A stretch of 64,000 nt of DNA from an uncultured delta proteobacterium (GTDB lineage Bacteria > Desulfobacterota > Binatia > Binatales > Binataceae). Positions within the stretch are counted from its first letter, which is position 1; each line of letters opens with the position of its first letter. The stretch spans positions 179,496-243,495 of the forward strand of contig CAWEEQ010000002.1 in assembly GCA_963808235.1 (NCBI GenBank), given 5' to 3'. The notes beneath the pieces are model-generated. The model was not told where the DNA came from. It ran no database searches and saw nothing but the letters and a program-made list of their open reading frames with translations. Made by a program: the position numbers and the translations under genes. Shown piece by piece: positions 1 through 64,000 of the stretch.

Positions 1-574
1 TCCTCGACGCGCGCCAGCCATCCGGCAAGCCGAGTGCCCGCCTTCGGCTCGACGCCCCAGACCACCGAGCCGCGTACGTGCGGGAAAACGCTTAAGTCGC
101 CGTATCCGAACGATGCGCCGTTGAAAAATTGCGCCGTGCCGAGTTCGCGTTCGAGCCACGCGTGCACACCCGCGGTCTGTTCGACTGCTTTTGCTTCGAT
201 TCGCTTCGCCGGCTCGCCGCTGACGCGTTTCCACGCCCGCACTTCCATCAAGCCCCAGTTGATCGCCTCGTAGTAAGTGTCGCAGACGTTTCGATCATTC
301 TGACCCGCGCCCGCTCTCGCGGCGTTGGCGGCAACATCGCGGGCGCCGGCCATTTCTCTTCGATGTAATCGAGGATGATCGTCGAGTCGAAAATCGCAAA
401 GCCGTCGTCGATCAGCGCGGGCACCTCGAGGCGCGGATTGGTTTTCGCAAACTCGGTCGGCGCACCGCTGAACGCGTCAGGCACTTCGACTTCGAAGGCG
501 ACGTTCTTTTCGTAAAGCGCGATCTTGACCTTTTGCACATACGGCGAGAACGGATGCTCATAAAGTTTGGGCAT
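1..574 (-). pseudogene. Glutathione S-transferase family protein; frameshifted near 288 and running off the window edge
   Basis: N-terminal motifs SPYVQKV, NPRLEVPALIDDG, FDSTIILDYIEE. After MIE the typical continuation (VCDTYYEAINWGL...FGYGDLSV) lies in another frame, implying a 1-nt loss (real or a sequencing error). Confidence 0.8.
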
Positions 575-640
575 GACGACAACCTCCGGCGCCAATGATC
601 AGTCTTTGCGGAACATAGCAGGTCTGTTAGCCTTTTGAGT

Positions 641-1150
641 ATGAGATCGTGGTTGCGGAGAGTATGGAGCCTTAACGGCGCCTTGGCTTTTGTCGTCGTC
701 GTGGCGATTGCCTCATCGGCGTTCGCGTTCGATATCGGAAAGATCCTCAACAACAAACCCAAAGAGCCCGACCAGTTCGCGATCATCCGCGTCGATCGGC
801 TCGCGTCACTGATGGCCGATTCGAACTCACACGTTAACATCTACGATGCGAACGGATGGGGCCTGCGCTCGCGTACCGGCGTGATTCCCGGAGCGCATCT
901 TCTAACCAGCGACGACAAGTATGATGTAGCCACCGAGTTGCCGTCCGACAAAAGCGCGAAGCTCGTCTTCTATTGCGCCGACTTGCATTGAACTGCGTCT
1001 CATGAAGCCGCCCGGCGGGCGGAAGCAGCGGGTTACAGCGACGTGAGCGTCATGAGCGACGGAATCCAGGGATGGAAGCAAGCGGGCAAGCAGGTTGACT
1101 ATCCCGAGCTTGGCGCAAAGCAAGACGAACCAAAAAAACAGGACGATTGA
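641..1150 (+). CDS. Exported rhodanese-like protein with in-frame UGA (989-991), probable selenoprotein
   Basis: Signal-like N-terminus, IPGA motif, VFYCADLH-UGA-TASHEAARRAEAAGYSDVSVMSDGIQGWKQAG. The rhodanese fold is only complete by reading through the UGA to TGA 1148-1150. Confidence 0.8.
1008..1022 (+). promoter_or_regulatory. Bacterial SECIS-like hairpin
   Basis: CCGCCC-GGC-GGGCGG; G-initiated loop 22 nt after the UGA. Confidence 0.6.
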
Positions 1151-1202
1151 AGTTGTTGTCTGATCCTCGCGCGGGCTGACGGCGATTACATATAGTGTCG
1201 GC

Positions 1203-3002
1203 GTGCCGCGCGATACTTCAGAGCCTACCGCCGCGATCGAATCCACAGTTCCGCGCGAACTGACTCCGCGCAGCATTGGACTGGGAATCGCACTCGCGCT
1301 TGTTCTTGGCGCGGCGAATGCCTACCTGGGGCTCTACGCAGGGTTGACGGTTTCGGCGAGCATCCCGGCGGCCGTCATCTCGATGGCTATTTTGCGGATG
1401 CTGGGCGGGTCGACGATCCTCGAGAACAACGTGGTGCAGACGATCGCGTCGGCGGGAGAGGCCGTCGCGGCCGGCGCGATCTTCACTTTTCCCGCGCTCG
1501 TCATCCTGGGCGGAGTGAAGACGCTGCCCTACGTCGAAGTGACCGCGCTATGCGTCGTCGGCGCGACGATGGGCTCGTTGCTGGTGGTGTTTCTGCGCCG
1601 GGCATATATCGTAGAGGAGCGTTTGCCATTTCCGGAGGGCGTCGCGTGCGCGCAAGTACTTCGCGCCGGCGATGCGTCCGCGAACGTTCGCCCGCTCGTG
1701 CTAGGTGGCATCGTCTCGTCGTTATTGAAGGCACTTCAGGATCTGATCGGAGTCATTCCCGGCGCAGTGTCGGGTGCGCGATGGATCGGAACCGCAGCGT
1801 TTGCGGGCTCGATCGATATTTCCGCGGCGCTGCTCGGCGTCGGCTATATCATTGGCATCCGGATCGCGACGCTGGTTTTCGCGGGCGGCGCATTCGCATG
1901 GCTCATCGCTATTCCATTTCTGACTGCGTCGCATCCGCAACTCGCAGCGCGCGATGCTGCGACCACTGCCTCCCAGTTGTGGAGCAGCCAGGTGCGTTAC
2001 CTCGGCGTCGGTGCGATGCTCACCGGCGGCGTGGTCACGCTGTGGCGCTTGCGGATCCGAATCGGCGCCGCGATTGCCGATAGCATCCGCGTTGTCCGCT
2101 CGACTCAAGTCGTCGCCACCGCGCGCGAGGACACCGATCTTTCGCCGCGCGCTGTGCTGACCGCGGTTGCGCTCTGCGTGCCCGTGATCTTCGCGATCTG
2201 CCTCGGCCTCAGCGGGCAGATTGCACTCAGCGCGGCGCTGGCGATCCTGCTCACGCTGATTTGCTTCTTTGCGACTTCGATCGCCGGTTATCTGACCGGA
2301 ATTGTCGGCGCGTCCAACAACCCGGTCTCCGGCGTAACGGTGATCGTGCTACTTGCGGTGGCGCTGTTTCTGAAATTCGTCGGCGTGTCGCAAACCGTCG
2401 GACCGCAACTCGCGATTCTTTCCGGCGCGATCGTATGCACGGCGGCTGCGATGGCCGGTGATTCGACGCACGACCTCGCAACTGGCTTCCACGTTGGCGC
2501 GACGCCGCGCTCGCTCGAGATTGGCGTGCTCGTCGGCGCGATCGCGTCATCGTTCCTGATGGCGCCGATTTTGAATCTTCTAATCGCCGGCTACGGAATC
2601 GCAGGCACCGCGACCGCGCGCGCCGGCGCGCTGGCGGCGCCGCAGGCATTTCTGATGGCGAAAGTTACTGAAGGCGTTTTTCACGGCGGCTTGCCGCTCG
2701 GAACGATCGCGACGGGCGCGGCACTCGCCGCGATCCTGGGATTTACCGACCGCTATCTCGAGCGCGCCGGCTCCAGTTGGCGTACGCCGATCATGCCCGT
2801 CGCGATCGGTTTGTATCTGCCGTTCGGATTAGGCGTAACGATTTTTCTCGGCGCGCTGGTTCATTCGATCTTTGGATCCGAAAACGCCGACGAAAGCGGT
2901 CCGGGAATTTTGCTCGCGGCCGGCCTGGTCGCGGGCGAAGCACTGATGGGTGTGGCGAGCGGCGCGCTTGTGACCGCGGGAATCCGGCTGCCGCTCTTTT
3001 GA
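1203..3002 (+). CDS. OPT family oligopeptide transporter
   Basis: ELTPRSI...ANAYLGLYAGLTVSASIPAAVISM, ENNVVQTIASAGE, LPFPEGVACA, SNNPVSG; many TM segments. Confidence 0.93.
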   Translation: MPRDTSEPTAAIESTVPRELTPRSIGLGIALALVLGAANAYLGLYAGLTVSASIPAAVISMAILRMLGGSTILENNVVQTIASAGEAVAAGAIFTFPALVILGGVKTLPYVEVTALCVVGATMGSLLVVFLRRAYIVEERLPFPEGVACAQVLRAGDASANVRPLVLGGIVSSLLKALQDLIGVIPGAVSGARWIGTAAFAGSIDISAALLGVGYIIGIRIATLVFAGGAFAWLIAIPFLTASHPQLAARDAATTASQLWSSQVRYLGVGAMLTGGVVTLWRLRIRIGAAIADSIRVVRSTQVVATAREDTDLSPRAVLTAVALCVPVIFAICLGLSGQIALSAALAILLTLICFFATSIAGYLTGIVGASNNPVSGVTVIVLLAVALFLKFVGVSQTVGPQLAILSGAIVCTAAAMAGDSTHDLATGFHVGATPRSLEIGVLVGAIASSFLMAPILNLLIAGYGIAGTATARAGALAAPQAFLMAKVTEGVFHGGLPLGTIATGAALAAILGFTDRYLERAGSSWRTPIMPVAIGLYLPFGLGVTIFLGALVHSIFGSENADESGPGILLAAGLVAGEALMGVASGALVTAGIRLPLF

Positions 3003-3292
3003 TTGACGGGAGATCCACTATGCCGCGCTTTGCGTTTTCGTCGCGGCGCAGTTTTTCTCCCCGTCGATCTTTCTTGCATCGGCACAAACTCCGGTGTCGC
3101 AGCTCTCGGTGCGCGAGACCAGCGTGGTCCGCTTCGTACCGTCGGTGCCGTCGGGTGAAGCGTGCGAGGGCTCGTGCTGGATCTGGAGCAGCAGCGGCGG
3201 AGAAAGTTCCGGTTAAGACGATCTGGAAGTGAAAGAGTTCACGTAAAAGCCGGTCGCGCGTCGGCGCGCGGTTGCGCGACGGGACGACCTTT

Positions 3293-4150
3293 TCATTGCG
3301 CGATCCAAATAGGCGCGCTTGCGAAAAGATGGTCGACGATCCCGATATGATAGGCGAGAAAGAGGCCGAAGCCGAAGCTTAGAAGTCCCGAGCCGGTCAC
3401 GAGTCCCTGGTGCAGCCACGAAACTCTTCGCGACGCTACCACGAACGGCGCGGCGATCGTGGCAGTAATCAGTGCCATGCCGATTATCGTTCCGACGCAG
3501 AAAATCGCGAGATAAATAGTCGCCCACAACGGTTGTGGAATCGCGCTCAACACGAGCAGCGCGATCGCCGCGCTGCCGGCGAGCCCGTGAACGAGCCCCA
3601 CTCCGAATGATTTGAGCAGTGGCCGGTGCGATCCGAATGTCGGCAGCGTCTTGGAGTCGATGCGATGATCCCGGTGAGTTACCGTGTGCGCATCTTCGCC
3701 GCCGTCGATATGAACGTGAGGATGCGAATGCTCCGTTTCGCCATGAGTGTGAAGATGCGCATGGACTATCAGATGTTCGTGCAGATGTTCGTCGGAGTCT
3801 TTGTTACGCGACGAAGATCCAGTCACCCGCGCCGCGAATTTACGGATCAAGCTTGTTGCCGCTCCGAACCCGAGCAGTATCAAAACAATCGCAACCGCGA
3901 ATTCCATCGCGAGTCCGAGGCGAGTCGGAATCGCAATTTTGAAAACGATAATCGCGGCGCCCACCAGCATCACCGTGAGCGTGTGGCCAAGACCCCATAC
4001 GACACCGATCCGAGCGGCCGTCATCAGGCGCCGCTCGCGGCTCAGGATCGTCGTGACCGCGATGACATGATCGGGATCGGTCGCATGGCGCATACCGAGC
4101 ACCAGTCCTAGGACCGCAATTCCAAGTGGCGCGGCATGAGCGGGATTCAT
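3293..4150 (-). CDS. High-affinity Ni/Co transporter (NiCoT/HoxN-RcnA-like)
   Basis: RHATDPDH, WGLGHT, His-rich loop, GLVHGLAGSAA. Start placed at ATG 4150 because the longer ORF runs through a tRNA remnant. Confidence 0.88.
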   Translation of the reverse strand: MNPAHAAPLGIAVLGLVLGMRHATDPDHVIAVTTILSRERRLMTAARIGVVWGLGHTLTVMLVGAAIIVFKIAIPTRLGLAMEFAVAIVLILLGFGAATSLIRKFAARVTGSSSRNKDSDEHLHEHLIVHAHLHTHGETEHSHPHVHIDGGEDAHTVTHRDHRIDSKTLPTFGSHRPLLKSFGVGLVHGLAGSAAIALLVLSAIPQPLWATIYLAIFCVGTIIGMALITATIAAPFVVASRRVSWLHQGLVTGSGLLSFGFGLFLAYHIGIVDHLFASAPIWIAQ

Positions 4151-4182
4151 CACATGAATTTGCGGATTTCGAAGGTCTAATT

Positions 4183-4226
4183 TGGTGGACGCACCTGGAC
4201 TCGAACCAGGGACCTCTTGCATGTGA
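4183..4226 (-). tRNA. 3' half of tRNA-Val(CAC); att-site remnant
   Basis: Minus strand TCACATGCAAGAGGTCCCTGGTTCGAGTCCAGGTGCGTCCACCA: anticodon loop, T-arm and CCA; no 5' half adjacent. Confidence 0.8.
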
Positions 4227-4373
4227 GTTGTGCAACCTTGCGTAAACGCCAGAATAGTCTGATATCGCTCGATAGCGCTACAAGGTAGCGAAAGCGCTGT
4301 GGCAGAAGGGTTTTCTGTGCACGACTAAAGTGCGACCATCAGTTACAGAGTACTTTCGATTGATCTCCGGTTG

Positions 4374-4413
4374 GGGCACAGAATCGGGCACAGAGGGCAC
4401 AAAATTGGGCACA
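4374..4413. repeat. Four GGGCACA direct repeats, likely integrase arm-type sites
   Basis: Copies at 4374, 4386, 4395, 4407, about 150 bp inside the tRNA-Val remnant. Confidence 0.65.
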
Positions 4414-4433
4414 GCAAATCGGACGCCGGCGCG

Positions 4434-5315
4434 TCACATCCACGAAGCCTTCTGCGGATCCCAGCGGCCGGTCGCGCGGCCGGCCAGCACAGGATCGAGC
4501 AGCGCCGCCGCTTGCGCATAGCCCCGACGCAGGTCCGGATCGAGACCAACTTCGTTGGCCAGCTTCCGGTATGGGACCGCCCATTCGGGCGGCGGTGGCG
4601 GGAACCGATCCGGAAGACCATGTTGACGCCTTCCCTCAAAAACTCCTTCGAGCGCACTGCGAAGGCGAGCGGCGTCCAGCACCATGAGTTGTTTCACGAG
4701 GACAAGATCGACGAGATCTTTTGCGCGACTGCTCCGGCGACCTTGGCCGTAGGTTTTTGTGTATGCGTGGACCTTCTCCGCGATGTGTTGCTCAAGCGGC
4801 AGGACTGGCACTTCGATCGGTTCGATGTCGGCGAACGCCAGTAGATCCTGTCCGCGAATCGGTTCGGGCTTCCATTTCAGCGAGTCTGAAAACCCGATAT
4901 CGACCATGACTTCCTCGAACCGCCTGCCTGCGAGTTCGGCTCGGACGCGGTATCTCACCGCGAGACCTTCAACCTCTTTACCCGGCGCTCCGACCTTTTC
5001 TATGTCGAAGGTAAAGTAGTCGTCGATCTCGACAGCTTGGGCGGCTATGAAGTCAGCGGTGGCCGCCGTCTCGTCGTCGCGGTGAAAGATATCCATGTCC
5101 TTCGTGGTCCGCGTCCGTTCTCCCATCCGGAAGTCGAGGGCCAGCGCTCCCTTAAGAACCCAGCGGCCTGGCGCGGCGATCGCGAGACGAAAGAGAAGGC
5201 GGTCAAAGACGACGGCCTTTCGCAGCCGGACAAGGGAAATGCCCTTGTCACGCGATCGCGTGAGCAGACGCTGCTCAAGTGCTTGACGAAATGCGGCTCC
5301 GCTTTGGTACTTCAT
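4434..5315 (-). CDS. abiEii: AbiEii-family nucleotidyltransferase toxin (type IV TA)
   Basis: WVLKGALAL, RTTKDMD, HIAEKVHAY, SRAKDLVDL; start overlaps the antitoxin stop (ATGA). Confidence 0.9.
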   Translation of the reverse strand: MKYQSGAAFRQALEQRLLTRSRDKGISLVRLRKAVVFDRLLFRLAIAAPGRWVLKGALALDFRMGERTRTTKDMDIFHRDDETAATADFIAAQAVEIDDYFTFDIEKVGAPGKEVEGLAVRYRVRAELAGRRFEEVMVDIGFSDSLKWKPEPIRGQDLLAFADIEPIEVPVLPLEQHIAEKVHAYTKTYGQGRRSSRAKDLVDLVLVKQLMVLDAARLRSALEGVFEGRRQHGLPDRFPPPPPEWAVPYRKLANEVGLDPDLRRGYAQAAALLDPVLAGRATGRWDPQKASWM

Positions 5316-5932
5316 TTGCGGTGTCGCGCCTCGAGAACTTGTCGAACAAGGCGCTCGACTCGACCTCCACGCGTCTTCGCAACCCCGAGGAGTTTTGATT
5401 CGGTTGCCATGCCTCGGTCGAGTGCCTGGCCGACTGCGGCCATTATCTGCTCCGGGGCGGTTCCCGCTTGGGCCGCGTCGATGATCGAGCGCGCCGGTGC
5501 GGTCACTCGAACTCCGTCGCGCACCACGACGTCGGACTTGGCAAGGCGCCGCGTTGTCGTGTGTATCGCGACGCCCAGAGATGCGAAGCGATAGCGCCTC
5601 GCTCGGGGGACGGTAAGGTGAACGACCTCGGGCACCACGTCGGAAAGCCCGAGGATGTCGAGCGCGCTTTCATGCGATACAACGGTGTTCTCTCTTCCCG
5701 ACCCAAGCCACGCCGCGATCACGTCTTCGCGGGGTGAACTCGGGTATTCGCGAATGCGGTAGAGGCCCTGACGGACTCGGGAAAAGCGGCCTGATTTGGC
5801 ATGATGCGCCAGTAGCGATTTACTAAAGCCGCACGAATGCGCCTGAGCGGCAGTGAAATATCCCCCCTGCTCAGAGGCGATTTCGAAGAGCTGTGCGCGC
5901 CGCGACTTTGATTCGAGATCATTGTCACGCAT
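5312..5932 (-). CDS. abiEi: AbiEi-family antitoxin (type IV TA)
   Basis: IASEQGGYFTAAQA, RVRQGLYR, VVSHESAL, VRVTAPARSIIDA. Confidence 0.9.
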   Translation of the reverse strand: MRDNDLESKSRRAQLFEIASEQGGYFTAAQAHSCGFSKSLLAHHAKSGRFSRVRQGLYRIREYPSSPREDVIAAWLGSGRENTVVSHESALDILGLSDVVPEVVHLTVPRARRYRFASLGVAIHTTTRRLAKSDVVVRDGVRVTAPARSIIDAAQAGTAPEQIMAAVGQALDRGMATESKLLGVAKTRGGRVERLVRQVLEARHRK

Positions 5933-6016
5933 AGGTCAAATGATACTTGACTTTATCATGACATCAAATACTGCAACAGATTGTTCAGGCTTCGGAGCTT
6001 GTTTCTCGAAAATGAA

Positions 6017-6037
6017 TGTTCCACGTTACGTGGAACA
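6017..6037. other. Palindrome equal to a parS-type site with a 5-nt insertion
   Basis: TGTTCCACGT-TACGT-GGAACA versus parS-type TGTTCCACGTGGAACA. Confidence 0.4.
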
Positions 6038-6184
6038 GCAGGTTTCGCGCATCGCAGCGGCGCATTCGCCGCTCGACGAATGACGGCGACGACTCCAGAG
6101 GGTATTGAACGACATCAATCCTTACGCCGATTCACTTCTATTCATGGCAACCTGAATTAGGCCTCAACTAGGACAGGAAAAGCG

Positions 6185-6376
6185 ATTACTGAAACATGTA
6201 AGTTATGCGGTGAGGAATCGACACCGTGGGAATACATCGACGTGCTCGACGGTCACGTGTGCGCGGACTGCAGCTACCGGCTGGCTGCGCTGTTCGCGAA
6301 TGATGGGTCGCTATCACGGGCCGACCTGCTTGCGGTGTACGGAACCGAAGCCCGGAAGAAGGCGGACTTGCCATGA
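6185..6376 (+). CDS. Small putative zinc-finger protein (63 aa, ATT start or 5'-damaged)
   Basis: ITETCKLCGEE...HVCADCSYRLAALF; purine-rich GGACAGGAAAA upstream; absent from the ORF track because it lacks a standard start. Confidence 0.45.
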   Translation: MTETCKLCGEESTPWEYIDVLDGHVCADCSYRLAALFANDGSLSRADLLAVYGTEARKKADLP

Positions 6377-6444
6377 GGCGGTTGGAGATGCTCGCTTTGA
6401 TCTGATCTCACTTCAATGTGGCCGCGCTCACGTGAGCGCGGAAA

Positions 6445-6519
6445 CGAAATGGCATACGCAGAGGACTTAAAATCCTCTGGAGCGAAAGCTCCGTGCGGGT
6501 TCGAGTCCCGCCCCCGGCA
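6445..6519 (+). tRNA. tRNA-Leu(TAA) lacking the 5' acceptor strand; left att site
   Basis: D-loop, anticodon arm GAGGA-CTTAAAA-TCCTC, long variable arm, T-arm and 3' acceptor CCCCGGCA are present; the expected 5' GCCGGGG is absent, and a perfect 20-bp palindrome lies at 6422-6441. Confidence 0.8.
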
Positions 6520-6577
6520 ATTGAAAATTAAGGGTTTTCTGGCGAGTCGTCGCTGCAAGCGGGACTAGTCTGCGCCG

Positions 6578-6604
6578 TTGACAGCCACGTTTGACAGCCA
6601 CGGG
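6578..6604 (+). repeat. TTGACAGCCA x2, left arm-type sites
   Basis: TTTGACAGCCACGGG is shared exactly with 50120-50134. Confidence 0.7.
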
Positions 6605-6629
6605 TTCGCGGATTCTGTTGCTAGACTAG

Positions 6630-6872
6630 GTTCGCAACGTAGGGGTCGAGAGTTCAAATCCCCTCTGCTCCACACCTCAGTCTCCAGGGTTTCGGACATG
6701 GCGGAGAATCGATCGAAATCCGCGCGTGTGCGCGCGAATTGCGCACATGTGCGGACCCGGAGAATATCTCTGTCGCCCAGAATTGGCCTAATCTGGCGAA
6801 ACCTATCCCGGCGCGATTAGCCTAGGTCCGCGGATCATCGCCATGCATTCGCCTTTTCTTTTTCAGCGCTCC
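6630..6872 (+). repeat. Repeat R1: degenerate tRNA-Ala(CGC) 3' half plus ~200-bp body
   Basis: TTCGCAACGTAGGGGTCGAGAGTTCAAATCCCCTCTGCTCCAC, then a body shared with R2-R5. Confidence 0.85.
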
Positions 6873-7161
6873 GCCAGCTTAGAATCAGGAATCTCCAAAT
6901 GCACGGGTCGCGGGTCGAGTTGGTTTTTAGGGTCAAAGGTAAGCTCCTCGCCACTGACCTGCCGCCCGAATTTCTCGGAACGCGCAACCAATGGCAGCCA
7001 ATCCAAGTGCGCAACCTTGACGTATGTATAGACGGTAGTGTTAAGTGGCAGGGACTGACTTGTCTGTGGCTTAGTTTCCGAAGACAATCTGCCACCTCTT
7101 GCAGAGATGCGCTCAGGTAATGCCGATGCCGCGTGGGCAAGGCGGTTTCGCGGGAGGGTTC

Positions 7162-7629
7162 GTGCGTCTGAAAAAAGGGTTTCTGCTGATCTTATTCTTA
7201 GCCTTGACATCCTGCGCTTCCAACAACTCCACTCCGACGCCGCCGAGATCCCAAAGCAACGCCGGACAGGCTGTATCAAAAAAAGACACGGAAACAATCC
7301 AGTCGGCATCGGGCGAGAAGTGCATCATAGATGAGAAGAGAATCTGCGAAGAGGGGGCGGCGGGAGTAGCGAACGATCCCTTCGGCGCTGACAACAGCGA
7401 GGACATACGTGAACGAATCGCCTCGGGTGATGATACGGGCGGGTCGAAAACCTACACCTCGACGCTGCGCTATGGAGTCTCTCTTCTTCAAGGGGAGCGA
7501 CCGGTGAATTTGTTTTGCGGCATGAACATGCACCAACGCGCGTTTGCTTACGGTCAATTGTCTACGAGCGGCACCCCCACCGATACAGATGTCGCAAAGC
7601 TGCGCGCCGGGGGGTACTGCTCCAACTAA
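7162..7629 (+). CDS. Hypothetical lipoprotein
   Basis: GGGAGG RBS, GTG start, lipobox LTSC, four further Cys. Confidence 0.65.
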   Translation: MRLKKGFLLILFLALTSCASNNSTPTPPRSQSNAGQAVSKKDTETIQSASGEKCIIDEKRICEEGAAGVANDPFGADNSEDIRERIASGDDTGGSKTYTSTLRYGVSLLQGERPVNLFCGMNMHQRAFAYGQLSTSGTPTDTDVAKLRAGGYCSN

Positions 7630-7647
7630 GACTGGAGGAGGCCAGCT

Positions 7648-10371
7648 ATGCCGACAACGATCCGCAGGATCACAATCGGCAACAATCGGGCTTGGAGATC
7701 GATGCGTACGAATATCCGCCTGGGCTGCGCGGTCTCAATGCTCACATTCTGTGTTTTGGCTTCGTCCACAGTTCGATCCGAAAGCAATCCGGTTCCTATT
7801 CCCTCTCCCGCGGGAAGTCGTGACCAGGCGGTTGACAAGACCGAAGCAGCGCTTCGCGACGAGCTGCGCACGCTAGAAGCGCAAAATCCCAATAGTATTG
7901 AGGTCACCAAAGATCTCGATCTCCTTGCTTGGTACTATTGGAATCACGGCCGGTTCTCCGACGCTGAACCATTGTTGATACAATCGCTAGCAATCAAGGA
8001 GAAGTCACTGTCGGCAGATGATTCTGCGATCGAGGAGAATATAGATAGGCTTGGGGAACTCTACGCCTGGGAGGGGCGATTCTCGGAAGCGGAGCGACTC
8101 CTAAATCGCGCGCTCCAGAGCCCGGGTGAAGAAGATGTGGCGAACCCGTGGTTGGCGGGCCGCGCGCACATTTTTCTCGGCACCGTATACCTCGAGGAGG
8201 GAAAGCTGCAAGAGGCGGAAACGTTGCTCAAGCAGGGCCTCGAACTCCGGCTTAGAACCACCACACGAGGCACCGGAATCGAAATTACCTACGATCTACG
8301 AAGCTTGGCCGAATTGTATTGCGAGGAAGGGCGTTTCGCAGAAGCGGAGCCTTTGGGATCCCAAAGTATGAAGCTGAGCGAGCCCAATAGTCTCATATAT
8401 GCGTACGCGCTTGACACGCTCGCTGACGCCTATTACGGCGAGGGCCGGTATGCCGACGCAGAACGTCTATATTCCGAATCGGGTCCAATCCTCCTGCGTC
8501 AAATGGGAGACGCTCACGTCTACTACGAACAGAATTTGGGCTCGCTCGGACTTACGCTCGCGAAGGAAGGAAAAGTCCAGCCGGCGCGGGACAGCTTTCG
8601 CAAATCATGGGCGGTCAATCTAAATACCTGGCATGCGGCGACGCAGTCGGGCAGCGAGTCTTTGCGTTTTCTCAGGAACAAAAGCGATCAATATGTCCGA
8701 GGTTATCTGGAATTGCTGGCCGCGATCGCGCGCCATCCAGAAATGGACCCGGGCGGTGCGTCACCGGCACCCGAGGCGTTCATGGTCGCAGAACAAGCGC
8801 GCCGGGGTATCACCGATCTTGCACTGGTCAAAGCGGCGGTGCGGCTTGCAGTCGCCGACCCGGATGCCGGCGAGGCTGCCGCCGAAGTGCAGCGCCTCAG
8901 CGAGCGGCGGGCTGGGATGGCAATGCAGCTTTCGACGCAATTCGGCGCTTCGAAAGAAAATCAGCAAGACGCAGCTAAAGTTCTCGCAGAATCGCAACAG
9001 CTTGACCATGACCTGGAGATCGCAAACCAGCGACTGATTCAAGTCTTTCCAAAATATGGCGAGTTAGCGACGCCGTTGCCTATCGACGTAGACGGCGTAC
9101 AACGAGTACTGCGCGCCGACGAGGCGCTGGTCAGTTACTACACGCTCAACGACCGGCTACTGGCGTGGTGCGTGCGACCCGGTCATCCGCTGGCATATCG
9201 CGATACCGAAGTTAAGCGCGCAGATCTGATGGCGATGGTCGCGCAGGTTCGCGAGAGCCTTCGTCCCGACAAACCGTTCGACTTCGTTGACTCATACGCG
9301 CTCTACCAGTTGCTTATAGCTCCGTTGAAAGATGAGCTTGCCAGCACCAAGTTACTTATCATCGTACCGGACGGGGTAACTCTGCCGATTCCTTTCGCCG
9401 CGCTGGTCACTGACAATACGGGCGATGCGTTTGCGGCGTTGGCACGAGATTATAAGCAAGGTCTCGCGCCATCGCCCGCTGAGTTGAAGGACAACTATCC
9501 CCGTATTGCCTGGTTCGCAAAGAGAAGTATGAGCATTAGTCTCCTACCTACGGCCACTTCTCTCCGACTACTCAGAAATCGGGTCGAAGCGAGCAACACC
9601 GCGAACGCGTCATCGGCCAAGGCTTACCCCTTCGTCGGAATCGGCGATCCGTTGCTGAACGGCAAGGGCGAAGAGCGTGGTAGCTCGATGGTGGCGACGC
9701 GAGGCGCCGAAGCAATCGACGCGGTGCGGAATCTGCCGAGACTTCCCGGTTCGCGCGAGGAGCTAATGGCTGAAGCTAAGGCGCTCGATGCCAATCCTCA
9801 AGAGTCGCTCTTCATGGAAGAACGGGCGACCCGGCCGCAGGTGCTGGCGCTGAGCAAAGATCGTTTGCGCGACGCAAAGGTAATCTCGTTTGCGACACAC
9901 GCGCTCATAGGTGGCGAGATAAAGGGAGTCATGGAACCGTCTCTGGTGCTCACACCACCCTCGCAGCCGAGCACAGACGATGACGGATTGCTTACGATGG
10001 ACGACGTGATGGGATTCAAGTTGGTCGCCGACGAGTGGGTAATCCTCTCTGCCTGCAACACGGCGGCTCCTGACGGAAGTGGCGAAGGACTGTCAGGCCT
10101 GACCCGCGCGTTCTTTTACGCGGGCACTCCATCGCTGCTGGTCTCGCAATGGGCCGTTGATGACGCAGCGACCGATCAGCTGATGACCGCGGTGTTCACG
10201 GCTTACGGAAGCAGCGGCGGAGTCTCGCGCTCAACGGCGCTGCAGGGAGCGATGCTCAAGCTGATGGACATGCCGCGCACTGACCCGACACACGCCTACT
10301 TCGCCCATCCGTTCGCCTGGGCATCATTCGTCGTAGTCGGCGAAGGCGGCGGTTCTCAACCGACCAAGTGA
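7648..10371 (+). CDS. Exported TPR + CHAT (caspase-like) protease
   Basis: Signal-like N-terminus, TPRs (GRFSDAEPLL), IVPDG, FATHA and LSACNT catalytic dyad, FFYAG, HPFAWASF. Confidence 0.92.
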   Translation: MPTTIRRITIGNNRAWRSMRTNIRLGCAVSMLTFCVLASSTVRSESNPVPIPSPAGSRDQAVDKTEAALRDELRTLEAQNPNSIEVTKDLDLLAWYYWNHGRFSDAEPLLIQSLAIKEKSLSADDSAIEENIDRLGELYAWEGRFSEAERLLNRALQSPGEEDVANPWLAGRAHIFLGTVYLEEGKLQEAETLLKQGLELRLRTTTRGTGIEITYDLRSLAELYCEEGRFAEAEPLGSQSMKLSEPNSLIYAYALDTLADAYYGEGRYADAERLYSESGPILLRQMGDAHVYYEQNLGSLGLTLAKEGKVQPARDSFRKSWAVNLNTWHAATQSGSESLRFLRNKSDQYVRGYLELLAAIARHPEMDPGGASPAPEAFMVAEQARRGITDLALVKAAVRLAVADPDAGEAAAEVQRLSERRAGMAMQLSTQFGASKENQQDAAKVLAESQQLDHDLEIANQRLIQVFPKYGELATPLPIDVDGVQRVLRADEALVSYYTLNDRLLAWCVRPGHPLAYRDTEVKRADLMAMVAQVRESLRPDKPFDFVDSYALYQLLIAPLKDELASTKLLIIVPDGVTLPIPFAALVTDNTGDAFAALARDYKQGLAPSPAELKDNYPRIAWFAKRSMSISLLPTATSLRLLRNRVEASNTANASSAKAYPFVGIGDPLLNGKGEERGSSMVATRGAEAIDAVRNLPRLPGSREELMAEAKALDANPQESLFMEERATRPQVLALSKDRLRDAKVISFATHALIGGEIKGVMEPSLVLTPPSQPSTDDDGLLTMDDVMGFKLVADEWVILSACNTAAPDGSGEGLSGLTRAFFYAGTPSLLVSQWAVDDAATDQLMTAVFTAYGSSGGVSRSTALQGAMLKLMDMPRTDPTHAYFAHPFAWASFVVVGEGGGSQPTK

Positions 10372-10425
10372 TGCTACGGCTGACAAAGGGACAGGTAATC
10401 TTGCGAGCGCTTTAGGAGCGCGATC

Positions 10426-11019
10426 ATGCGAAGGAGCGTTCGTGAAATACTGGGCGACGGTCTAGTAGGCATTGTCGGCGCCGCGATCGGATTCGGAATT
10501 TCTCAAGGAGTCAACTTTTACAGTTTGTCAAAAACTCTTGAGACCACCAGAGACATCCAGATGGTTAATCTGGCGCGGCAACTCTCGGGCGACTTTGAAG
10601 AGAACAAGGACTTCGAAGACTTCCGGATGGCTATCGAAAGATGCGACCCGCTGTTCAACGGTTGGCGCTGGCCAGCCGGAAACGGCCCTACAGTCTGGCG
10701 GGGAAGGTTTAACAATGATCAGGTGAACAGATATCTGAACTTTTTCGACGATATAGGATTCTACAATAAACGTGACGATCTCAACCTTGAGATCGTTCGA
10801 CAGATGTTTGGGCCATATGTTGTCGAAGCGTATGAAGAGCCGGAGATAAAGTGCTACATAGAGGGCTTACATACTCAGGCGCATCAGTCTTCGGCCTTCT
10901 CGCATTTTGTACTATTAGCGCGTGGACTCGAAGCTGCAGAACCTGATCTGGCTGCCTTTGAGCGGAATAAGTTCGCGAAAATCTCTCACTTTGACTGCCC
11001 GCTTTCAGGGAAAAAATGA
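10426..11019 (+). CDS. Membrane-anchored hypothetical protein, DUF4760-like
   Basis: N-terminal TM; YLNFFDDIG...LEIVRQMFG pattern. Confidence 0.55.
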   Translation: MRRSVREILGDGLVGIVGAAIGFGISQGVNFYSLSKTLETTRDIQMVNLARQLSGDFEENKDFEDFRMAIERCDPLFNGWRWPAGNGPTVWRGRFNNDQVNRYLNFFDDIGFYNKRDDLNLEIVRQMFGPYVVEAYEEPEIKCYIEGLHTQAHQSSAFSHFVLLARGLEAAEPDLAAFERNKFAKISHFDCPLSGKK

Positions 11020-11058
11020 CCAACATGCAGCGGAGTAAGGGCGGTAGAGGAGAAAAAA

Positions 11059-11412
11059 GTGATCAAACAAATCGCGGTGGTGGCGGCTTCGGCGATGGTC
11101 GTGGTGACGATAGCATTCGCGGCTGGGGCACCTGCCGCATACGCTGCGCCCAAGGTTGATTGCGACACCGTCATGAATGAATTGCATAAAGGCAAGGATG
11201 CCAACGATGTAGCAACGGCCCTGTCAATCTCAGTCTCGAGCGTCGATCAATGTAAGAGGCACGCCAAGGCCGCGGCCGACTCTGGCACAGGCGCCTCCAG
11301 CGAGAAGTCGCAGCCGCAGGCTTCGCCGGTTCTCCGAGGCGGTGAGTCAGAAGAGAGCGCGGGAGGATGTCCGCAGGAGCCTTGCCCTCCAGACGCAAGC
11401 AACCCTCGATAG
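11059..11412 (+). CDS. Small secreted protein with a Cys-flanked HTH-like segment
   Basis: GAGGAG RBS, signal peptide AYA-A, DCDTVMNEL...VATALSISVSSVDQC. Confidence 0.65.
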   Translation: MIKQIAVVAASAMVVVTIAFAAGAPAAYAAPKVDCDTVMNELHKGKDANDVATALSISVSSVDQCKRHAKAAADSGTGASSEKSQPQASPVLRGGESEESAGGCPQEPCPPDASNPR

Positions 11413-11690
11413 GCGGTAGGATTTCGGAAGGTTCAGCGCGATGATCTCCGATGCCGCGCGCCGAACGCTGGAAATGTCTGACAGGTCGCACAGAACCGAT
11501 GCCGCACTCTGCCCTTTTTGGTCGATGATCTTCTTAACGTCGTCGAGCCTCTGGCTTTCACGGCCGACCAGCATGACATGCCGTGTTTGGCAAGTTGCCA
11601 GGGCCGTCGCACGGCCGATCCCCGAAGTCGGGCGGGTGATGAGGTACGCTTTGCGAGTTGACGCGTTCTTAAAACCGGTCTCCGGCATAT
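11410..11690 (-). pseudogene. Truncated short-chain dehydrogenase
   Basis: YLITRPTSGIGRATA...LVGR...CDLSDISSVRRAA; N-terminal third only. Confidence 0.7.
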
Positions 11691-11739
11691 CTGTCTCCAT
11701 TTTTGTCTGTCTAGTCAGTCTTTCCTTGGCCAAAAAAAT

Positions 11740-11990
11740 TTAGGCGACGATTCGCCAGAGGGCCTCGAACGCACTCGCGCCATGTTTGCCTCGTTGACTG
11801 GGTCGCGGATCACGAAGTCGATCGTTGCTTTCGCCAGCCCGTTCATCAAAGGCTGCGACGAACCCCAGCGGAGTGTCGCGCATTGGCCCATTTTCACGGC
11901 TCCGCTCCAGTAGCTTTGCGACGCCAGCCATCGCCCGGCTCGCATTCCGATGGCTCTCCAAGCCGATCCTAGCGATACCGTCAAGATCTT
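11740..11990 (-). pseudogene. TetR-family C-terminal fragment
   Basis: Frameshifted pieces ending FEALWRIVA directly upstream of the SDR remnant. Confidence 0.45.
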
Positions 11991-12116
11991 CCCTGGAGAA
12001 AAAGTCGCGAAGAGCTGGCGATGATTATCTCTGCGGCACAGCTGCTTTAATCTTCGGCGAATTTGTCGCCAAATCCGCGGACAATTTTGCGATGAAAAGG
12101 CGAACTAGGGGCCGGC

Positions 12117-12329
12117 GGTTCAAATCCGCTTTGCTCCACCATTCAGTCTCTCGATTTTCGGACATCGCGGTAATCGGCGCGTGTGCGCGCGATTTGCGCA
12201 CATGTGCGGACCCGGAGAATCTCTCTTGTCGCGCAGAATTGGCCGAATCTGGCGAAACCTATCGCGGCGCGATTTGGCTAGGTCCGCGGATCATCGCCAT
12301 GGATTTGCCTCTTCTTTTTTCAGCGCTCC
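12117..12329 (+). repeat. Repeat R2
   Basis: GGTTCAAATCCGCTTTGCTCCACCATTCAGTCTC...GCGCACATGTGCGGACCCGGAGAAT...TAGGTCCGCGGATCATCGCCATG...TTTCAGCGCTCC. Confidence 0.9.
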
Positions 12330-12357
12330 TCCTGGGGTGACAGCAGAATCCTGGCTG

Positions 12358-13440
12358 CTATGGGCGGACTTCATAGTAGGCGTTGATCGGGTTATCGAAG
12401 TCCTTGGTTGCGAAGCGCGTGAATCCGGCCTCCGCCGTCATCTTGCGGGCGACCGGTTCGGGAAATCCGAGCGTGCCCAATCCCAAGCCGTCGGGCTCAG
12501 AAAGAGCTGACGACATACAGCAAATCACTGAGAAGCCATACATGAGCGGCGCCAGGGGATTTTGCTTCAGGTTTTCCTCGAACGTCGGCATCCCATGAAC
12601 GTCGGCGATCAGCCACGTTCCGTCGGATTTGATGGCTTTGCGAATGGCCTGCATCACGAGGTCAGGCCGCGTCATGTCGTGGAGGCAATCGAAGGTTGTG
12701 ATGAAATCGCAACTAGCATCACCGGGCAGAGGATCGACGGCCACGTCATGCAGATGCACGTTCTTCACTCCGGCCTTCCGCGCGTTTTCTTCTCCGCGCT
12801 GGAGGGGCAACTTAGCGATATCGTAGCCGTGAAACTCCGACCGCGGATAAGCCTTTGCCATCTCGATAATTGCAACGCCTGCGCCACATCCGACATCCGC
12901 TGCTTTGGCTCCTGCATTCAGCTTTGCGACGACGCCGTCAAGCCTTGGCAAGGCGTTGGGTACAAGCTGGGTCCGAAACCACGGGGCGAGCAGTCGTTCG
13001 ACGCCGACATTCACTTCCGAACCGAACTGGTCATAAGACAGGCCGAGTCCGCTCTTGAACGACCGCGGCAGTTCGTTCAACAGCGCCATCTGCTGCGGGA
13101 GTGCGCAAAAGCCGCCGGCAAGAAAAAAGGGACTGTTTTCGTCCGCTAGCACCAGGGCACCTTCGGGGCTGAGCTCAAAACGTGACTCACCCCTGTAGTC
13201 TATTACGTTCGCGGATGCCTGCTGATAGAGCCACTCGCGAACCCAGCGTTCATCAAGGCCGGTCTTGCGCGCGAGTTCTTCGCTGGTGAGAGGACCGGCA
13301 CCATTCAGCGCCCTGTAGAGACCCATGCGTTCGCCAAGATGGATCATGCCCGAGACCAGCGCTCCCGCGAGGTGGCTGAAGACCTCCTGCGCGAACTTTT
13401 GCGTTTTCTCGACATCGATCAGATAATTTTTGTCAGACAT
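12358..13440 (-). CDS. Class I SAM methyltransferase with N-terminal winged helix (Rv2258c-like)
   Basis: GLDERWVREWL, ADVGCGAG, FDCLHDM, GLGTLG. Confidence 0.88.
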   Translation of the reverse strand: MSDKNYLIDVEKTQKFAQEVFSHLAGALVSGMIHLGERMGLYRALNGAGPLTSEELARKTGLDERWVREWLYQQASANVIDYRGESRFELSPEGALVLADENSPFFLAGGFCALPQQMALLNELPRSFKSGLGLSYDQFGSEVNVGVERLLAPWFRTQLVPNALPRLDGVVAKLNAGAKAADVGCGAGVAIIEMAKAYPRSEFHGYDIAKLPLQRGEENARKAGVKNVHLHDVAVDPLPGDASCDFITTFDCLHDMTRPDLVMQAIRKAIKSDGTWLIADVHGMPTFEENLKQNPLAPLMYGFSVICCMSSALSEPDGLGLGTLGFPEPVARKMTAEAGFTRFATKDFDNPINAYYEVRP

Positions 13441-13478
13441 AGCGAAACCTCCCAACTCGCGAAAATCCTCGCGGAGTC

Positions 13479-14273
13479 CTATCTTCCCTTGAAGACGGGT
13501 TGGCGTTTCTCGAGGAATGCCTTGCGCGCTTCCTTTGCGTCCTCGCTGCTGAAGGCGATGCGAATATTAGACAACTCATAGCGGAGTTGCTGTTCCATGT
13601 CGCTCGTCTCCAGGGACTTCACCATTCCGCGCTTGAGAAGCCGAAGCGTGATGGGCGACCAGTTGCAGAGTTCTGCGCAGTAGCGCGCCAAGCGGTCGGC
13701 GAACTGCGCGTCATCAACCAGTTCTCCGGCCATGCCAAGCGCGACCGCCTCTTCGCCCAGCACCGTCCGGTTCTCCATCATGAAACGCATCGCCTGCTCG
13801 TAGCCTATAGCTTGCGGCAGGGTGATCGTAAGGCCGGCGTCAGGTGAACCGCCAATTCTCGTATAGCCGGCCATGAGCCTCGCGCCGCGGCTGACCAGCC
13901 TTACGTCGGTCGCCATTGCGAGACCGAGACCGGCGCCGACGGCTACTCCGTTGATGCCGCCGACGACAGGTTTGTCGCACCGTTTGCGGATCGCCAAGAG
14001 GAAATGGCCGACCCAGGAAATGTCATCGAGCTGAGCCGATTGTGCAGACAGCGGCGTAGAGCGATCGGCACCGGACAAATCCAAGCCGGAGCAAAACGCG
14101 TCGCCGCTGCCGGTAATTGCGATCACCCAGACTTCATCCGTCCGCGCTGCATCCTCAACCGCAGCGATCACACCCCACGCGAGGGCATTGCTCAACGCAT
14201 TCTTTTTTTCCGGGCGATTGAGCGTGATGGTTCTGACATGGCCCGCATCCGTGATTTTCACGATGTCTGTCAT
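13479..14273 (-). CDS. Enoyl-CoA hydratase/isomerase family protein
   Basis: TLNRPEKKNAL, AFCSGLDL, INGVAVGAG, AFLEKRQPVFKGR. Confidence 0.93.
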   Translation of the reverse strand: MTDIVKITDAGHVRTITLNRPEKKNALSNALAWGVIAAVEDAARTDEVWVIAITGSGDAFCSGLDLSGADRSTPLSAQSAQLDDISWVGHFLLAIRKRCDKPVVGGINGVAVGAGLGLAMATDVRLVSRGARLMAGYTRIGGSPDAGLTITLPQAIGYEQAMRFMMENRTVLGEEAVALGMAGELVDDAQFADRLARYCAELCNWSPITLRLLKRGMVKSLETSDMEQQLRYELSNIRIAFSSEDAKEARKAFLEKRQPVFKGR

Positions 14274-14507
14274 TTCGCTTGCCTTTCTATGGCTAAGGGA
14301 TTTCGATCGCGCTCCGATTCTGGCTCATCCGCTGTGCTCAGGTCCAACTCCGGAGGACTTCACAGAGAGCGTGCTGCGTTTTTCCATTCGCTGGGCACTT
14401 TGCTGGACGATTCGTTGCCGATTTGATGACCGGGGCGTTGGCTCTCAGCCGGCAGACGCGAATGTGAACAACGGGCTGTCGTCGGGCAGATGAGAAACTG
14501 GGCTTAC

Positions 14508-14712
14508 AGTTCAAACCCCTTCTGCTCCGGATTTCAGTCTCCAACTTTCCGGAGATCTCAGAGAATCGATCGAGGTCGGCGGGTGTGCGCGCGATTCGCG
14601 ATCGAGCGCGGACCCGGAGAACGCCTAGGTTGGCGCAAATCGGCAAAATCGCGTAAAGACCCATCCAGGCACTATTTTGCTAGGTCCGCGGATCCTCGTC
14701 GTAGATTCGCCT
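14508..14712 (+). repeat. Repeat R3 (diverged)
   Basis: AGTTCAAACCCCTTCTGCTCC...TCAGTCTCC...GAGAATCGATCGA...GCGGACCCGGAGAA...CTAGGTCCGCGGATC. Confidence 0.8.
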
Positions 14713-14761
14713 GCGGACCGCGCACGTAGTCAGGCGCGCAATTCGCGCAGGGGAGCAGCAA

Positions 14762-15433
14762 ATGACCCCACAGTTCTCGGCCTTGCAAAGGATGCTCGCG
14801 ATCATAAAATACCGATCACCTCTAGGTAGTCTGCGCAGGCGCAACGCTGACCGAACCAGGGCGTTACTCTTCGTGAAATTCGATCCTGAGACAGGAGCAC
14901 CCAAATGGTCGCCGCGCGTTCGGATGGAGAAGATCCGCATGCTCTATCGGAACGACGCCACTGGTATCCTCGATGAAGAGTTGCTCGACGACGTCGGCAT
15001 CACGCTTTATTGCCGATGCGAAAGCATCCTCGACGCATCGGACGCTTTGCTCGGTAAGGTCCACTGCCCGAGCTGCGCGAACGTGATTAGGCGCAAGCGC
15101 GCGAGCGGAGGCAACCACGAGGAGGTAAAGCGTGAGCAGCTCGTCTGCGCCAAATGTGGCTGGACGATCCGATGGCTCGATTACCAGAAAACCTTTCAAC
15201 ACAAGGACTTGTGGGGCATTGGATTTGCGGATGCGATGCATGAGTTTATGGCGCGTTGGAAATCGTGCGGAAGCGCTCGCGAGAAGATGTTACTCATCGA
15301 CCGGCTGATTCACATCTGGCATTGGCAGTTCAGCGACGAACGTGGCGCGAGCCGCCCCGCCGCGCCGACGTTCATCGAGGGCGGTAGCAGAAAGGAAATC
15401 ATCAGATTTCTCGACGATCTCTCGAAGTCTTAG
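14762..15433 (+). CDS. Hypothetical zinc-ribbon protein (true start probably further downstream)
   Basis: CPSC...CAKC; sits alone between R3 and R4. Confidence 0.65.
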   Translation: MTPQFSALQRMLAIIKYRSPLGSLRRRNADRTRALLFVKFDPETGAPKWSPRVRMEKIRMLYRNDATGILDEELLDDVGITLYCRCESILDASDALLGKVHCPSCANVIRRKRASGGNHEEVKREQLVCAKCGWTIRWLDYQKTFQHKDLWGIGFADAMHEFMARWKSCGSAREKMLLIDRLIHIWHWQFSDERGASRPAAPTFIEGGSRKEIIRFLDDLSKS

Positions 15434-15582
15434 TTGACCGCTAGCGGATTGAGCCGAGGTATTGTTCATTGGTCAGGCGGAACCACTCTGTCTCGCTGTT
15501 CGCGGACGCACGTTAGACTTACACACGCCGACGTTAAACGGAACGATTGGCTGTCGTCTGGCTGACGAGAAAAGGGGCTGAA

Positions 15583-15660
15583 AGTTCAAACCCACTCTGC
15601 TCCACATTTCAGTTTTCCAGGGTTTCGGACATCCCAGAGAATCGATCGAGCGCGCTCGTG
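15583..15660 (+). repeat. Repeat R4 (truncated), abutting the integrase stop
   Basis: AGTTCAAACCCACTCTGCTCCACATTTCAGTTTTCCAGGGTTTCGGACATCCCAGAGAATCGATCGA. Confidence 0.8.
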
Positions 15661-15672
15661 AAACCTAGGGAA

Positions 15673-16851
15673 CTAGCCGTTGAGGATCGTGTCCATTTTG
15701 TCGGCCATATCCTGCATCATAGATGGCATGACGTGGCTGTAGGTATTGGCTGTCAGAGCGATCGTGCTGTGACCAAGGAGTTCCATGATTGCCCGGAGCT
15801 GAACGCCTTGGGCTAGCAATAGGCTTGCAGCGCTGTGGCGCAAATCATGAAACCGGGTTGATAGCGGAATCTTGGCGTCAGCTTCGGGTCCGTTGGCCTT
15901 CTCCAGAATCCGCTTGAAGTCTCTGACGGCAGAACGCGGCTCTATCGGCGTTCCGATTCCGGTCGTGAAGACGAGTCCGCGCTCGGTCCATCCGAAACTG
16001 GCGATAAGGCGTTCTTGAAGCTGGCGCGCACGATGAGCGCGTAGTGATCGAACGAGCGCATCGGGTATTCGCAGAGTTCGCCTGCTACGGTCCGTCTTCG
16101 GCTCGACAAATTGGAGCCTGCCGGGACCTGTTCCGAATCGCTTGCCGCCCACTCGCTGCAGCGATTGCCGAATCGTAATTTGCTGCCGTTCCAGGTCCAC
16201 GTCCATCCAGCGCAGCCCGAGTGCCTCGCCCTCGCGAAGTCCGAGCCCGAGCGCCACGCTGTACAGTGCTTCGAGCCGTTCGCCTTTGGCTGCATCAAGG
16301 AATTTGCGCGACTGATCGAGATCCAGGGGTTTGATCTCCGGGCGCCGAACCTTCGGGGTATCAACGAGCTTGGCGACGTTGCGGCCGACGAGGCTCCACT
16401 TCACCGCAGTCTGAAGGGCGTGCCGAAGGATTACCAGACTGAGCTGGACTGTGCGCGGCGAAAGGTCGCTCTTGAGCCTTTCGTTCACGAAGGTCTGAAC
16501 ATGCTGAGGCGACAGTTTCGAAAGCCGTTGCTTTCCCAGTGAGGGCCCTAGGTAAAGTCGAACATGCTGATGGTACTGCTGATACGTTGCCGGGCGAACG
16601 CTTGATTTCACGGAGTCCTCAAGCCAGTGGTCGAGGAATTCTTTGACCGTCTGTAGCTCGACCGACACCGGAAGGCCGCGAGACTGGTCGAAACGCGCTT
16701 TGAGCAGCTCGTCTCGTACCTCAGCGGCTGTCGCGGCGTAAAAGTGCCTTCGTTTACGCTTGCCGCCTTGCCAGCCCAGATTGAGAGAGCCGACCCAGCG
16801 CCCATCCTTGCGCTGGAAGATCGAACCCTCGCTTGTTCCGCGCTTCGCCAT
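15673..16851 (-). CDS. int: Tyrosine integrase, phage/ICE type
   Basis: GSIFQRKDGRW arm-binding domain; GLREGEALGL, PKT, FHDLRHSAASLL, LGHS, YSHV catalytic set. Confidence 0.95.
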   Translation of the reverse strand: MAKRGTSEGSIFQRKDGRWVGSLNLGWQGGKRKRRHFYAATAAEVRDELLKARFDQSRGLPVSVELQTVKEFLDHWLEDSVKSSVRPATYQQYHQHVRLYLGPSLGKQRLSKLSPQHVQTFVNERLKSDLSPRTVQLSLVILRHALQTAVKWSLVGRNVAKLVDTPKVRRPEIKPLDLDQSRKFLDAAKGERLEALYSVALGLGLREGEALGLRWMDVDLERQQITIRQSLQRVGGKRFGTGPGRLQFVEPKTDRSRRTLRIPDALVRSLRAHRARQLQERLIASFGWTERGLVFTTGIGTPIEPRSAVRDFKRILEKANGPEADAKIPLSTRFHDLRHSAASLLLAQGVQLRAIMELLGHSTIALTANTYSHVMPSMMQDMADKMDTILNG

Positions 16852-16855
16852 GAAA

Positions 16856-17809
16856 TCAGCGCTTGGTAATCCACCTTTTGACCTGCTCGACGCCGGTATC
16901 GAGACGCTTTGCAATTTCCCGAACTGAGAACTTTTTATCGCGGAGCTGGCGAGCCTCGATTTTTCGGTCCGAATACAATCTGATGCGACATGCGTTCGAG
17001 CAGGTCTTTCGATTCGTTCGGTACCCTGATCCTTCCGCTGCCACTAGCATCGGCTTTCCGCAGCTTTCGCAAAGACGAAACTTCTGATGACCAGCGATCG
17101 CGTCTGCGAGTTGAAGCCAAAGACAACCGATCAGGGTGCTTGGGACAATGAACAGACCCATTTCGTTGCTATCTGGAGCTTTCCAAAGGAGACGGGAAGA
17201 GACCAACTCAGCCAGAGACTTGTTGACCACTTCCTGTAGGTAGAACCGCGCCGGCTTCAGTACATCGCCGCGCTGAAACCTCTCGAGAAGGTGCGAATTT
17301 ATTCCAGGCGCCGCTATCGTGGCGTGGGTGCTCCACGGGGTGTTCAATTCGCTCGATGGCGGCCAGTCGTACGTTATGTGATCGCGGCGCCGCCAATGGA
17401 TGCAGCTAGCGAGTACTGACGAGTTCTCGGCCTTAATAGCTTCCCAGAGCGTGACCGCGGCCTTCATTCCGTGAAGATGTTCCTGCCAATGAGATCGTAG
17501 TTCCCCGGTTACGGCGGTCGTGCTCGCGCCTTTGCGTTCCGGTTCCGGCGCGATCCATCGAGGACCGCGTCCGAGCAATCCGTAGCTGTTCGCGAAGTGA
17601 AGGATCTCGACATCGGCATTTGGGTCAATGCTTGCGAACTTCAAAAAGAGGTCGGGATCGGGCTTGTACGGCCGCGAATTTTCGCCGAGTGCGATTAAAG
17701 CCGGTTCGTCGTGTTTCCGGACGTTGGCTCCGAACACCCGAATTGGGCCGCTTCGCCATTCGTGCCCGTCTTCCGCGACTTGCCAGATGAATTGAAAGAG
17801 TTCGTACAT
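16856..17809 (-). CDS. Hypothetical protein with C-terminal zinc finger and HTH (putative regulator)
   Basis: CESC...CSNACR followed by FSVREIAKRLDTGVEQVKRWI. Confidence 0.7.
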   Translation of the reverse strand: MYELFQFIWQVAEDGHEWRSGPIRVFGANVRKHDEPALIALGENSRPYKPDPDLFLKFASIDPNADVEILHFANSYGLLGRGPRWIAPEPERKGASTTAVTGELRSHWQEHLHGMKAAVTLWEAIKAENSSVLASCIHWRRRDHITYDWPPSSELNTPWSTHATIAAPGINSHLLERFQRGDVLKPARFYLQEVVNKSLAELVSSRLLWKAPDSNEMGLFIVPSTLIGCLWLQLADAIAGHQKFRLCESCGKPMLVAAEGSGYRTNRKTCSNACRIRLYSDRKIEARQLRDKKFSVREIAKRLDTGVEQVKRWITKR

Positions 17810-17826
17810 TTCAGCACCTCACATGA

Positions 17827-17857
17827 CCACACAGTTATGCACAGTGCAAGTGTGTGG
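17827..17857. promoter_or_regulatory. Imperfect palindrome between divergent genes (putative operator)
   Basis: CCACACA-gtta-TGCAC-a-GTGCA-ag-TGTGTGG. Confidence 0.5.
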
Positions 17858-17913
17858 ATTGTCGTTGTGAAAACTGATAGCAATTAGATCGACGGCGCAC
17901 AAGTCGTACGAGA

Positions 17914-18120
17914 GTGGAGGACGTGGTGGACAGCATCAAAAGCGAATTCGTGTTCGTGAAGCCGGTTCGGGCGGCGAAACTCCTGGACATGTCGAAATCG
18001 AAAATCTACGAGATGATTCAGCGCAACGAGATACCGTTTGTGAGGCTCGGCGGCTGTCTGCGAATCCCGATGTCGGCCCTGGATGACTTCGTTGCGAGGG
18101 CCAAAGGCGAAGCGCGTTGA
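17914..18120 (+). CDS. Excisionase/AlpA-like HTH protein
   Basis: AAKLLDMSKSKIYEMIQRNEIPFVRLGGCLRIP. Confidence 0.85.
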   Translation: MEDVVDSIKSEFVFVKPVRAAKLLDMSKSKIYEMIQRNEIPFVRLGGCLRIPMSALDDFVARAKGEAR

Positions 18121-18280
18121 CGTCCGCCGCTCCAGAAAACGATCCGACGATCTATCCCGATGAAGTGGCGACGGCAAGGCTCGCCTCCATCGAGCGGTTC
18201 AACTTTGCCGATTTTCCAGTGTCTGTTGCGCGACAAAGGAATGCTGACTCAGCATCACGTACCGAAGCGGAGGGCGGCTG

Positions 18281-19144
18281 GTGGGAGGAAAACTCGGTTG
18301 GTTCCCATTCTATCCCCGGGATTGGAAGTCTGATCGTCAACTCGGGCGAGCGTCGGCCACGAGCCGCGGCGTCTGGATGGAGTTGCTTTCGACGATGTTT
18401 GTAGAAAACGCCGATCAGATTTCCGGAACGATCGATGAACTCGCGCGTGACGCGCGATGCAGCGTGGCGGATATCACTACCTTCATTGAGGACGCTAGAA
18501 GTCAGAAATTTTGCGACGTAACCGAATGTAACGGCGTCTACACCGTCGTCTCTCGTCGGTTCACTCGTGAAGCGAAGGACCGTGAGAGGAACAGAGAAAA
18601 GGTAAGTCGCTTTCGTTCAAACCAGTCTGCTCATAAACAAAGTAACCGCGGTGTAACCGCTGCGAAACCAAATGTAACTTCTGTCTCTGACTCTGGATCT
18701 TCCTCTGATTCCCATTCTGGATGTGATCTGAAGCGAAAGCCTGGAACTCCGTGGCCAGAGGATCTGAGGCTCACGGAGGAGATGAGGAGGTTCGCTGGCG
18801 TGGGACAGATTGACGCCGAGCGTGAGTTCGCTGCGTGGCACGATGACTGCCTGGCGCACGATCGTCGCTACTGCGATTGGCAAGCGGCGTGGAGAGCTCG
18901 TATTCGAAACGCACCTAGGTTCGCCGGTCCCTCGATCGCAACCGAAAGACCTCTGCGCGGAACCGTGAATCTTGGCAACACGGGTATGGCCAATCTCGCA
19001 AAACACCTGGGGCTGGGCGATGAAACACGAAGAGATGGTCAAGCTGCTGATACTAGTCAAGGGCAACTGGTACCGCCAGCCGACGGACGACCTGACGATC
19101 CGCGCGTGGCAGGAGATTCTCAGCGAAGAGATAGACGGGGGTGA
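18281..19144 (+). CDS. Phage-type replication initiator (DUF1376/YdaU-like N-terminus)
   Basis: WFPFYPRDWKSD...SRGVWMELL...SRRF; C-terminal YCDWQAAWRARIRN. Confidence 0.7.
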   Translation: MGGKLGWFPFYPRDWKSDRQLGRASATSRGVWMELLSTMFVENADQISGTIDELARDARCSVADITTFIEDARSQKFCDVTECNGVYTVVSRRFTREAKDRERNREKVSRFRSNQSAHKQSNRGVTAAKPNVTSVSDSGSSSDSHSGCDLKRKPGTPWPEDLRLTEEMRRFAGVGQIDAEREFAAWHDDCLAHDRRYCDWQAAWRARIRNAPRFAGPSIATERPLRGTVNLGNTGMANLAKHLGLGDETRRDGQAADTSQGQLVPPADGRPDDPRVAGDSQRRDRRG

Positions 19145-19508
19145 TGCTGCCGAGGCTGTTTTGGAGTTTGCTCGCTCCGGTGCGAAAGAACCGCCGACGC
19201 CGGGAATGGTCTTTCGAGCGGCGACGGAACTGGCGCAACGCCGCGAAGATCAAGAACGCCGCACGAGAAAATCGATCGAGGAGCTACCCGGCGATGAGGA
19301 ACGGGAGAGAATGAGACAAAATTTCAACGATCTTATCGATAAATTGACGTGTTCCATGGCAAGAGGGGACACCCAGGACGTGGCATCGGAGGCGGTTGGT
19401 GCATTCCAGAGTGCAGCGTCGACGCCGGTCGATGCGCGCAACATCGACCCAGAGACCAAACGCGCCCAAGAAATCATTCTCAGGAAGCGTCGAGTGAAAC
19501 TAAGGTAG
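19020..19508 (+). CDS. Putative helicase loader/inhibitor (G39P-like)
   Basis: TIRAWQEIL...AVLEFARS...PPTPG, directly after rep. Confidence 0.55.
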   Translation: MKHEEMVKLLILVKGNWYRQPTDDLTIRAWQEILSEEIDGGDAAEAVLEFARSGAKEPPTPGMVFRAATELAQRREDQERRTRKSIEELPGDEERERMRQNFNDLIDKLTCSMARGDTQDVASEAVGAFQSAASTPVDARNIDPETKRAQEIILRKRRVKLR

Positions 19509-19655
19509 ATGCAGAGAAAGACGCCATCGGTGGCAGTGGACGCCGGCGGACACTCTCTTGAAACGCGGAATAGAAAGATTGATGGAAAAACGGGAATGAG
19601 AGTTGTTCGCGGCGTACCGACAGACATGAGACTAGGGCTTGTCAGCATCAGAGCC

Positions 19656-19742
19656 GGGTAGGGGGTCAAAATCTCTGGGAGTCGGAGAACGTTGACCATT
19701 GGCTGGCTTCACGCGTGTGGCCGCAAGTTAGGGGGTAGGGGG
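19656..19742 (+). other. Candidate cos-type packaging site
   Basis: GGGTAGGGGGTCAAAATCTCTGGG...CCGCAAGTTAGGGGGTAGGGGG upstream of ParB-MTase/terS; resembles G-rich cos regions preceding P27-type terS. Confidence 0.45.
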
Positions 19743-19752
19743 TGTCGGTGGG

Positions 19753-21078
19753 GTGGTCGATATAACAAGCAAAACTATTCGCGATCGAATTTTGGAACTG
19801 CGCCGGGTTGCCGCACGTGACCTGGTGCCCAATCCGAAAAATTGGCGGCGGCATCCAGCGCGCCAAGCAGCGGCGCTGCGCGGCCTTCTACAGGAAATCG
19901 GCTACGCTGACGCGCTTCTAGCACGCGTATTGCCCGACGGCCGTCTGATGTTGATCGACGGTCACCTCCGCGCGGAGACCACGCCCGACCGATTGGTGCC
20001 TGTGCTGGTGCTCGACGTCGATGAAAACGAATCTCACAAGCTGCTGGCAACTCTCGATCCGCTGGCAGCGATGGCAGAGACCGACAAGCTCGCCTTCAAG
20101 GACCTGGCTGGTTTCGTCCAGACCGACAGCGCGGAGCTGCGCGAGCTGCTCGACGGCACGGCTGGTATCGCGAGGGAGACTCAACAGGACGCGATTCCCG
20201 CGCTTCCGGTAACCCCAGTGGCGCGGTTGGGCCAAATCTGGCAACTCGGCAAGCACCGCCTTCTATGCGGCGATTCTACGCGCCCGGGCGAAGTCGCGCG
20301 CCTGATGGGCGAGGAACGGGCCGTCCTGTTCCAAACCGACCCTCCCTATGCCGTTGGCTACACCGGAGGGTCGCATCCGGCGACCAGAGCGAATCGCGGC
20401 AAGGCGAATCGAAACAAAGACTGGTCAGGCCAGTATCGCGAAGCGGCACCATCTCCGGATATCGAAAGCAACTCCGAACTCGGCCGCGAGTTCTATCTTC
20501 GATTCATTATGGCCGCTATCGAACGCGCGATCGCGCCAAACGCAGCCTTTTACTGCTGGCACGCGAGCGCACGCCAGGCGATGCTCGAGGCGGTCTGGAA
20601 CGAAGTCGGCGCGTTCATGCATCAGCAGATCATTTGGGTGAAGAGCCGGCCGGTACTGACTTATTCGATCTACATGTGGGCTCACGAGCCGTGCATGTTC
20701 GGCTGGATCAAGGGCCAGAAGCCCGAGGTCGAACGCAAGCAGGAAGGTGGGTATCCGTCTACGGTCTGGGAAGTTCCTAGTGCCGAGATCGAAACCAACG
20801 AGCATCCGACCTCGAAACCGAATCGGCTCTTCGCGATCCCGATGGAGCTACACACAAGTCCGAATGACCTCTGTTACGAACCGTTTAGCGGCAGCGGGTC
20901 GCAGCTGATCGCGGCAGAGCAACTCGGTCGCCGCTGCTATGCGATCGAGCTGGAACCCCGCTTCGTCGACGTTGCGATCTCGCGATGGGAGAAACTGACC
21001 GGTCAGAAAGCTGAAGTGATTGGAGAGGAGGAGGTAGACGCGGATGAAGACACCAGGACCACCGCCAACACCGACTAA
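19753..21078 (+). CDS. ParB-N domain fused to an N6/N4 DNA methyltransferase
   Basis: PNPKNWRRH, IDGHLR; LGKHRLLCGDST, TDPPY, HPTSKP, EPFSGSGS. Confidence 0.92.
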   Translation: MVDITSKTIRDRILELRRVAARDLVPNPKNWRRHPARQAAALRGLLQEIGYADALLARVLPDGRLMLIDGHLRAETTPDRLVPVLVLDVDENESHKLLATLDPLAAMAETDKLAFKDLAGFVQTDSAELRELLDGTAGIARETQQDAIPALPVTPVARLGQIWQLGKHRLLCGDSTRPGEVARLMGEERAVLFQTDPPYAVGYTGGSHPATRANRGKANRNKDWSGQYREAAPSPDIESNSELGREFYLRFIMAAIERAIAPNAAFYCWHASARQAMLEAVWNEVGAFMHQQIIWVKSRPVLTYSIYMWAHEPCMFGWIKGQKPEVERKQEGGYPSTVWEVPSAEIETNEHPTSKPNRLFAIPMELHTSPNDLCYEPFSGSGSQLIAAEQLGRRCYAIELEPRFVDVAISRWEKLTGQKAEVIGEEEVDADEDTRTTANTD

Positions 21079-21523
21079 TTTGAAGCTGCTTAGAGGGAAC
21101 CCCGGCAAACGGAAGCTGAACGCGAATGAACCCGATCCTGCACCATCGATCCCGCCTTGCCCCAGTCATCTCGATAAAGTCGGCAAGAAAGAGTGGCGCA
21201 GAATCAGCAAGGAACTATTTGCGCTGGGGATAATCTCGAAGCTGGATCGCGCCGCACTCGGCGGTTACTGCGACGCGTACGGGCGGTGGGCGGAGGCGGC
21301 ACTACAAATTCAGAAATACGGTCTGGTTTTCAAATCGCCGAGCGGCTACCCGATGCCGTCGCCATATCTTGCGATTCTTCATACGGCGCTTGACCAAATG
21401 CGCGCTTTCCTCACTGAATTCGGATTGAGTCCCGCCTCGCGCTCGCGCGTGAAGGTCGCCAATCCCAAACAACGCGACCTGTTCAGCGATTTTCTCGATC
21501 TCGATGACGAAGATGCGGGGTGA
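21044..21523 (+). CDS. terS: Terminase small subunit, P27 family
   Basis: PGPPPTPTNLKLLRGNPGKR, KKEWRRI, EFGLSPASRSRV. Confidence 0.93.
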   Translation: MKTPGPPPTPTNLKLLRGNPGKRKLNANEPDPAPSIPPCPSHLDKVGKKEWRRISKELFALGIISKLDRAALGGYCDAYGRWAEAALQIQKYGLVFKSPSGYPMPSPYLAILHTALDQMRAFLTEFGLSPASRSRVKVANPKQRDLFSDFLDLDDEDAG

Positions 21524-21713
21524 AACCGATTATTCACGCGATGAGCGCGCCTCGGGTCTATCTTTGGGCTGTTGCTCATTGTTCCCTTGTCAGAATTGCA
21601 GCTGGCCGAGAAGCGAATTCGAAGCTACTGCCACTTCGTCAGCTGAGGAATCCGTGCCGGGAGTGGTTTCTCGCCGCCATGAAAGGCAACGGGCGCAGAG
21701 GCTCTTCTAAATT

Positions 21714-23045
21714 GTGAAGCGACTATCCTATAAAGGTGAGCGAATGAAGGCGTTTCGTCCATATGTCGGCAGCTTGCACGAGCTTCTGAAACGGTCGACG
21801 CGCCTACCGGCCCAGATCAATTCCAAAGCGGATATCGAGGCCGCACTAGACGGACAGCCAGCAGCCGAATTACGCCGCTGCGTTTCCGTAAAGCGCCTTC
21901 GCGCTGCGGGCGCTTTCTTTACCGGCTCGGCCATGGCTCACCGCGCGATTGCGGCCGCCGGTCTTTCGCAGCTGAAGCGCGATGCAACCGTGTTGGATCC
22001 AGCCTGCGGCGTCGGCGACCTACTCGTGGCTCTGGTCGAGCATTTGCCCCGATCCAACGATTTCCTTTCCACTCTCTCCGATTGGGGCGGTCGGATATTG
22101 GGCCGCGACGTTCAGGCGGAGTTTGTTAAGGCAACCAAACTTCGACTTGCGCTCGCAGCAATTGGCGCGGAACCGCTTCGGCGCGCCCTTCAGCTGCCGA
22201 GAATCCGCGAGCTCTTTCCAGGAATCACCGCGGGTTCAAGTTTGACCGGCGACGACAGTTTTGGAGCGGCTTCGTACATTCTCATAAATCCTCCCTTCAC
22301 CCAGGTTCCCGCTCCCGCGGATTGCGCATGGGGTTCGGGAAAAGTGAATTCCGCCGCGTTGTTCCTGGACGCATGCGTGACTCGATCCGAGCCAGGAACT
22401 CGTATCGTCGCAATTCTTCCAGACGTTCTTCGAAGTGGCTCGCGCTACGAGAGGTGGCGAAGCCTCTTTCAACGTCGCGTTGATCTTAGCAAAGTCGAAA
22501 TCGTCGGCCGATTTGACCGCTACGCCGACGTTGATGTTTTCATAGCCGTTGGAACCATCAGAAAGAAAATAAGTGCGACCGGTAAGGCGAATTGGACTCC
22601 ATCTGAGAAAGACAACGGGAGTACTATCGGTGAACGGTTTGATGTATCTGTGGGCGCCGTAGTGTCTTATCGAGATCCACGTCGCGGACCGTGGCATCCG
22701 TTTATTCAGGCGCGCGGAATACCCGCTTGGGATGTGGTGAGCTCTATATCAGACCACCGCAGGTTTAGGGGAAGAACATTTAAGCCCCCGTTTGTCGTCG
22801 TCAGACGCACTTCTAGGCCGGGAGACAAACATAGAGCAGTGGGCACCCTCATCCGGGGACAGAGTTCAGTTGCAGTGGAAAACCATTTGTTAGTTCTCAA
22901 GCCGAACGACGGTACCTTGGCAACGTGTCGCCGACTGCTAGCTCTACTTCAGCAGAACGGGACGACTGATATGCTCGACAGGCGCATCCGCTGCCGGCAT
23001 TTGACCGTATCGTCGCTGCGCGAATTGCCTTGGAGAGACGCGTGA
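21714..23045 (+). CDS. Gamma-class N6-adenine DNA methyltransferase with C-terminal target-recognition region
   Basis: GAFFT, VLDPACGVGDLL, INPPF, AILPDV; C-terminal PFVVVRRTS...ENHL...LRELPW. Confidence 0.85.
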   Translation: MKRLSYKGERMKAFRPYVGSLHELLKRSTRLPAQINSKADIEAALDGQPAAELRRCVSVKRLRAAGAFFTGSAMAHRAIAAAGLSQLKRDATVLDPACGVGDLLVALVEHLPRSNDFLSTLSDWGGRILGRDVQAEFVKATKLRLALAAIGAEPLRRALQLPRIRELFPGITAGSSLTGDDSFGAASYILINPPFTQVPAPADCAWGSGKVNSAALFLDACVTRSEPGTRIVAILPDVLRSGSRYERWRSLFQRRVDLSKVEIVGRFDRYADVDVFIAVGTIRKKISATGKANWTPSEKDNGSTIGERFDVSVGAVVSYRDPRRGPWHPFIQARGIPAWDVVSSISDHRRFRGRTFKPPFVVVRRTSRPGDKHRAVGTLIRGQSSVAVENHLLVLKPNDGTLATCRRLLALLQQNGTTDMLDRRIRCRHLTVSSLRELPWRDA

Positions 23046-24217
23046 CGAATACCTCAGCGGCCCTCAGATTTTCGCCAGACATTTTGAGACGCTTGGGTGA
23101 AGAGCTCAACCCGAGCCTCGACCAAAGTATTCTTGAACTCGTTAAGAATTCGTTTGACGCGGACGCTAGAGACTGCGCCATTGTTTTGAAGAAGACGGAC
23201 AGCCCGGGCGGGTCTATTGAAATTTCCGACAACGGCGACGGAATGGACGCCGAAGGAATCTTGAACGGATGGTTAATTCTTGGGCATTCAAGTCGAAACC
23301 CAGAGCAACGCACCCGTCTAAACAGGGTTCCGGCGGGCAGTAAGGGTTTGGGGAGGCTGGCCGCCCTTCGGCTCGGCGGCGCCGCGACTCTCAGAAGCCG
23401 ACCCAAAGGAGATGCAAAGCGAGAATATCGTCTGCGAATCGATTGGTCGCGCTACGATGCCGCCCCCGTAGTCGAAGATGTACCGCTATCAGTTGAGGAA
23501 CTTGCCAGACCTATTGGCAGCTCGGATGGCACCGACATCACGATTGAAAATCTCCACGCGACCGTCAGCCGTGCCGAAGTCAAACGGCTCGCGCGATCGC
23601 TCATCCTGCTCGCTGATCCTTTCGACGATAATCCAGAAGGCTTCAAGCCAGTCCTGCAGGCTCCCGAATTTTCAGACTTGGAGGCTGTTGTAGAAGCTCG
23701 CTACTTTAAAGATGCGGAGCTTCATTTGATTGCTACCGTCGACAGGAATGGTCGGGCACAAGCTAAAATAGTTGATTGGAAGGGCAAGGCGCTCTTCACT
23801 GCGAAGCACCGGGACATGAGCAACCGCGGAGAAGACCTCCGCTACAAATGCCCCGAAGCGACCTTCGACCTCTGGGCCTTCATTCTCAACGCCGATACTT
23901 TTGCCACTCGGACCTCAACCATTGATGAAGTGCGCGAATGGTTGAAGTTCTTTGGCGGAGTTCACCTTTACCAGAATGGGTTACGCGTAAGCCCCTATGG
24001 GAATCCAGGAAACGACTGGCTCGACATGAACCTTAGACGGTCGCAGAGCCCTGAAGAGAGGCCTTCGACTAATAACTCTATCGGTAGAGTTTCTATTCAG
24101 GAGACTGAGGGACTCTTGGTCCAGAAGACCGATCGCTCAGGCTTTATCGAGGGTGACTCCTTCATTGAGCTCAAACGCTTCGCTACAGACGCGCTCGAAT
24201 GGATGGCACGACGTTGA
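23042..24217 (+). CDS. MORC/HSP90-type GHKL ATPase (N-terminal part of an ATPase-kinase fusion)
   Basis: ILRRLGEEL, ELVKNSFDAD, ISDNGDGM, GSKGLGRLA, GTDITI, GGVHLYQNGLRVSPYG, QKTDRSG; GTG overlaps the MTase stop. Confidence 0.88.
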   Translation: MTNTSAALRFSPDILRRLGEELNPSLDQSILELVKNSFDADARDCAIVLKKTDSPGGSIEISDNGDGMDAEGILNGWLILGHSSRNPEQRTRLNRVPAGSKGLGRLAALRLGGAATLRSRPKGDAKREYRLRIDWSRYDAAPVVEDVPLSVEELARPIGSSDGTDITIENLHATVSRAEVKRLARSLILLADPFDDNPEGFKPVLQAPEFSDLEAVVEARYFKDAELHLIATVDRNGRAQAKIVDWKGKALFTAKHRDMSNRGEDLRYKCPEATFDLWAFILNADTFATRTSTIDEVREWLKFFGGVHLYQNGLRVSPYGNPGNDWLDMNLRRSQSPEERPSTNNSIGRVSIQETEGLLVQKTDRSGFIEGDSFIELKRFATDALEWMARR

Positions 24218-25114
24218 ATGCGCGAGGCCCAGAAGAGGCGCGGCAAGGAACGGCGCGAAACCCCTCAGCGATCAACCGAGGCCAAACTCAAGATAAAGGA
24301 GGCGATCAAACGTCTTCCCGGCAAAAAGGGCCAAGCCGTCGAACAAGCATTCGACAAGTACGAGAGTTTTCGTGACAAGGAGGTTAAGACATTACGTAAA
24401 GAGGTATTGCTCTACAGGACTCTGAGCACCGCTGGAATCACGGCTGCGACCTTTGCTCACGAGTCAGCGGGCAATCCTATCAAGGCGATTGACCAGGCGG
24501 CCAAGTCTGTGCAGAGGCGAGCGCGGAAAGAGTTGGGAGAGAAATATGATCAGCTCCTTTCGGAGCCCATAGATTTGATCATCCGCTCCACGGATGCGTT
24601 GAAGGTGTTAGGAAACGTAACGTTTAGTCTACTGGACCATGAAAAGCGGCGCTCTTCTCGAGTTGAAGTCCATAAGGTAATCGAATCGGTGATAAGAACA
24701 TACAAGCCGTTCACTCAAGAACGCGACGTTAAGATTGTACCTCGACTCGCTAGTGGGAATCCGTATCTGAGAGGAAGCGAAGCGGCCATCGAATCGATTG
24801 TCACAAATTTCCTAAACAATAGTCTAGTCTGGTTCGAGAAGGTGCATGAGAAAAAGCGCGAGATTCTGATCCGTACCGAAACCACGAACAGCACTCTAAA
24901 GTTGGAATTCGCTGATAGTGGGCCTGGAATAGAAGGAATCGATGTCGAAGACGTTTGGCTCCCGGGGGAGACAACCCGACCAAACGGTACCGGATTGGGC
25001 CTCGCAATTGTTCATGACACCGTCGAGGATCTGGGAGGTAGTGTTAAAGCTTTCCCTCGCGGTGAATTGGGCGGGGCCACGTTCTTAGTTGAAATACCGA
25101 TCTTGGGGACGTGA
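24218..25114 (+). CDS. Histidine kinase (C-terminal part, same frame after TGA 24215-24217)
   Basis: H-box FAHE, N-box NFLNNS, DSGPGI, GTGLGL, GGATF. Confidence 0.88.
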   Translation: MREAQKRRGKERRETPQRSTEAKLKIKEAIKRLPGKKGQAVEQAFDKYESFRDKEVKTLRKEVLLYRTLSTAGITAATFAHESAGNPIKAIDQAAKSVQRRARKELGEKYDQLLSEPIDLIIRSTDALKVLGNVTFSLLDHEKRRSSRVEVHKVIESVIRTYKPFTQERDVKIVPRLASGNPYLRGSEAAIESIVTNFLNNSLVWFEKVHEKKREILIRTETTNSTLKLEFADSGPGIEGIDVEDVWLPGETTRPNGTGLGLAIVHDTVEDLGGSVKAFPRGELGGATFLVEIPILGT

Positions 25115-25115
25115 A

Positions 25116-25790
25116 ATGTCAAGAACAATTCTCGGCCAAGAAATTTCACGCGTGAAAATCATTGATGACGACCCAGCCGCAAGAGGCGCGATGGTATTCA
25201 CAGTGACCGACGCGGATTTTCTGGCCCTGCCCGACGATGGTCCTCTGCCGAAGCTGGAAGAGTTTGTCCAAAGTGCCAAACAGTCGGTGGATGCTGTCGT
25301 ATGCGATCACCGCCTCAAAGGCACTTACGCAAAGTTTAATGGAGCGGAGGCGGCAGCGCACCTTTACAAAGAAAAGTGCCCGGCCGTGCTGTGCACGCGC
25401 TGGAACACAGCCGACATCGATGCAATGCGCCAGTACCTTCGGTACATTCCATCTCTTCTATCAACCGACAATGTGGACCCCGAAACCATCGCCGGTGGGA
25501 TTGCTCGATGCATCCAGGAGTTCAACAATGACCCCCCTCCAAGCCGAAAGCCTTGGCGTACTCTCCTTGCGGTAGAATCGGTGGCCTCAGACCTGCTTCC
25601 GCCTTTGTTTTATGTTGCGATCCCTGGTTGGGACTCAAAGGAAATCGTACGTTTGCAGCTCGATCTCATTCCCGAGGATCAAAGATTTCGAGTTCAACCT
25701 GGATATCGTTTCTTCGCAGCTGTGAACAAGGGAGCAGAGCGCCCTGAAGAACTGTTCTTTTCAGACTTCGAGTTTCCGAAGAAGGGGTGA
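25116..25790 (+). CDS. Receiver-domain protein with an uncharacterised C-terminal beta-rich domain
   Basis: IIDDD, VVCDHRL phospho-Asp, FNG, LCT; no HTH output domain. Confidence 0.8.
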   Translation: MSRTILGQEISRVKIIDDDPAARGAMVFTVTDADFLALPDDGPLPKLEEFVQSAKQSVDAVVCDHRLKGTYAKFNGAEAAAHLYKEKCPAVLCTRWNTADIDAMRQYLRYIPSLLSTDNVDPETIAGGIARCIQEFNNDPPPSRKPWRTLLAVESVASDLLPPLFYVAIPGWDSKEIVRLQLDLIPEDQRFRVQPGYRFFAAVNKGAERPEELFFSDFEFPKKG

Positions 25791-26779
25791 TGCCAATGGG
25801 CGAGCCGACCCTCTCGATTCTAGATGTGGGCCACGGAAACTGCGCCGTTCTCGTCGACGACAAAGTCGTAGTGATTGATGCAGGCCCCGGAACAACTCTG
25901 TTGGAGTTTCTGGAGAGGGAAGGAATTAAAGAAGTCAGTGTAGTGCTTGTCTCTCACGCTGACGAAGATCACGTCAAAGGGTTGGTAGGCTTGGTCGAGT
26001 CTCAAGCCGTCACTATTAGCACCATCCACGTCAATTCCGACGCCATCAAAGAGTCGGCGACGTGGAGTCACCTAGCGTATTTGTTGGATGAGGAAAACAA
26101 GGCGGGACATATACGGTTCGAGGTCGGCCTGACGACGAATCACTCGGATCAATTCAGTACAGCGTCGATCACCGTGGAAATCCTAGCGCCCTCTCCAGGC
26201 ATCGTGATGAAGGGTGTGGGCAGTCACGATCATAAGGGCAGAAAACTGACTAGCAACACCATGAGCGCGGTGGTGCGTCTGCTACGAGAAGGTACCCCTC
26301 TCGTACTGCTTCCAGGCGATCTTGATGAGACCGGCTTAGAAAACTTAATAGAGTCCGGTCGGGACCTGCACGCTGCGATAGCTATCTTTCCCCATCATGG
26401 CGGAGGATCGGCCGGTAGCGATCTGTCCCAATTCGCTTCGACATTCTGCTCAGCAACCACTGCGCGAATCTTAATCTTTTCGATAGGCCGAGGCAGATAT
26501 GGGACGCCTCGGCCGGAAATCATCGCCGCCGCGCGCGCTCATTCGACCAACCTGCGCGTACGCTGTACTCAACTTTCCGAACACTGCGCGAGTGAATTGC
26601 CCAAGTCCGACCCGACTCATTTGACCGACAAGATTTCCAGAGGCCGGGAGCTACGCAAGTGTTGTGCTGGTACACTCGTACTGAACCTAGGAAAAAATCC
26701 TGTTCTTCTTCCGATGGCAGAAGCACATCTGCAGTTCATTTCGGACTCAGCACCGTCCGCTCTTTGCACGAAGTCTTAA
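25787..26779 (+). CDS. ComEC/Rec2-like metallo-beta-lactamase-fold hydrolase
   Basis: LDVGHGNC, IDAG, SHADEDH, LPGD, PHHGG; Cys-containing tail; no TM segment. Confidence 0.88.
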   Translation: MMPMGEPTLSILDVGHGNCAVLVDDKVVVIDAGPGTTLLEFLEREGIKEVSVVLVSHADEDHVKGLVGLVESQAVTISTIHVNSDAIKESATWSHLAYLLDEENKAGHIRFEVGLTTNHSDQFSTASITVEILAPSPGIVMKGVGSHDHKGRKLTSNTMSAVVRLLREGTPLVLLPGDLDETGLENLIESGRDLHAAIAIFPHHGGGSAGSDLSQFASTFCSATTARILIFSIGRGRYGTPRPEIIAAARAHSTNLRVRCTQLSEHCASELPKSDPTHLTDKISRGRELRKCCAGTLVLNLGKNPVLLPMAEAHLQFISDSAPSALCTKS

Positions 26780-27167
26780 GCGGCCTCTCAGTGAGGAAGC
26801 GCAAGCAGCGTCAATCCGCACCAAGATTACTGAGAAGGGCTCAAAGATCGAGGCCGGTCCCGAAGTGCTCGTTAGGCAAGCGCGACCGACGCACGCGCGC
26901 CAAGCGATGGGAGTAGCCGGACGAAGATATTGACTACGCGGCGAAGGATCTGGATCGTTCGGACGTAGTCAACCCGCGCGAAGTTGGCATAGTCAGCGAA
27001 GTCTTCGCCGTCGTCAGTGACTACTTGCGGCGGAGCGACCCCATCCCATGGCAGCTTGCCCACTTCACCGATTTCCTGATCCGTCATAGGACTTACAGTT
27101 CCGCTCTCGTTGAGGTCAGTAAAGAGGTTCCATCTCAGCGCCGGCGCGCGGAGCTGACCTTTGGCCA

Positions 27168-27252
27168 TTCCCGGACAACATCGCCTCGCCCTCCGGCAGT
27201 GACATAGTCGTCTTCATCGTGTGGTCTAGGCTTGGCACGCCGCTGCCTGAGA
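27168..27252 (+). pseudogene. DUF4062-like fragment
   Basis: FPDNIASPSGSDIVVFIVWSRLGTPLPE. Confidence 0.5.
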
Positions 27253-27285
27253 AGACGGCGCTGATCCTCGGTGAAAAACCGTCTC

Positions 27286-28770
27286 TCACTTTCCGGCGCT
27301 CTCGCCGTCGGCCTTCAGGTCGGCGAGGAGATTTTGGTAGACCTGCGACTGATCGAGAATTTCGCCGGCAGCCTGCTCGAGTCGCTGAATGTCTTCGTCC
27401 GGCAGTTGCAAAGTCGTTGGTATCGCCTGGAGCGCGGCGCGCTCTGCAGGCTTGCTGATCGCTCCGAATTGGACATGAATTTCGTAGTACTTGGGAACCC
27501 GCGGGCGGAATGCGTCCGTCGCGTTAAGTGCGAGGTAACATTGCTGCTGATGATCTTGTTGACAGCTATGGCCGCTCGACCCTTGGCATAGCTCACTGGC
27601 GAGATTATCGCAGTCCGACTTTCTCGTCTGGTAATCTTCCAAGGCCTTTCGCTGCTCTTCGATAAAAAGCCGCAACGACTCGATGGTATCGAATGAGTAG
27701 TTGTCAATCGGGTTGGTGGCTGACGCCTCGAGCACGGTCGTGAACAGTGGCCGTCGCGAAGACTGATCGATCGCGCCTAGGCTCCCAGACTTGGCGTCGA
27801 CGACGATCATGACCACGCGTTCCACCTGCTTCTTATCCAGCACGTGCCAAGGCGAATCGGTGCTGCTAAGCGAGACTTCGGGCCCGCGAAGTCCGATGTT
27901 ATCAGCGATTCCGCCGTCGCTCAGATGGATGTACGGCCGCGCAGCTGAGTCTTCATATGACGTCCAGATCTCGGCACGATGGAAGCGCGTCGGATTGAGC
28001 TCGAAGTCCTGCAGGGCGCCGGTGACCAATAGCGGCCTGCTGGATCCGCACTCCCGCTGCCCGTAGTTCTTCAACGTGATCGGAGTGAACGCAACCGGGA
28101 ACGCCGATGAAGCCAACACCCCGCGAGCGACCGGAATTCCCTGAAGATCGGAACAGATAAGATCGAAATCGTCCTGGCTGAAACTGAATCCGGCTCCCGT
28201 CGTGAGGTCGGTGGCGTTGAGAATCACGTATGGACGGCGGCGGGGCATGTCGGCATAGGTACGGCCGTCGAAGATGTAATCGTTGTAGTACTTCTCTGCC
28301 AAATCGCTTCGACCGTACAGCAGCATGTCAGGCCAGTTCCACGGTGCGGCGATTCTGAGCAGAACATCACGTTCGATCTGCCGCTCCAGAACATCGCGGT
28401 GGAAGTCTTGTAGGAATTTGTCCTTGCCGAAGAGCCCCAGGTAAGCCGCGGCGAAGCTCCCTCCTGAAACCGATGAAATCACATCGACTTCATCGAGCAG
28501 CGTCGTACCGCTGCGGTCGAGTTTTACGCGGCTCATGTGCTCAGCCACGCCATAGGCCAGCGCGGCTGCCCGAGTGCCGCCGCCGGACATGGTAACGATG
28601 ATGAAGTTCTTTTCGGTGTTGTTCGCTGGTGTTTCGGTCAGGTTGCGGTAACGATATCCGCGCTTGGCAGCGAGGTCGTCTCGCGAGAGGGGCGGGTTGA
28701 CCCGATATAGCCCGCAAGCAGTGACAAAAAAGACTACGAAAACCGCGGCACTGATCGCGAGTCGCCTCAT
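27286..28770 (-). CDS. Patatin-like phospholipase lipoprotein
   Basis: Lipobox VTAC, SGGGTRAA, SSVSGGS nucleophile, LNATDL, ASSAFP, SDGG. Confidence 0.9.
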   Translation of the reverse strand: MRRLAISAAVFVVFFVTACGLYRVNPPLSRDDLAAKRGYRYRNLTETPANNTEKNFIIVTMSGGGTRAAALAYGVAEHMSRVKLDRSGTTLLDEVDVISSVSGGSFAAAYLGLFGKDKFLQDFHRDVLERQIERDVLLRIAAPWNWPDMLLYGRSDLAEKYYNDYIFDGRTYADMPRRRPYVILNATDLTTGAGFSFSQDDFDLICSDLQGIPVARGVLASSAFPVAFTPITLKNYGQRECGSSRPLLVTGALQDFELNPTRFHRAEIWTSYEDSAARPYIHLSDGGIADNIGLRGPEVSLSSTDSPWHVLDKKQVERVVMIVVDAKSGSLGAIDQSSRRPLFTTVLEASATNPIDNYSFDTIESLRLFIEEQRKALEDYQTRKSDCDNLASELCQGSSGHSCQQDHQQQCYLALNATDAFRPRVPKYYEIHVQFGAISKPAERAALQAIPTTLQLPDEDIQRLEQAAGEILDQSQVYQNLLADLKADGESAGK

Positions 28771-28988
28771 TAGACTTTGGTGAAGACAATTTTCATCGGA
28801 TTGGCCGGTATCGTCCCCGTTACCCTGCACCAGTCGGTCGCTGGCCGGTAGTTGAGCGGCTGCCCGAGATTGAAATAATGAGTGCCTTCCTCGAGTTCAA
28901 ACATTTCGTTTGTGGTCGCGACCGAGTCATCGCCGTCGTCGACGAACACGTCGCGGGCGTCTGTAAACTCAACGATGACATACTCCAT
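28770..28988 (-). CDS. Small acidic beta-rich protein coupled to the patatin gene
   Basis: MEYVIVEF...RDVFVDD...LEEGTHYFNLG; TAATG overlap. Confidence 0.65.
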   Translation of the reverse strand: MEYVIVEFTDARDVFVDDGDDSVATTNEMFELEEGTHYFNLGQPLNYRPATDWCRVTGTIPANPMKIVFTKV

Positions 28989-29486
28989 AGGTCGTCCCCC
29001 GCCGAAACGCGATTCTGCCAACGGCGCGTGCCAAAGACAATCTCCGATTCAGCGCCGCGAGTTCAGCTGCTAGTAGGCGGTCGAGCCTCCGCGGTAGCGG
29101 CTAGCCTTTGCGACCGCCAACGCGGACCTACCTCGCTGGCCCTCGAAGTCCTTCCTGAATCGTATCCGCTCAACTTGACCCGCAGTCAGTCCACATCGTC
29201 TTGCTATCTCATCGTAAGAGATTCAAGCAGCGTTTGATTTCTCAGGCGGCGGCGATTGGGCTTAGTGCTCGTTCGGCGCTGTGGGCCGCCGTTGTCGAGC
29301 GTAGTCGAAGCGCCATGCGTCGACGGTCGTCGCGTGTTTCGAATCCCGATCGGCTGAGTCCCAAGCCGCGAATCAGTCTAGTTCATCGAATAGCTTCTCC
29401 GCTCGCGGCTCAAACTCGCCCTATCGACGGTTCGGTCGCGTCCACAGTGCCGCCGTAGGGTATCGATCGTAAACTGGCTCGACCCT

Positions 29487-31766
29487 TCATGCCTTGCTCT
29501 TCCAGGCTGAATTGTCCTGCAGTATTTGAAGCCCCGTTTTGGTGACGTCGGTTCCGAATCCCCACGCCGCTAGCTTCAAATAGTCCTCGGCCGATCCAAA
29601 TGTCGCATTGCTGAAATAAGAGATCCCCAGGCCGGTTCCTATGGCAACCACGATTGCTATGCCAAGGGACACTACCTCCATAGTTTCGAATCCCTGCGAA
29701 ATCGCGAATAGGGACGAAGGGCCGATTCCGCAGGCTTCGCCCGAAGCTTCTTTGAGAGCCTCATCGCGCCAGTGAATCCGTACGCTGGCCGTCATGCTTC
29801 CCGACAGAGGTGAGTATTGAACAACCCTAGGCTCTTGGGAAACCGGACGAAAAACGAGACGCTCACGGTTCTTTTTGTCTTTGAGAGTGAAGGTCCATTC
29901 ATAGCGAAGCCCATGTTGGAACAGGTACGTGGCGTCCAGTAGATCGTCGCCCGGAGACACCTTGAACGTGATTGGCTGATACGCTTCCAGTCCCTCAGTC
30001 TGGGAAGTTTTGACGCTAATGTGATTGCCATTGCTCTGCTTACCCAGCCGGTTCCATACTGCAGCATCAGCTGCCTTGAAAAGCGCTTCGTGATCTTTCG
30101 CACTCCTGTCTATCTCGACTAATTTCTTAAACTCCTCGGGAATCGAGCGGCGTTCCCAGAGAATCTTCAGGCGCGCGTATTTCGATTCGACCCCTTGGAT
30201 TCCATTCAGGTCGGATGGAGTGGTAGCGATCCCGTCCTGAACCTCCTTTTGAAGCGCCGCTATCCACTCACGATCTTTGCCTTCGGGAATCGCCTCGGGT
30301 CTCACTTGGCCAAGGAGCGGGCGGACCCATGATAAGAGTTCGGCCCAGTAGGCTGCATCTAGCGAATTTGGCAGGAGCCACGTGCGAAGCGCTGCGATGT
30401 TGGTCTTGGCGTTCAAGATAGTCTGATCGTCCAGAGCGTCGTATTGCAAGCTTTCGGTAGTCCTTCGCAAGACTGCCAAAGCTCTCACCTGAAAGAGCGA
30501 ACCATACGGAGCCGCCGTTATCTCGTCGCGCACCTGGCGCACTTGGTTAAGTATGTCGACCAGCTTGGTCACTGCTGTCAGTCGCTTATCGAGAACGTCC
30601 GGGCCCGAAAGCCACCAACTGTGGCTTAGATCGCGCACCTGCCGTAAAAGCGCACGAGCGAATATAACGGGAAAGATCGGGGGTTCGGCATTGAGCCAGC
30701 CCGCGCCCACTTCATCGGCGCGCTGCCGAAGTCCGAGGCCTTTGCGACGGAAATCAACGAGCTTGATTCCGAAAAACGACAGCAGCAAAGCGCCCAATAG
30801 CATTGAGGTCGCCCACACCCAAGAAGAGCGGACCTTCACTGTCAAGCTAAACTTCTGTGAAGCATCGTCAAAAGTCGAATTCTTTGCCCGAAATCTAAGA
30901 ACGACGCTGTATTCGCCGGCCTGAAGATTGAGCAGGCGCACTTGCACGGTCGCATGTTCGCCGGCCGCGATATCTGATTCGTCAGGCTTTTGTGCGTTGA
31001 CCGCCTTCAGCTCCTGGGCGAAGCCGTCCATATCCTTCGAACCGTTAAACAGCAGTTCCGCGTTGCGTTGAGGATCGAACTCTCCTTTCGGTGCCTTGAG
31101 AATCTGCTCGACCTCTGCGTAGATTTGCTGCAACGCCCACTGTCCGCTCTTGTCGCGAAGAGTGAGCATCAGCGAAGGAGCAGCTTCCCAGGGAAGAAGA
31201 ACTCCCGGCAGCAGTGGTTTGGTGACTTCGAGCACCGCAGCCTGTGGCACCACAACGAGTGTCGCGGGCTGGGGGGCAGTGGCACGAGTCAGCGCGACAT
31301 CCAGTGTTAGTAGAACCCGAGTCGCGGTCGAAAAGAACAGCTTGCCGCTATATTTCCCCGGGTCTGAGAGCGCAGGAACGACCAATTTAATCGGAAGTAT
31401 CGGCCTGTTTACCACTATGCCGTTTAAAGGCGGAGAATTATCGGGCCGCTTAGTGTCGCTAGCAATCCCGAATTTTAGATCTTTGAGGATGTCACCGTGC
31501 TCACCCATAAAAGGTGAAGCGGACAAGTCGACCGTAAGCGGAATGTTGGCTGGTCCTTTACGTATCAAATTGATGACCAGGCTTCCCCCCTCCTGTGGGA
31601 CCGTCAATTGGACCTGCGATCCCGTCGCTGCCAGTTCGAGAGTCACCTGATCAGGCTGAGCAATCACGGGCCCGTCCGCGGACAAAACAGAAGCGCAAAA
31701 TGCAAGCGCAATGAGCAGGAGGATTGTGGTCACGGCAGATTTCCGCAGGACGCCGTGCGAAGTCAT
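29487..31766 (-). CDS. Large hypothetical membrane protein
   Basis: Signal peptide, beta-sandwich-like exported region, one TM, helical region, C-terminal TM hairpin. Confidence 0.75.
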   Translation of the reverse strand: MTSHGVLRKSAVTTILLLIALAFCASVLSADGPVIAQPDQVTLELAATGSQVQLTVPQEGGSLVINLIRKGPANIPLTVDLSASPFMGEHGDILKDLKFGIASDTKRPDNSPPLNGIVVNRPILPIKLVVPALSDPGKYSGKLFFSTATRVLLTLDVALTRATAPQPATLVVVPQAAVLEVTKPLLPGVLLPWEAAPSLMLTLRDKSGQWALQQIYAEVEQILKAPKGEFDPQRNAELLFNGSKDMDGFAQELKAVNAQKPDESDIAAGEHATVQVRLLNLQAGEYSVVLRFRAKNSTFDDASQKFSLTVKVRSSWVWATSMLLGALLLSFFGIKLVDFRRKGLGLRQRADEVGAGWLNAEPPIFPVIFARALLRQVRDLSHSWWLSGPDVLDKRLTAVTKLVDILNQVRQVRDEITAAPYGSLFQVRALAVLRRTTESLQYDALDDQTILNAKTNIAALRTWLLPNSLDAAYWAELLSWVRPLLGQVRPEAIPEGKDREWIAALQKEVQDGIATTPSDLNGIQGVESKYARLKILWERRSIPEEFKKLVEIDRSAKDHEALFKAADAAVWNRLGKQSNGNHISVKTSQTEGLEAYQPITFKVSPGDDLLDATYLFQHGLRYEWTFTLKDKKNRERLVFRPVSQEPRVVQYSPLSGSMTASVRIHWRDEALKEASGEACGIGPSSLFAISQGFETMEVVSLGIAIVVAIGTGLGISYFSNATFGSAEDYLKLAAWGFGTDVTKTGLQILQDNSAWKSKA

Positions 31767-32011
31767 ATGGATCCGAAAGTCGAGTTGAAACACGTTCTTC
31801 CCTTGTGAACGAGTGCGCTACTTTACCCCAGCAGCGCGCGGTTTCCAGACGTACGACGAGATCAACAGCGCCGTCATCTGATTCCTGGTCCGACAGGCGT
31901 CCATCGGGTATTCGATGACTTTCCTCACCAGAACAGGGTCGTCTGAGCCAGGCCGCTAAGTCGGAAATTGCGAACGGTCGCTCGAGTTAACTGTTCGGTG
32001 CGGTTTTCGGT

Positions 32012-32434
32012 TCAAGTATTCGCCGATCGAGCGGCTTTAGCCGCGGCACCTAAAAAATCGGAAAGCGCCTTGGCAGTTTGGTCGCGTTTGACATAAACGC
32101 TGACGTTGCTCAAATCCTGAGCAATCCTAAAGACGTCACTCTGCGAAGGTGCATTGACCATCACAGATGCCGCCAAGTCGTGGGCGGCCGCCAAACTACC
32201 GCTCGCGTCCTGGAGTGCTTTTGCGGCCAGGCTCAATTCTTCGGATAGGCTGATAGAAAATACCCACTTTCGAGTAAGTTTGAAGATGTCGTCGATAGTT
32301 GCAGGCGGACTGACTCCGGCGAGGGGCAGGTGTGTAACATTGCCTGCGGGGTCGAGAAGTGACCCATTCGTGTCCTGCAGCAGCAGGTATATATATCCGC
32401 GCAGAACATTCCACTGCCAATCGGTTAGAGCCAT
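32012..32434 (-). CDS. Hypothetical helical protein
   Basis: GAGG RBS; co-oriented with the lipoprotein genes. Confidence 0.6.
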   Translation of the reverse strand: MALTDWQWNVLRGYIYLLLQDTNGSLLDPAGNVTHLPLAGVSPPATIDDIFKLTRKWVFSISLSEELSLAAKALQDASGSLAAAHDLAASVMVNAPSQSDVFRIAQDLSNVSVYVKRDQTAKALSDFLGAAAKAARSANT

Positions 32435-32463
32435 TTTCAACTATACCTCGACGGGGTTTGCGA

Positions 32464-33048
32464 TCACTTCTTCTGACTCTTGTCGCTTTGAATCTCGTCG
32501 CGCACACCTTTCCCCAGTTCAAAAAGGGCTTTGAGTTGATCCGTACTGCCGGGCTCGGTTGAAAGCGAAAGCATTTGAGAACGTACTATTTCAAGATTAT
32601 TTGACTGATCCTGAATTTTTACCAAACCCTGCGTCAAATCGGCGTGTAACTTAGCTTGGCGTGTTAGCATGCTCTTTCTTAGATCGGCCTCATATTTGAT
32701 CCCGTTGTCGATATAAGTAATAGAGTCGGTGACGATGGCTTTGTCCCCGGCGTTAATCATCTTGTCCGCTAAGAGTACGGCCTCACGCTGTTGCGTCACG
32801 ACCAAATCGTTGTAGTACAGACTTTCATCTGCGGGTATCTCAGGATTACAGTCAGGACACCCGAATAAACGGTCCTCAATATTAGCCTCCTGGGTCGAGT
32901 AAAAAGCGTTTTCGGCTTGTATTTTGTTGTCGACGTCCGTTTTGTACGCATCGACGGTCTTCATCGTATCAGCGGCGAGCTGACGAGAAGCGGCGTCGCC
33001 GCATCCCACAAATACGAGACACCACGCCAATAGAAAGAGCCGTCTCAT
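32464..33048 (-). CDS. Coiled-coil lipoprotein
   Basis: Lipobox FVGC; helical heptad-like composition. Confidence 0.75.
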   Translation of the reverse strand: MRRLFLLAWCLVFVGCGDAASRQLAADTMKTVDAYKTDVDNKIQAENAFYSTQEANIEDRLFGCPDCNPEIPADESLYYNDLVVTQQREAVLLADKMINAGDKAIVTDSITYIDNGIKYEADLRKSMLTRQAKLHADLTQGLVKIQDQSNNLEIVRSQMLSLSTEPGSTDQLKALFELGKGVRDEIQSDKSQKK

Positions 33049-33105
33049 AAGCTATTTCCCATCTGAAGTCTAAATCGCCTCATCTTTCCATGGATTTTCG
33101 GTCTT

Positions 33106-34398
33106 CTAGTGGACTCTGCCGGCGAGAACTCCGACGCCAACTGCCTGTGCGAAACTTATGACATTGGCGATTTCCTGGGATGTTAGGCCGCCTTCGTGGT
33201 AAGCAACTAGCCCGTTGATCCCGCTGTGAACGACTACTTGGTACTGCTGATCGTTTATCTGGGAATCAGTTATTGACTTCAGATGACTCAGCCGAGCGAC
33301 AGACAGAGGAAGGAATGTCGCTACCCGTTGAACGATACCCTCGGCGACTGCCTCCTTTCGCACTTCTATCAAATCGGCACTCACTTGTTCGAGATCTTTG
33401 TCCTGGATGTCTTGCCGAATCTGGTCGGTGACAACGGTATTCTCGGCGATCACTGGATTTCCGGTCAGAAGCTTCTGTGCGGTAGCGAGTTCCGCGTCGG
33501 CTTGAACGAGTACGTTCCTGACGGCACGTGACTGAGCCAGTTGCGCCTGCGCCGCAGCCTGTTTTAGCTTGAGGAGGCCCAGTCCGAGGTTTACTATTTC
33601 AAGATCCACACCCGGTGCATCCGGGAGTGCCGTCATGACAGAACTGGGTGACTCGACCACCTGTTTGGCGTCTGTGATCAAAACGTCGCCGACAGTCGTA
33701 GTCTGCTTCTTTCCTTCAGAGTCGACGTAATCAAGCGGCTGATCTTTGAGAGTTTTGGCGGCGTTTCCAAAGGCTGCGAGGCTTTCAACCTTGCTCACTT
33801 TTTGGTTCGTATCGGGAAGTTGTTGAATTACCAGGTGCATCAGCGCTACGTCCTCGTTCCATTTGTCGACCTCACCCTTGAGCTGGTCGCTCTTTGCCTG
33901 CTCTGTGGCGATGGCCGTCTTGAGGTCTTGTGGTGTTGATTGTCCCTGAACCTTTTGAATGTCTGCTTTCAATCGAGTGATGACAGCGTCGTTGCAGTAG
34001 GGCCAAAAATTGCTGCTGACCGGAGGACCGCCCGTAAATCGCGCGACGCATTCTGCGGTTTTGTTCTGTCGGGTCGCCAAGTAGCCCCCCGTCATGATGG
34101 TTGCGTCGGCGGTGACCAGCGTTTCTGTAGTGTTCGAAGTAAAATCCAGAAGAAGTGACTCTTCCTCGCTCTTAAATCTCTCGACATTCGCGCTCATGGC
34201 TTCATACATGGTCGGAGCATTCTTGCTGTAAGTGTCCATCGCGTCTCGCGCCTTTCGCGCGGACGTTGCTCGGGCCTCGTCATGTATGTGTGAAGGGATA
34301 GGAAGTGAGACAACCCCGCAACCGAGTTGTACAAACAGCAACAACGCTGCGAGGCCTGCTTCCCTTAGTCTCGCGATATTAGGGTTCGCATATTTCAT
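33106..34398 (-). CDS. Long coiled-coil lipoprotein with a hydrophobic C-terminus
   Basis: Lipobox QLGC; ends YHEGGLTSQEIANVISFAQAVGVGVLAGRVH. Confidence 0.75.
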   Translation of the reverse strand: MKYANPNIARLREAGLAALLLFVQLGCGVVSLPIPSHIHDEARATSARKARDAMDTYSKNAPTMYEAMSANVERFKSEEESLLLDFTSNTTETLVTADATIMTGGYLATRQNKTAECVARFTGGPPVSSNFWPYCNDAVITRLKADIQKVQGQSTPQDLKTAIATEQAKSDQLKGEVDKWNEDVALMHLVIQQLPDTNQKVSKVESLAAFGNAAKTLKDQPLDYVDSEGKKQTTTVGDVLITDAKQVVESPSSVMTALPDAPGVDLEIVNLGLGLLKLKQAAAQAQLAQSRAVRNVLVQADAELATAQKLLTGNPVIAENTVVTDQIRQDIQDKDLEQVSADLIEVRKEAVAEGIVQRVATFLPLSVARLSHLKSITDSQINDQQYQVVVHSGINGLVAYHEGGLTSQEIANVISFAQAVGVGVLAGRVH

Positions 34399-34908
34399 AA
34401 TCGAAATGGTTCCCCACTGAGTCGCTGGGAGAGGATCCCATTTCCTCGACGGCCTGCTTCTTATAGCTGTGTGCCAGGCGAGTGTCAAATTGTGAACAGG
34501 CTATCCGGCGTTGTTGTTGTCAGCTTATAGACAGGCCGTGGACACTGTTCTTATTGGCCATGAACTCGATGTTGACACAAGGCTGAAAAAGTAGGACATC
34601 GATAAGACTAAGGAATTCGTACCCCTTCGTGCTCCCACGCCAGGATGGCTCGCGCGGGGAATGATGCTCGTGACAGGCGGTCTGGCCGGCGCTAGGTCCG
34701 GCACGGGTCACCCATCAGCCGCGCGGCGTCCTCGGGTTCTGCACGAATGTTATCGTCAACATTCCCCTTGGGTAGGACCGGCGCGGTAGGACAATCACAC
34801 TTCGCCTTCTTCTGTGTAACCTCGTCGCGTCTGAATGTGAAACCGCGTTTGGGTTTGTCCAAAATCTAACCTCGGACAAGGAGAGGCTAGGACCCGACTT
34901 CGCGCTGC

Positions 34909-36069
34909 CTAGACTACTGTGCGGAAGGCCAGGGCCGGGGGCAGACGGACTGCTGCGAGGATTGGGGCTATGCCGCTCATCAGACTTACGACCAGTGCGG
35001 CTATAAGTGCATTGAGTGTTTGAGCGGGAGTTACCCATAGGGCGCCGTTTCCACCTAACGCGGCACCTAACGTGATGCCGCCGGAGAACATCCACAGCGC
35101 TGGCACCGCACCTATGACGCCGCCCAAGAGTCCTATCATCCCGCATTCGCCGAATAGTAGTAAAGCTATGACGCCACGGCTGAAACCTAGCGCGCGCATC
35201 ACGGCTACGTCGCTGATTTGTTCGCGGACCATCATGACCGTCGAGTTAGCGGCTATGAGTAGGACGGTCAGCAGCACTACGAGACATAGCGCGAACACGA
35301 TCGCGCGGATGTTGCCGATCGCTGAGAGCCCCGACGCGAGTGCATCGCTCTCGGTCATGGTGCGCGTTTCAGCATCCGAATTGGCGAAGTGCTCGTCGAT
35401 CTGCCTGGCGAGCGTGGCCATCGCGTCGTTGCTGGTGGCGCGCACTATTATGTTCCACGCGTAGTCTTCATCGCGCAGCCCGTGCGCCTTTCGCGCCGCC
35501 ATCATGTAGTCGCGGCGCATGAGAAAGGTATTGGGATAGCGCTTGGACCTCATCGTGCCCGTGATGAGGAAGGTCATCTCCATATGGTCGGAATCGGTAG
35601 AGCGCAGCGTTACCGAGTCGCCGACCTTCCAGCCGTGCTTGCGCATGAGGATTTCGCCGACAACGGCGGACCGCTTTTCTCTGAAAGTCGCGGCGCGCTG
35701 CTGGGCGGTCAACGCGTAGTCGGGAAATACGTCGCCTACCTCCGGGCCGGCGCCGACGGCAAAGACCGGATCGCTGACATCGCGCCACGTCGCGGGCCAT
35801 CCTGTTATCGCGACGCATGCGGCGACGCCAGGCATTTTGTTGATGTCATCGCAGTAGCGCGCCGGCAGATCCTCCCACGGCGCGGTCTTGTTGTTGATGA
35901 TGAGACGGAGCGTGCCGGACGCGTCTTTGACGACCCGATCCATCGAGGCTGGTACCGAAACCAGCACCGTGTAGATGAAGGTGGCTAGTGCGATGGTGAG
36001 GATAGTCAGAATCGTGCGGCGCAGATTCCGGCGCATGTTGCGTTCGATCAATTTTATCCAATTGAACAC
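34909..36069 (-). CDS. MacB/FtsX-type ABC permease
   Basis: RNLRRTILT, VREQISDVAVMRALGFS. Confidence 0.9.
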   Translation of the reverse strand: MFNWIKLIERNMRRNLRRTILTILTIALATFIYTVLVSVPASMDRVVKDASGTLRLIINNKTAPWEDLPARYCDDINKMPGVAACVAITGWPATWRDVSDPVFAVGAGPEVGDVFPDYALTAQQRAATFREKRSAVVGEILMRKHGWKVGDSVTLRSTDSDHMEMTFLITGTMRSKRYPNTFLMRRDYMMAARKAHGLRDEDYAWNIIVRATSNDAMATLARQIDEHFANSDAETRTMTESDALASGLSAIGNIRAIVFALCLVVLLTVLLIAANSTVMMVREQISDVAVMRALGFSRGVIALLLFGECGMIGLLGGVIGAVPALWMFSGGITLGAALGGNGALWVTPAQTLNALIAALVVSLMSGIAPILAAVRLPPALAFRTVV

Positions 36070-36081
36070 GATGGCTCCTGT

Positions 36082-37245
36082 TCAGACCGAGCGCAGCGAT
36101 TCGACCAGTCGAATGCGCGAGGCGCGCCACGCCGGCAGGAATCCGCCGAGCGCGCCGATTAAGATTGCGGCGACCAGTCCCGATACGAACGCGCCCACCG
36201 TCAGCCGAAACCTGAAGATGAATTCGCCGACGTTCATGAGCTGGCTGTCGAGGCCGGTCGAATACGCGACCAGCAACCCGAGAATCTCACCCAGTATGCC
36301 GCCGGCCAGCGCGAGCACGATGCTCTCGATGACGAAACTCGTGAGCACATTGAAGCGGCTGAAACCCAGCACCCGCAGCACGCCGATTTCACTCGTGCGG
36401 CGCGCGACCGCCGAATACATCGTGTTCATCGCGCCGAACACCGAGCCGACGGCGAGAATCATCGCGACGATCAGGCCGAGCGCGCGCAACTGATCGACGA
36501 AGCCGGTCTGCCTAGCGTAAAAATCCCGCTCCGACATCGTATCCAGCTTGACCCGCGAATCGGTAGTCAGCGACTTGGCGAAGTCGTCATGCGTGCCGGG
36601 CTTGAGCACGACGTGCAGCACCGCGAAGCCGTTGGCGAAGTGAACGTCCTGAGTCAGGATGCCGAGATCGGTAAGGACTTCGGATTCACGCGCGCTGTCC
36701 TGATCGGAAAAGATGCCGACGATTCTGAATGTGCTCGGTCCGAATTTGAAATCGCTGCCGACGGCGAGGTTGGGGAACCGCGCGGCGAGCTTGCGCCCTA
36801 CTACCATCTCGGACGTGCCGCGAGCCGGCCAACGTCCGCTTACCAGGCGCATGGCGCCGTGAACCTGGTACGCGATTGGATAGACGCCGCGCAGCATCGT
36901 GAAGAGCGATTGCGACGGCGGCGCGTCGGGTTTCGCCTCGAAGCCGGTGATCATTTCCGGCGAGATGAGCGCCTGGCCGTCGGCAGTCGTCGCGATCTGC
37001 GGACGGCTTTTGACGATCTCGTACTGCTCGTGCGAGATGAAGCTGTTGCCTTCGTCGGTGGTGCCGCGGCTCAGCACGATCCAGTTGTCGGGGAGCGCGT
37101 TTTGCGTCACGGTCGCGCGCAGTCCGGCGACGAAGCCTGACAAGATGAACAGCAACATCACGACCAGCGCGACGACCGACGCCGTCATCGCGGCGGTGGT
37201 GCGTCGGGCCATCAGGCTGCGCAGGTTGTAGCGGATCGGGATCAA
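36082..37245 (-). CDS. MacB/FtsX-type ABC permease
   Basis: YNLRSLMARR, GAMNTMYSAVARRTSEIGVLRVLGFS. Confidence 0.9.
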   Translation of the reverse strand: MIPIRYNLRSLMARRTTAAMTASVVALVVMLLFILSGFVAGLRATVTQNALPDNWIVLSRGTTDEGNSFISHEQYEIVKSRPQIATTADGQALISPEMITGFEAKPDAPPSQSLFTMLRGVYPIAYQVHGAMRLVSGRWPARGTSEMVVGRKLAARFPNLAVGSDFKFGPSTFRIVGIFSDQDSARESEVLTDLGILTQDVHFANGFAVLHVVLKPGTHDDFAKSLTTDSRVKLDTMSERDFYARQTGFVDQLRALGLIVAMILAVGSVFGAMNTMYSAVARRTSEIGVLRVLGFSRFNVLTSFVIESIVLALAGGILGEILGLLVAYSTGLDSQLMNVGEFIFRFRLTVGAFVSGLVAAILIGALGGFLPAWRASRIRLVESLRSV

Positions 37246-37526
37246 TCTACCCTCCCGGGAAAATCGTTACGGGTAAACAAGGACGTTTGCGCGAGTTGGA
37301 AAGTGATGGAGTGTAGACGTTCGGCGCGCGCGATCCTAGAGGATGGCGCAGTTTAGAGACTGCGCCCAAGAGTCACGCTTGGCGCTGGCCCGGCTCCGAT
37401 ACTAAGCTCTAAAAGAAACGGAGGCGGAGCGATGGCCGGGGAAAAGAAGTCAGATGCGCAGCGAATTCGCGCGAATCTCAAGCATCCGGGATTGTAGTCC
37501 GCGTCCTTCGCCGGGATCAAATTTTG

Positions 37527-37692
37527 CGAACCGGGAGGCAAATCGCGCCGCGATAGGTTTCGCCAGATTCGGCCAATTCTGCGCGACAAGAGAGATTCTC
37601 CGGGTCCGCACATGTGCGCAAATCGCGCGCACACGAGCCGATTTCGATCGATTCTCCGAGACGTCCGATAACCGAGGGACTGAATGGTGGAT
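37527..37692 (-). repeat. Repeat R5 (inverted)
   Basis: Minus strand TCCACCATTCAGTCCCTCG...GCGCACATGTGCGGACCCGGAGAATCTCTCTTGTCGCGCAGAATTGGCCGAATCTGGCGAAACCTATCGCGGCGCGATTTG; core matches R2 almost exactly. Confidence 0.88.
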
Positions 37693-37720
37693 GACCCAGT
37701 CCGATGCGTACTGCTCTCCC

Positions 37721-37790
37721 TGTCAACCTGTCAACCGGTTGACACCCATACGGCGGTTGACAAGCGGCGGTTGACGCCTTGGAGGTTGAC
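37721..37790. repeat. Six GGTTGAC motifs (2 inverted, 4 direct)
   Basis: Includes the perfect palindrome TGTCAACCGGTTGACA at 37729-37744. Confidence 0.75.
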
Positions 37791-37816
37791 GCGCGGACAC
37801 CAAGCCTCAAACGCTG

Positions 37817-38350
37817 TTATTTTTCTTCAGAGTCTAGCAGAGTCGTCCGCTCGTCCACGGCCAACTCGAAATTTCTCAGGTAGCGGAGATAGTCGGACGG
37901 CAGGCCATGCTGAACCGCACCTTCGATCAGCAAGCGGAGATAACGTGGAGAGGGTCTTCGCCCTAGACTGATTCTCTCTGACTGATACGTAAATGCTGTG
38001 ATCTGTTCGCTGCCATCGACGACAGGGCTAACTGGAGTGCGGCGGTATGCGCCCCTTGGGACGCCTTCCGTACGGTCGAGATGCTCGGACTGTTCGACCG
38101 TGATCAGGTACAGCACTCCCCAGATGCAGGCACCTGCTTCAGAATCCAGATTGGCCACACCCCGCTCGCCGCGGCCGATCGCGAGATTGAAGCAGAGCCG
38201 GTAGTTCTCGAGCACGGCTGGCTGCGCCCGTATCGGGCGCATGCCGCGACGACTCTCAAAGATGCCCCGGTTCATGTTGCTGCCGTAGGCCAGGTACCAG
38301 GTCAGACCTTTGGATCCTTCATGCATAAGTGATGCTCGTTGGCTTCCCAA
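37817..38350 (-). CDS. Gamma-glutamylcyclotransferase family protein
   Basis: YLAYGSNM, WGVLY, LDRTEG, PSPRYL. Confidence 0.88.
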   Translation of the reverse strand: MGSQRASLMHEGSKGLTWYLAYGSNMNRGIFESRRGMRPIRAQPAVLENYRLCFNLAIGRGERGVANLDSEAGACIWGVLYLITVEQSEHLDRTEGVPRGAYRRTPVSPVVDGSEQITAFTYQSERISLGRRPSPRYLRLLIEGAVQHGLPSDYLRYLRNFELAVDERTTLLDSEEK

Positions 38351-38397
38351 CAGTTTTTGCGCGATGTTCTTGAGAGCCTCATTTGGCCGCCGAGGTT

Positions 38398-39078
38398 ATG
38401 AACATGAGCATGGATACATTCATGAATTTACTCAGAAAACATTTGTCCGAAAAGGACTTCAATCGGATGATGGAGTTCACCGCCTCGATGGAGCCTGAAC
38501 GACGCTCCGCAATGATGCAGTTCCTTGCGGAGCGCGAGACTCTTGCGCCAGAGGTCGGCTCGGATGCACCCGACTTCAAGTTGCCGCGCCTTGGCAGTGC
38601 CGAGCAGGTGCAACTCTCGTCCTTTCGCGGACGAAAGCCGGTAGCCCTGATTTTCGGCAGCTATACCTGACCTCCGTTTCGTGCCCAGGCTGGGCACCTC
38701 GTCGAGCTCCAGCGCCGCTTTGGCGAAATCGAGTTCTTCGTCGTCTATATCCGCGAAGCGCACCCAACTGACGAGTGGCAGGTCGAGTCAAACGAAAGCG
38801 AGGGAATCCTGTTCCCGCAGCCAACGACGCTCGAAGCGCGAAGCGATATCGCGCAGGTCTGTTCCCTCAGACTCGATCTCCCGATTCCTACACTGATCGA
38901 CGATATGGAAAATTCGACCGATCAAAAGTACTACGCGTTACCCGACCGGCTCTACCTGATCGGACGTGATGGTCGCGTTGCGTACCGCGGCTGACCGGGT
39001 CCATTTGGCTTCGTGGCATCGGAGTTGGAACGCGCCATCGAGGAATATTTGGAAGCAGGCGCAGCTGCGCCCGCGTAA
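38398..39078 (+). CDS. Iodothyronine-deiodinase-like thioredoxin-fold selenoprotein with two in-frame UGAs (38668, 38992)
   Basis: VGSDAPDF, KPVALIFGSYT-UGA-PPF, VYIREAHPTDEW, LIDDMEN, YYALPDRLYLI, YRG-UGA-PGPFGF; ends TAA 39076-39078. Confidence 0.88.
38681..38697 (+). promoter_or_regulatory. Bacterial SECIS-like hairpin
   Basis: GTGCCCA-GGC-TGGGCAC; loop 17 nt after the UGA. Confidence 0.65.
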
Positions 39079-39163
39079 TCTTCGAGGAGAACCGTCTGTC
39101 CGCCAATCGCGCTCGCGCTTGTGGGCTGGCGTTTGATGATGCCGGCGTTCTAGCATCGCAGTC

Positions 39164-39352
39164 ATGAAGAAAGTTGAAGCTATCATTCGGGCGGCCAAGC
39201 TTGACAGCATACGAGATGCGTTGGCTCGAATGGGCGTCAGCGATGTTACGGTCGAGCCACACTTTTCGTCCGGATTTAAGATCGCTGTGATCGTTTCAGA
39301 CGAGATTACGTCTCAAGTTGTGAATACAATCGAATCGATGGCCCTCCATTAG
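39164..39352 (+). CDS. Shortened P-II family protein (62 aa)
   Basis: MKKVEAIIR..KLD.IRDAL..MGV...TV then directly KIAVIVSDE; T-loop and C-terminal GKIGDGKIF region absent. Confidence 0.65.
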   Translation: MKKVEAIIRAAKLDSIRDALARMGVSDVTVEPHFSSGFKIAVIVSDEITSQVVNTIESMALH

Positions 39353-39367
39353 CCAGCTTCGAAATTC

Positions 39368-39511
39368 AAACGGGCCAGCGCGCCTCTACGCTAGCCCGCT
39401 GCTGACCGAGCGGGGATCAGCACTCAGCCGACAATTTCGCAATTACTAAATTTTCGCGTACGCGTCTATTAGGATCGAAAACGGGCCAGCCCATGAGAGA
39501 ACACTAGCCCG
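39368..39511 (-). terminator. Two related hairpins, probable tandem intrinsic terminators on the minus strand
   Basis: AAA-CGGGCCAGC...CTAGCCCG at 39368-39398 and 39479-39511. Confidence 0.4.
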
Positions 39512-39755
39512 AGCGCAGACTGGCAAATGGGGGGCAAAAAACCAGCCAATGCCTGCTTCTGTACTAAATTGCCGCGCGAGCGTCTATCGGACTATCATTT
39601 CGAGTGTATGTTTGGTGTTTCCGTTTCGGGTAGGTCATCGCGAGCACTCGGTTCGATGCATAGTGATTGCGGGGTCGCCTTTTGCCCCGGGCTGACGCCA
39701 TTGTTTTGGCCCAAATTGATTTTCAATGCTCACAAGGGAAACTGGAGGAGTATGT

Positions 39756-40103
39756 TTAGCGAATAGGACTGTCCTTTTTTCGCTCAAGGCGAAGATCATT
39801 TGTTGAAGCACATTTCATCTGGGCCGAGGCTTTGTAGGTCGCAATTCTCTTCTGGTCTACTTGTGCATCGTTATTTGCTGCCGACCACAAATCACTTTCC
39901 TCACTGTCCCGTGAGTCTCGTTGCCGTTTTCGCCTTTCTCTTTCGCACTGACTAGCTGAATCAAAAGTGTTTTCAGTTCTCCACTTCCACAATGGCGCTT
40001 TTAGATCGATCAACGGCTGATCGGGTCCACGGACTGACAATATCGGCGGCGATAGGAGAACCCAACCCAACAGGACGATCATCGCACCGTGACGGTGAGC
40101 CAT
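39756..40103 (-). CDS. Small exported protein, candidate immunity protein for the orphan RHS
   Basis: Hydrophobic N-terminus, APLWKW...FDSASQCE...KCAS; last gene of the RHS run. Confidence 0.6.
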   Translation of the reverse strand: MAHRHGAMIVLLGWVLLSPPILSVRGPDQPLIDLKAPLWKWRTENTFDSASQCERERRKRQRDSRDSEESDLWSAANNDAQVDQKRIATYKASAQMKCASTNDLRLERKKDSPIR

Positions 40104-40445
40104 TAGCAAAAGTCTACCATATGAAAGTGGAGCAGAGAAACTCTCCGCGAGTGGCTCCTTGATTGGGCCAGTGTGCCTGAGACCACACCTGGCATACCAT
40201 TTGCCCACCCAGACCATAAGACACAGATATCCAATTGCACGTGGGCAGGGCGCCGCAAAGGCCGTGCGCGGGCGTTTGCCCGGATCAAACGCCTTGCCTT
40301 GGGGTCTTGGTGCGCATTTGCCAGCAGGTCTTTAAGCGCCCGCGAGTCGAGCGAACAATTCACCGTGATCACCTGAAATGGATCCGACGATCCGCTCATA
40401 TCTATCCCTGACGTTCTACATGCGTCTTGGTTTTTCCCGGAGAAC

Positions 40446-42163
40446 CTAAGCTCCCTCCGGCCAAGGTGGCCAAGGGAAATAAGGGGGAATTGGGTCGGGC
40501 AAGAAGTACCAGCGGTGTCCCTCAGGCACCTGTGGCAGCGGGAGTGGGCACATTCGCGTAGGATAGTGCGAAGGAAGACCAGGTGGCTCCTCTGGGGGTA
40601 GCAGAACACCTCCGTTAGGGTCGTAATCAGGATTCGAAGGCGGGTACCACCACTGAATCGGTTCGTGCGGTGGAACGCTCAGTCCGGATGGATCGGGGAA
40701 AATTATGGGGTTATTCAGGGCATAGCTATACAGATTTGGTCCTCCCCTAGCGAATCCGGTCGGATCCTGCGCGATGAACCTCTGGAACGTGGGGCTGTAA
40801 TATCTCGCGCGGTTGAAGTACAACCCCGTGCTGTCGTTTTCCCGGCCGGTGAACTCGTAGCTGCTGCCGTTGGCGACGCCGCTGATGGTTGTGGCCCCGA
40901 ATGGCTGGTACGTGTAGCTGGTTGCGATGCTCTGTGCCGAGCCAACGAGTCCGATCGTCGAGCCCAACGTGTCCTGCAGCAGTGTCGAAACATTGTTGCT
41001 GGAATCCGTTCGCGTGAAGTACTCATCGATGCGCAACCCGGTCACGAGACTGGCGACGACTCCGTCGCTGCTGTTCAGTTCCTGCACCGGATTGAACCCA
41101 TCGTAGAGGAACTGGGTCGTCGTTCCCGCGACCACTTTATTCATCCTCCGTCCGAACGCATCGTACACAAAGTTCGCGGTCGATCCGCCACTCATCGCGG
41201 TCAAATGATTGCGTGCGTCCCACGTGTAGGTATTAGTTCCGTCCGAGGTCAGATTGCCGTTGGTATCGTAGCTCAGCGTCGCGCCGTTGAAGCCGGTCAT
41301 CGCATTATCCGCATTGAAGGTGATGCCGGTCACTGTCGCAGGCATACCGGTTGACGCCAAGCTCCCGGTCTTTGCGGTCACCCGGCCGTTTGTATCGTAC
41401 GAGTAGTTCAGGTTGCCCAGGTTCGAGGGTGGGCTCGAACAGCTCCCGCCCGTGCCGTACGTGAGCCCGGTTACGCGCGAGTCATTGTCGTAGCCGTAGC
41501 TCGCGATTACGCCGTTGGGCAGCGTCAGGCAGGTGCGCCGGTTGGCATTGTCGTAGTTCATTCCCACGCTTTGACTTCCCTGGCTGATACCGGTGAGCCG
41601 GTTGGCGTTGTCAAAGGTATACGCCGCCTGGCTCTGCCCGGCCACCTGCATCGTGTCGCGCCGGCTCGCGTTGTCGTAAGTATAGTTGATGGTGCCTTGC
41701 AGCGTGGTTTCCGCCAGGAGATTATCAAGTCCGTCGTAACTGCGGTTGATCGTCCCGGCAATCGAGTCGGCCAGCCCGGTCAGTCGGTTGCCCAAATCCC
41801 AGGTGTAGCGGACGGTGCTCTCGTAGCCGCTGCCGTTGTACCCAAAACCCGCGAGCGTCCGCCGGTCGAGGTTATCGTACTGATAGACCGTGACCTTTTC
41901 CCTGCGGTCGGTGAATTGGGTCAAGTTACTGTCGGCATCGTATTGGTAGGACGCAGCCTGCCCCAACGGATCTGTGCGAGTAATTGCCCGATTGCGGCTA
42001 TCGTACGAATAGCTGGTCGTGTTCTGATTGGCGTCGGTAAGACTCAGGAAGTTCTCATTTGCGTCGTAGCTGAACGCAGTGATACCGCCAATAGAATCGA
42101 TAGTCTGGGTGACGCCATCCAGAGGGTCATAGCTGAATTGGGTAGTATTTCCCAGTGGATCAA
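40446..42163 (-). pseudogene. Orphan RHS module with a Pro-rich C-terminus
   Basis: Homology to the main RHS begins abruptly at DPLGNTTQFSYDP; YD repeats, FTGREND, RARYYSP, DPSGL. Confidence 0.85.
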
Positions 42164-42180
42164 GCTCGTGCTTTCGTAGT

Positions 42181-42609
42181 TCACTTAGAACGAGGGCCTA
42201 GCTTATCGCCAGGCGATTTTTCAAGAGCTTGAATTTTCATCACGATCGATTCTTTTTCATCCCTCGCGATCCTGCCGGGCGGCAGAAAATGCTCATGATC
42301 GAAGGTCTTGAGCGCCTTCTTATACATATCGAGTGCAAACTGTCGATTCCCTCTGCGCGAATAGATGTCTGCCAGCATCTCATAGGATCCGTAGAACTCA
42401 GGATCTTTTGCGGTGGCTTGGCCCAAGATCAAGATCGCCCGGTCTTCGTCGCCAGACTTTTCATACTGTTGAGCCATATCAAGAGCAACCCAAGCCCAGG
42501 TTCGTGCGACACGACTAACAGCAATATGCACCAGTACAATGGCGGTGACCGCCCCGAATACAGCAGCTGCTACAATGCTAAGAAGGATCCTGCTTCTCGA
42601 AGAAAGCAA
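42181..42609 (-). CDS. Membrane-anchored TPR protein, candidate immunity protein
   Basis: GAGGAG RBS, N-terminal TM, TPR-like YEMLADIYSRRG...ALDMYKKAL; directly after the RHS C-terminus. Confidence 0.7.
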   Translation of the reverse strand: MLSSRSRILLSIVAAAVFGAVTAIVLVHIAVSRVARTWAWVALDMAQQYEKSGDEDRAILILGQATAKDPEFYGSYEMLADIYSRRGNRQFALDMYKKALKTFDHEHFLPPGRIARDEKESIVMKIQALEKSPGDKLGPRSK

Positions 42610-42624
42610 TGTTCTACCTACTCC

Positions 42625-45600
42625 TCAATACGAACAGTTAAGACCATCTAGCATGTAGGCTACACATTCGGTACCCAGGCCAACTTTGCGGCAGGCGCAA
42701 CTCGCAACGGCGATCGGAACGCTGGCGGGTGCCCCATATTTGCTGCAGAAATCCTGCGCGCACACAGCGCTGTCTAAGTTTTTGATAAGGTCGTTCGACG
42801 GGTTATCACATTTCTGTAACTCCGCTAGGCATTCGTTCTTCGCGGCAATAAGTTGAGATGTTCTTCTCAGCAAACTTATGCAATCAGTGACGCCTTGCCC
42901 AGACGGATCGGTGTAAGTCTGAGGACTGTTAAGAGCATATCCGTAGAGGTCGAAATCACCGCCTCGAAATTCTAACGGGTCTTGACTGACGAAACGCTGA
43001 AATGTGGGGCTGTAATACCTCGCGCGGTAGTAGTCGAGACCAGTACCGTCATTCTCGCGTCCCGTGAATTGGTACGGATTCGAGCTCGAACGTCCCAGTC
43101 ATTGTTGTATTGCCGAATGGATCGTAAGTATACCAGGTCTGGATCGTTCCGCTTGAGTCGGTCAGCGCGAGTGTGCTGCCCAAGATGTCAGTAAGATAAT
43201 CACGAGCACCGGTGGAGTCGGTTCGTTGGAAGTATTCGTCAACACCGAGCCCCGTAACCAGATTTGCGCTCGGGGCGCCATTCTGGAGTTCCTGAACAGG
43301 ATTCAAGCCGTCGTAAAGGAACTGCGTAGACGTACCATTGATCGTCTTTTGGGCGCGGCGCCCATCGGCATCGTACAAGAAGCTCGAGGTGTTTGATCCT
43401 GTGATCCCGGCCAGGTGATTTCGCGCGTCCCACGTATACGTGTTCGCACCATCGTTCGTCAGGTTGCCGTTGGCGTCGTAGGTGAGCGGCGTACCGTTGA
43501 AGGCCGTCATTTCGTTCGCTGCGTTGAATGTATTACCGGCCACAACTGCGGGCAGCCCATTTTGCGCGAAGCTGCCAGTCTTTTGAGTCACCCGGCCCTC
43601 TGCGTCATAGGAGTATTCGAGATCGCCCACCGCGCTGCTTCCCAACTTCCAATTCATTGCCGTCACACGCGAATCATTGTCATAAGTATACGTCAGCACG
43701 ATCCCGTTGGGCAGCGTCAGTGTGGTCCTTCGGTCGGCGTTATCATAACCGAACGGGATCGAGGTGGTTCCCTGAGTAATTCCGGTCAGCCGATTCGTGT
43801 TGTCCCAGCTATAGGACACATTGGGTTGGCCGACAACGGTCATCGATTGACGCCGCCGAGCGATATCATAGGTGTAGCCTATCTCGCCCTGAGCCGTCTG
43901 CTCGTCGGTCAAGTCGTCCAGGCCATCGTAAGTCCGTGCGATCGTTCCCGCGATCGAGTCGGTCAGCCCGATGACGCGGTTGCCCAGATCCCAGGTGTAG
44001 CCGATAGTGCTCTCGTAGCCGCTGCCGTTATACCCGAAGCCCGCAAGCGTCCGCCGATTGAGGTTATCGTACTGATAGACCGTGACCTTCCCCCGGCGGT
44101 CGGTGAATTGGGTCAAGTTACTGCCAGCATCGTACTGGTAGGACGCAGCCTTCCCCAAGGGATCTGTGCGAGTAATTGCCCGATTGCGGCTATCGTAGGT
44201 GTAGCTGGTCGTGTTCTGGTTGGCGTCGGTAAGACTCAGCAAATTCTCGTTTGCGTCATAGCTGAAGGCGGTAATGCCGCCAATAGGGTTGACAATCTGG
44301 GTGACGCCGTTCACCGGGTCATAACTGAATTGCGTAGTATTCCCCAGTGGATCAATCAATGAAAGGGTCCGTCCGGCCGCATCAGCAAACCGCCTCTGCG
44401 TATTCCCCAGAGGATCGGTGATTGATGAGAAATCTCCAAAACTATAGGCAAAAAGGGTGGTGTCGCTCGCGGGATCCGTGACCGACAGTGGCTGTCCTTC
44501 GGAGTCATATGTCACCGTAGTTTCGTGACCCAGCGGATCAGTTATGTTTGCTGCGTTGCCATAGTTGTCCAGACCTATCGACCAGGTGTGACCAAGCGGA
44601 TCGGTCACGCTCGTAATCTGATTGAAGGTGGTATCGTGGGTGTAGGCAGTGGTTGCAGCCTGCGAGGTACCGGAAAGGCGCGTCACACTCAACAGGTTGC
44701 CCAGAGAGTCGTAGGTGTACGTGCTCTCGCGCGAGAGCGCATCAGTGGCTGACTTTGTCAGTCTAGTGTTCGGATCAGGCGTCCAGGTGATTTCCTGCTG
44801 CACCGGCGTGCCCACCGCGCGCGTGTCTCCGACCATAAAGCCATTGGCATTCGTGTAGTGGCCGGCTCCATCGCCGGGATCAATAAAGACCTGAAAGTTC
44901 TTCTGTTCGACGTTGTTGAGCGGATCGGTGATGGTGGTTTGAGTGACATTGCCGTTACCGTCAGTCACATAAGAAAACTGGAAGGTACTGGTGCCGTCAG
45001 CGAGAGTCTGCTGCTGTACGCGGCCAGCCGTATCGTACTGGTTGGTGAAGACGGTGTTTCCGTTCGAGTCCTTCATCGTGAGCACTCGGTTCGATGAATC
45101 GTAGGTGTAGTGAGTGACGCCGCCCTTCGCATCGGTCATGGTCGCCAAACGTCCCGAAGAATCATAGGTATAGGAGACGGTGCGGCCGATATTGTCCTGG
45201 AGCTGGGTAATCCGATTGCTCGAGTCGTGCTGGACCGTGATCCAGCGACCGTTTGGCGACTGTATTTGGCTGATGTTTCCGTTCGAATCGCGGCTGATCG
45301 TTACTGTGTTATTGCTGCGGTCAGTGATTCTCAGCAGTGCAGCCTTGGCCGGATTCGTCGTGCCGTCAGAGTCGGGGAAGACGTACTGAGTTTTGTCTCT
45401 GAGAGTCAAGGTCCAGCCGGTGCCGTTCCAGGCGATCGTCGACCCGAAGTAAAGTCCCGGCGCCGTGGTATTCTCATACACGGCGTTCGAATAGCTGGTT
45501 CCTGACGATGTGCGCTGATAATAGACGCGTGCTCCGTCAGGCAGTATTAAGTATTGATAGGAGTACGTGTTGTTATTCCCGACGATGAACATCTCGTAGC

Positions 45601-47743
45601 TGTCAGTGCCCCCAATACCAAACGGCCGCGACATATGGTCTGAGGTCCGGTACGTGCGCGTGAACTGGATCGGGATCACATCCGACAGCATGAGATCCGT
45701 GTGATTTTCGACGAAGACTCCTGTGCTGGTGTCCACGGGATCGCCTGCTGCTGCGCAACCCGGGCAGCCGGGCGGCGCAGGATTCGGGCTCGGCGCGATG
45801 GACGGACTCCCCACCATGGCACCCGTAAATCCATAGATCTGGACACCGGAGTCGGGAACGACCTGGCTGCCGTCCGGAGTGACCTCGCCCTGGCCATAGA
45901 TGTACCAACCCGAGGCGCTTGGGGCTGCGTTATAGTTCCAGAAATCAAAGGTGGTCCCCGCCGGCGCATGGTAGGTATTCGGGTAGTAAAGCTGGGCGCC
46001 TATCCATTGACCGTTCGCATTCTCGAAGTATGAGCCGCCGGGCTGAATCGTGAAATAGATCGGTACCTGCACGCCAATTGGCAGAGGAAACGGCGGCTGG
46101 TCGATCGGAATCGGCGTGATCGTGACGGTATGAACCACGTGGCCATACCAGTCTTTGACAATGGTGCCCGGCTGGAGGTGCAGTTCCAGGCCAGGTAGTA
46201 GCGGGTTGCTGACAACTAGTTCGGAACTCGTCGGTGACGGGATATTCACGGCGTGCGCGGTGTCGAGGGCTGGCATCCAGACCGTATAGTCAAGCTGATT
46301 TGTCTGGCTCGACGAGATGTAGACGCTTACTTCGAACTCGCCGAAGGTAAGTCCGCCGTGGTTGGCGCTCGCTCCCTCGATCCAGAGAGCTTGCTTGCCG
46401 GGACTGAGAGGCATCAGGAGAAAGCGGCCGCTGCGATCGCTGCTGGTCTTACGGCTTCCAATCTCAAATGTGACGCCAGCGAGCGGGTTGCCGTCGAGCG
46501 TCAACACCCTACCCGATAGAGCAGTAACGCCTCTGGGAGCCACGAGGAGAGGTGGCAAAGGGACCCTGCCTGGCATCGGATTGACTGACGTTCTGCGATT
46601 CTTGTGTTTCGGATTCGACTTCCGTTTGGTCGTCGCCGGCGTTGGTGACGAACGCGGAGCTGGTGTTGAAACGTCCGCCGTCTTGAAGCTGAAAGTCGCG
46701 GTGGGCATCTCGACGCCGTCCGCGTCCACCACCCCGCTCACGTTTACTGTGTACGCGGTGCTTGGCGCGAGTTGCGCTTCGGGATTCACGAACGCGAGCA
46801 TTCCACCCTCAGCCGGCACAATCGTTGCCGCAACTGATCCGGCGGGTCCGGACAGAGTAACCGTATCGGAATTGACGGTCTCGACCTGCATCGGTGCCAA
46901 GAAGCGCAGTGAGATTAGAGTGCTGACAGCAACGCTCGTTGCTCCGTCGGCTGGAATGGAATCGGCCAACGAAGGAGTCGCGCTCGGCGCAGAAGCGGGT
47001 GCTGAAACTGAAGCTTGCTGCTCCGCGGATGCTGACGAGAATTTGCCAAGCTTGGGATCGTAAATCTCATCCGATTCGACTTTGTTGCCCTTGGCATCCA
47101 CTCCCCCCTTGATCAGCACGCTTCCATCGGCCTGGAGCTCCGCAGTGTGATCACTTCTGGGTGTGTTCAGACTATTCGACGGCGATGTCGCTTGGTTGGT
47201 ACGCGGACTCCAGATCTGCGCGCTGCCCAAAGTCTTACCATCAAAGGAGATACCGCCGACGACAAGTACAGTGCCATCGGTCAGGAGAGTCGCCGTATGA
47301 TGAGAGCGTCGGGTCAGACCGGTTACGGTTACGACACCGAATACTTCAGTGTTTCGATCGAATTGTTCGGCGGTCGAAATTGTCTCGGCACCCTTTCCCA
47401 GGCCACCGATGATGCCTACAGTGCCATCTGGCAGCATGGTCGCGCTGTGCCAGGCACGCGCATACCGAAGATTGCTGCCAAGCTGCGTCACCACTCCGCT
47501 TTCCGGATCCTGAATCGATGCCGATGTCAGCGGGACCCCCGTGACGTTATCGCCCCCGATTTGCAGGATCTGGCCGTTGGGAAGCAGCGTCTCGGACTGG
47601 CCGGTAGCCGCTCCCGCGGTTTGCATAGCACCCACACTCGAAGGACTAGAATCTTGTGGAAGAGCCGTGGCGGTCACGAGTAGTGCCGCTGCCAATGCAA
47701 GCGTTAGCCCGAAAGCCAGCGCATATTTGGGCGGTTTCTTCAT
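42625..47743 (-). CDS. Signal peptide + kelch + Ig-like + RHS core protein with a Cys-rich C-terminus; frameshift near 43090
   Basis: HSATMLPDG/HTATLLTDG kelch repeats, GDPVDTSTG, YD repeats. The core end NPYQFTGREND...RARYYSP...DPSGQ is in a different frame from the 1564-aa ORF. Confidence 0.88.
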
Positions 47744-47945
47744 GTCGTCGTCCTATCCCTCGCGTACTCTCGCTAGGTGAGACAGCGCCCACGACTGAGA
47801 TGGCGCCGTCGCCGAGAAGCGTAGCCGTGTGGTGCGAGCGCCGAGCCAAGCCCGGCAAATTCACAGGTCTGAATAAACGAAATTGAAACGCCCGCCACGC
47901 GCGAGTACATGTCGCAAGAATTCGACGTGAATGGTTCAACGAGTT

Positions 47946-49760
47946 TCATGGCGTTTGCACCTGCAGGGTGAAGCTGCCGGTATGGTTGCTGATGGGGTCG
48001 ACGAACACGCTGTAGGTGCCGGTGGTAGGCAGGGTGATACCGGTGACGGTGCCGCCGCCGGAGCCCATCTCGTGGTTGACGATCGCGTTGCTCAGAGTGC
48101 CGCCCGGCTGGATGATGTAGAAGTACGCCGACGCTATGGTGTCGGGCGTCACGTGGAGGCTGATCTGCTGGCCCGAAGTGCCACTGAAAGTTCCCGAGAA
48201 GTCCTGTCCCGGCAGGTTAGGCCCCGCGCTCACCGCCGCGCCGCCGATCGTCAACCCGTTGATCGGCACGTCAGAGGTGGTCGAAAACAACTGCAGGGTA
48301 AAGCTGCCGGTATGGTTGCTGACGGGGTCGACGAACACACTGTAGGTGCCGGTGGTGGGCAGGGTCACATCGGCCACGATGCCACCGCTGGTTGCGATCT
48401 CGTGGTTGACGATCGCGGTGCTCAGGGTGCCGCCCGGCTGGATGATGTAGAAGTACGCCGACGCGATTGTGTCGGGCGTTACATTGAGGCTGATCTGCTG
48501 GCCCGCCGTGCCGCTAAAGGTTCCCGAGAAGTCCTGCCCCGGCAGATTTGGCCCCACGCTCACCGCCGCGCCGCCGATCGCCAACCCGTTGATCGGCACG
48601 TCCGCGGTCGACGACAATTGCAGGGTAAAGCTGCCGGTATCGTTGCTGTTGGGTTCGACGAACACACTGTAGGTGCCGGTGGTGGGCAAGGTCACATCGG
48701 CCATGATGCCACCGCCGGTTGCTACCTCGCTGCTGCCGATCGCGTTGCTCACAGTGCCTCCTGGCGGGATGATGTAGAAGTAGGCGGAGGCGAGGGTGTC
48801 GGGCGTTACATTGAGGCTGATCTGCTGGCCTGCCGTGCCATCAAAAGCCACCAGTGCATATGGTGTGGTCGTGGTGGTCGTCATGTTGACCGAAGAGCCG
48901 CCGACCATCATTTGACCAGTGACGAGGGTGCTTTGAGTGGCGGGCGCGGGTGGCACGAAGAAGTACCCCGTGCTCACAGACTGACCAGTGGGAGTCGTGA
49001 CCGCGATATAGCCTGTGGTCGCCGGACTGTCGACCGCCGCGGTTAAGGTGGTCGTTGTGGCCGAACTGGTTGGTACGGGAGTAATGCCGAAGCGCACCCA
49101 GTCATTCGATGCGACTGTTTGGAAATTGCTGCCGTTGATCGTCACCACTGTCCCGGCGCTGCCGACGGTTGGCGTGAATCCGGTGATCGACGGCGCCGTG
49201 GAAGCGACGGTGAACGTCCCGACGATGATTTGATTCGAGCCGCAGGTCACTGCCACCTGGCCGGTGGTCGCGTTGCTGGGTACGGTGACGATGATCTGAG
49301 TGGAACTTGAGGAATCGACGGTCGCGCTTGTGCCGTTTATCGTAACAGTCGGATTGGAGCAGATGTCTGTGCCGTAAATCGTAAGGTTGGAGCCGGTTGT
49401 TCCACCGCCCGAACTCATCCCGACACTCCCAAACTGTGACGATGGGTAGTTAGTGATCGACAGGAGGTTGCCGACCGCATCATATTGGTAGACGGCGGCG
49501 TCTCCCGATGCGTCGTAGACAGCAATCAGCCTACCGAGAGAGTCGTAAACGTAACTCGCGCCAGTTGACTGAGCGTTGGCTCGCGGCGCGATTGCACCCG
49601 AGAGCAAGGCAAACAGAAGTATTGCTCCTACAAACAACCTGCGGGGGTATTCGCGCTCGCGCCGAACGAAGAATGTTCCTAACGAACGAAGAGCGAGCGA
49701 CCGGTAGCTGGCCGATCTACGTAACGCGCGGGAGTCGCTCGCGGTGCTGCTCGAGTGCAT
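47946..49760 (-). CDS. Exported partner protein: YD repeat, two IPT/TIG domains, three ~98-aa repeats (start uncertain)
   Basis: Signal ending ANA-Q, YVYDSLGRL...YQYDAVGNL, PSITGFTPT, repeated GQQISLNVTPDT...LPTTGTYSVFVDP. Confidence 0.82.
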   Translation of the reverse strand: MHSSSTASDSRALRRSASYRSLALRSLGTFFVRREREYPRRLFVGAILLFALLSGAIAPRANAQSTGASYVYDSLGRLIAVYDASGDAAVYQYDAVGNLLSITNYPSSQFGSVGMSSGGGTTGSNLTIYGTDICSNPTVTINGTSATVDSSSSTQIIVTVPSNATTGQVAVTCGSNQIIVGTFTVASTAPSITGFTPTVGSAGTVVTINGSNFQTVASNDWVRFGITPVPTSSATTTTLTAAVDSPATTGYIAVTTPTGQSVSTGYFFVPPAPATQSTLVTGQMMVGGSSVNMTTTTTTPYALVAFDGTAGQQISLNVTPDTLASAYFYIIPPGGTVSNAIGSSEVATGGGIMADVTLPTTGTYSVFVEPNSNDTGSFTLQLSSTADVPINGLAIGGAAVSVGPNLPGQDFSGTFSGTAGQQISLNVTPDTIASAYFYIIQPGGTLSTAIVNHEIATSGGIVADVTLPTTGTYSVFVDPVSNHTGSFTLQLFSTTSDVPINGLTIGGAAVSAGPNLPGQDFSGTFSGTSGQQISLHVTPDTIASAYFYIIQPGGTLSNAIVNHEMGSGGGTVTGITLPTTGTYSVFVDPISNHTGSFTLQVQTP

Positions 49761-50108
49761 CGACGCCCCCTCCCGAGACATCGGAAAGCCCAAACGTAGA
49801 AAAAGCCGACAATTCGTGAGCGATGGCTTTTATACAAAAGGAGAAGGGTTACGTCAATCAAAATAGTTATTTTATTTTCACACTTAGTTATTTTCCGGAA
49901 TAACAGTCTGTCCACACGAGCTGCTCCAGCCGCTACGAAGGAGCATGGTATCGCGTGAACGGACTGCATTGCTGGAGCCGATTCGGGTCTTATTCGTTTT
50001 CGTGGCGCTGTCGCGGATGCGCGAATCACCCGCGGCGCAATGACAGTGAATAGGGGCCGCCCTCGTTAATCTGCCAAATCGGGCGCACCTATGCCCTCGT
50101 CGAAGTTT

Positions 50109-50134
50109 TTGACAGCCAATTTGACAGCCACGGG
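50109..50134 (+). repeat. TTGACAGCCA x2, right arm-type sites
   Basis: Matches 6578-6604; about 90 bp before the second tRNA-Leu remnant. Confidence 0.7.
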
Positions 50135-50224
50135 CTAAGACACGGGCGGATGAAGTGCACTTCGGTGGACTGCAAGGGCCGCGATTTGCTTAGGTTTGGA
50201 TGCCGGCGGACACGATTCAATGGA

Positions 50225-50279
50225 ACTTAAAATTCTCAGGAGGGCAACCTCCGTGCGGGTTCGAGTCCCGCCCCCGGCA
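50225..50279 (+). tRNA. tRNA-Leu(TAA) 3' half; att junction
   Basis: ACTTAAAATTCTCAGGAGGGCAACCTCCGTGCGGGTTCGAGTCCCGCCCCCGGCA. Confidence 0.85.
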
Positions 50280-50655
50280 TCAAGTTTTCCATGTCGAGAC
50301 TCGCGGGGTGGCAGGGGAGACTCGCCGAGTGAGTGGCGATCGTGACCGGGGAGCGTCTGGAATCGGAGGCGACCGCGAAAAATTTCACCGCCGAGTGCGC
50401 CAAAGTGAGCTTCTGCGATCTTGCAACAGCACAGGCACGAAAGTAGTCTAGACTGGCGCTAGTTTCTCCCTACTGAGCTGCGCGAGGCTAGCCCGTCTAA
50501 GTGACCGTCAAGCACGCTATCGATAGGACTCAAGCGGTTGGAGTTCAACAGCGGGCAAATCGGCCTCACCAGGGGGCTGAACGACTGAAGAGGACTACCG
50601 TGGCTTCGGTTACAAGTTCCGCTGCGCTCCAAGTCGTCAAATAAAGGCGATTACG

Positions 50656-51816
50656 ATGATGCATCAGGAAATTGACGACGTTCAGAGCGCGATCGGATCG
50701 TTCGTCCGTCGGCTTACCGTGAAGTATGGCCGCCGCTATTGGCTCGAGTGCGCCAAGCAAGGCAAGCCCCTCGACGAGCTATGGCACGAGCTCGGAAACG
50801 CCGGTTACCTGGGAGTCATGGCGCCAGAGGAATACGGCGGGAGCGGGACGAGCATGACCCGGCTTGCGATTCTGATGGAGGAGTTGGCGAACCAGGGTGT
50901 CCCACCTTTGCTCTTGGTCGTAAGCGTGATGGGAGCGATTTCGATTGCCAAGCACGGGACGGAAGAGCAGAAGCGTCGTTATCTGCCCAAGCTCGCTGAT
51001 GGCTCCGAGAAATTCTGCTTCGCGATTACTGAACCCGATGCCGGCAGCAACAGTTTCAACATCCGCACACTAGCGCGCCCCGACGGTGACCACTACGTGC
51101 TCAACGGGCAGAAGGTGTTTATCAGCGGGGTCGATCAGGCCGAGAACATGCTGGTGGTCGCCCGTACCGTCGCGGCCGACCTAGCCAAGGACAAGCGCGA
51201 GGGAATGTCGCTGTTCATCGTCGATACCAAGGCGCCTGGCCTGACCGCGCATCGGATGGACACCCAAATACTGATGCCCGAGGGGCAGTTCCAGCTCTTC
51301 TTCGAGGACGTGCGTATCTCGCGCGGGAACTTGCTCGGCGAAGAGGGCAGAGGAATGCGCGCGATGTTCGACGCATTCAATCCCGAACGAATCACCACCG
51401 CTGCAATGGGGGTGGGACTCGGCCGGTATGCGCTCTCCAAGGCGGTCGAGTACGCGAGCACACGTCGAGTCTTCGACGTTCCTATAGGAGCGCATCAGGG
51501 GTTAGCCCATCCGATGGCGATTGCGAAGACGGAGATCGAACTGGCGGCGCTGATGATGCATCGGGCCGCTGAAGTGTTCGACTCAGGCGCCGACGCAGGT
51601 GCCTACTCCAACATGGCGAAGTACGCCGCGGGAGAGGCCGCGATCAAAACTGTCGACCTTGCCGTCCAAGTCCATGGTGGCAGCGGGTTCATGGCTGAGA
51701 CCGACGTTATCACGCTATGGCCGCTGGTGCGCTTGATGCGCACCGCGCCGGTGTCGCGTGAGATGATCCTCAATTATATCGGCGAACACGTACTCGGATT
51801 GCCGCGGTCATATTGA
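50656..51816 (+). CDS. Acyl-CoA dehydrogenase
   Basis: PEEYGGSG, FAITEPDAGS, LNGQKVFISG, NPERI, QVHGGSG. Confidence 0.95.
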   Translation: MMHQEIDDVQSAIGSFVRRLTVKYGRRYWLECAKQGKPLDELWHELGNAGYLGVMAPEEYGGSGTSMTRLAILMEELANQGVPPLLLVVSVMGAISIAKHGTEEQKRRYLPKLADGSEKFCFAITEPDAGSNSFNIRTLARPDGDHYVLNGQKVFISGVDQAENMLVVARTVAADLAKDKREGMSLFIVDTKAPGLTAHRMDTQILMPEGQFQLFFEDVRISRGNLLGEEGRGMRAMFDAFNPERITTAAMGVGLGRYALSKAVEYASTRRVFDVPIGAHQGLAHPMAIAKTEIELAALMMHRAAEVFDSGADAGAYSNMAKYAAGEAAIKTVDLAVQVHGGSGFMAETDVITLWPLVRLMRTAPVSREMILNYIGEHVLGLPRSY

Positions 51817-51966
51817 GATGGGGTCTGCGATCCTTAGCGGTTTGTGGATTCCGAGCCAGCGGCGACGCGCTTGGACGGTCGGCCGCCTGCGCTCCTGATT
51901 CTTGTTCCACTACTAGACCGGGAAATGAGAAGGATACGACTCACGTTCTACGCAATCGAATACGCT

Positions 51967-54900
51967 GAGCATCGGTATAGGTTCGTGGCGCACGAATAGA
52001 TAGTTGAGATAGTAGGCTAGGGGGTAGCCTTCATGCACTGTTCAAGTTGTGCGGCGGACAATCCGGAAGGCGCCAAGTTCTGCGAGCAATGTGGCGCGCC
52101 GTTCAAGCGGCGCTGCACAAAGTGCGGATTCGAGAACTCGCCTACGGCGCGATATTGTGCTGAGTGCGGGGTGTCGACGATAATCGTCGACGGCCCGGCT
52201 CCGGATTCTGCTGCGCCGGAGCATCGCGAAGCCGACGACGGCGAGCGACGCCATCTGACGGTATTATTCTGTGATCTGGTCAGCTCGACGGAAATCGCGG
52301 CTCACTTCGATCCCGAGGAATGGCGCGAAATCATCGCGCTGTACCAAGAGGCCGTGGCCGCCGCCGTCGCGCGCTTCGGCGGCCACGTCGCGAGGAATCT
52401 CGGCTATGGCCTGCTCATTTACTTCGGTTGGCCCACCGCGAGCGAGGACGATCCGGAGCGAGCGGTTCGCGCCGGCCTCGCGACCCTGGACGCCGTGGTA
52501 TCGCTCAACGCCACACTCGCCAGCCGCGGCGGTACGCGCCTGACAGTGCGCATCGGCATGCACACGGGGCCGGTGGTGATTGCGGATGGCGGCGATGTAT
52601 ACGGCGACACACCCAATATTGCCTCGCGCGTGCAGTCTGCAGCCACGCTTGATTCGGTCTTCATCACCGCCGCAGTGCATCAGTTAGTCTCCGGTCTGTT
52701 CGTGGTCGAGGATCGCGGCGCGCAGGCGCTCAAAGGCATCGAGCAGCCGGTCCAACTTTATCGAGTGATCCGGCCTAGCGTGGTACGCCGGCGAAGGCGC
52801 GGCGGCGCTGCGCGCGCCTTAACTCCCTTCGTCGGGCGCGAGGACGAGATGCACTTGGTGCTCAGCCGATGGGAGCGAGCGCGCGAGGGGCAGGGGCAGC
52901 TCGTGCTCATGGTGGGCGAGCCGGGAATTGGAAAGTCGCGCCTGGTCGAGGAGTTCAGCGCGCGCATCAAGGACAGCCCTCACCTGTGGATCGAATGTGC
53001 GGGCGAACAGTTCTTCGAGAGCACGCCCTTCCACGCCGTCACGCAGATGTTGGACCAGGGGCTAGGGTGGCGCGGCGATGAAAGCAGGGAGGAGCGCGCG
53101 AGCCAGCTTGAGCGCTCGCTGGAACAAGCTGGAATGAAGCTCGGCGAGGCGGTGCCGCTGATCGCGGAGATGCTCAATCTTCCGATACCGGAAAAGTACC
53201 CGCCGCTGATGTTCGCGCCCGATCAAAAGCGCAAGCGGCTTATGGCGAACTTGGCGACGTGGGTATTCAACGTCGCAAGGCTTCAGCCGGTAGTAATCGC
53301 TATGGAGGACTTGCACTGGGCAGATCCCTCGACGCTCGAACTCATGCAGACCTTGGCCGCACAGGGGGCCACTGCGCCGCTGATGCTGTTCTATACTGCG
53401 CGGCCTGAGTTCCACGCGGCATGGCCGATGCGGGCTCATCACGCACAGGTCACGCTGAGTCGCCTGAACGACCGGCAGACGCGCGAAATGATCGTAGGTG
53501 TCGCCGCTCGCGTGGCGCTGGCCAAGGATCTGATCGATACCGTCGTCAGGCGCACCGACGGGGTGCCTCTTTTCGCCGAGGAGCTGACACAGCTGATTCT
53601 GGAGGGTGGCGCCCGTTCGGTTGCGCGAGAGATCCCTACCACGCTGCAGGACTCATTGACCGCCCGGCTCGACCGGCTGGGATCGGCGAGGGAGGCGGCG
53701 CAGGTTGCGGCGGTGCTTGGACGCGAGTTCTCCTACGAGTTGCTTCAGTCCGTTTCGCAGATGCCGGAGGCGGAGTTGCAATCGGCGCTTGAGAAGCTTG
53801 CCGACGCGGAGTTGATCTACACTCGCGGCATCCCTCCGGAGGCGACCTACCAGTTCAAGCATGCGTTGATCCAGGAGGCCGCATACGAAGGACTGCTCAA
53901 GAGCAAGCGCAAGGACCTGCATCGCCGCGTCGCGCGGACGATCACCGAAAAATTCCCCGCAGTGGCCGAGGCGCAGCCCGAAATCCTCGCACATCACTGG
54001 ACGGAGGCAGGCGAGGCGGAGCCGGCGATCGCGGCATGGAAAAGTGCCGGAGACGCAGCCAACGCGAGGCGGGCATTCAAGGAGGCTGAGGAGGGTTACC
54101 GGCAGGCGCTGGCTATGCTTAATACACTGCCTGAATCCCCAGCGCGCAATGAGCGCGAGCTGGAGCTTTACAGCGCATTCGTTCCGGTGCTGCAGCTCAC
54201 AAGAGGGTACTCTGCGCCTGAGACTGTCGAGGCCGCAACGCACGCGCGTGCTCTTGCCGAGAAGAGCGGCAATCTGGCCCAACTCGTTCGACAAAAATAC
54301 GCGACACGTAGTGGTGTTTTCATCTCGGGCGACTACCCGAGCGCCGCCGCGCTTGCCGACCAGATACTCGACCTTGCCCAGCGCGAGGGTAGCCACGCGA
54401 GCCTCGCGTTAGCGCACATTGCTCACGTACAAGTGCGCTTCTTTCGTGGGGATCTTATCGGATCAGAGGAGCATTTCGCGCGCCTGAGCGGCTTCTCTGA
54501 GGCGATCAGTCCCAGGCAGTTTCCTGGCACGTTAGTATTTACAATAGGCATTGCGAGCCTTAACGCTTGGAGTCTGGGCCACACAGATTCGGCGTGCGCG
54601 CGTATCGCCCAAGCGATCGCTTTCGCACGGGATAGTAAAAATCCTTATGATCTTGCAGCCGGGCTAGCCAAGGAAGGCTGGCTCTACCGGCTTCAAAGAG
54701 AACCAAAGCGCGCCGAGGCTGCGGCCACAGAAGCGGTAGCTTTGTCCGAGGAGCACGGGTTTCCATTCTGCCGCGATTTAGCCCTCAACACTGCAGGTTG
54801 GGCGCTGGCGCAGCTTGGGAACGCGGGCGAAGGCGTCGCGCTCATCCGCCGGGGTCTAGCCGGCTTGGCCGGGGCTGGGGCGAGGGTGGGAATCACGGAT

Positions 54901-55569
54901 TTCCTCGCCTGCCTGGCGGAGGCGCAGGCCCTTGACGGCAAGATCGACGACGCTCTCCTCACAATCGAGGACGCGCTCCAGGCGAACCCGGAGGAACTGG
55001 AGTTTCGGTCACAAGCTCTGACGTGTCGGGGGGAACTGCGGCTCAAGCTGGGTCAGACCGAACTGGCCGAGGTCGGCTTTCGCGATGCGATCACGCTGGC
55101 GCAGAAGATCAGTGCAAAAGCATGGGAGCTCCGCGCTACGTTGAGCCTCGCGCGCATGCTCGAAAAGCAAGGTCGTTGCGACGAAGCGCACACGGTGCTT
55201 GCCGACATCTGCGGTTGGTTCACAGAGGGTCTCAACGCCGCAGACTTGAAGCACGCAAAGGCGCTGCTCGAGGAGCTAGGCGAGTAACAGACCCGTCCGC
55301 GCGACTCGCCAGACGAGAGCATCGGTATAGGACGAGAGCATCGGTATAGGTTCGTGGCGCACGAATAGATAGTTGAGATAGTGGGCTAGGGGGTAGCCTT
55401 CATGCACTGTTCAAGTTGTGCGGCGGACAATCCGGAAGGCGCCAAGTTCTGCGAGCAATGTGGCGCGCCGTTCAAGCGGCGCTGCACAAAGTGCGGATTC
55501 GAGAACTCGCCTACGGCGCGATATTGTGCTGAGTGCGGGGTGTCGACGATAATCGTCGACGGCCCGGCT
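51967..55569 (+). repeat. ~234-bp direct repeat (51967-52200 and 55336-55569) covering the 5' ends of both cyclase genes
   Basis: One mismatch seen; a 19-bp tandem duplication GACGAGAGCATCGGTATAG at 55312-55349 marks the junction. Confidence 0.9.
52033..55287 (+). CDS. Double zinc ribbon + class III cyclase (degenerate) + P-loop NTPase + TPR
   Basis: FCDLVSST, RNLGYGL (GD changed to GY), GDTPNIASR, GEPGIGKS, EDLHW, FKHALIQ. Confidence 0.92.
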   Translation: MHCSSCAADNPEGAKFCEQCGAPFKRRCTKCGFENSPTARYCAECGVSTIIVDGPAPDSAAPEHREADDGERRHLTVLFCDLVSSTEIAAHFDPEEWREIIALYQEAVAAAVARFGGHVARNLGYGLLIYFGWPTASEDDPERAVRAGLATLDAVVSLNATLASRGGTRLTVRIGMHTGPVVIADGGDVYGDTPNIASRVQSAATLDSVFITAAVHQLVSGLFVVEDRGAQALKGIEQPVQLYRVIRPSVVRRRRRGGAARALTPFVGREDEMHLVLSRWERAREGQGQLVLMVGEPGIGKSRLVEEFSARIKDSPHLWIECAGEQFFESTPFHAVTQMLDQGLGWRGDESREERASQLERSLEQAGMKLGEAVPLIAEMLNLPIPEKYPPLMFAPDQKRKRLMANLATWVFNVARLQPVVIAMEDLHWADPSTLELMQTLAAQGATAPLMLFYTARPEFHAAWPMRAHHAQVTLSRLNDRQTREMIVGVAARVALAKDLIDTVVRRTDGVPLFAEELTQLILEGGARSVAREIPTTLQDSLTARLDRLGSAREAAQVAAVLGREFSYELLQSVSQMPEAELQSALEKLADAELIYTRGIPPEATYQFKHALIQEAAYEGLLKSKRKDLHRRVARTITEKFPAVAEAQPEILAHHWTEAGEAEPAIAAWKSAGDAANARRAFKEAEEGYRQALAMLNTLPESPARNERELELYSAFVPVLQLTRGYSAPETVEAATHARALAEKSGNLAQLVRQKYATRSGVFISGDYPSAAALADQILDLAQREGSHASLALAHIAHVQVRFFRGDLIGSEEHFARLSGFSEAISPRQFPGTLVFTIGIASLNAWSLGHTDSACARIAQAIAFARDSKNPYDLAAGLAKEGWLYRLQREPKRAEAAATEAVALSEEHGFPFCRDLALNTAGWALAQLGNAGEGVALIRRGLAGLAGAGARVGITDFLACLAEAQALDGKIDDALLTIEDALQANPEELEFRSQALTCRGELRLKLGQTELAEVGFRDAITLAQKISAKAWELRATLSLARMLEKQGRCDEAHTVLADICGWFTEGLNAADLKHAKALLEELGE

Positions 55570-58500
55570 TTGGATTCTGCGGCGCCGGAGCATCACGAGG
55601 CCGCCGAGGGTGAGCGGCGCCATCTGACGGTTCTTTTCTGCGACCTGGTCGGCTCGACACCGCTCTCGCAGAAGCTCGATGCCGAGGAATACCGCGACAT
55701 TATCGCGCAATACCAAGAGGCTGCGGCCGACGCCGTCGAGCGCTTCGGTGGCCACGTCGCCGGCAAGCTCGGCGATGGCCTACTCGTCTACTTCGGCTGG
55801 CCCACTGCGCGCGAGGAAGATCCGGAGCGCGCCATTCGCGCCGGACTCGCAATTTTGGACGCAATGGTGCCGCTCAACTCGACATTTGCCGCCAGCGGTG
55901 CGCCGCGTCTAGCAGTGCGCATCGGGATGCACACAGGTCCGGTGGTGATTGCCGATGGCGGCGACGTTTTCGGCGAGACAGCGAACCTTGCAGCACGCGT
56001 TCAGACCGCCGCTGAGCCCGATACCATTGTAATCACCGCAGCGACGCAGCGGTTGGTGGCCGGGATGTTCGTAGTCGAAGACCGCGGTCCTCAGGCGCTC
56101 AAGGGCGTGCACGAGCTGGCGACGCTGTACCGCGTCGTGCAACCGAGCGGCGCGCGGGGCAGGCTCGACCTCGCAGCGGGACGGCTGACGCCCTTTGTAG
56201 GCCGCGAACCCGAGTTGGCGACGCTGATCGATCATTGGGAACGGGCGCAGGACGGCGAGGGTCAGAACGTTCTCATCGTCGGTGAAGCAGGGGTTGGGAA
56301 GTCGCGCCTTGCCAGCCAGTTGCGCGAACACCTGGCGGACGTCCCACACACGTGGCTCGAATGCAACGCCACGCCATATACCGAGAGCACGCCGTTTCAC
56401 CCGGTGATTGAGCTAGTGCGGCAGGGTCTCGCTTTCGCGCCCGAGGACACGCTGCGCGACAAGCTGGCGAAGATCGAAGCGGCATTGACTCTCGCGAAAA
56501 TCGTCTCGCCTGAAGCGACGGCCCTGATGGCGGACTTTCTCAACCTCGAACGCGCCGAGGGTGTGCCGCCATTGGCGATGAGCCCGGAGATGCAGCGGCG
56601 CAGGACGATGGAGCTGTTGGCGGCGTGGGAGCTGGCGCTTGCCGAGGCGCAGCCGCTGGTGCTGGTGGTCGAGGACCTGCACTGGTCCGACCCGTCGTCG
56701 CTGGAGCTGCTCGGGCGGCTGATTGCGCAGAGCCCCACCGCGCGGGTGTTGCTGATTGGCACGGCGCGCCCGGAGTTTGTCGCGCCCTGGCCCGAACGCT
56801 CGAACCTGACGGCAATCAAGCTGGCGCGGATGACCAAGCGCCAGGCGCGTTCGGTCATCGAGCGCGTCGCAACCGCCATGGAGGGCGCCGCCGCGTTATC
56901 GCCGCGCGCCGACGGCGACGAAGGGCGACCCGCCGCGTTATCGGATGCGATGATCGACGCGATCGTCGCGCGCTCCGACGGCATCCCGCTCTATCTCGAA
57001 GAGCTAGCAAGGACCGCCCTGGAGCCGGGTGCGGCGCGGCGAGTCGAAGAGATTCCGGCGACTCTAGCCGACTCGTTGATGGCGCGGCTCGACCGCCTCA
57101 GCGCTGCGAAGGAGGTGGCGCAGAGGGCGTCGGTGTTGGGACGCGAGTTTTCGTATCCGCTGCTGGCGGCCGTGGCCGGATTAGAGGAAGCGGCGCTGCG
57201 CCACGGGCTCGCGCGACTGGACGAGGCGGAGATCCTGTTCGTGCGCGGCGAGCCGCCGCAGTCTAGTTACACCTTCAAGCATGCGCTTGTGCAGGAGGCG
57301 GCCTACGAGTCCCTCCTCAAGCGCACCCGCCGACAGCTCCACGGCTGCGTCGTCGACGTGCTGCTGGCGCAGTTCCCCGAGCGCGCGGCGGCGGAGCCGG
57401 AGGTGATGGCCCACCACGCAGAGCTGTCTGGGCAGATCGACGAAGCGATTAAGTACTACCAACACGCCGGCGAGCAGGCGCAGGCGCGCTCGGCGCACGG
57501 CGAAGCTATCGCGCAGTTTCGAAAAGCGATTACGCTACTTGAGACGGAGCCCGAAAGCGCCCAACGAGACACCAAAGAAGTGACGCTCCGACTTCTTATC
57601 GTTGGATCACTTAGGGCCGTCCGAGGCTTTGCCCACCCCGAAGTTGGGGCTGCATATGAGCGAGCGCGGGTTCTGTGCGAGACCGTAGGCGATGCCGGGC
57701 GACTGGGCATGGCACAACTTGGTCTCGCCCAATTCCATTACAACCGCGGCGAGGTGGAGCGTGGGCGGGCGCTGGCGGCAGAGGTGCTCGCCTTGGCGGA
57801 GGCACAGGGTGGTTCGGTGGATCTCTTGGTCACGGCTCACGAGAACGTCGCTGATTCCGAGCACTACCAGGGCAAATTCGCATCGTCCCTGGCGCACTGT
57901 GAACGCGCCCTCGCTTTGTACGACCCGGCGCGCCATTCCGAGGTTCTCCTCATCGGCAGCCACACAGATGTTGCCCACACAGATGTTGCGGCGCTGAGCA
58001 TGGCTGCGATGAACCTCTGGTGTCTTGGATGGTCCGACCGTGCGCTTGCCCGCGCCGAGGGGGCGGTGACGCTGGCGCGCCGGCTGAACGACCCATTCAG
58101 CGTGGCATACGCACTCTTTTTCGAAACCGTTATACTCTGGCACCGACGCGACAGCGGGCGGCAGCAGGAACGAGCGGCAGAGGTCGTTGCGCTGAGCGAG
58201 ACGCAAGGCTTCCCGTACTTTCTTGGCCTGGGTCGCGGGCTCCATGGCGCTGCGCGGGCGGCGGCGGGTGATGTCGCGGGATTGCCAGAGATGCTCGAGG
58301 GCTTAAGCGTGGCAAGCCAGACGGGCAACCAGGGTGGGGAGCCGGAGATCTTGACATGCCTCGCGGAAACGCAGCAGGCGGCGGGCCAACTTGCCGAGGC
58401 GCAGGCAACAGTGGCAATGGGACTGGCGATATCGGCGCAGTTGGGCCAGCCCTTCTGGGACGCGGACCTACAGCGGCTCGACGGGGACCTCATCCTCGCC

Positions 58501-58743
58501 ACCGGGGGCGCCCCCGAGGAGGCCGCGGCGCGCTACCAGCAAGCCCTCGACATCGCGCGCGGGCAGGAGGCCAGGGCCTTCGAGCTGCGCGCAGCGACCA
58601 GCCTCGCGCCCCTGTGGCGCGATCAAGGCAAACGCGCCGAGGCGCGCGACCTCCTCGCCCCGCTCTACGCGTGGTTCACCGAGGGCTTCGACACCGGCGA
58701 CCTCAAAGATGCCAAGGCGCTGCTGGACGAGCTAGCCAAATAG
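55402..58743 (+). CDS. Double zinc ribbon + class III adenylate cyclase + P-loop NTPase + TPR
   Basis: FCDLVGST, GKLGDG, DVFGETANLAAR, GEAGVGKS, EDLHW. Confidence 0.93.
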   Translation: MHCSSCAADNPEGAKFCEQCGAPFKRRCTKCGFENSPTARYCAECGVSTIIVDGPALDSAAPEHHEAAEGERRHLTVLFCDLVGSTPLSQKLDAEEYRDIIAQYQEAAADAVERFGGHVAGKLGDGLLVYFGWPTAREEDPERAIRAGLAILDAMVPLNSTFAASGAPRLAVRIGMHTGPVVIADGGDVFGETANLAARVQTAAEPDTIVITAATQRLVAGMFVVEDRGPQALKGVHELATLYRVVQPSGARGRLDLAAGRLTPFVGREPELATLIDHWERAQDGEGQNVLIVGEAGVGKSRLASQLREHLADVPHTWLECNATPYTESTPFHPVIELVRQGLAFAPEDTLRDKLAKIEAALTLAKIVSPEATALMADFLNLERAEGVPPLAMSPEMQRRRTMELLAAWELALAEAQPLVLVVEDLHWSDPSSLELLGRLIAQSPTARVLLIGTARPEFVAPWPERSNLTAIKLARMTKRQARSVIERVATAMEGAAALSPRADGDEGRPAALSDAMIDAIVARSDGIPLYLEELARTALEPGAARRVEEIPATLADSLMARLDRLSAAKEVAQRASVLGREFSYPLLAAVAGLEEAALRHGLARLDEAEILFVRGEPPQSSYTFKHALVQEAAYESLLKRTRRQLHGCVVDVLLAQFPERAAAEPEVMAHHAELSGQIDEAIKYYQHAGEQAQARSAHGEAIAQFRKAITLLETEPESAQRDTKEVTLRLLIVGSLRAVRGFAHPEVGAAYERARVLCETVGDAGRLGMAQLGLAQFHYNRGEVERGRALAAEVLALAEAQGGSVDLLVTAHENVADSEHYQGKFASSLAHCERALALYDPARHSEVLLIGSHTDVAHTDVAALSMAAMNLWCLGWSDRALARAEGAVTLARRLNDPFSVAYALFFETVILWHRRDSGRQQERAAEVVALSETQGFPYFLGLGRGLHGAARAAAGDVAGLPEMLEGLSVASQTGNQGGEPEILTCLAETQQAAGQLAEAQATVAMGLAISAQLGQPFWDADLQRLDGDLILATGGAPEEAAARYQQALDIARGQEARAFELRAATSLAPLWRDQGKRAEARDLLAPLYAWFTEGFDTGDLKDAKALLDELAK

Positions 58744-59041
58744 TTAGCCCGCAGGACCGGCCAAATAGGACTTAGACGAACGCAATCCAAGCCAATATCG
58801 ATAATCCCTAAGGCGGAAACGCGAAGGTCAGCGCAACCCCACTAAGCGTTGCGAGTAGCAGCCTGGCTAGTGCCGATCTGCGGAGCGTCAAATGGTTCTC
58901 GTCCGAGAGGCTGCTGAACAAGCGCAAGACCAGGTGGCGACCACCTTCATAGTGCACTGCCAACGCTCGAGGAGTCCCCAAGCTCAGGCTCTGACAGCTG
59001 ATTTCGCTCGGCATCGGTTGTCGATGCTCTTCGGGGAGATT

Positions 59042-59611
59042 TCACTTGGCAAGAAAGAAGAAATACGACGCAGCCAAGACAAAACCCAAGAATAGCGTTC
59101 GCAACTCCCATGCGAGCGCGCGATATTTCCGATCACATACCTTGGCCAAGTCATAGCAGTGCCCAAGCTTTTCGCTGATTAGTTCGTCATTGGGAAGCGC
59201 CTTAACCTCCTTGACATACGAGTCGCGGGAGCCAAACTGTACGATTGCTCTGAAGAAGATAAGATCGGTGCCGCCCCTACCAAGTCTCGGAGTGACAACG
59301 CCGAGGCCAATCACGCATGCGATCCCAAGTATCGTCATCGCTAGAATGCCAACAACATCGCTCAAGGCCCAGGAGGCAAGAGGCGACGCCAGATGTTTCT
59401 GCATACTGTTAAAGAGCAGGTACAGAACGGCCGCGCTTGCTCCAAAAAAGAAGGCAGCCTTCTCATCCGCGAGACGGATGTGGTCGACAATGTACGATTG
59501 AGTTTCAGCCGCGAATCTAGCGCGGACATTCTCAGGCTCGGGCGTGGCAGGTGTCGTCGGAGGCGAATCAGCGTGACCTTGATCCGATACTCTGGTGTCG
59601 GATTCCCCCAT
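59042..59611 (-). CDS. Pycsar effector-like 3-TM protein (DUF5706/PycTM)
   Basis: IRLADEKAAFF, TM2 ending VTPRL, LIFFRAI, LAKVCDRKYRAL, terminal TM. Confidence 0.8.
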   Translation of the reverse strand: MGESDTRVSDQGHADSPPTTPATPEPENVRARFAAETQSYIVDHIRLADEKAAFFFGASAAVLYLLFNSMQKHLASPLASWALSDVVGILAMTILGIACVIGLGVVTPRLGRGGTDLIFFRAIVQFGSRDSYVKEVKALPNDELISEKLGHCYDLAKVCDRKYRALAWELRTLFLGFVLAASYFFFLAK

Positions 59612-60248
59612 CTTCCATTCCCGCGCCGACGGTTAACGCATTTTACCAAGGCTCTCTACCACGACCATTGAGAGATCCACAAGGAGCTGAAACTTACGCG
59701 CGTGTATCGAACGAGTCTCCGGGCCTTAAGATCGGCTGCCCTTTTTCAATCGAAAATTATCAGGTTTCGAATTCCGGTATCTTGTGCTGATTTCGCTATC
59801 ACCTTGCATTTCGGCGGAGGCCATATCGGCGAAGACGCGCTTGTCAGGATTGGATGCACAAAGCGAAGCCGTAACGGCGGGCTGTTCTTCATATACCACT
59901 CCATGATCACTATCGAATACCGCAAAACCTGGCAATGGCTAGAAAGCGATTGCATTGCGCGAGCCTTGCGCCTTTTATCTCAGCAAATGAGCCTCGGGGG
60001 CGCAGTGCCTCTCAGGAGGCGCCGCGCCGGTTCTGACCGGAGTATGACGGGAGAGACGCGAAAGCGGCCCCCAAAAAACACTGAAAAGCAAGCGGGAATT
60101 AGGGATACGAAAAAAGCCTTCAAAACGACAGAGCTGAAGATGCCCGATATTGTTGGGCTTTTTTCAATACTTACACAGAAACTTACGCACTTTCACACTT
60201 GATGGAAATAAAGCCAATAAGACAAAGGATTTTTCTCTATAATCAAAC

Positions 60249-60308
60249 GACTTAAAATTCTCGGGTGGTTATCCCACCGTGCGGGTTCGAGTCCCGCCCC
60301 CGGCACCA
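60249..60308 (+). tRNA. tRNA-Leu(TAA) 3' half with CCA; rightmost att site
   Basis: GACTTAAAATTCTCGGGTGGTTATCCCACCGTGCGGGTTCGAGTCCCGCCCCCGGCACCA. Confidence 0.85.
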
Positions 60309-60471
60309 CGAACTCGACCCGCTTTCACACGATGGAAGCGGCGCATCAGAACATCCAGAACAAATCCGGCGAACTCACAAAACTGATGCAGCGGCTCCGC
60401 CAGGATTCCGTAACCACAGAAATTCTCGACCTGATAAGTGGTTCCGAGGCAATCGCTTCAAGCAGGGACGG

Positions 60472-61125
60472 ATGCTGACGAGAGAAAAGGTTCGAGCCTT
60501 CTACGATCGGTTCGGTGCGCTGCAAGACCGGCAAGGGTTCTATGAAGATATAGCGACGCGCGATCTTGTAACGCACGCAAATTTTGAACAGGCCAGGGCG
60601 GTCTTCGAGTTCGGATGCGGCACGGGACGATTTGCGGCGGACCTCCTGTCTCATCGTCTGGCTGAGAATTCCAGCTACATGGGCTCCGATCTGAGCACGA
60701 CCATGGTCGGCATCGCGCGCCGGCGCTTGGCACAATTTGGCGCGCGCGCCCATGTACAACTGACCGATGGGGCGCTCCATTTGGCCGCGTTAGACGCCAC
60801 CTTCGATCGGTTCGTATCGAACTATGTGCTCGACCTCTTGCCCGCGAACGACGTTGCGACACTGCTCGCGGAAGCCCACCGCGAGCTCACGGCGGACGGA
60901 CGGTTGTGTCTCGTCAGTGGGACGCATGGAGTGACGGCGGTGTCGCGGTTCGTGTCGTCGGCGTGGGCGCGTCTGCACCGCTTGAGGCCGGCTCTCGTGG
61001 GAGGCTGTCGGCCTATCGAACTTTTGGACTTCCTCGACGAACACGATTGGGAGGTTGAGTATCGGAACATTGTGATCGGTTTCGGTATTCCATCGGAGGT
61101 CGTGGTAGGGCGCAAGCACTGCTGA
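60472..61125 (+). CDS. Class I SAM-dependent methyltransferase
   Basis: VFEFGCGTG, DLSTTM, FDRFVSNYVLDL, GGCRPI. Confidence 0.85.
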   Translation: MLTREKVRAFYDRFGALQDRQGFYEDIATRDLVTHANFEQARAVFEFGCGTGRFAADLLSHRLAENSSYMGSDLSTTMVGIARRRLAQFGARAHVQLTDGALHLAALDATFDRFVSNYVLDLLPANDVATLLAEAHRELTADGRLCLVSGTHGVTAVSRFVSSAWARLHRLRPALVGGCRPIELLDFLDEHDWEVEYRNIVIGFGIPSEVVVGRKHC

Positions 61126-61185
61126 AGGTATTTGGGTTTTGTGGCTGCTTTCTGAAGCCTGGACCAGCGATCCAACCTTCCGCCC

Positions 61186-61258
61186 AAAGATGAATCAGTT
61201 CAGTTTTGTTGACGCACCACGCCGATCGGCGTTATAAATAATGAATGGATTCATCTTT
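61186..61258 (+). promoter_or_regulatory. Sigma70-like promoter flanked by inverted operator repeats
   Basis: TTGACG at 61209, TATAAA at 61233; AAAGATGAATC (61186) and GATTCATCTTT (61248). Confidence 0.6.
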
Positions 61259-61919
61259 AGACACACGGACCGTCGGGCTCCGCGACCGGCAGAAGCTGGA
61301 GCGTGAGCGCCGTATCGTTAAGGCGGCCGAGAAATTGTTTGCCAGGAAGGGCTACGTCGAAGTCGCGATGGAAGATGTAGCGGCCCGCGCAGGCCTCGCA
61401 GTCGGCACTATCTACAACTACTTTCCGTCCAAGTCCGCGTTGCTGCTGGCAATCGTCAGGCGTGAATCGGAATCGTTGCTTGCGCGCGGAAGAAAAATCC
61501 TTGACCACCCGCCCCCTGACCCGGTGGCGGCCGCGTGCGCGTTCACTGGAATTTTTCTCGACGACCTCACGCGTGACGACCGGCGGCTGTGGCGTGAACT
61601 GTTCGGCGCGGCGATTGCGGATCCGTCCGTCGTGGGGCGTCGACTATTCGAAGGCGATGCGCAACTCGTATCGCAACTCGCTTCGCTGCTTGAGCACTAC
61701 GGGACCTGTGGCGTTCTAGCATCAGATCTGGAACCCATTCCAGCGGCGACGGTTCTATACGGCGTCTGCTTCACCTGGATGACCGCTTATCTGATGAATG
61801 ATGCGATCAGCGCCGAGATGGTGCGCAACGAAATTCGCCGCGGCACCATGATCGCCATGCGGGGCTTGTTTCCACGCACCCGACCAATCTCAACTACCAG
61901 CGGAGGTGCCGGACTATGA
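61245..61919 (+). CDS. TetR-family regulator
   Basis: LRDRQK...LFARKGY...VAARAGLAVGTIYNYFPSK. Confidence 0.93.
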   Translation: MDSSLDTRTVGLRDRQKLERERRIVKAAEKLFARKGYVEVAMEDVAARAGLAVGTIYNYFPSKSALLLAIVRRESESLLARGRKILDHPPPDPVAAACAFTGIFLDDLTRDDRRLWRELFGAAIADPSVVGRRLFEGDAQLVSQLASLLEHYGTCGVLASDLEPIPAATVLYGVCFTWMTAYLMNDAISAEMVRNEIRRGTMIAMRGLFPRTRPISTTSGGAGL

Positions 61920-62287
61920 TCGAAATGGTCGAAGGCTTTCCCGACAACGTTGTGGGAATTCTGGCCAAGGGAGAAGTGACCAGAAAGGACTACCTGGAGG
62001 TGGTGATACCGGCAGTAGAAAAGGGGCTAAGACGAAATGCCAAGGTGCGGCTTTACTACGAACTTGGTTCGGAGTTCACCGGAATCGACTTAGGCGCCGA
62101 GTAGGAAGACTTCAAAATCGGAATCGAGCACCTTTCAAGGTGGGAACGGGTGGCCGTCGTGACCGATGTCGCCTGGATAAGACATGCGGTGAACGCTTTT
62201 CGATTTCTGATGCCCGGAGAATTTCGCGTCTTCACTACCGGTCAGACATCAGAGGCTAGAAAATGGATCGTCGCGACACAGAACTGA
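61916..62287 (+). pseudogene. SpoIIAA-like (STAS/SEC14) protein with an amber stop at 62102
   Basis: GEVTRKDY...DLGAE-TAG-EDFKIG...WERVAVVTDVAWI...EARKWI; TAG sits at a usual Trp position. Confidence 0.8.
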
Positions 62288-62314
62288 TGCCGATCCGAGT
62301 TCAAAGGAGGAGCA

Positions 62315-63323
62315 ATGACTCCCGATGACTATATTCCGAATCAGTGGTACCCGATCTTTGACAGCTCGAAGTTGAGACGACGCAAACCCGTCGGCATCAT
62401 GCGCTTAGGTGAGCGGCTGGTGTTGTGGCGCGACAGTAGCGGCACTGCGGTATGCATGGCGGACCGATGTTCTCATCGCGCGGCGCAACTTAGCCTCGGA
62501 TGGGTGCGCGACGATTGCCTGGTATGCCCATTCCACGGACTGCGCTTCGATAATAACGGCCGATGCGTAATGATTCCCGCCAACGGTGAGAGCCAGCCGG
62601 TGCCGCGCGGCTTCGACCTGCCGACGCGACAGATCCGCGAGGCGCATGGTCTCATCTGGTACTGGTACGGTGAATCCGCACCGGCCGCGGAAATCCCGTG
62701 GTTTCCCGAAGCGCCGGATCCAAGTCCGCGAACCAGCTTCGTGCAGCGCGACTATCCCGTCTCATACCTGCGCGTGATGGAGAACCTCGGTGACATGCAT
62801 CACGTGCCGTTCGTTCATCGAGCCACTATCCCCGGTGCAGGAAGTCGCGTCGAAGTGCAGGAAGCGCGGCTCGACGACGCTGTCATTCGAATGAAGGTCT
62901 CGCTGCATCACGAACGATCCGGCTGGATGCGGACGACTTACAACTTCACTTATGCCATCCGCTTACCTACCCTCGCGACGATTGAGGTCGCCCGAGGGAT
63001 ACAGTTTGTCGCCAGCGCGACGCCGATCGATCGCGACCATACGTGGCTGTGGGCGCGATACGGACAAGACTATATTCCAGGCTGGCTGGGCGGCAGAGTC
63101 ATCGCGCGGCTGGCTGCGAAGTTCGACCTTGAGCTGGTATTCACGCATCAGGACATGCGGATGCTCGCGAGTCAGCAACGCAACAACCTGAGATTTTTCA
63201 ACCTATCGCCTGTTCGAGGCGGATCGCGCGATCGCTTTGTATTTTGGCCTGCGCAAACAGACAATAGAGAACGCACATTCGCGGCTCAGTTCAATCAAAC
63301 CGCGCAGCGCTGCGGGCGAGTGA
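62315..63323 (+). CDS. Rieske non-heme iron oxygenase alpha subunit; probable frameshift near 63195
   Basis: DRCSHR...CPFHG, ENLGDMHHVPFVH, QD; the tail YRLFEADRAI is in another frame. Confidence 0.88.
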
Positions 63324-63497
63324 CACGGTCGGCGCGATGGTGAAGTGTGCGTCGCTGGGTGTGAAGGAACGTACGCCGCAGTCCGCTGAATACTCAAACC
63401 ACAGCGCATCGTTCATCGAGAATCCGATCTTCGCGATCTGATGCCCTTGCTCGATATCAGCTGCACAGAATTCCCGATGCCGACGGCATCTGAAACA

Positions 63498-63713
63498 CTA
63501 GCCCTTCTGACGACTCAAAAAGGCGCTGAAGCGTTGGCCGCAGAACCAAGCACCTATTACGTAGCTAATGAGCAAAACCGTGAGAACGTCCAGCATCCAG
63601 CCGACTCCGAGCCATCGCGTGAGCAGCAACAGACCGACGATTGACGCTACAACGACATAGTCGACTACGATTGCCGTTAGACCACCCAGTCCCATTGCGA
63701 CATTTGCTTTCAT
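63498..63713 (-). CDS. Small membrane protein
   Basis: Two hydrophobic segments. Confidence 0.45.
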   Translation of the reverse strand: MKANVAMGLGGLTAIVVDYVVVASIVGLLLLTRWLGVGWMLDVLTVLLISYVIGAWFCGQRFSAFLSRQKG

Positions 63714-63848
63714 CTTTGTGTCCTATAGATAAGACGCGAAAGCACTGTCAGAGTTTCAATGCAACGGTGCCAGGATGTCGGGATACGTCTGTGCGCGATT
63801 CCTCGACTACTGAAGGTTCCTTTAATGCTTTAGGCTGGCATGGTCTAA

Positions 63849-64000
63849 TTATTCGACGACCGCTTCGCCACCTTGCGGCACGCCGGTTTTGGGCAATAGG
63901 AACAAGAACGGTAGTACCGCAATCAGCATCACCGCCATCAGCCAGAAACAATCGTTGTAGGCCATCATCGTCGCCTGGTTGTTGACAATCTGGCTGAGCA
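63849..64000 (-). CDS. C-terminus of a DHA2/EmrB-type MFS efflux permease (partial)
   Basis: IVNNQATMMAYNDCFWLMAVMLIAVLPFLFLL. Confidence 0.75.
   Translation of the reverse strand, partial: LSQIVNNQATMMAYNDCFWLMAVMLIAVLPFLFLLPKTGVPQGGEAVVE

Follow-up and report, generated by a model that had tools for sequence, protein, structure and literature searches.

A putative accretion array of recombinase-less gene blocks delimited by a tRNA-Ala(CGC)-derived repeat in a Binataceae genome

Introduction

In island stacks of the SCC type, cassettes are separated by repeated integration-site sequences, and some of the cassettes carry no recombinase and rely on that of a neighbour. Composite islands of the SCC/SCCmec type and the cassette chromosome of Enterococcus (PMC6222049) have Ccr serine recombinases that act at rlmH. 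CIMEs and tandem accretion at the attachment sites of ICEs and IMEs were described in the ICESt1/ICESt3 model (PMC5704250). The tycheposons of Prochlorococcus form islands by tRNA genes, with full or partial tRNAs flanking the elements; later integrations displace older elements deeper into the island, and degenerate remnants persist (bioRxiv 10.1101/2020.12.28.424599). According to the same source, the majority of tycheposons encode a tyrosine recombinase along with genes for replication, and a large serine recombinase is present in 27 of 937. In Dehalococcoides, ssrA-specific islands (PMC3146451) are integrated in tandem at a single small RNA gene, and every one of them ends with a copy of the 3' end of this gene.

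A literature search on Binatota and integrase found no paper on the mobile elements of this group. The locus described here lies in a stretch of 64,000 nt (the window) of contig CAWEEQ010000002.1, from the assembly GCA_963808235.1 of an uncultured member of Binataceae.

Results

The window contains five copies of a repeat built of a head and a body of about 183 nt (R1–R5, Table 1). R1–R3 are full copies, R1–R4 lie on the same strand and R5 is inverted. BLAST comparison of R1 with the remaining copies gave E-values from 7e-65 to 2e-16, so the repeat is far above chance. All five copies listed in the first-pass annotation were found again at the same places by profile and BLAST matches, and the start that it described as common to the same-strand copies (GTTCAAA-YCC...TGCTCC) was recovered in the form of one direct-repeat family. 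The palindrome CGCACATGTGCG was located in R1, R2 and R5 and the inverted pair GCGGACC/GGTCCGC in R1–R3, as had been reported. R1 does carry the tRNA-Ala(CGC) anticodon loop, since its segment 6630-6672 aligns to tRNA-Ala(CGC) genes from there onward. Two of the copies corresponded to their first description in part. R4 retains the head and body positions 1-56, the remainder being absent, and R5 is an inverted copy as far as its body is concerned, the tRNA head being replaced by a different, iteron-rich one (four GTCAACC and two GGTTGAC motifs plus a non-tRNA inverted-repeat core). A tmRNA origin of the head, guessed from a GCTCCACCA-like end, was dropped after the head had been aligned with tRNA-Ala(CGC). 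No tRNA was called by ARAGORN in the window.

Table 1. Coordinates of the repeat copies, gene blocks and island ends in the window
Feature	Position	Strand	Description
AbiEii/AbiEi toxin-antitoxin islet	4177..6519		bounded by tRNA-Val(CAC) and tRNA-Leu fragments
tRNA-Val(CAC) 3' fragment, inverted	4180-4227		left limit of AbiE islet
Island left end (attL-like)	6445..6615	+	tRNA-Leu(TAA) 3' part and ~95 nt conserved flank
tRNA-Leu(TAA) 3' part	6445-6519	+	left island end
Direct repeat TTGACAGCCAC x2	6577-6601	+	left island flank
R1	6630..6853	+	head 6630-6672, tRNA-Ala(CGC) 3' part from anticodon loop to discriminator; body full length
R1 body	6670-6852	+	profile 1-183
Block 1 (R1-R2)	6854..11995		two unknown ORFs, CHAT-TPR protein, DUF4760 protein, truncated short-chain dehydrogenase; recombinase absent
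CHAT-TPR protein	7648-10371		in block 1
R2	11996..12320	+	class-1 arm, tRNA-like head, full-length body
R2 class-1 arm	11996-12106	+	conserved in at least 9 copies from relatives
R2 head	12107-12138	+	resembles tRNA T-arm/acceptor
R2 body	12136-12308	+	profile 1-183, internal 11-nt deletion
Block 2 (R2-R3)	12321..14469		methyltransferase and enoyl-CoA hydratase
Methyltransferase	12358-13455	-	in block 2
Enoyl-CoA hydratase	13479-14273	-	in block 2
R3	14470..14712	+	class-2 arm (short, hairpin-like), tRNA-like head, full-length body
R3 body	14531-14710	+	profile 5-183
Block 3 (R3-R4)	14713..15544		single unknown ORF 14762-15433
R4	15545..15655	+	class-2 arm, head, body positions 1-56 only
R4 body match	15602-15655	+	profile 1-56; integrase gene 3' flank comes next
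Tyrosine integrase	15673-16914	-	Phage_integrase and SAM-like N-terminal domain (Pfam)
R5	37525..37800	-	class-3 head, body positions 1-163
R5 body match	37525-37690	-	profile 1-163
Island right end (attR-like)	50108..50279	+	repeat pair and tRNA-Leu(TAA) 3' fragment
TTGACAGCCA repeat pair, same as left	50108-50131	+	right island end
tRNA-Leu(TAA) 3' fragment	50225-50279	+	right island end
Third tRNA-Leu(TAA) 3' fragment	60251-60305

The head corresponds to the 3' part of tRNA-Ala(CGC), and head and body together match native tRNA-Ala(CGC) and its downstream sequence at C1:169430 and C2:77940 of the same genome, where the body also sits behind tRNA-Met(CAT). Overall, the intact tRNA genes followed by the body were those for Ala-CGC, Met, Ser-GGA, Val, Lys and Pro, and one full-length body was found behind tRNA-Ala-TGC. 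By alignment, the trailer of tRNA-Ser of this genome may have a patchy likeness to the body, undetected by the body profile.

The repeat was found only in Candidatus Binatus/Binataceae, in 39 of 47 genomes of the genus and in at least 129 metagenome stretches. Two patterns scanned in viral contigs for a phage or plasmid form of the site gave no match. A total of 213 distinct copies was collected. The body has strongly conserved blocks. The copies derive from related genomes and are not independent. There were one to nine matches per genome, clustered in a few variable island zones with tRNA genes at their start. This distribution spoke against a dispersed repeat and against the end of a MITE or IS. 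In the arrays of relatives, the first copy stands at an intact tRNA-Ala gene, right after about 8 kb of conserved synteny, and more same-strand copies follow beyond it at a spacing of 1–10 kb. The array in the window is not anchored at an intact tRNA-Ala gene, the nearest one being 108 kb off on the opposite strand. Nesting inside a larger tRNA-Leu(TAA) island would explain why an array of the tRNA-Ala type is located so far from any such gene.

Among the 213 copies, 53 end at body position ~162, after GGTCC. Enough flanking sequence for assessment was available for 34 of these short copies, and in 18 of them a convergent large serine recombinase gene, with Resolvase and Recombinase domains, was present at a distance of up to 1.2 kb, so related elements sharing the att arm and a recombinase exist in relatives. 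No recombinase lay near the other 16, and a serine recombinase was near none of 79 full-length copies, the form to which R1–R3 belong. In relatives, the repeat thus corresponds to the end of serine-recombinase elements, an outcome that the first-pass annotation had set against its own reading. The heads of the recombinase-linked copies were intact tRNA-Ala (3), tRNA-Ser(GGA) (3), Val, Lys and Pro (1 each), class-3 (5), class-4 (2) and unclassified (2). The class-1 and class-2 arms, as in R2–R4, were never linked to the recombinase; like the full-length copies and the 16 short ones with no recombinase nearby, they count against its action on the sites. The nearest solved relative of this enzyme by sequence is the catalytic domain of TP901-1 integrase. 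The sequence directly past GGTCC varies between element subfamilies, which also speaks against the recombinase reading. The putative cut would lie at the 3' end of the tRNA or just behind GGTCC. The right-hand motif of the body, searched for loosely, was too permissive and yielded chance matches for the most part, with a few informative orphan sites (GGTCC and the right half) in array loci. A split site at L036 was set aside as an apparent insertion duplicating CTAG, with no relation to the recombinase.

R1–R4 are direct repeats on one strand, their heads align with tRNA-Ala(CGC), and each places the 3' end of the target gene at a block boundary. The reading preferred here, with a probability of roughly 0.6, is that islets without a recombinase, of a CIME-like or SCC-like type, accreted into an array bounded by att-type junctions, on which the serine recombinase family probably acts in trans. 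The repeat would be an attachment-site junction in which the tRNA-Ala(CGC)-derived head is joined to a conserved non-coding arm, the body, and this arm may be the tRNA-proximal end or the landing pad of a Candidatus Binatus family of integrative elements. Successive insertions (tandem accretion) would each have left one head-plus-arm copy at the boundary of the element. Most elements would have lost the recombinase gene or never had it, leaving a stack of small islets, and a serine recombinase supplied in cis or in trans would integrate and excise them. The whole array would sit in a larger, separate island run by the neighbouring tyrosine integrase and the tRNA-Leu(TAA) sites. No serine recombinase was found in the genome (assembly 93% complete), which speaks against this reading; the array would currently be orphaned. 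Sites of about 50 bp normally suffice for large serine recombinases, and 2-bp repeats are left; a shared unit of 220–330 nt does not follow from the known mechanism of these enzymes.

A variant that is possible but doubtful regards the body as a maintained landing pad behind several Binatus tRNA genes, regenerated by every incoming element. The locus would then resemble an integron as a cassette platform, one that larger islands could carry along and that a large serine recombinase would operate in trans. This enzyme, whether its gene lay at any place in the cell or came in with one element, would stack, excise and exchange the recombinase-less modules.

Pfam analysis of all window ORFs revealed no recombinase, relaxase or coupling protein within 6854-15544, no conjugation genes were seen and the ORFs scanned showed no primase or helicase module. 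Block 2 appears to consist of two fused modules, because the methyltransferase and the hydratase each recur separately elsewhere: the methyltransferase block with 94% nucleotide identity in the array of another species (G020), and the hydratase block, together with a class-2 head, with 93% nucleotide identity in the C1 array of the same genome. The AbiE islet shares 99.4% identity with a sequence of G059, also a different species of this genus. Identity between these species is about 80% for the core OPT gene, and set against this value the identities of 93–94% and 99.4% suggest horizontal movement of the blocks. The 345 ORFs flanking copies were highly diverse, falling into 278 clusters, and the three clusters with at least eight members (15, 11 and 8) were all on the upstream, syntenic side. 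The recurrent blocks and the variable island zones are in keeping with the first-pass view of the copies as recombination-site-like boundaries of unrelated, exchangeable blocks.

Logan contigs from four soil runs showed a permuted module order in related strains. A clean repeat-to-repeat excision joint or a circle junction was absent from these contigs, a comparison in which array stretches lacking contig cover and short-sided hybrid R1/R3 or R2/R3 joints gave no information, as copies of the repeat from other places align at these points. Permuted orders could also arise without a dedicated recombinase, if a passive head-plus-body repeat was spread and reshuffled by RecA-dependent homologous recombination and gene conversion. 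Units of 220–330 nt with 73–87% identity and the lack of a recombinase in the arrays of this genome are compatible with such an origin, and the 98% identity of R2 and R5 across 108 nt, despite different heads and ends, points to gene conversion or homologous exchange also being at work. As the explanation of the whole array it is nevertheless unlikely. An identity of 73–87% is low for efficient homologous recombination, and passive spread would not be expected to produce blocks that stay invariant over 213 copies and 39 genomes, recurrent junctions that fall sharply at the 3' end of the tRNA and behind GGTCC, or class-specific arms with sharp outer limits.

R4 abuts the tyrosine integrase gene, as noted in the first-pass annotation, its last shared base and the stop codon of ORF 15673-16914 being about 18 nt apart, and this enzyme had been proposed as the partner of the repeat. 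The copies would then be its att sites and the array would result from repeated integration at a tRNA-Ala-like site. The gene is convergent with the tRNA-like head, like homologues beside tRNA-Phe and tRNA-Ser genes, and tyrosine integrases typically go with 3' fragments of tRNAs that are identical over tens of nt. However, orthologues with 84–90% identity (G004, G056 and G062) have no adjoining tRNA-Ala head or body, the similarity of their loci to the window ends about 30 nt beyond the stop codon, and in G004 and G056 the gene is located 4.7–8.4 kb from a tRNA-Leu(TAA) site. In the window, a separate 43.8-kb island spans 6445-50279, bracketed by tRNA-Leu(TAA) fragments with a matching arm repeat beside each of them. 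Moreover, a profile that does detect XerC/D found no tyrosine recombinase in about 60 array loci of relatives, and 127 metagenome loci gave just two weak matches. The integrase as partner of the repeat is thus very unlikely, and on these comparisons it is best assigned to the tRNA-Leu(TAA) island.

Two related candidates were rejected. R5 could not serve as the right end of an element formed by R4 and the integrase, as it is inverted, carries the whole first part of the body and has no element arm, and the arm repeats of the integrase pair with the tRNA-Leu fragments. The truncated copies did not fit a second crossover fixed at ATCGATCGA (body position ~56), as they break at varying bases; because the breakpoints differ from copy to copy, these truncations look like deletions, which also counts against att sites of the tyrosine integrase.

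The body does not encode a protein and has no conserved RNA fold. No frame was open across all 54 anchored copies and 3-nt periodicity was absent, ruling out a coding body. RNAalifold gave a consensus with 0 pairs over 71 copies and, in an analysis of each strand with 70 rows, 0 and 3 pairs. The top covarying columns of the alignment were not Watson-Crick, the mutual-information pairs reflecting two sub-families rather than base pairs, and single-sequence folds were no better than shuffles (z-scores of -1.1 and -1.35), which excluded a structured RNA. In the Rfam comparison, which like the covariance analysis had been proposed with the first-pass annotation, tRNA was the sole match and the body had none. 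Terminator-like and promoter-like sites were not enriched. A role of the body as a functional RNA or as a regulatory trailer for some tRNA genes (a small RNA derived from the 3' trailer, a terminator or a processing signal), with the body carried as a passenger alongside tRNA fragments, would suit the strong conservation of the blocks and the start of the body exactly at the 3' end of several different tRNAs, but it is highly improbable given the absence of a consensus fold, compensatory change, Rfam match and site enrichment, and most copies follow either tRNA fragments that are non-functional or a head unrelated to tRNA, positions at which it would be of no use.

Discussion

The likeness of the locus to CIMEs lies in blocks stripped of integration and transfer genes, in newcomers integrating at a resident element's att site and in composites that could move jointly, as outlined for the ICESt1/ICESt3 model (PMC5704250). 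It differs in the Binatota host, in a much longer shared unit (head and 183-nt arm, with class-specific outer arms), in the link to a large serine recombinase in relatives and in the lack of visible conjugation genes, and the mobility of the islets is putative. Stacked cassettes between repeated integration-site sequences, the recombinase-less ones being served by a neighbour, are shared with SCC-type islands, whereas the target is found behind tRNA genes instead of at the 3' end of rlmH and the repeats have about ten times the length. Tycheposons and the Binatus arrays share partial tRNA flanks and tandem stacking, but the sections of the tycheposon account drawn on here describe no long conserved non-coding arm behind several tRNAs (bioRxiv 10.1101/2020.12.28.424599). 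The Dehalococcoides islands differ in being larger and in having tmRNA as their target. With integrons the locus shares an ordered row of promoter-poor gene cassettes with recombination sites between them. In contrast to integrons, it has no IntI-type integrase, attI or attC hairpin, and its sites are tRNA-derived and 220 nt long. The sole integrase in the window is of the phage type, with a SAM-like N-terminal domain, and was assigned to the tRNA-Leu sites; attC-like folding was not observed, conserved pairing being absent on both strands, and the cassette genes lie on both strands, unlike the cassettes of integrons with their one orientation.

The earlier interpretation stands in its part on boundaries and gene exchange. 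The tyrosine integrase as partner is not supported, and the array, which the first-pass annotation did not recognise as a named element, fits the tandem accretion of recombinase-less islets known from CIMEs, SCC-like composites and tycheposon islands.

A hotspot of gene swapping by successive insertion at a recombination site is of a known kind, here encountered in a little-studied phylum. Binatota are abundant uncultured soil bacteria, and the locus shows the layout of their accessory genes. Those for CHAT protease, AbiE, RHS toxins, STAND cyclases and methyltransferases form small modules between long conserved att-type junctions; the modules are nested in larger islands and common to several species. 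The conserved arm could be used as a marker of island boundaries in Binataceae genomes. If a serine recombinase does act on this arm in trans, the arrays would provide a further natural case of cassette stacking by serine recombinases.

Anatomy of the tRNA-headed repeat

The tRNA-headed repeat described in the first-pass annotation was confirmed: it was recovered among the repeat families of the window (same-strand families D5–D8 and D10, inverted pairs I1–I4), and its five copies, R1–R5, could be aligned. In BLAST comparisons, R1 matched the other copies with E-values from 7e-65 to 2e-16. A profile of the body, the conserved arm following the variable head, was built from 71 copies and its limits were converted to window coordinates (see table). 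The genome assembly comprises 4.59 Mb in four contigs and, whereas ARAGORN called no tRNA gene in the window, two tRNA-Ala(CGC) genes were found elsewhere. R1 aligned with both of them from the anticodon loop to about 180 nt downstream. Comparison of the body profile with the trailers of all 52 genomic tRNA genes gave three matches, namely both tRNA-Ala(CGC) genes and a tRNA-Met(CAT) gene. The head is thus the tRNA-Ala(CGC) 3' part, and the sequence downstream of the native gene constitutes the body.

Coordinates of the features in the window (G000:C2:179496-243495, where G000 is its genome and C2 the contig) and of related features elsewhere
Feature	Position	Strand	Body profile	Head
R1 body	6670-6852	+	1-183	tRNA-Ala(CGC) 3' part
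R2 body	12136-12308	+	1-183	class 1
R3 body	14531-14710	+	5-183	class 2
R4 body	15602-15655	+	1-56	class 2
R5 body	37525-37690	minus	1-163	class 3
AbiE islet	4177-6519
Inverted tRNA-Val(CAC) fragment	4180-4227
Pseudo-tRNA	6436-6519
tRNA-Leu fragment, left	6445-6519
tRNA-Leu fragment, middle	50225-50279
tRNA-Leu fragment, right	60251-60305
Tyrosine integrase	15673-16914
tRNA-Leu island	6445-50279
Island interior	16856-37500
RHS locus	40446-49793	minus
Tandem copies in TIG/IPT-domain gene	47958-48914
Second block	50280-60305
Paralogue 1	52033-55287
Paralogue 2	55402-58743
PycTM-type effector gene	59042-59611
tRNA-Ala(CGC) gene	C1:169430-169503
tRNA-Ala(CGC) gene	C2:c77940-78015
tRNA-Met(CAT) gene	C1:338838
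Second phage-type integrase	G000:C1:28167-29727
AbiE islet counterpart	G059:C4:1550709-1553051
147-nt tandem unit	L062:13221-14240
DUF2924 gene and IS110-family transposase	L211:8230-8730 and 9212-10300

An alignment of 39 copies and a later head count revealed several kinds of head preceding one common body. Besides intact tRNAs, these were class 1 (a 110-nt conserved arm with a T-arm/acceptor-like stretch), class 2 (a short hairpin-like arm with a T-arm-like stretch), class 3 (not tRNA-like, containing iteron-like GTCAACC/GGTTGAC repeats and an inverted-repeat core), class 4 and others.

A conserved RNA fold of the body was ruled out: RNAalifold returned 0 pairs on the 71 copies and, for a trimmed alignment of 70 rows, 0 on one strand and 3 on the other, the top covarying columns reflected linkage between two sub-families and not Watson–Crick pairs, single-sequence folds were no better than shuffles and the Rfam matches were to tRNA only. 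A coding function was also rejected, as no frame was open across the 54 anchorable copies and the column entropy lacked a 3-nt period. Because the body is strongly conserved (many columns at 90% or more) yet neither folds as RNA nor codes for protein, its conservation points to a role at the DNA level.

Distribution in relatives

The repeat was present in 39 of the 47 genomes of the genus, with 1–9 matches each (E <= 1e-8), and among the relatives drawn first, matches outside the genus amounted to three weak ones, to the tRNA part. A 27-base body pattern occurred in 53 stretches of genome contigs (one genome per species), whose titles named Binatus, Binataceae or 'delta proteobacterium' MAGs in every case except two contigs of 4.7 and 2.1 kb from other bins. 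It also occurred in at least 129 stretches of metagenome contigs; none was found in viral contigs. In eight relatives, an intact tRNA-Ala(CGC) gene and the body directly followed about 8 kb of conserved synteny, which stopped at the body, and more same-strand copies lay beyond at a spacing of 1–10 kb. The genes flanking 72 copies were highly varied, 345 ORFs falling into 278 clusters, and the three clusters with at least eight members (15, 11 and 8) were all on the upstream, syntenic side. A Pfam survey of 113 ORFs from seven loci detected membrane proteins, regulators, methyltransferases, RHS and Kelch proteins, as well as one IS-type transposase and two serine recombinases.

The smaller contigs of the window's genome, C1 and C2, carry Ala-CGC, Ala-GGC, Val-CAC, Ser-GGA, Thr-CGT and SeC tRNAs not found by ARAGORN on the 3.85-Mb contig. 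It is therefore likely that they belong to the chromosome or to essential replicons and are not plasmids that the cell could dispense with.

The tyrosine integrase and the tRNA-Leu island

The tyrosine integrase adjacent to R4 had been proposed as a possible partner of the repeat, a role that the comparison with relatives argues against. Its orthologues in G004, G056 and G062 (84–90% identity) adjoin no tRNA-Ala head, and a profile grown from this integrase, which recovered the Xer genes, detected no tyrosine recombinase in about 60 array loci of relatives. Only two weak matches were obtained in 127 metagenome loci, and the PF00589 matches listed for five relatives all lay outside their arrays. 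More distant homologues adjoin tRNA-Glu, tRNA-Phe and tRNA-Ser genes. Tyrosine-recombinase matches in the window's genome numbered five, of which two were Xer-like and one was a fragment; the others were one adjoining tRNA-Val on C1 and the integrase itself.

In G056 and G004, a tRNA-Leu(TAA) gene or fragment, with a conserved flank after it, lies 4.7–8.4 kb from the orthologue. In the window, the direct repeat TTGACAGCCAC is present twice about 60 nt past the left tRNA-Leu fragment and the same pair recurs about 95 nt ahead of the middle one. These pairs follow the pattern of arm-type sites at both ends of one integrated element, and the integrase was on this ground assigned to a 43.8-kb island enclosing the R1–R4 array, R5 and the RHS locus. 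The proximity of R4 to the integrase results from the position of the array between the left arm of the island and the integrase gene.

The second phage-type integrase gene, on C1, terminates 14 nt away from the tRNA-Val(CAC) 3' end, where the direct repeat TTGTGCCC is present twice about 45 nt beyond the tRNA end and overlaps the end of the gene, an arrangement that matches the one of the TTGACAGCCAC pair at tRNA-Leu. In G056, a 147-nt unit in six tandem copies lies between the tRNA-Leu site and the integrase orthologue. The interior of the island encodes a phage-satellite-like and defence-like mix: a DNA methylase, a small terminase subunit, two GHKL-ATPases, a metallo-beta-lactamase-fold protein, a patatin-like lipase and a MacB/FtsX pair. 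The RHS locus consists of a 1564-aa main gene with a 506-aa RHS C-terminal fragment and small ORFs downstream (orphan toxin/immunity-like modules), and terminates at the class-3 arm of R5; the order of RHS and class-3 copy was also found in G013 (loci L027 and L028). A TIG/IPT-domain gene upstream of the RHS gene contains three tandem copies of about 330 nt (73–89% identity).

The AbiEii/AbiEi toxin-antitoxin islet is bordered by an inverted 48-nt 3' fragment of tRNA-Val(CAC), 100% identical to the C1 gene, and by a part of tRNA-Leu(TAA) lacking only about 10 nt of the 5' end. The islet shares 99.4% identity with a stretch in G059, which suggests that it was transferred between species recently. 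A weak Rfam tRNA call at this border (30.4 bits), rejected by ARAGORN, is a pseudo-tRNA in which the islet arm is joined to the tRNA-Leu(TAA) 3' part. The second block, with the third tRNA-Leu fragment at its end, looks like a defence-gene islet. It encodes an acyl-CoA dehydrogenase, a PycTM-type effector and two tandem paralogues of a zinc-ribbon/nucleotide-cyclase/AAA/STAND/TPR protein (repeats D2 and D4, 81–96% identity).

Serine recombinases and the short body

Among 213 distinct body copies, 117 were full length (1–183) and 53 ended near position 162, directly after GGTCC. Large serine recombinases that are closely related to one another (Resolvase and Recombinase domains, about 560 aa) were encoded immediately downstream of body copies, in convergent orientation; among solved structures, the TP901-1 integrase catalytic domain is closest to them (E = 7e-24). 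Of the 34 short copies with enough sequence, 18 had such a gene within 1.2 kb, as against none of 79 full-length copies; the association is specific to the short form. Past GGTCC, the recombinase-linked copies ran into several distinct families, followed by a conserved leader, a small plus-strand ORF and the serine recombinase. Their heads were native tRNA-Ala (three copies), tRNA-Ser(GGA) (three), tRNA-Val, tRNA-Lys and tRNA-Pro (one each), class 3 (five), class 4 (two) and other, unclassified (two), with no class-1 or class-2 head among them. No serine recombinase was found in the window's genome (93% complete). On the metagenome contig L211, a DUF2924 gene and an IS110-family transposase precede the serine recombinase.

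Exchange of array blocks

Array blocks appear to move between genomes. The methyltransferase block was 94% identical to a stretch in the array of G020, and part of the C1 array shared 93% identity with the hydratase block and its class-2 head. In contrast to these two blocks and to the AbiE islet, the core OPT transporter gene shared about 80% identity between these species. Homologous exchange among copies is probably at work too, given the 98% identity of R2 and R5 over 108 nt. The window's strain was present in four soil runs as contig pieces of 100% identity. Contigs of 92–95% identity carried the methyltransferase module followed by the class-1 arm and repeat, as well as the methyltransferase-to-hydratase joint, and the two genes of block 2 (R2 to R3) are therefore separate modules elsewhere. 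The contigs of the four runs, in which rare forms are invisible, showed no clean excision joint.

A model of array formation

Serial site-specific insertion with decay, or recombinase-less satellites, best fits the arrays; SCC-like composites is another name for such arrangements. The body would act as a conserved tRNA-proximal arm, with the large serine recombinase as the likely enzyme. Two sharp junctions recurred, one at the tRNA 3' end and one at GGTCC (position ~162), and either may be the crossover. Crossover after GGTCC is favoured by closely related recombinases behind different tRNAs with only the body in common, and by a few orphan sites combining an unrelated left side with the right-hand motif. 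Crossover at the tRNA 3' end is favoured by tRNA-Ser, Val, Lys and Pro, where the body was seen only in the short form with a recombinase alongside in six of seven such copies, and by the new head joined to the body in every array copy.

Serial insertion with decay and recombinase-less satellites correspond to tandem accretion and cis-mobilizable elements (CIMEs) as described in PMC5704250, and such islands are also known as tycheposon islands (bioRxiv 10.1101/2020.12.28.424599). The Binatus case adds an unusually long, conserved arm common to several tRNAs, an array nested within a tyrosine-integrase island and an orphan host genome without the recombinase.

Follow-up and report, generated by a model that had tools for sequence, protein, structure and literature searches.

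A putatively kinase-gated, restriction-modification-like cassette with a ComEC-type metallo-β-lactamase protein: a probable defence relative of Ambrosia in an uncultured delta proteobacterium

Cassette layout and conservation

Do tightly joined genes for a DNA methyltransferase (MTase), a MORC-like ATPase with a histidine kinase, a receiver and a metallo-β-lactamase (MBL) hydrolase make up a phage defence system, and is it one of a new kind? The question is raised by the window, a 64,000-nucleotide stretch of contig CAWEEQ010000002.1 (Binataceae). The four-gene cassette (MTase, ATPase/kinase, receiver, MBL) was confirmed at 21714-26779 (Table 1). The tight spacing of its junctions described in the first-pass annotation of this DNA was borne out (overlaps of at most 4 bases, one gap of 1 base). 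The MTase and ATPase genes overlap by 4 bases (GTGA), the ATPase and kinase halves are in frame across a TGA with an ATG directly after it, kinase and receiver are separated by 1 base, and receiver and MBL overlap by 1 to 4 bases. Conservation of gene order had been proposed as a check: kinase-receiver-MBL is kept in 26/26 close loci with enough flank. The close loci are L001 to L029, of which L007, L022 and L023 end at contig edges and fall outside the flank count. The four genes form a conserved, translationally coupled and horizontally mobile unit. PADLOC gave no full-system name at the window locus, as had been expected, and none of its system models matched the window kinase or receiver.

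Table 1. Features of the cassette and its island (window coordinates)
Feature	Position	Strand	Length	Remarks
Tyrosine integrase, left side of island	15673..16914	-		Phage_integrase 9.7e-22; PHROG 1 integrase 5.3e-74
ParB-like N6/N4 DNA methyltransferase	19753..21078	+		N6_N4_Mtase 1e-15; PHROG 498 1.2e-84
terS, small terminase subunit	21044..21523	+		Terminase_4 7.2e-29; PHROG 83 3.3e-51
AbrA-like gamma-class N6-adenine DNA MTase ORF	21714-23045	+	443 aa	
ATPase-half ORF	23030-24217	+	395 aa	Relatives use GTG at 23042 as start
ParaMORC/GHL ATPase half of sensor kinase (GHKL + transducer domain)	23042-24217	+		Ends at in-frame TGA
TGA stop	24215-24217	+		Relatives have CGA (Arg); splits otherwise fused gene
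Histidine-kinase half	24218-25114	+	298 aa	DHp with H-box FAHESAGNP, plus CA domain
Receiver ORF	25089-25790	+	233 aa	Relatives use ATG at 25116 as start
Receiver + small C-terminal beta domain	25116-25790	+		DD17/18, D64, T94
Soluble ComEC-type MBL hydrolase ORF	25787-26779	+	330 aa	Presumed nuclease effector

Sensor kinase, receiver and MBL protein

The ATPase half matches HATPase_c_3 (4.2e-18), and its model (pLDDT 88.6) has MORC2 (9cdh) as the best Foldseek match (E 1.9e-14, TMq 0.57); it also resembles MutL and PMS (E 0.0014). E32, N36, D63-G65-G67 and G99-G104 are invariant in the family. The kinase half matches HATPase_c (5.8e-11) and an AtoS/ZraS-like NCBIfam family (1e-18), and its PDB profile matches across DHp and CA are histidine kinases (E 6e-15). 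An in-frame MORC ATPase and histidine kinase had been noticed at first reading and are confirmed, but the two are a single gene in relatives. Against HEF_HK, as against Response_reg_2 (both Pfam), the window proteins do not reach E <= 0.01.

The receiver is matched weakly by Pfam Response_reg (E 0.0033). The predicted model (pLDDT 95.4) confirms the receiver fold, with a Foldseek match to 3jte (E 4.8e-6) and a VIA match to 1sd5 (Z 13.0, rmsd 2.6 Å over 118 residues) that covers residues 10-137 only. In the alignment, D64 is present together with DD17/18 and T94, in agreement with the reported intact Asp, and the conserved Lys is missing. The C-terminal part is modelled as a small OB-like beta domain with no HTH. 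Because the receiver carries this domain, the earlier statement that it has no DNA-binding output is not demonstrated.

The window MBL protein matches Lactamase_B (7.4e-11) with the motif HADEDH. It is a soluble MBL-fold enzyme, as first described, and no membrane or competence-channel domain was detected in it by Pfam search. Among solved chains the closest are ComEC MBL domains (9ic4, E 4.7e-9), and weak PADLOC matches were found to the MBL proteins of defence systems (RTasMBL 1.5e-9, PDC-M48B 2.7e-7, LmuA 2.7e-6). H55, D57, D59, H60, D176, H201 and H202 are invariant and H14 is nearly so. The C-terminal part is rich in Cys and His, with C258 invariant and C265, C291 and C325 nearly invariant. 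Judged by these matches the protein resembles ComEC and keeps a complete set of metal-binding residues, and the predicted catalytic and phospho-acceptor residues of the cassette are conserved across the family.

MTase and the question of self-marking

Pfam N6_Mtase matches the window MTase weakly and under the cut-off (E 0.0016). The match to PADLOC MTase_II (4.8e-11) and the order of motif I (LDPACGVGD) before motif IV (NPPF) uphold the proposed gamma class of adenine MTases. NPP[FY] is kept in 20/21 aligned MTase sequences, the remaining one (L013) having NPSF.

The MTase lies directly upstream of the core in 19/29 close loci, a linkage expected if the cassette were a selfish R-M-like addiction module in which the MTase shields the host genome against the MBL nuclease while kinase and receiver do no more than set the timing of expression or activity. 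Such a module would act mainly to maintain itself on mobile elements, and the exclusion of phages would be incidental. The same reading draws on the patchy and mobile spread described below and on the ATPase N-terminus, which resembles BbrUII/HgiDII-type restriction enzymes (NCBIfam NF050001, 2.6e-20 over residues 17-191, at 72.5 bits vs the family cut-off of 550 bits; PADLOC REase_II, 1.9e-12). The wider kinase family adjoins C5-MTase/Vsr genes, Eco57I-like MTases and known REases, as also described in PMC8011034. Yet 9/28 close loci with upstream flank have the three-gene core and no neighbouring DNA MTase; 8/9 of these are cyanobacterial. A single-query search found no homologue of the window MTase in four of the MTase-less cyanobacterial genomes, and the nuclease would therefore be tolerated without the MTase. 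Methylation by AbrA, the MTase of the Ambrosia system, did not protect phage, according to the preprint (10.1101/2025.09.30.679545). We regard an addiction module as unlikely. The same three observations weaken the first-pass model in which methylation marks self.

Distribution and genomic setting

By record titles, kinase-receiver-MBL loci occur in Acidobacteriota, Latescibacterota, Verrucomicrobia, Phycisphaerae, Rhodothermales, Bacteroidota, Dehalococcoidia, cyanobacteria and alpha-, beta-, gamma- and 'delta'-proteobacteria, about ten phyla in all. The spread is patchy, with matches in 2/24 same-genus and 0/16 same-class genomes. None of 74 relatives in IMG/VR is of the MBL type. One same-genus genome (L001) has a 7.1-kb module in common with the window, consisting of the ParB-MTase as first gene, terS and the cassette (window 19656-26800 vs L001 4623-11757, 86.5% DNA identity); the flanks of the module differ between the two. 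In the window the module sits in an integrase island. The cassette had been described as cargo placed just after terS. The terS gene does end 190 bases upstream of it, but Pfam and PHROG searches of the island turned up no terL, portal or capsid gene, so that a prophage-cargo reading is right only in part.

Could the cassette serve the cell outside defence, as a phosphorelay-run DNA-processing or housekeeping module for uptake, repair or turnover, for example? A ComEC-like nuclease and an OB-like domain would then act on DNA under a MutL/MORC-like sensor. The ComEC competence nucleases as nearest solved MBL relatives and the likeness of the GHL module to MutL and PMS are consistent with such a role. 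Several MTase-less loci, among them cyanobacterial ones, sit amid housekeeping genes (EF-G, ribosomal proteins, Clp protease), a setting that fits a defence island poorly. Against such a role stand the lack of a detected membrane or competence domain, the homology to three Ambrosia-type components (see below), the patchy presence inside one genus, the integrase island of the window, and several loci that adjoin defence-type genes (DUF499, type IIG RM, SNF2, DUF4365, integrase). We consider a non-defence role very unlikely.

An in-frame stop in the window copy

The CGA to TGA change cuts the window sensor kinase in two. Relatives read EWMARRRMREAQ across the site, the L001 and L205 DNA has CGA there, and the genome search notes '1 TGA' inside the kinase match. 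The fused ATPase-kinase is 685-692 aa long in nearly all of the 120 relatives listed. The window copy may lack activity, provided that the T is not an assembly error and the halves no longer cooperate. It is a real possibility, whatever the function of the family, that this copy is dead: it would then be cargo in decay, left from a defunct prophage or satellite, with sensor and kinase uncoupled by the stop. The replaced Arg is conserved and would sit in a predicted long helix (residues 372-390 of the N-half model), terL and structural genes were not found in the island, the L129 copy is interrupted by an ISL3 element, and L001 has only fragments of the ParB-MTase and of terS. However, all other residues of the five reading frames are intact, with the invariant and nearly invariant motifs present, and the ATG directly after the stop could let coupled translation produce the kinase half. 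In run X4, a 151-base metagenome contig (depth 2.3) that is otherwise identical to the window has C in place of T at 24215, so that the T could reflect strain variation or an error in the consensus.

Proposed mechanism

The cassette is probably an Ambrosia relative with swapped effector and output, that is, a kinase-gated, R-M-like defence cassette; a defence role of the MBL variant is likely by homology to one validated system. Counting against this reading are the MTase-less loci amid housekeeping genes, the missing receiver Lys, the lack of MBL-type members among the 74 IMG/VR relatives, the failure to detect an XRE gene and the premature stop of the window copy. The MORC/MutL-like GHL module would sense a DNA state made by infection, and ATP-driven dimerisation would turn on autophosphorylation at the H-box His. 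The phosphoryl group would then move to Asp64 of the receiver. As the receiver has a small OB-like beta domain and no HTH, its signal would most likely act directly on protein or nucleic acid and less likely via transcription. The activated receiver would gate the putative ComEC-type nuclease, leading to DNA degradation. The MTase may be accessory, either tuning self/non-self discrimination or making the nuclease substrate.

Comparison with known systems

Ambrosia (AbrR-AbrA-AbrB-AbrC-AbrD) is an anti-phage system of P. aeruginosa composed of the AbrA MTase, AbrB HATPase/kinase, AbrC receiver and AbrD HNH protein (van den Berg et al., bioRxiv 10.1101/2025.09.30.679545). According to that preprint, the system blocks phages in P. 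aeruginosa with all domains required, including the receiver Asp; it is reported from Gammaproteobacteria only, AbrC is said to bear a winged HTH, and the signal is proposed to act via transcription. A Pseudomonadaceae locus (L113), called Ambrosia-type from its composition, taxon and D60 match only, encodes an N6 MTase (448 aa), a HATPase_c_3 + HATPase_c protein (747 aa), a 209-aa protein and an HNH protein (213 aa). Its acceptor Asp lies at position 60, matching the AbrC numbering in the preprint. The window MTase shares 36% identity with its counterpart over 403 aa (E 8e-81), the kinases are collinear with 27% identity over 732 aa, and the receivers align by hhalign at 95.8% (E 8e-9, 89 columns). 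The alignments indicate that MTase, two-ATPase sensor kinase and receiver domain are homologous to their counterparts in this locus.

The window cassette and Ambrosia thus have the same order of N6-adenine MTase, HATPase_c_3 + histidine kinase, receiver and nuclease (predicted in the window). They differ in the effector (ComEC-type MBL vs HNH in AbrD) and in the receiver, which has an OB-like beta domain in place of the winged HTH reported for AbrC, making an output by transcription unlikely. An XRE gene (AbrR in Ambrosia) was detected neither in the window nor adjoining L113. The MBL variant, some copies of which have no MTase, is found in about ten phyla, whereas Ambrosia is described from the Gammaproteobacteria.

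Pairs of paraMORC-kinase and receiver adjoining MTases were predicted in 2021 (Bellieny-Rabelo et al., PMC8011034). The HEF_HK/Response_reg_2 pairs described there, which are tied to R-M systems and to paraMORC ATPases, are like the window in their soluble kinase with N-terminal HATPase_c_3 and C-terminal HATPase_c, in the DNA MTase before it and in the receiver-like protein after it. Unlike the window, those loci are mostly linked to C5-MTase/Vsr. The main text of PMC8011034 makes no mention of MBL, lactamase or ComEC, and all 7 'lactamase' entries in its Table S2 are at least 6 genes from the target gene. The first reading knew of no named system with this composition. As a claim of a new kind this does not stand, since Ambrosia shares the logic and the class had been predicted in PMC8011034; the MBL/OB-like variant itself is absent from the available text of both sources.

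BbrUII/HgiDII-type enzymes and prokaryotic paraMORCs (Iyer et al. 2008, cited through PMC8011034) share the N-terminal GHKL module and the association with DNA MTases, but the window score falls well short of the family cut-off, and the C-terminal half of the window protein is a histidine kinase and not a nuclease. The ComEC/Rec2 nuclease domain is the best solved relative of the window MBL, with conserved metal motifs, but the window protein is soluble and stand-alone, with 330 aa and a Cys/His-rich C-terminal part.

Detocs is a defensive two-component system that provides phage defence by His-Asp phosphorelay, with an enzymatic effector, and not transcription, under receiver control. The window cassette resembles it in the phosphorelay and the predicted receiver-controlled enzymatic effector, and differs in its GHL ATPase sensor, in its effector being a separate MBL protein and in its usually linked MTase.

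Gene content and junctions of the cassette

ORF calling resolved the cassette into five reading frames on one strand, which make up four functional modules: an MTase, a MORC-like ATPase with a histidine kinase, a receiver and an MBL-fold protein (see the table). The MTase gene and the kinase gene overlap by 4 bases; the junctions after that are, in order, the in-frame stop, a gap of 1 base and an overlap of 1-4 bases. The same four modules had been described in a first-pass annotation made from the sequence only, and that description was accurate, since its frames, domains and junctions were all found. Frame 1 encodes a DNA adenine methyltransferase. It matches the PADLOC MTase_II models and shows a marginal match to Pfam N6_Mtase (E 0.0016). 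LDPACGVGD (motif I) lies before NPPF, as in gamma-class MTases. NPP[FY] is retained in 20 of the 21 aligned sequences, the exception being the relative locus L013 with NPSF. The annotation had also noted that no restriction endonuclease gene lies beside the MTase. This was borne out in Pfam, PADLOC and NCBIfam searches, in which the only REase-related similarity detected in the cassette was the likeness of the N-terminal ATPase to BbrUII/HgiDII. Membership in two known systems was considered and rejected. The NCBIfam MAD2 model of MADS scored 21.8 bits where the cut-off is 720, and the other mad models gave no match; the MBL model of 6A-MBL scored 21.5 bits against a cut-off of 220.

Positions of the cassette, its island and other features in the window
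Feature	Position	Strand	Size	Matches and motifs
AbiEii/AbiEi abortive-infection toxin-antitoxin pair	4434-5932	-		PADLOC 3.4e-84 and 4.1e-64; Pfam matches too
TPR + CHAT (caspase-like protease) protein, then DUF4760 protein	7648-11019	+	907 aa (TPR + CHAT)	
Integrase	15673-16914			
Block shared with a same-genus genome	19656-26800		7.1 kb	ParB-like MTase, terS, cassette
Cassette (frames 1 to 5)	21714-26779	+		
Frame 1, MTase		+	443 aa	PADLOC MTase_II 4.8e-11
Frame 2, ATPase half		+	395 aa	HATPase_c_3 4.2e-18
Frame 3, kinase half		+	298 aa	DHp helix with H-box FAHESAGNP, CA domain; HATPase_c 5.8e-11; AtoS/ZraS-like 1e-18
Frame 4, receiver	from ATG at 25116	+	224 aa	
Frame 5, MBL-fold protein		+	330 aa	HADEDH
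Patatin-like phospholipase and adjacent protein	27286-31793	-	514 aa and 768 aa	Pfam 4.5e-14 (patatin-like)
Large RHS/YD-repeat locus	40446-49793	-	1564 aa (first protein)	Big_5, Kelch, DUF6531; two RHS-repeat proteins
Two tandem cyclase proteins	52033-59611		~1100 aa each	Zinc ribbon, adenylate/guanylate cyclase, AAA_16, TPR; weak PycC-like, 1e-10 to 6e-14
PycTM-like protein	adjoining the tandem cyclases	-		PADLOC 3.7e-20; Pfam PycTM 5.8e-11

The sensor kinase is one gene in relatives and is split by a TGA codon in the window

Frames 2 and 3 are in the same reading frame and are separated by one TGA, with an ATG directly after it. When 5.8 billion proteins were searched, 1746 of the 8000 candidates scored matched at E <= 0.001. 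Of the 120 matches listed, nearly all are 685-692 aa in length, with ATPase and kinase fused. The ATPase is thus in frame with the histidine kinase as first annotated, but what appears as two frames is a single fused gene in the relatives. At the break the relatives read EWMARRRMREAQ and the window reads EWMARR*MREAQ. The codon is CGA in the same-genus relative and TGA in the window, a single C>T change. The genome search likewise reported "1 TGA" within the window's kinase match and an open 690-aa frame in a relative (genome G403). Selenocysteine insertion or read-through was set aside because the relatives carry plain CGA.

Over 23600-24800 the window was compared with metagenome contigs from four runs of a single study. 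The contigs are short and of low depth, and only the contig of run X4 spans position 24215. This contig (151 bases, depth 2.3) is the window sequence except for T>C at 24215, which indicates that an intact allele is present in nearly identical DNA. The stop in the window has two possible explanations, a consensus error or a nonsense mutation at the strain level. In the structure model the TGA falls within the predicted long helix that closes the ATPase module (H372-390); a real break at this point would probably leave the kinase uncoupled from its sensor. The window's copy of the cassette is possibly inactivated. A second naturally broken copy was found in Pseudomonadaceae (locus L129 in genome G055, 4602-11017): this is a window-type cassette with 48% identity in the ATPase half, in which the kinase gene is cut by an ISL3 transposase.

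Predicted folds and conserved residues

The model of the ATPase half was built with 31 sequences (pLDDT 88.6) and aligns to GHL ATPases across the GHKL and transducer domains. The top structural match is MORC2 (9cdh, E 1.9e-14, TMq 0.57), with SMCHD1, Hsp90/TRAP1, MORC3/4 and MutL no more than about two orders of magnitude behind. In sequence comparison PMS1/MutL comes first among solved proteins (E 0.0014). The label "MORC-like" is fair, but it is not established that the protein is a MORC. The ATP-binding residues of the sensor (E32, N36, D63/G65/G67, G99-G104) are invariant in 19 full-length and 31 N-half sequences, and those of the kinase (H473, N589/N593, D625/G627/G629, G649-G653) are invariant in the 19 full-length sequences.

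The receiver model (pLDDT 95.4) matches known receivers over residues 10-137 (Foldseek 3jte, 4.8e-6; VIA Z 13.0 to 1sd5, rmsd 2.6 Å, 118 aligned). In the alignment D17, D18 and D64 are invariant and T94 is nearly so. Where receivers usually have Lys, before the invariant Pro112, the residue here is non-basic and mostly hydrophobic (I/V/L/M/S). The C-terminal 85 residues consist of beta strands and one short helix, and no HTH was detected in this part by Pfam. In residues 147-219 the model has five strands with the short helix between the third and fourth (b1-b2-b3-a-b4-b5), which is the order of OB folds. That this predicted domain is OB-like is not established, its sole basis being the strand-helix order in the model. 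Structure searches with the whole model returned receiver matches spanning model residues 2-139, and an ESM Atlas search with residues 138-224 gave no usable match. An apparent fused receiver-MBL gene in the relative locus L024 was rejected: the two tblastn matches are in different frames and the long ORF is an upstream over-extension.

The nearest solved relatives of the MBL protein are ComEC MBL domains (PDB 9ic4, E 4.7e-9). NCBIfam ComEC_Rec2 matches at 5.3e-7, far under the family cut-off. PADLOC gave weak matches to the MBL proteins of DRT, PDC-M48 and Lamassu. The metal ligands (HADEDH, D176 and H201/H202) are invariant in the alignment, and the C-terminal part is Cys/His-rich and conserved. 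By its motifs and closest similarity the protein is of the ComEC type and a putative nuclease.

Conservation and spread of the kinase-receiver-MBL core

With one genome scanned per species, at least 578 relatives of the fused kinase were found, of which the best 80 were retained. The 29 closest loci (39-90% best-segment identity) were examined by tblastn with the window's proteins. Receiver and MBL genes lie directly downstream of the kinase in 26 of 26 close loci whose flank is long enough; L007, L022 and L023 stop short and were left out of this count. Conservation of the gene order had been suggested as a check in the first-pass annotation, and the order kinase-receiver-MBL is kept in these loci. 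By record title the hosts include Acidobacteriota, Latescibacterota, Verrucomicrobia, Phycisphaerae, Rhodothermales, Bacteroidota and Dehalococcoidia, together with proteobacteria (alpha-, beta-, gamma- and "delta"-) and many cyanobacteria. At E <= 1e-20 two of 24 same-genus genomes and none of 16 same-class genomes gave a match, which marks the cassette as accessory, transferred DNA.

The MTase lies upstream of the kinase in 19 of the 29 closest loci. Upstream flank is missing at L027. The other nine comprise L008 and eight cyanobacterial loci; here Pfam detected no DNA MTase beside the core among flanking ORFs of at least 120 aa within 6.5 kb. The neighbors of these MTase-less loci include genes for EF-G, ribosomal proteins L1/L10/L11, NusG and Clp protease. 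In four of the cyanobacteria (L016, L018, L029 and L015) the kinase-receiver-MBL genes have housekeeping genes around them, namely EF-G, the rplK-rplA-rplJ/nusG region and clpP. Genome-wide searches of these four genomes with the window MTase as a single query found no homologue at E <= 0.001.

More distant kinase relatives (24-33% identity) adjoin C5-MTase/Vsr genes, Eco57I-like MTases or a PAPS-reductase-like gene. On the downstream side the partners of these kinases differ and are mostly unannotated, with a weak HEPN-like match in one. IMG/VR contains 74 kinase relatives, all distant, and none was accompanied by a window-type receiver or MBL with the patterns used; two of these loci (L155 and L158) are arranged MTase-kinase-receiver-HNH. 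Because its relatives stand beside such varied modification enzymes and effectors, the sensor kinase is a modular part. In two Pseudomonadaceae loci (L126 and L127) a related GHKL-kinase of 788-790 aa lies between a PAPS-reductase-domain gene and an unannotated protein of 651-655 aa, preceded by a protein of ~1150 aa. This arrangement points to a link to non-methyl DNA modification.

The island and other features of the window

Upstream of the cassette are a ParB-like MTase gene and an intact terS. These genes and the cassette form a block with 86.5% DNA identity to a block in a same-genus genome, where the flanks are unrelated to those in the window. To the left of the block are the integrase gene, a putative regulator and a weak primosomal-like gene. 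The cassette had been placed as cargo just after terS. Its position after an intact terS holds. Pfam and PHROG found no terL, portal, capsid or tail genes in the island, where phage families are limited to the integrase, the ParB-MTase, terS and the weak primosomal-like match. The island does not look like a complete prophage but like a satellite-type element or the remnant of a prophage. No convincing direct repeats that could serve as att sites flank it, and no tRNA gene was found in the window. Window positions 4179-4227 and positions 4355-4403 of the same-genus locus L001 share a stretch of 49 bases, inverted and at 100% identity, compared with only 86.5% for the shared module. In L001 this stretch precedes the module by ~220 bases; its counterpart in the window is 15 kb from the module, where a NicO-like gene starts.

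The window also carries an AbiEii/AbiEi pair and a large RHS/YD-repeat locus. The TPR + CHAT/DUF4760 pair has no PADLOC match and could be another conflict system. Directly downstream of the cassette, the patatin-like phospholipase gene is accompanied by one for a protein without Pfam, PADLOC, NCBIfam or PHROG match. The two tandem cyclases and the adjoining PycTM-like protein form a Pycsar-like arrangement in which the cyclases are unusually large.

Proposed mechanism

The analysis shows that the cassette is conserved and has homologues, that its catalytic residues are intact and how three of its modules fold; the mechanism itself is a proposal. The GHL module would sense an infection-related DNA state and the kinase would phosphorylate Asp64 of the receiver. 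The receiver, via its beta domain, may then activate the ComEC-type nuclease or deliver substrate to it. The lack of a detected HTH, the tight translational coupling and the MTase-less copies favor post-translational gating and argue against the classical "methylation protects self" scheme. We consider it possible rather than probable that a MORC-like DNA sensor acts through a His-Asp phosphorelay on a receiver-OB protein that directly gates a ComEC-type nuclease without transcription, with a self-sufficient three-gene core. Such gating would resemble the OB-plus-MBL pairing of ComEC itself. If it is true, the MTase-less cyanobacterial copies among housekeeping genes would mean either that the sensor itself, not methylation, reads self and non-self, or that the module was domesticated for a cellular DNA-processing role. 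The cassette offers a simpler setting in which to ask what a MORC-like ATPase senses and how a phosphorelay can switch a nuclease on, and with the natural MTase-less copies one can readily ask if methylation is required in the first place. For the window itself the import is smaller, as its copy may be inactivated.

Comparison with known systems

Kinase/receiver pairs adjoining MTases and tied to paraMORCs were predicted previously (Bellieny-Rabelo et al., 2021; PMC8011034). The window shares with those pairs the HATPase_c_3 ... HATPase_c architecture and the adjacent MTase. Unlike them, the window proteins do not match HEF_HK (PF19191) or Response_reg_2 (PF19192) at E <= 0.01 in Pfam. The terms MBL, lactamase and ComEC are absent from the article text of PMC8011034, and the seven "lactamase" cells in its Table S2 are all at least six genes from the target gene.

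The closest described system is Ambrosia, which according to the text of a preprint consists of AbrR (XRE), AbrA (N6A MTase), AbrB (sensor histidine kinase/HSP90-like ATPase), AbrC (receiver with winged HTH) and AbrD (HNH) and shields P. aeruginosa from phages (van den Berg et al., 2025; bioRxiv 10.1101/2025.09.30.679545). In the same text, defense is lost on mutation of conserved residues in any predicted domain, AbrC D60A included, AbrA methylation does not protect the phage, and the system is reported across Gammaproteobacteria. As a proxy we used L113, a Pseudomonadaceae locus chosen by architecture (38 of 401 Pseudomonadaceae genomes hold a relative of the window's ATPase half). It encodes an N6 MTase of 448 aa, a HATPase_c_3+HATPase_c protein of 747 aa, a 209-aa protein and an HNH protein of 213 aa. 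It is a putative Ambrosia locus, assigned by composition, taxon and the D60 match. The window MTase, like AbrA directly upstream of the kinase, is 36% identical to that of L113 over 403 aa (E 8e-81). The kinases are 27% identical over 732 aa, collinear across the two frames, and carry the same Pfam pair, the window's being cut by one TGA. The 209-aa protein aligns to the window receiver profile at 95.8% in hhalign (89 columns, receiver part only), with its acceptor Asp at residue 60 and that of the window receiver at Asp64.

Two parts differ. The window receiver has no HTH detectable by Pfam, unlike AbrC with its winged-HTH output, and the fourth gene encodes an MBL-fold protein in place of the HNH protein AbrD; tblastn found no homologue of the L113 HNH in the window. 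No AbrR-type XRE gene was found; the interval from terS to the MTase contains just two ORFs (21504-21710 and 21520-21717), neither of them matched in Pfam or PHROG. It was concluded from the MTase, kinase and receiver matches to L113 that, by sequence comparison, the MTase-kinase-receiver chassis is homologous to that of the Ambrosia-type locus, with a different receiver output domain and effector. A role in defense, as first annotated, is plausible, but the claim of a new kind of defense system was not supported. A literature search on the parts gave only the Ambrosia preprint, without its supplements, and no description of the MBL variant was found. Ambrosia is so far known from that one preprint and from Gammaproteobacteria only, and the same chassis is seen here across about ten phyla. 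The cassette is an MBL-effector variant on an Ambrosia-like chassis, which it extends with a different, putative nuclease and a predicted non-transcriptional output domain.
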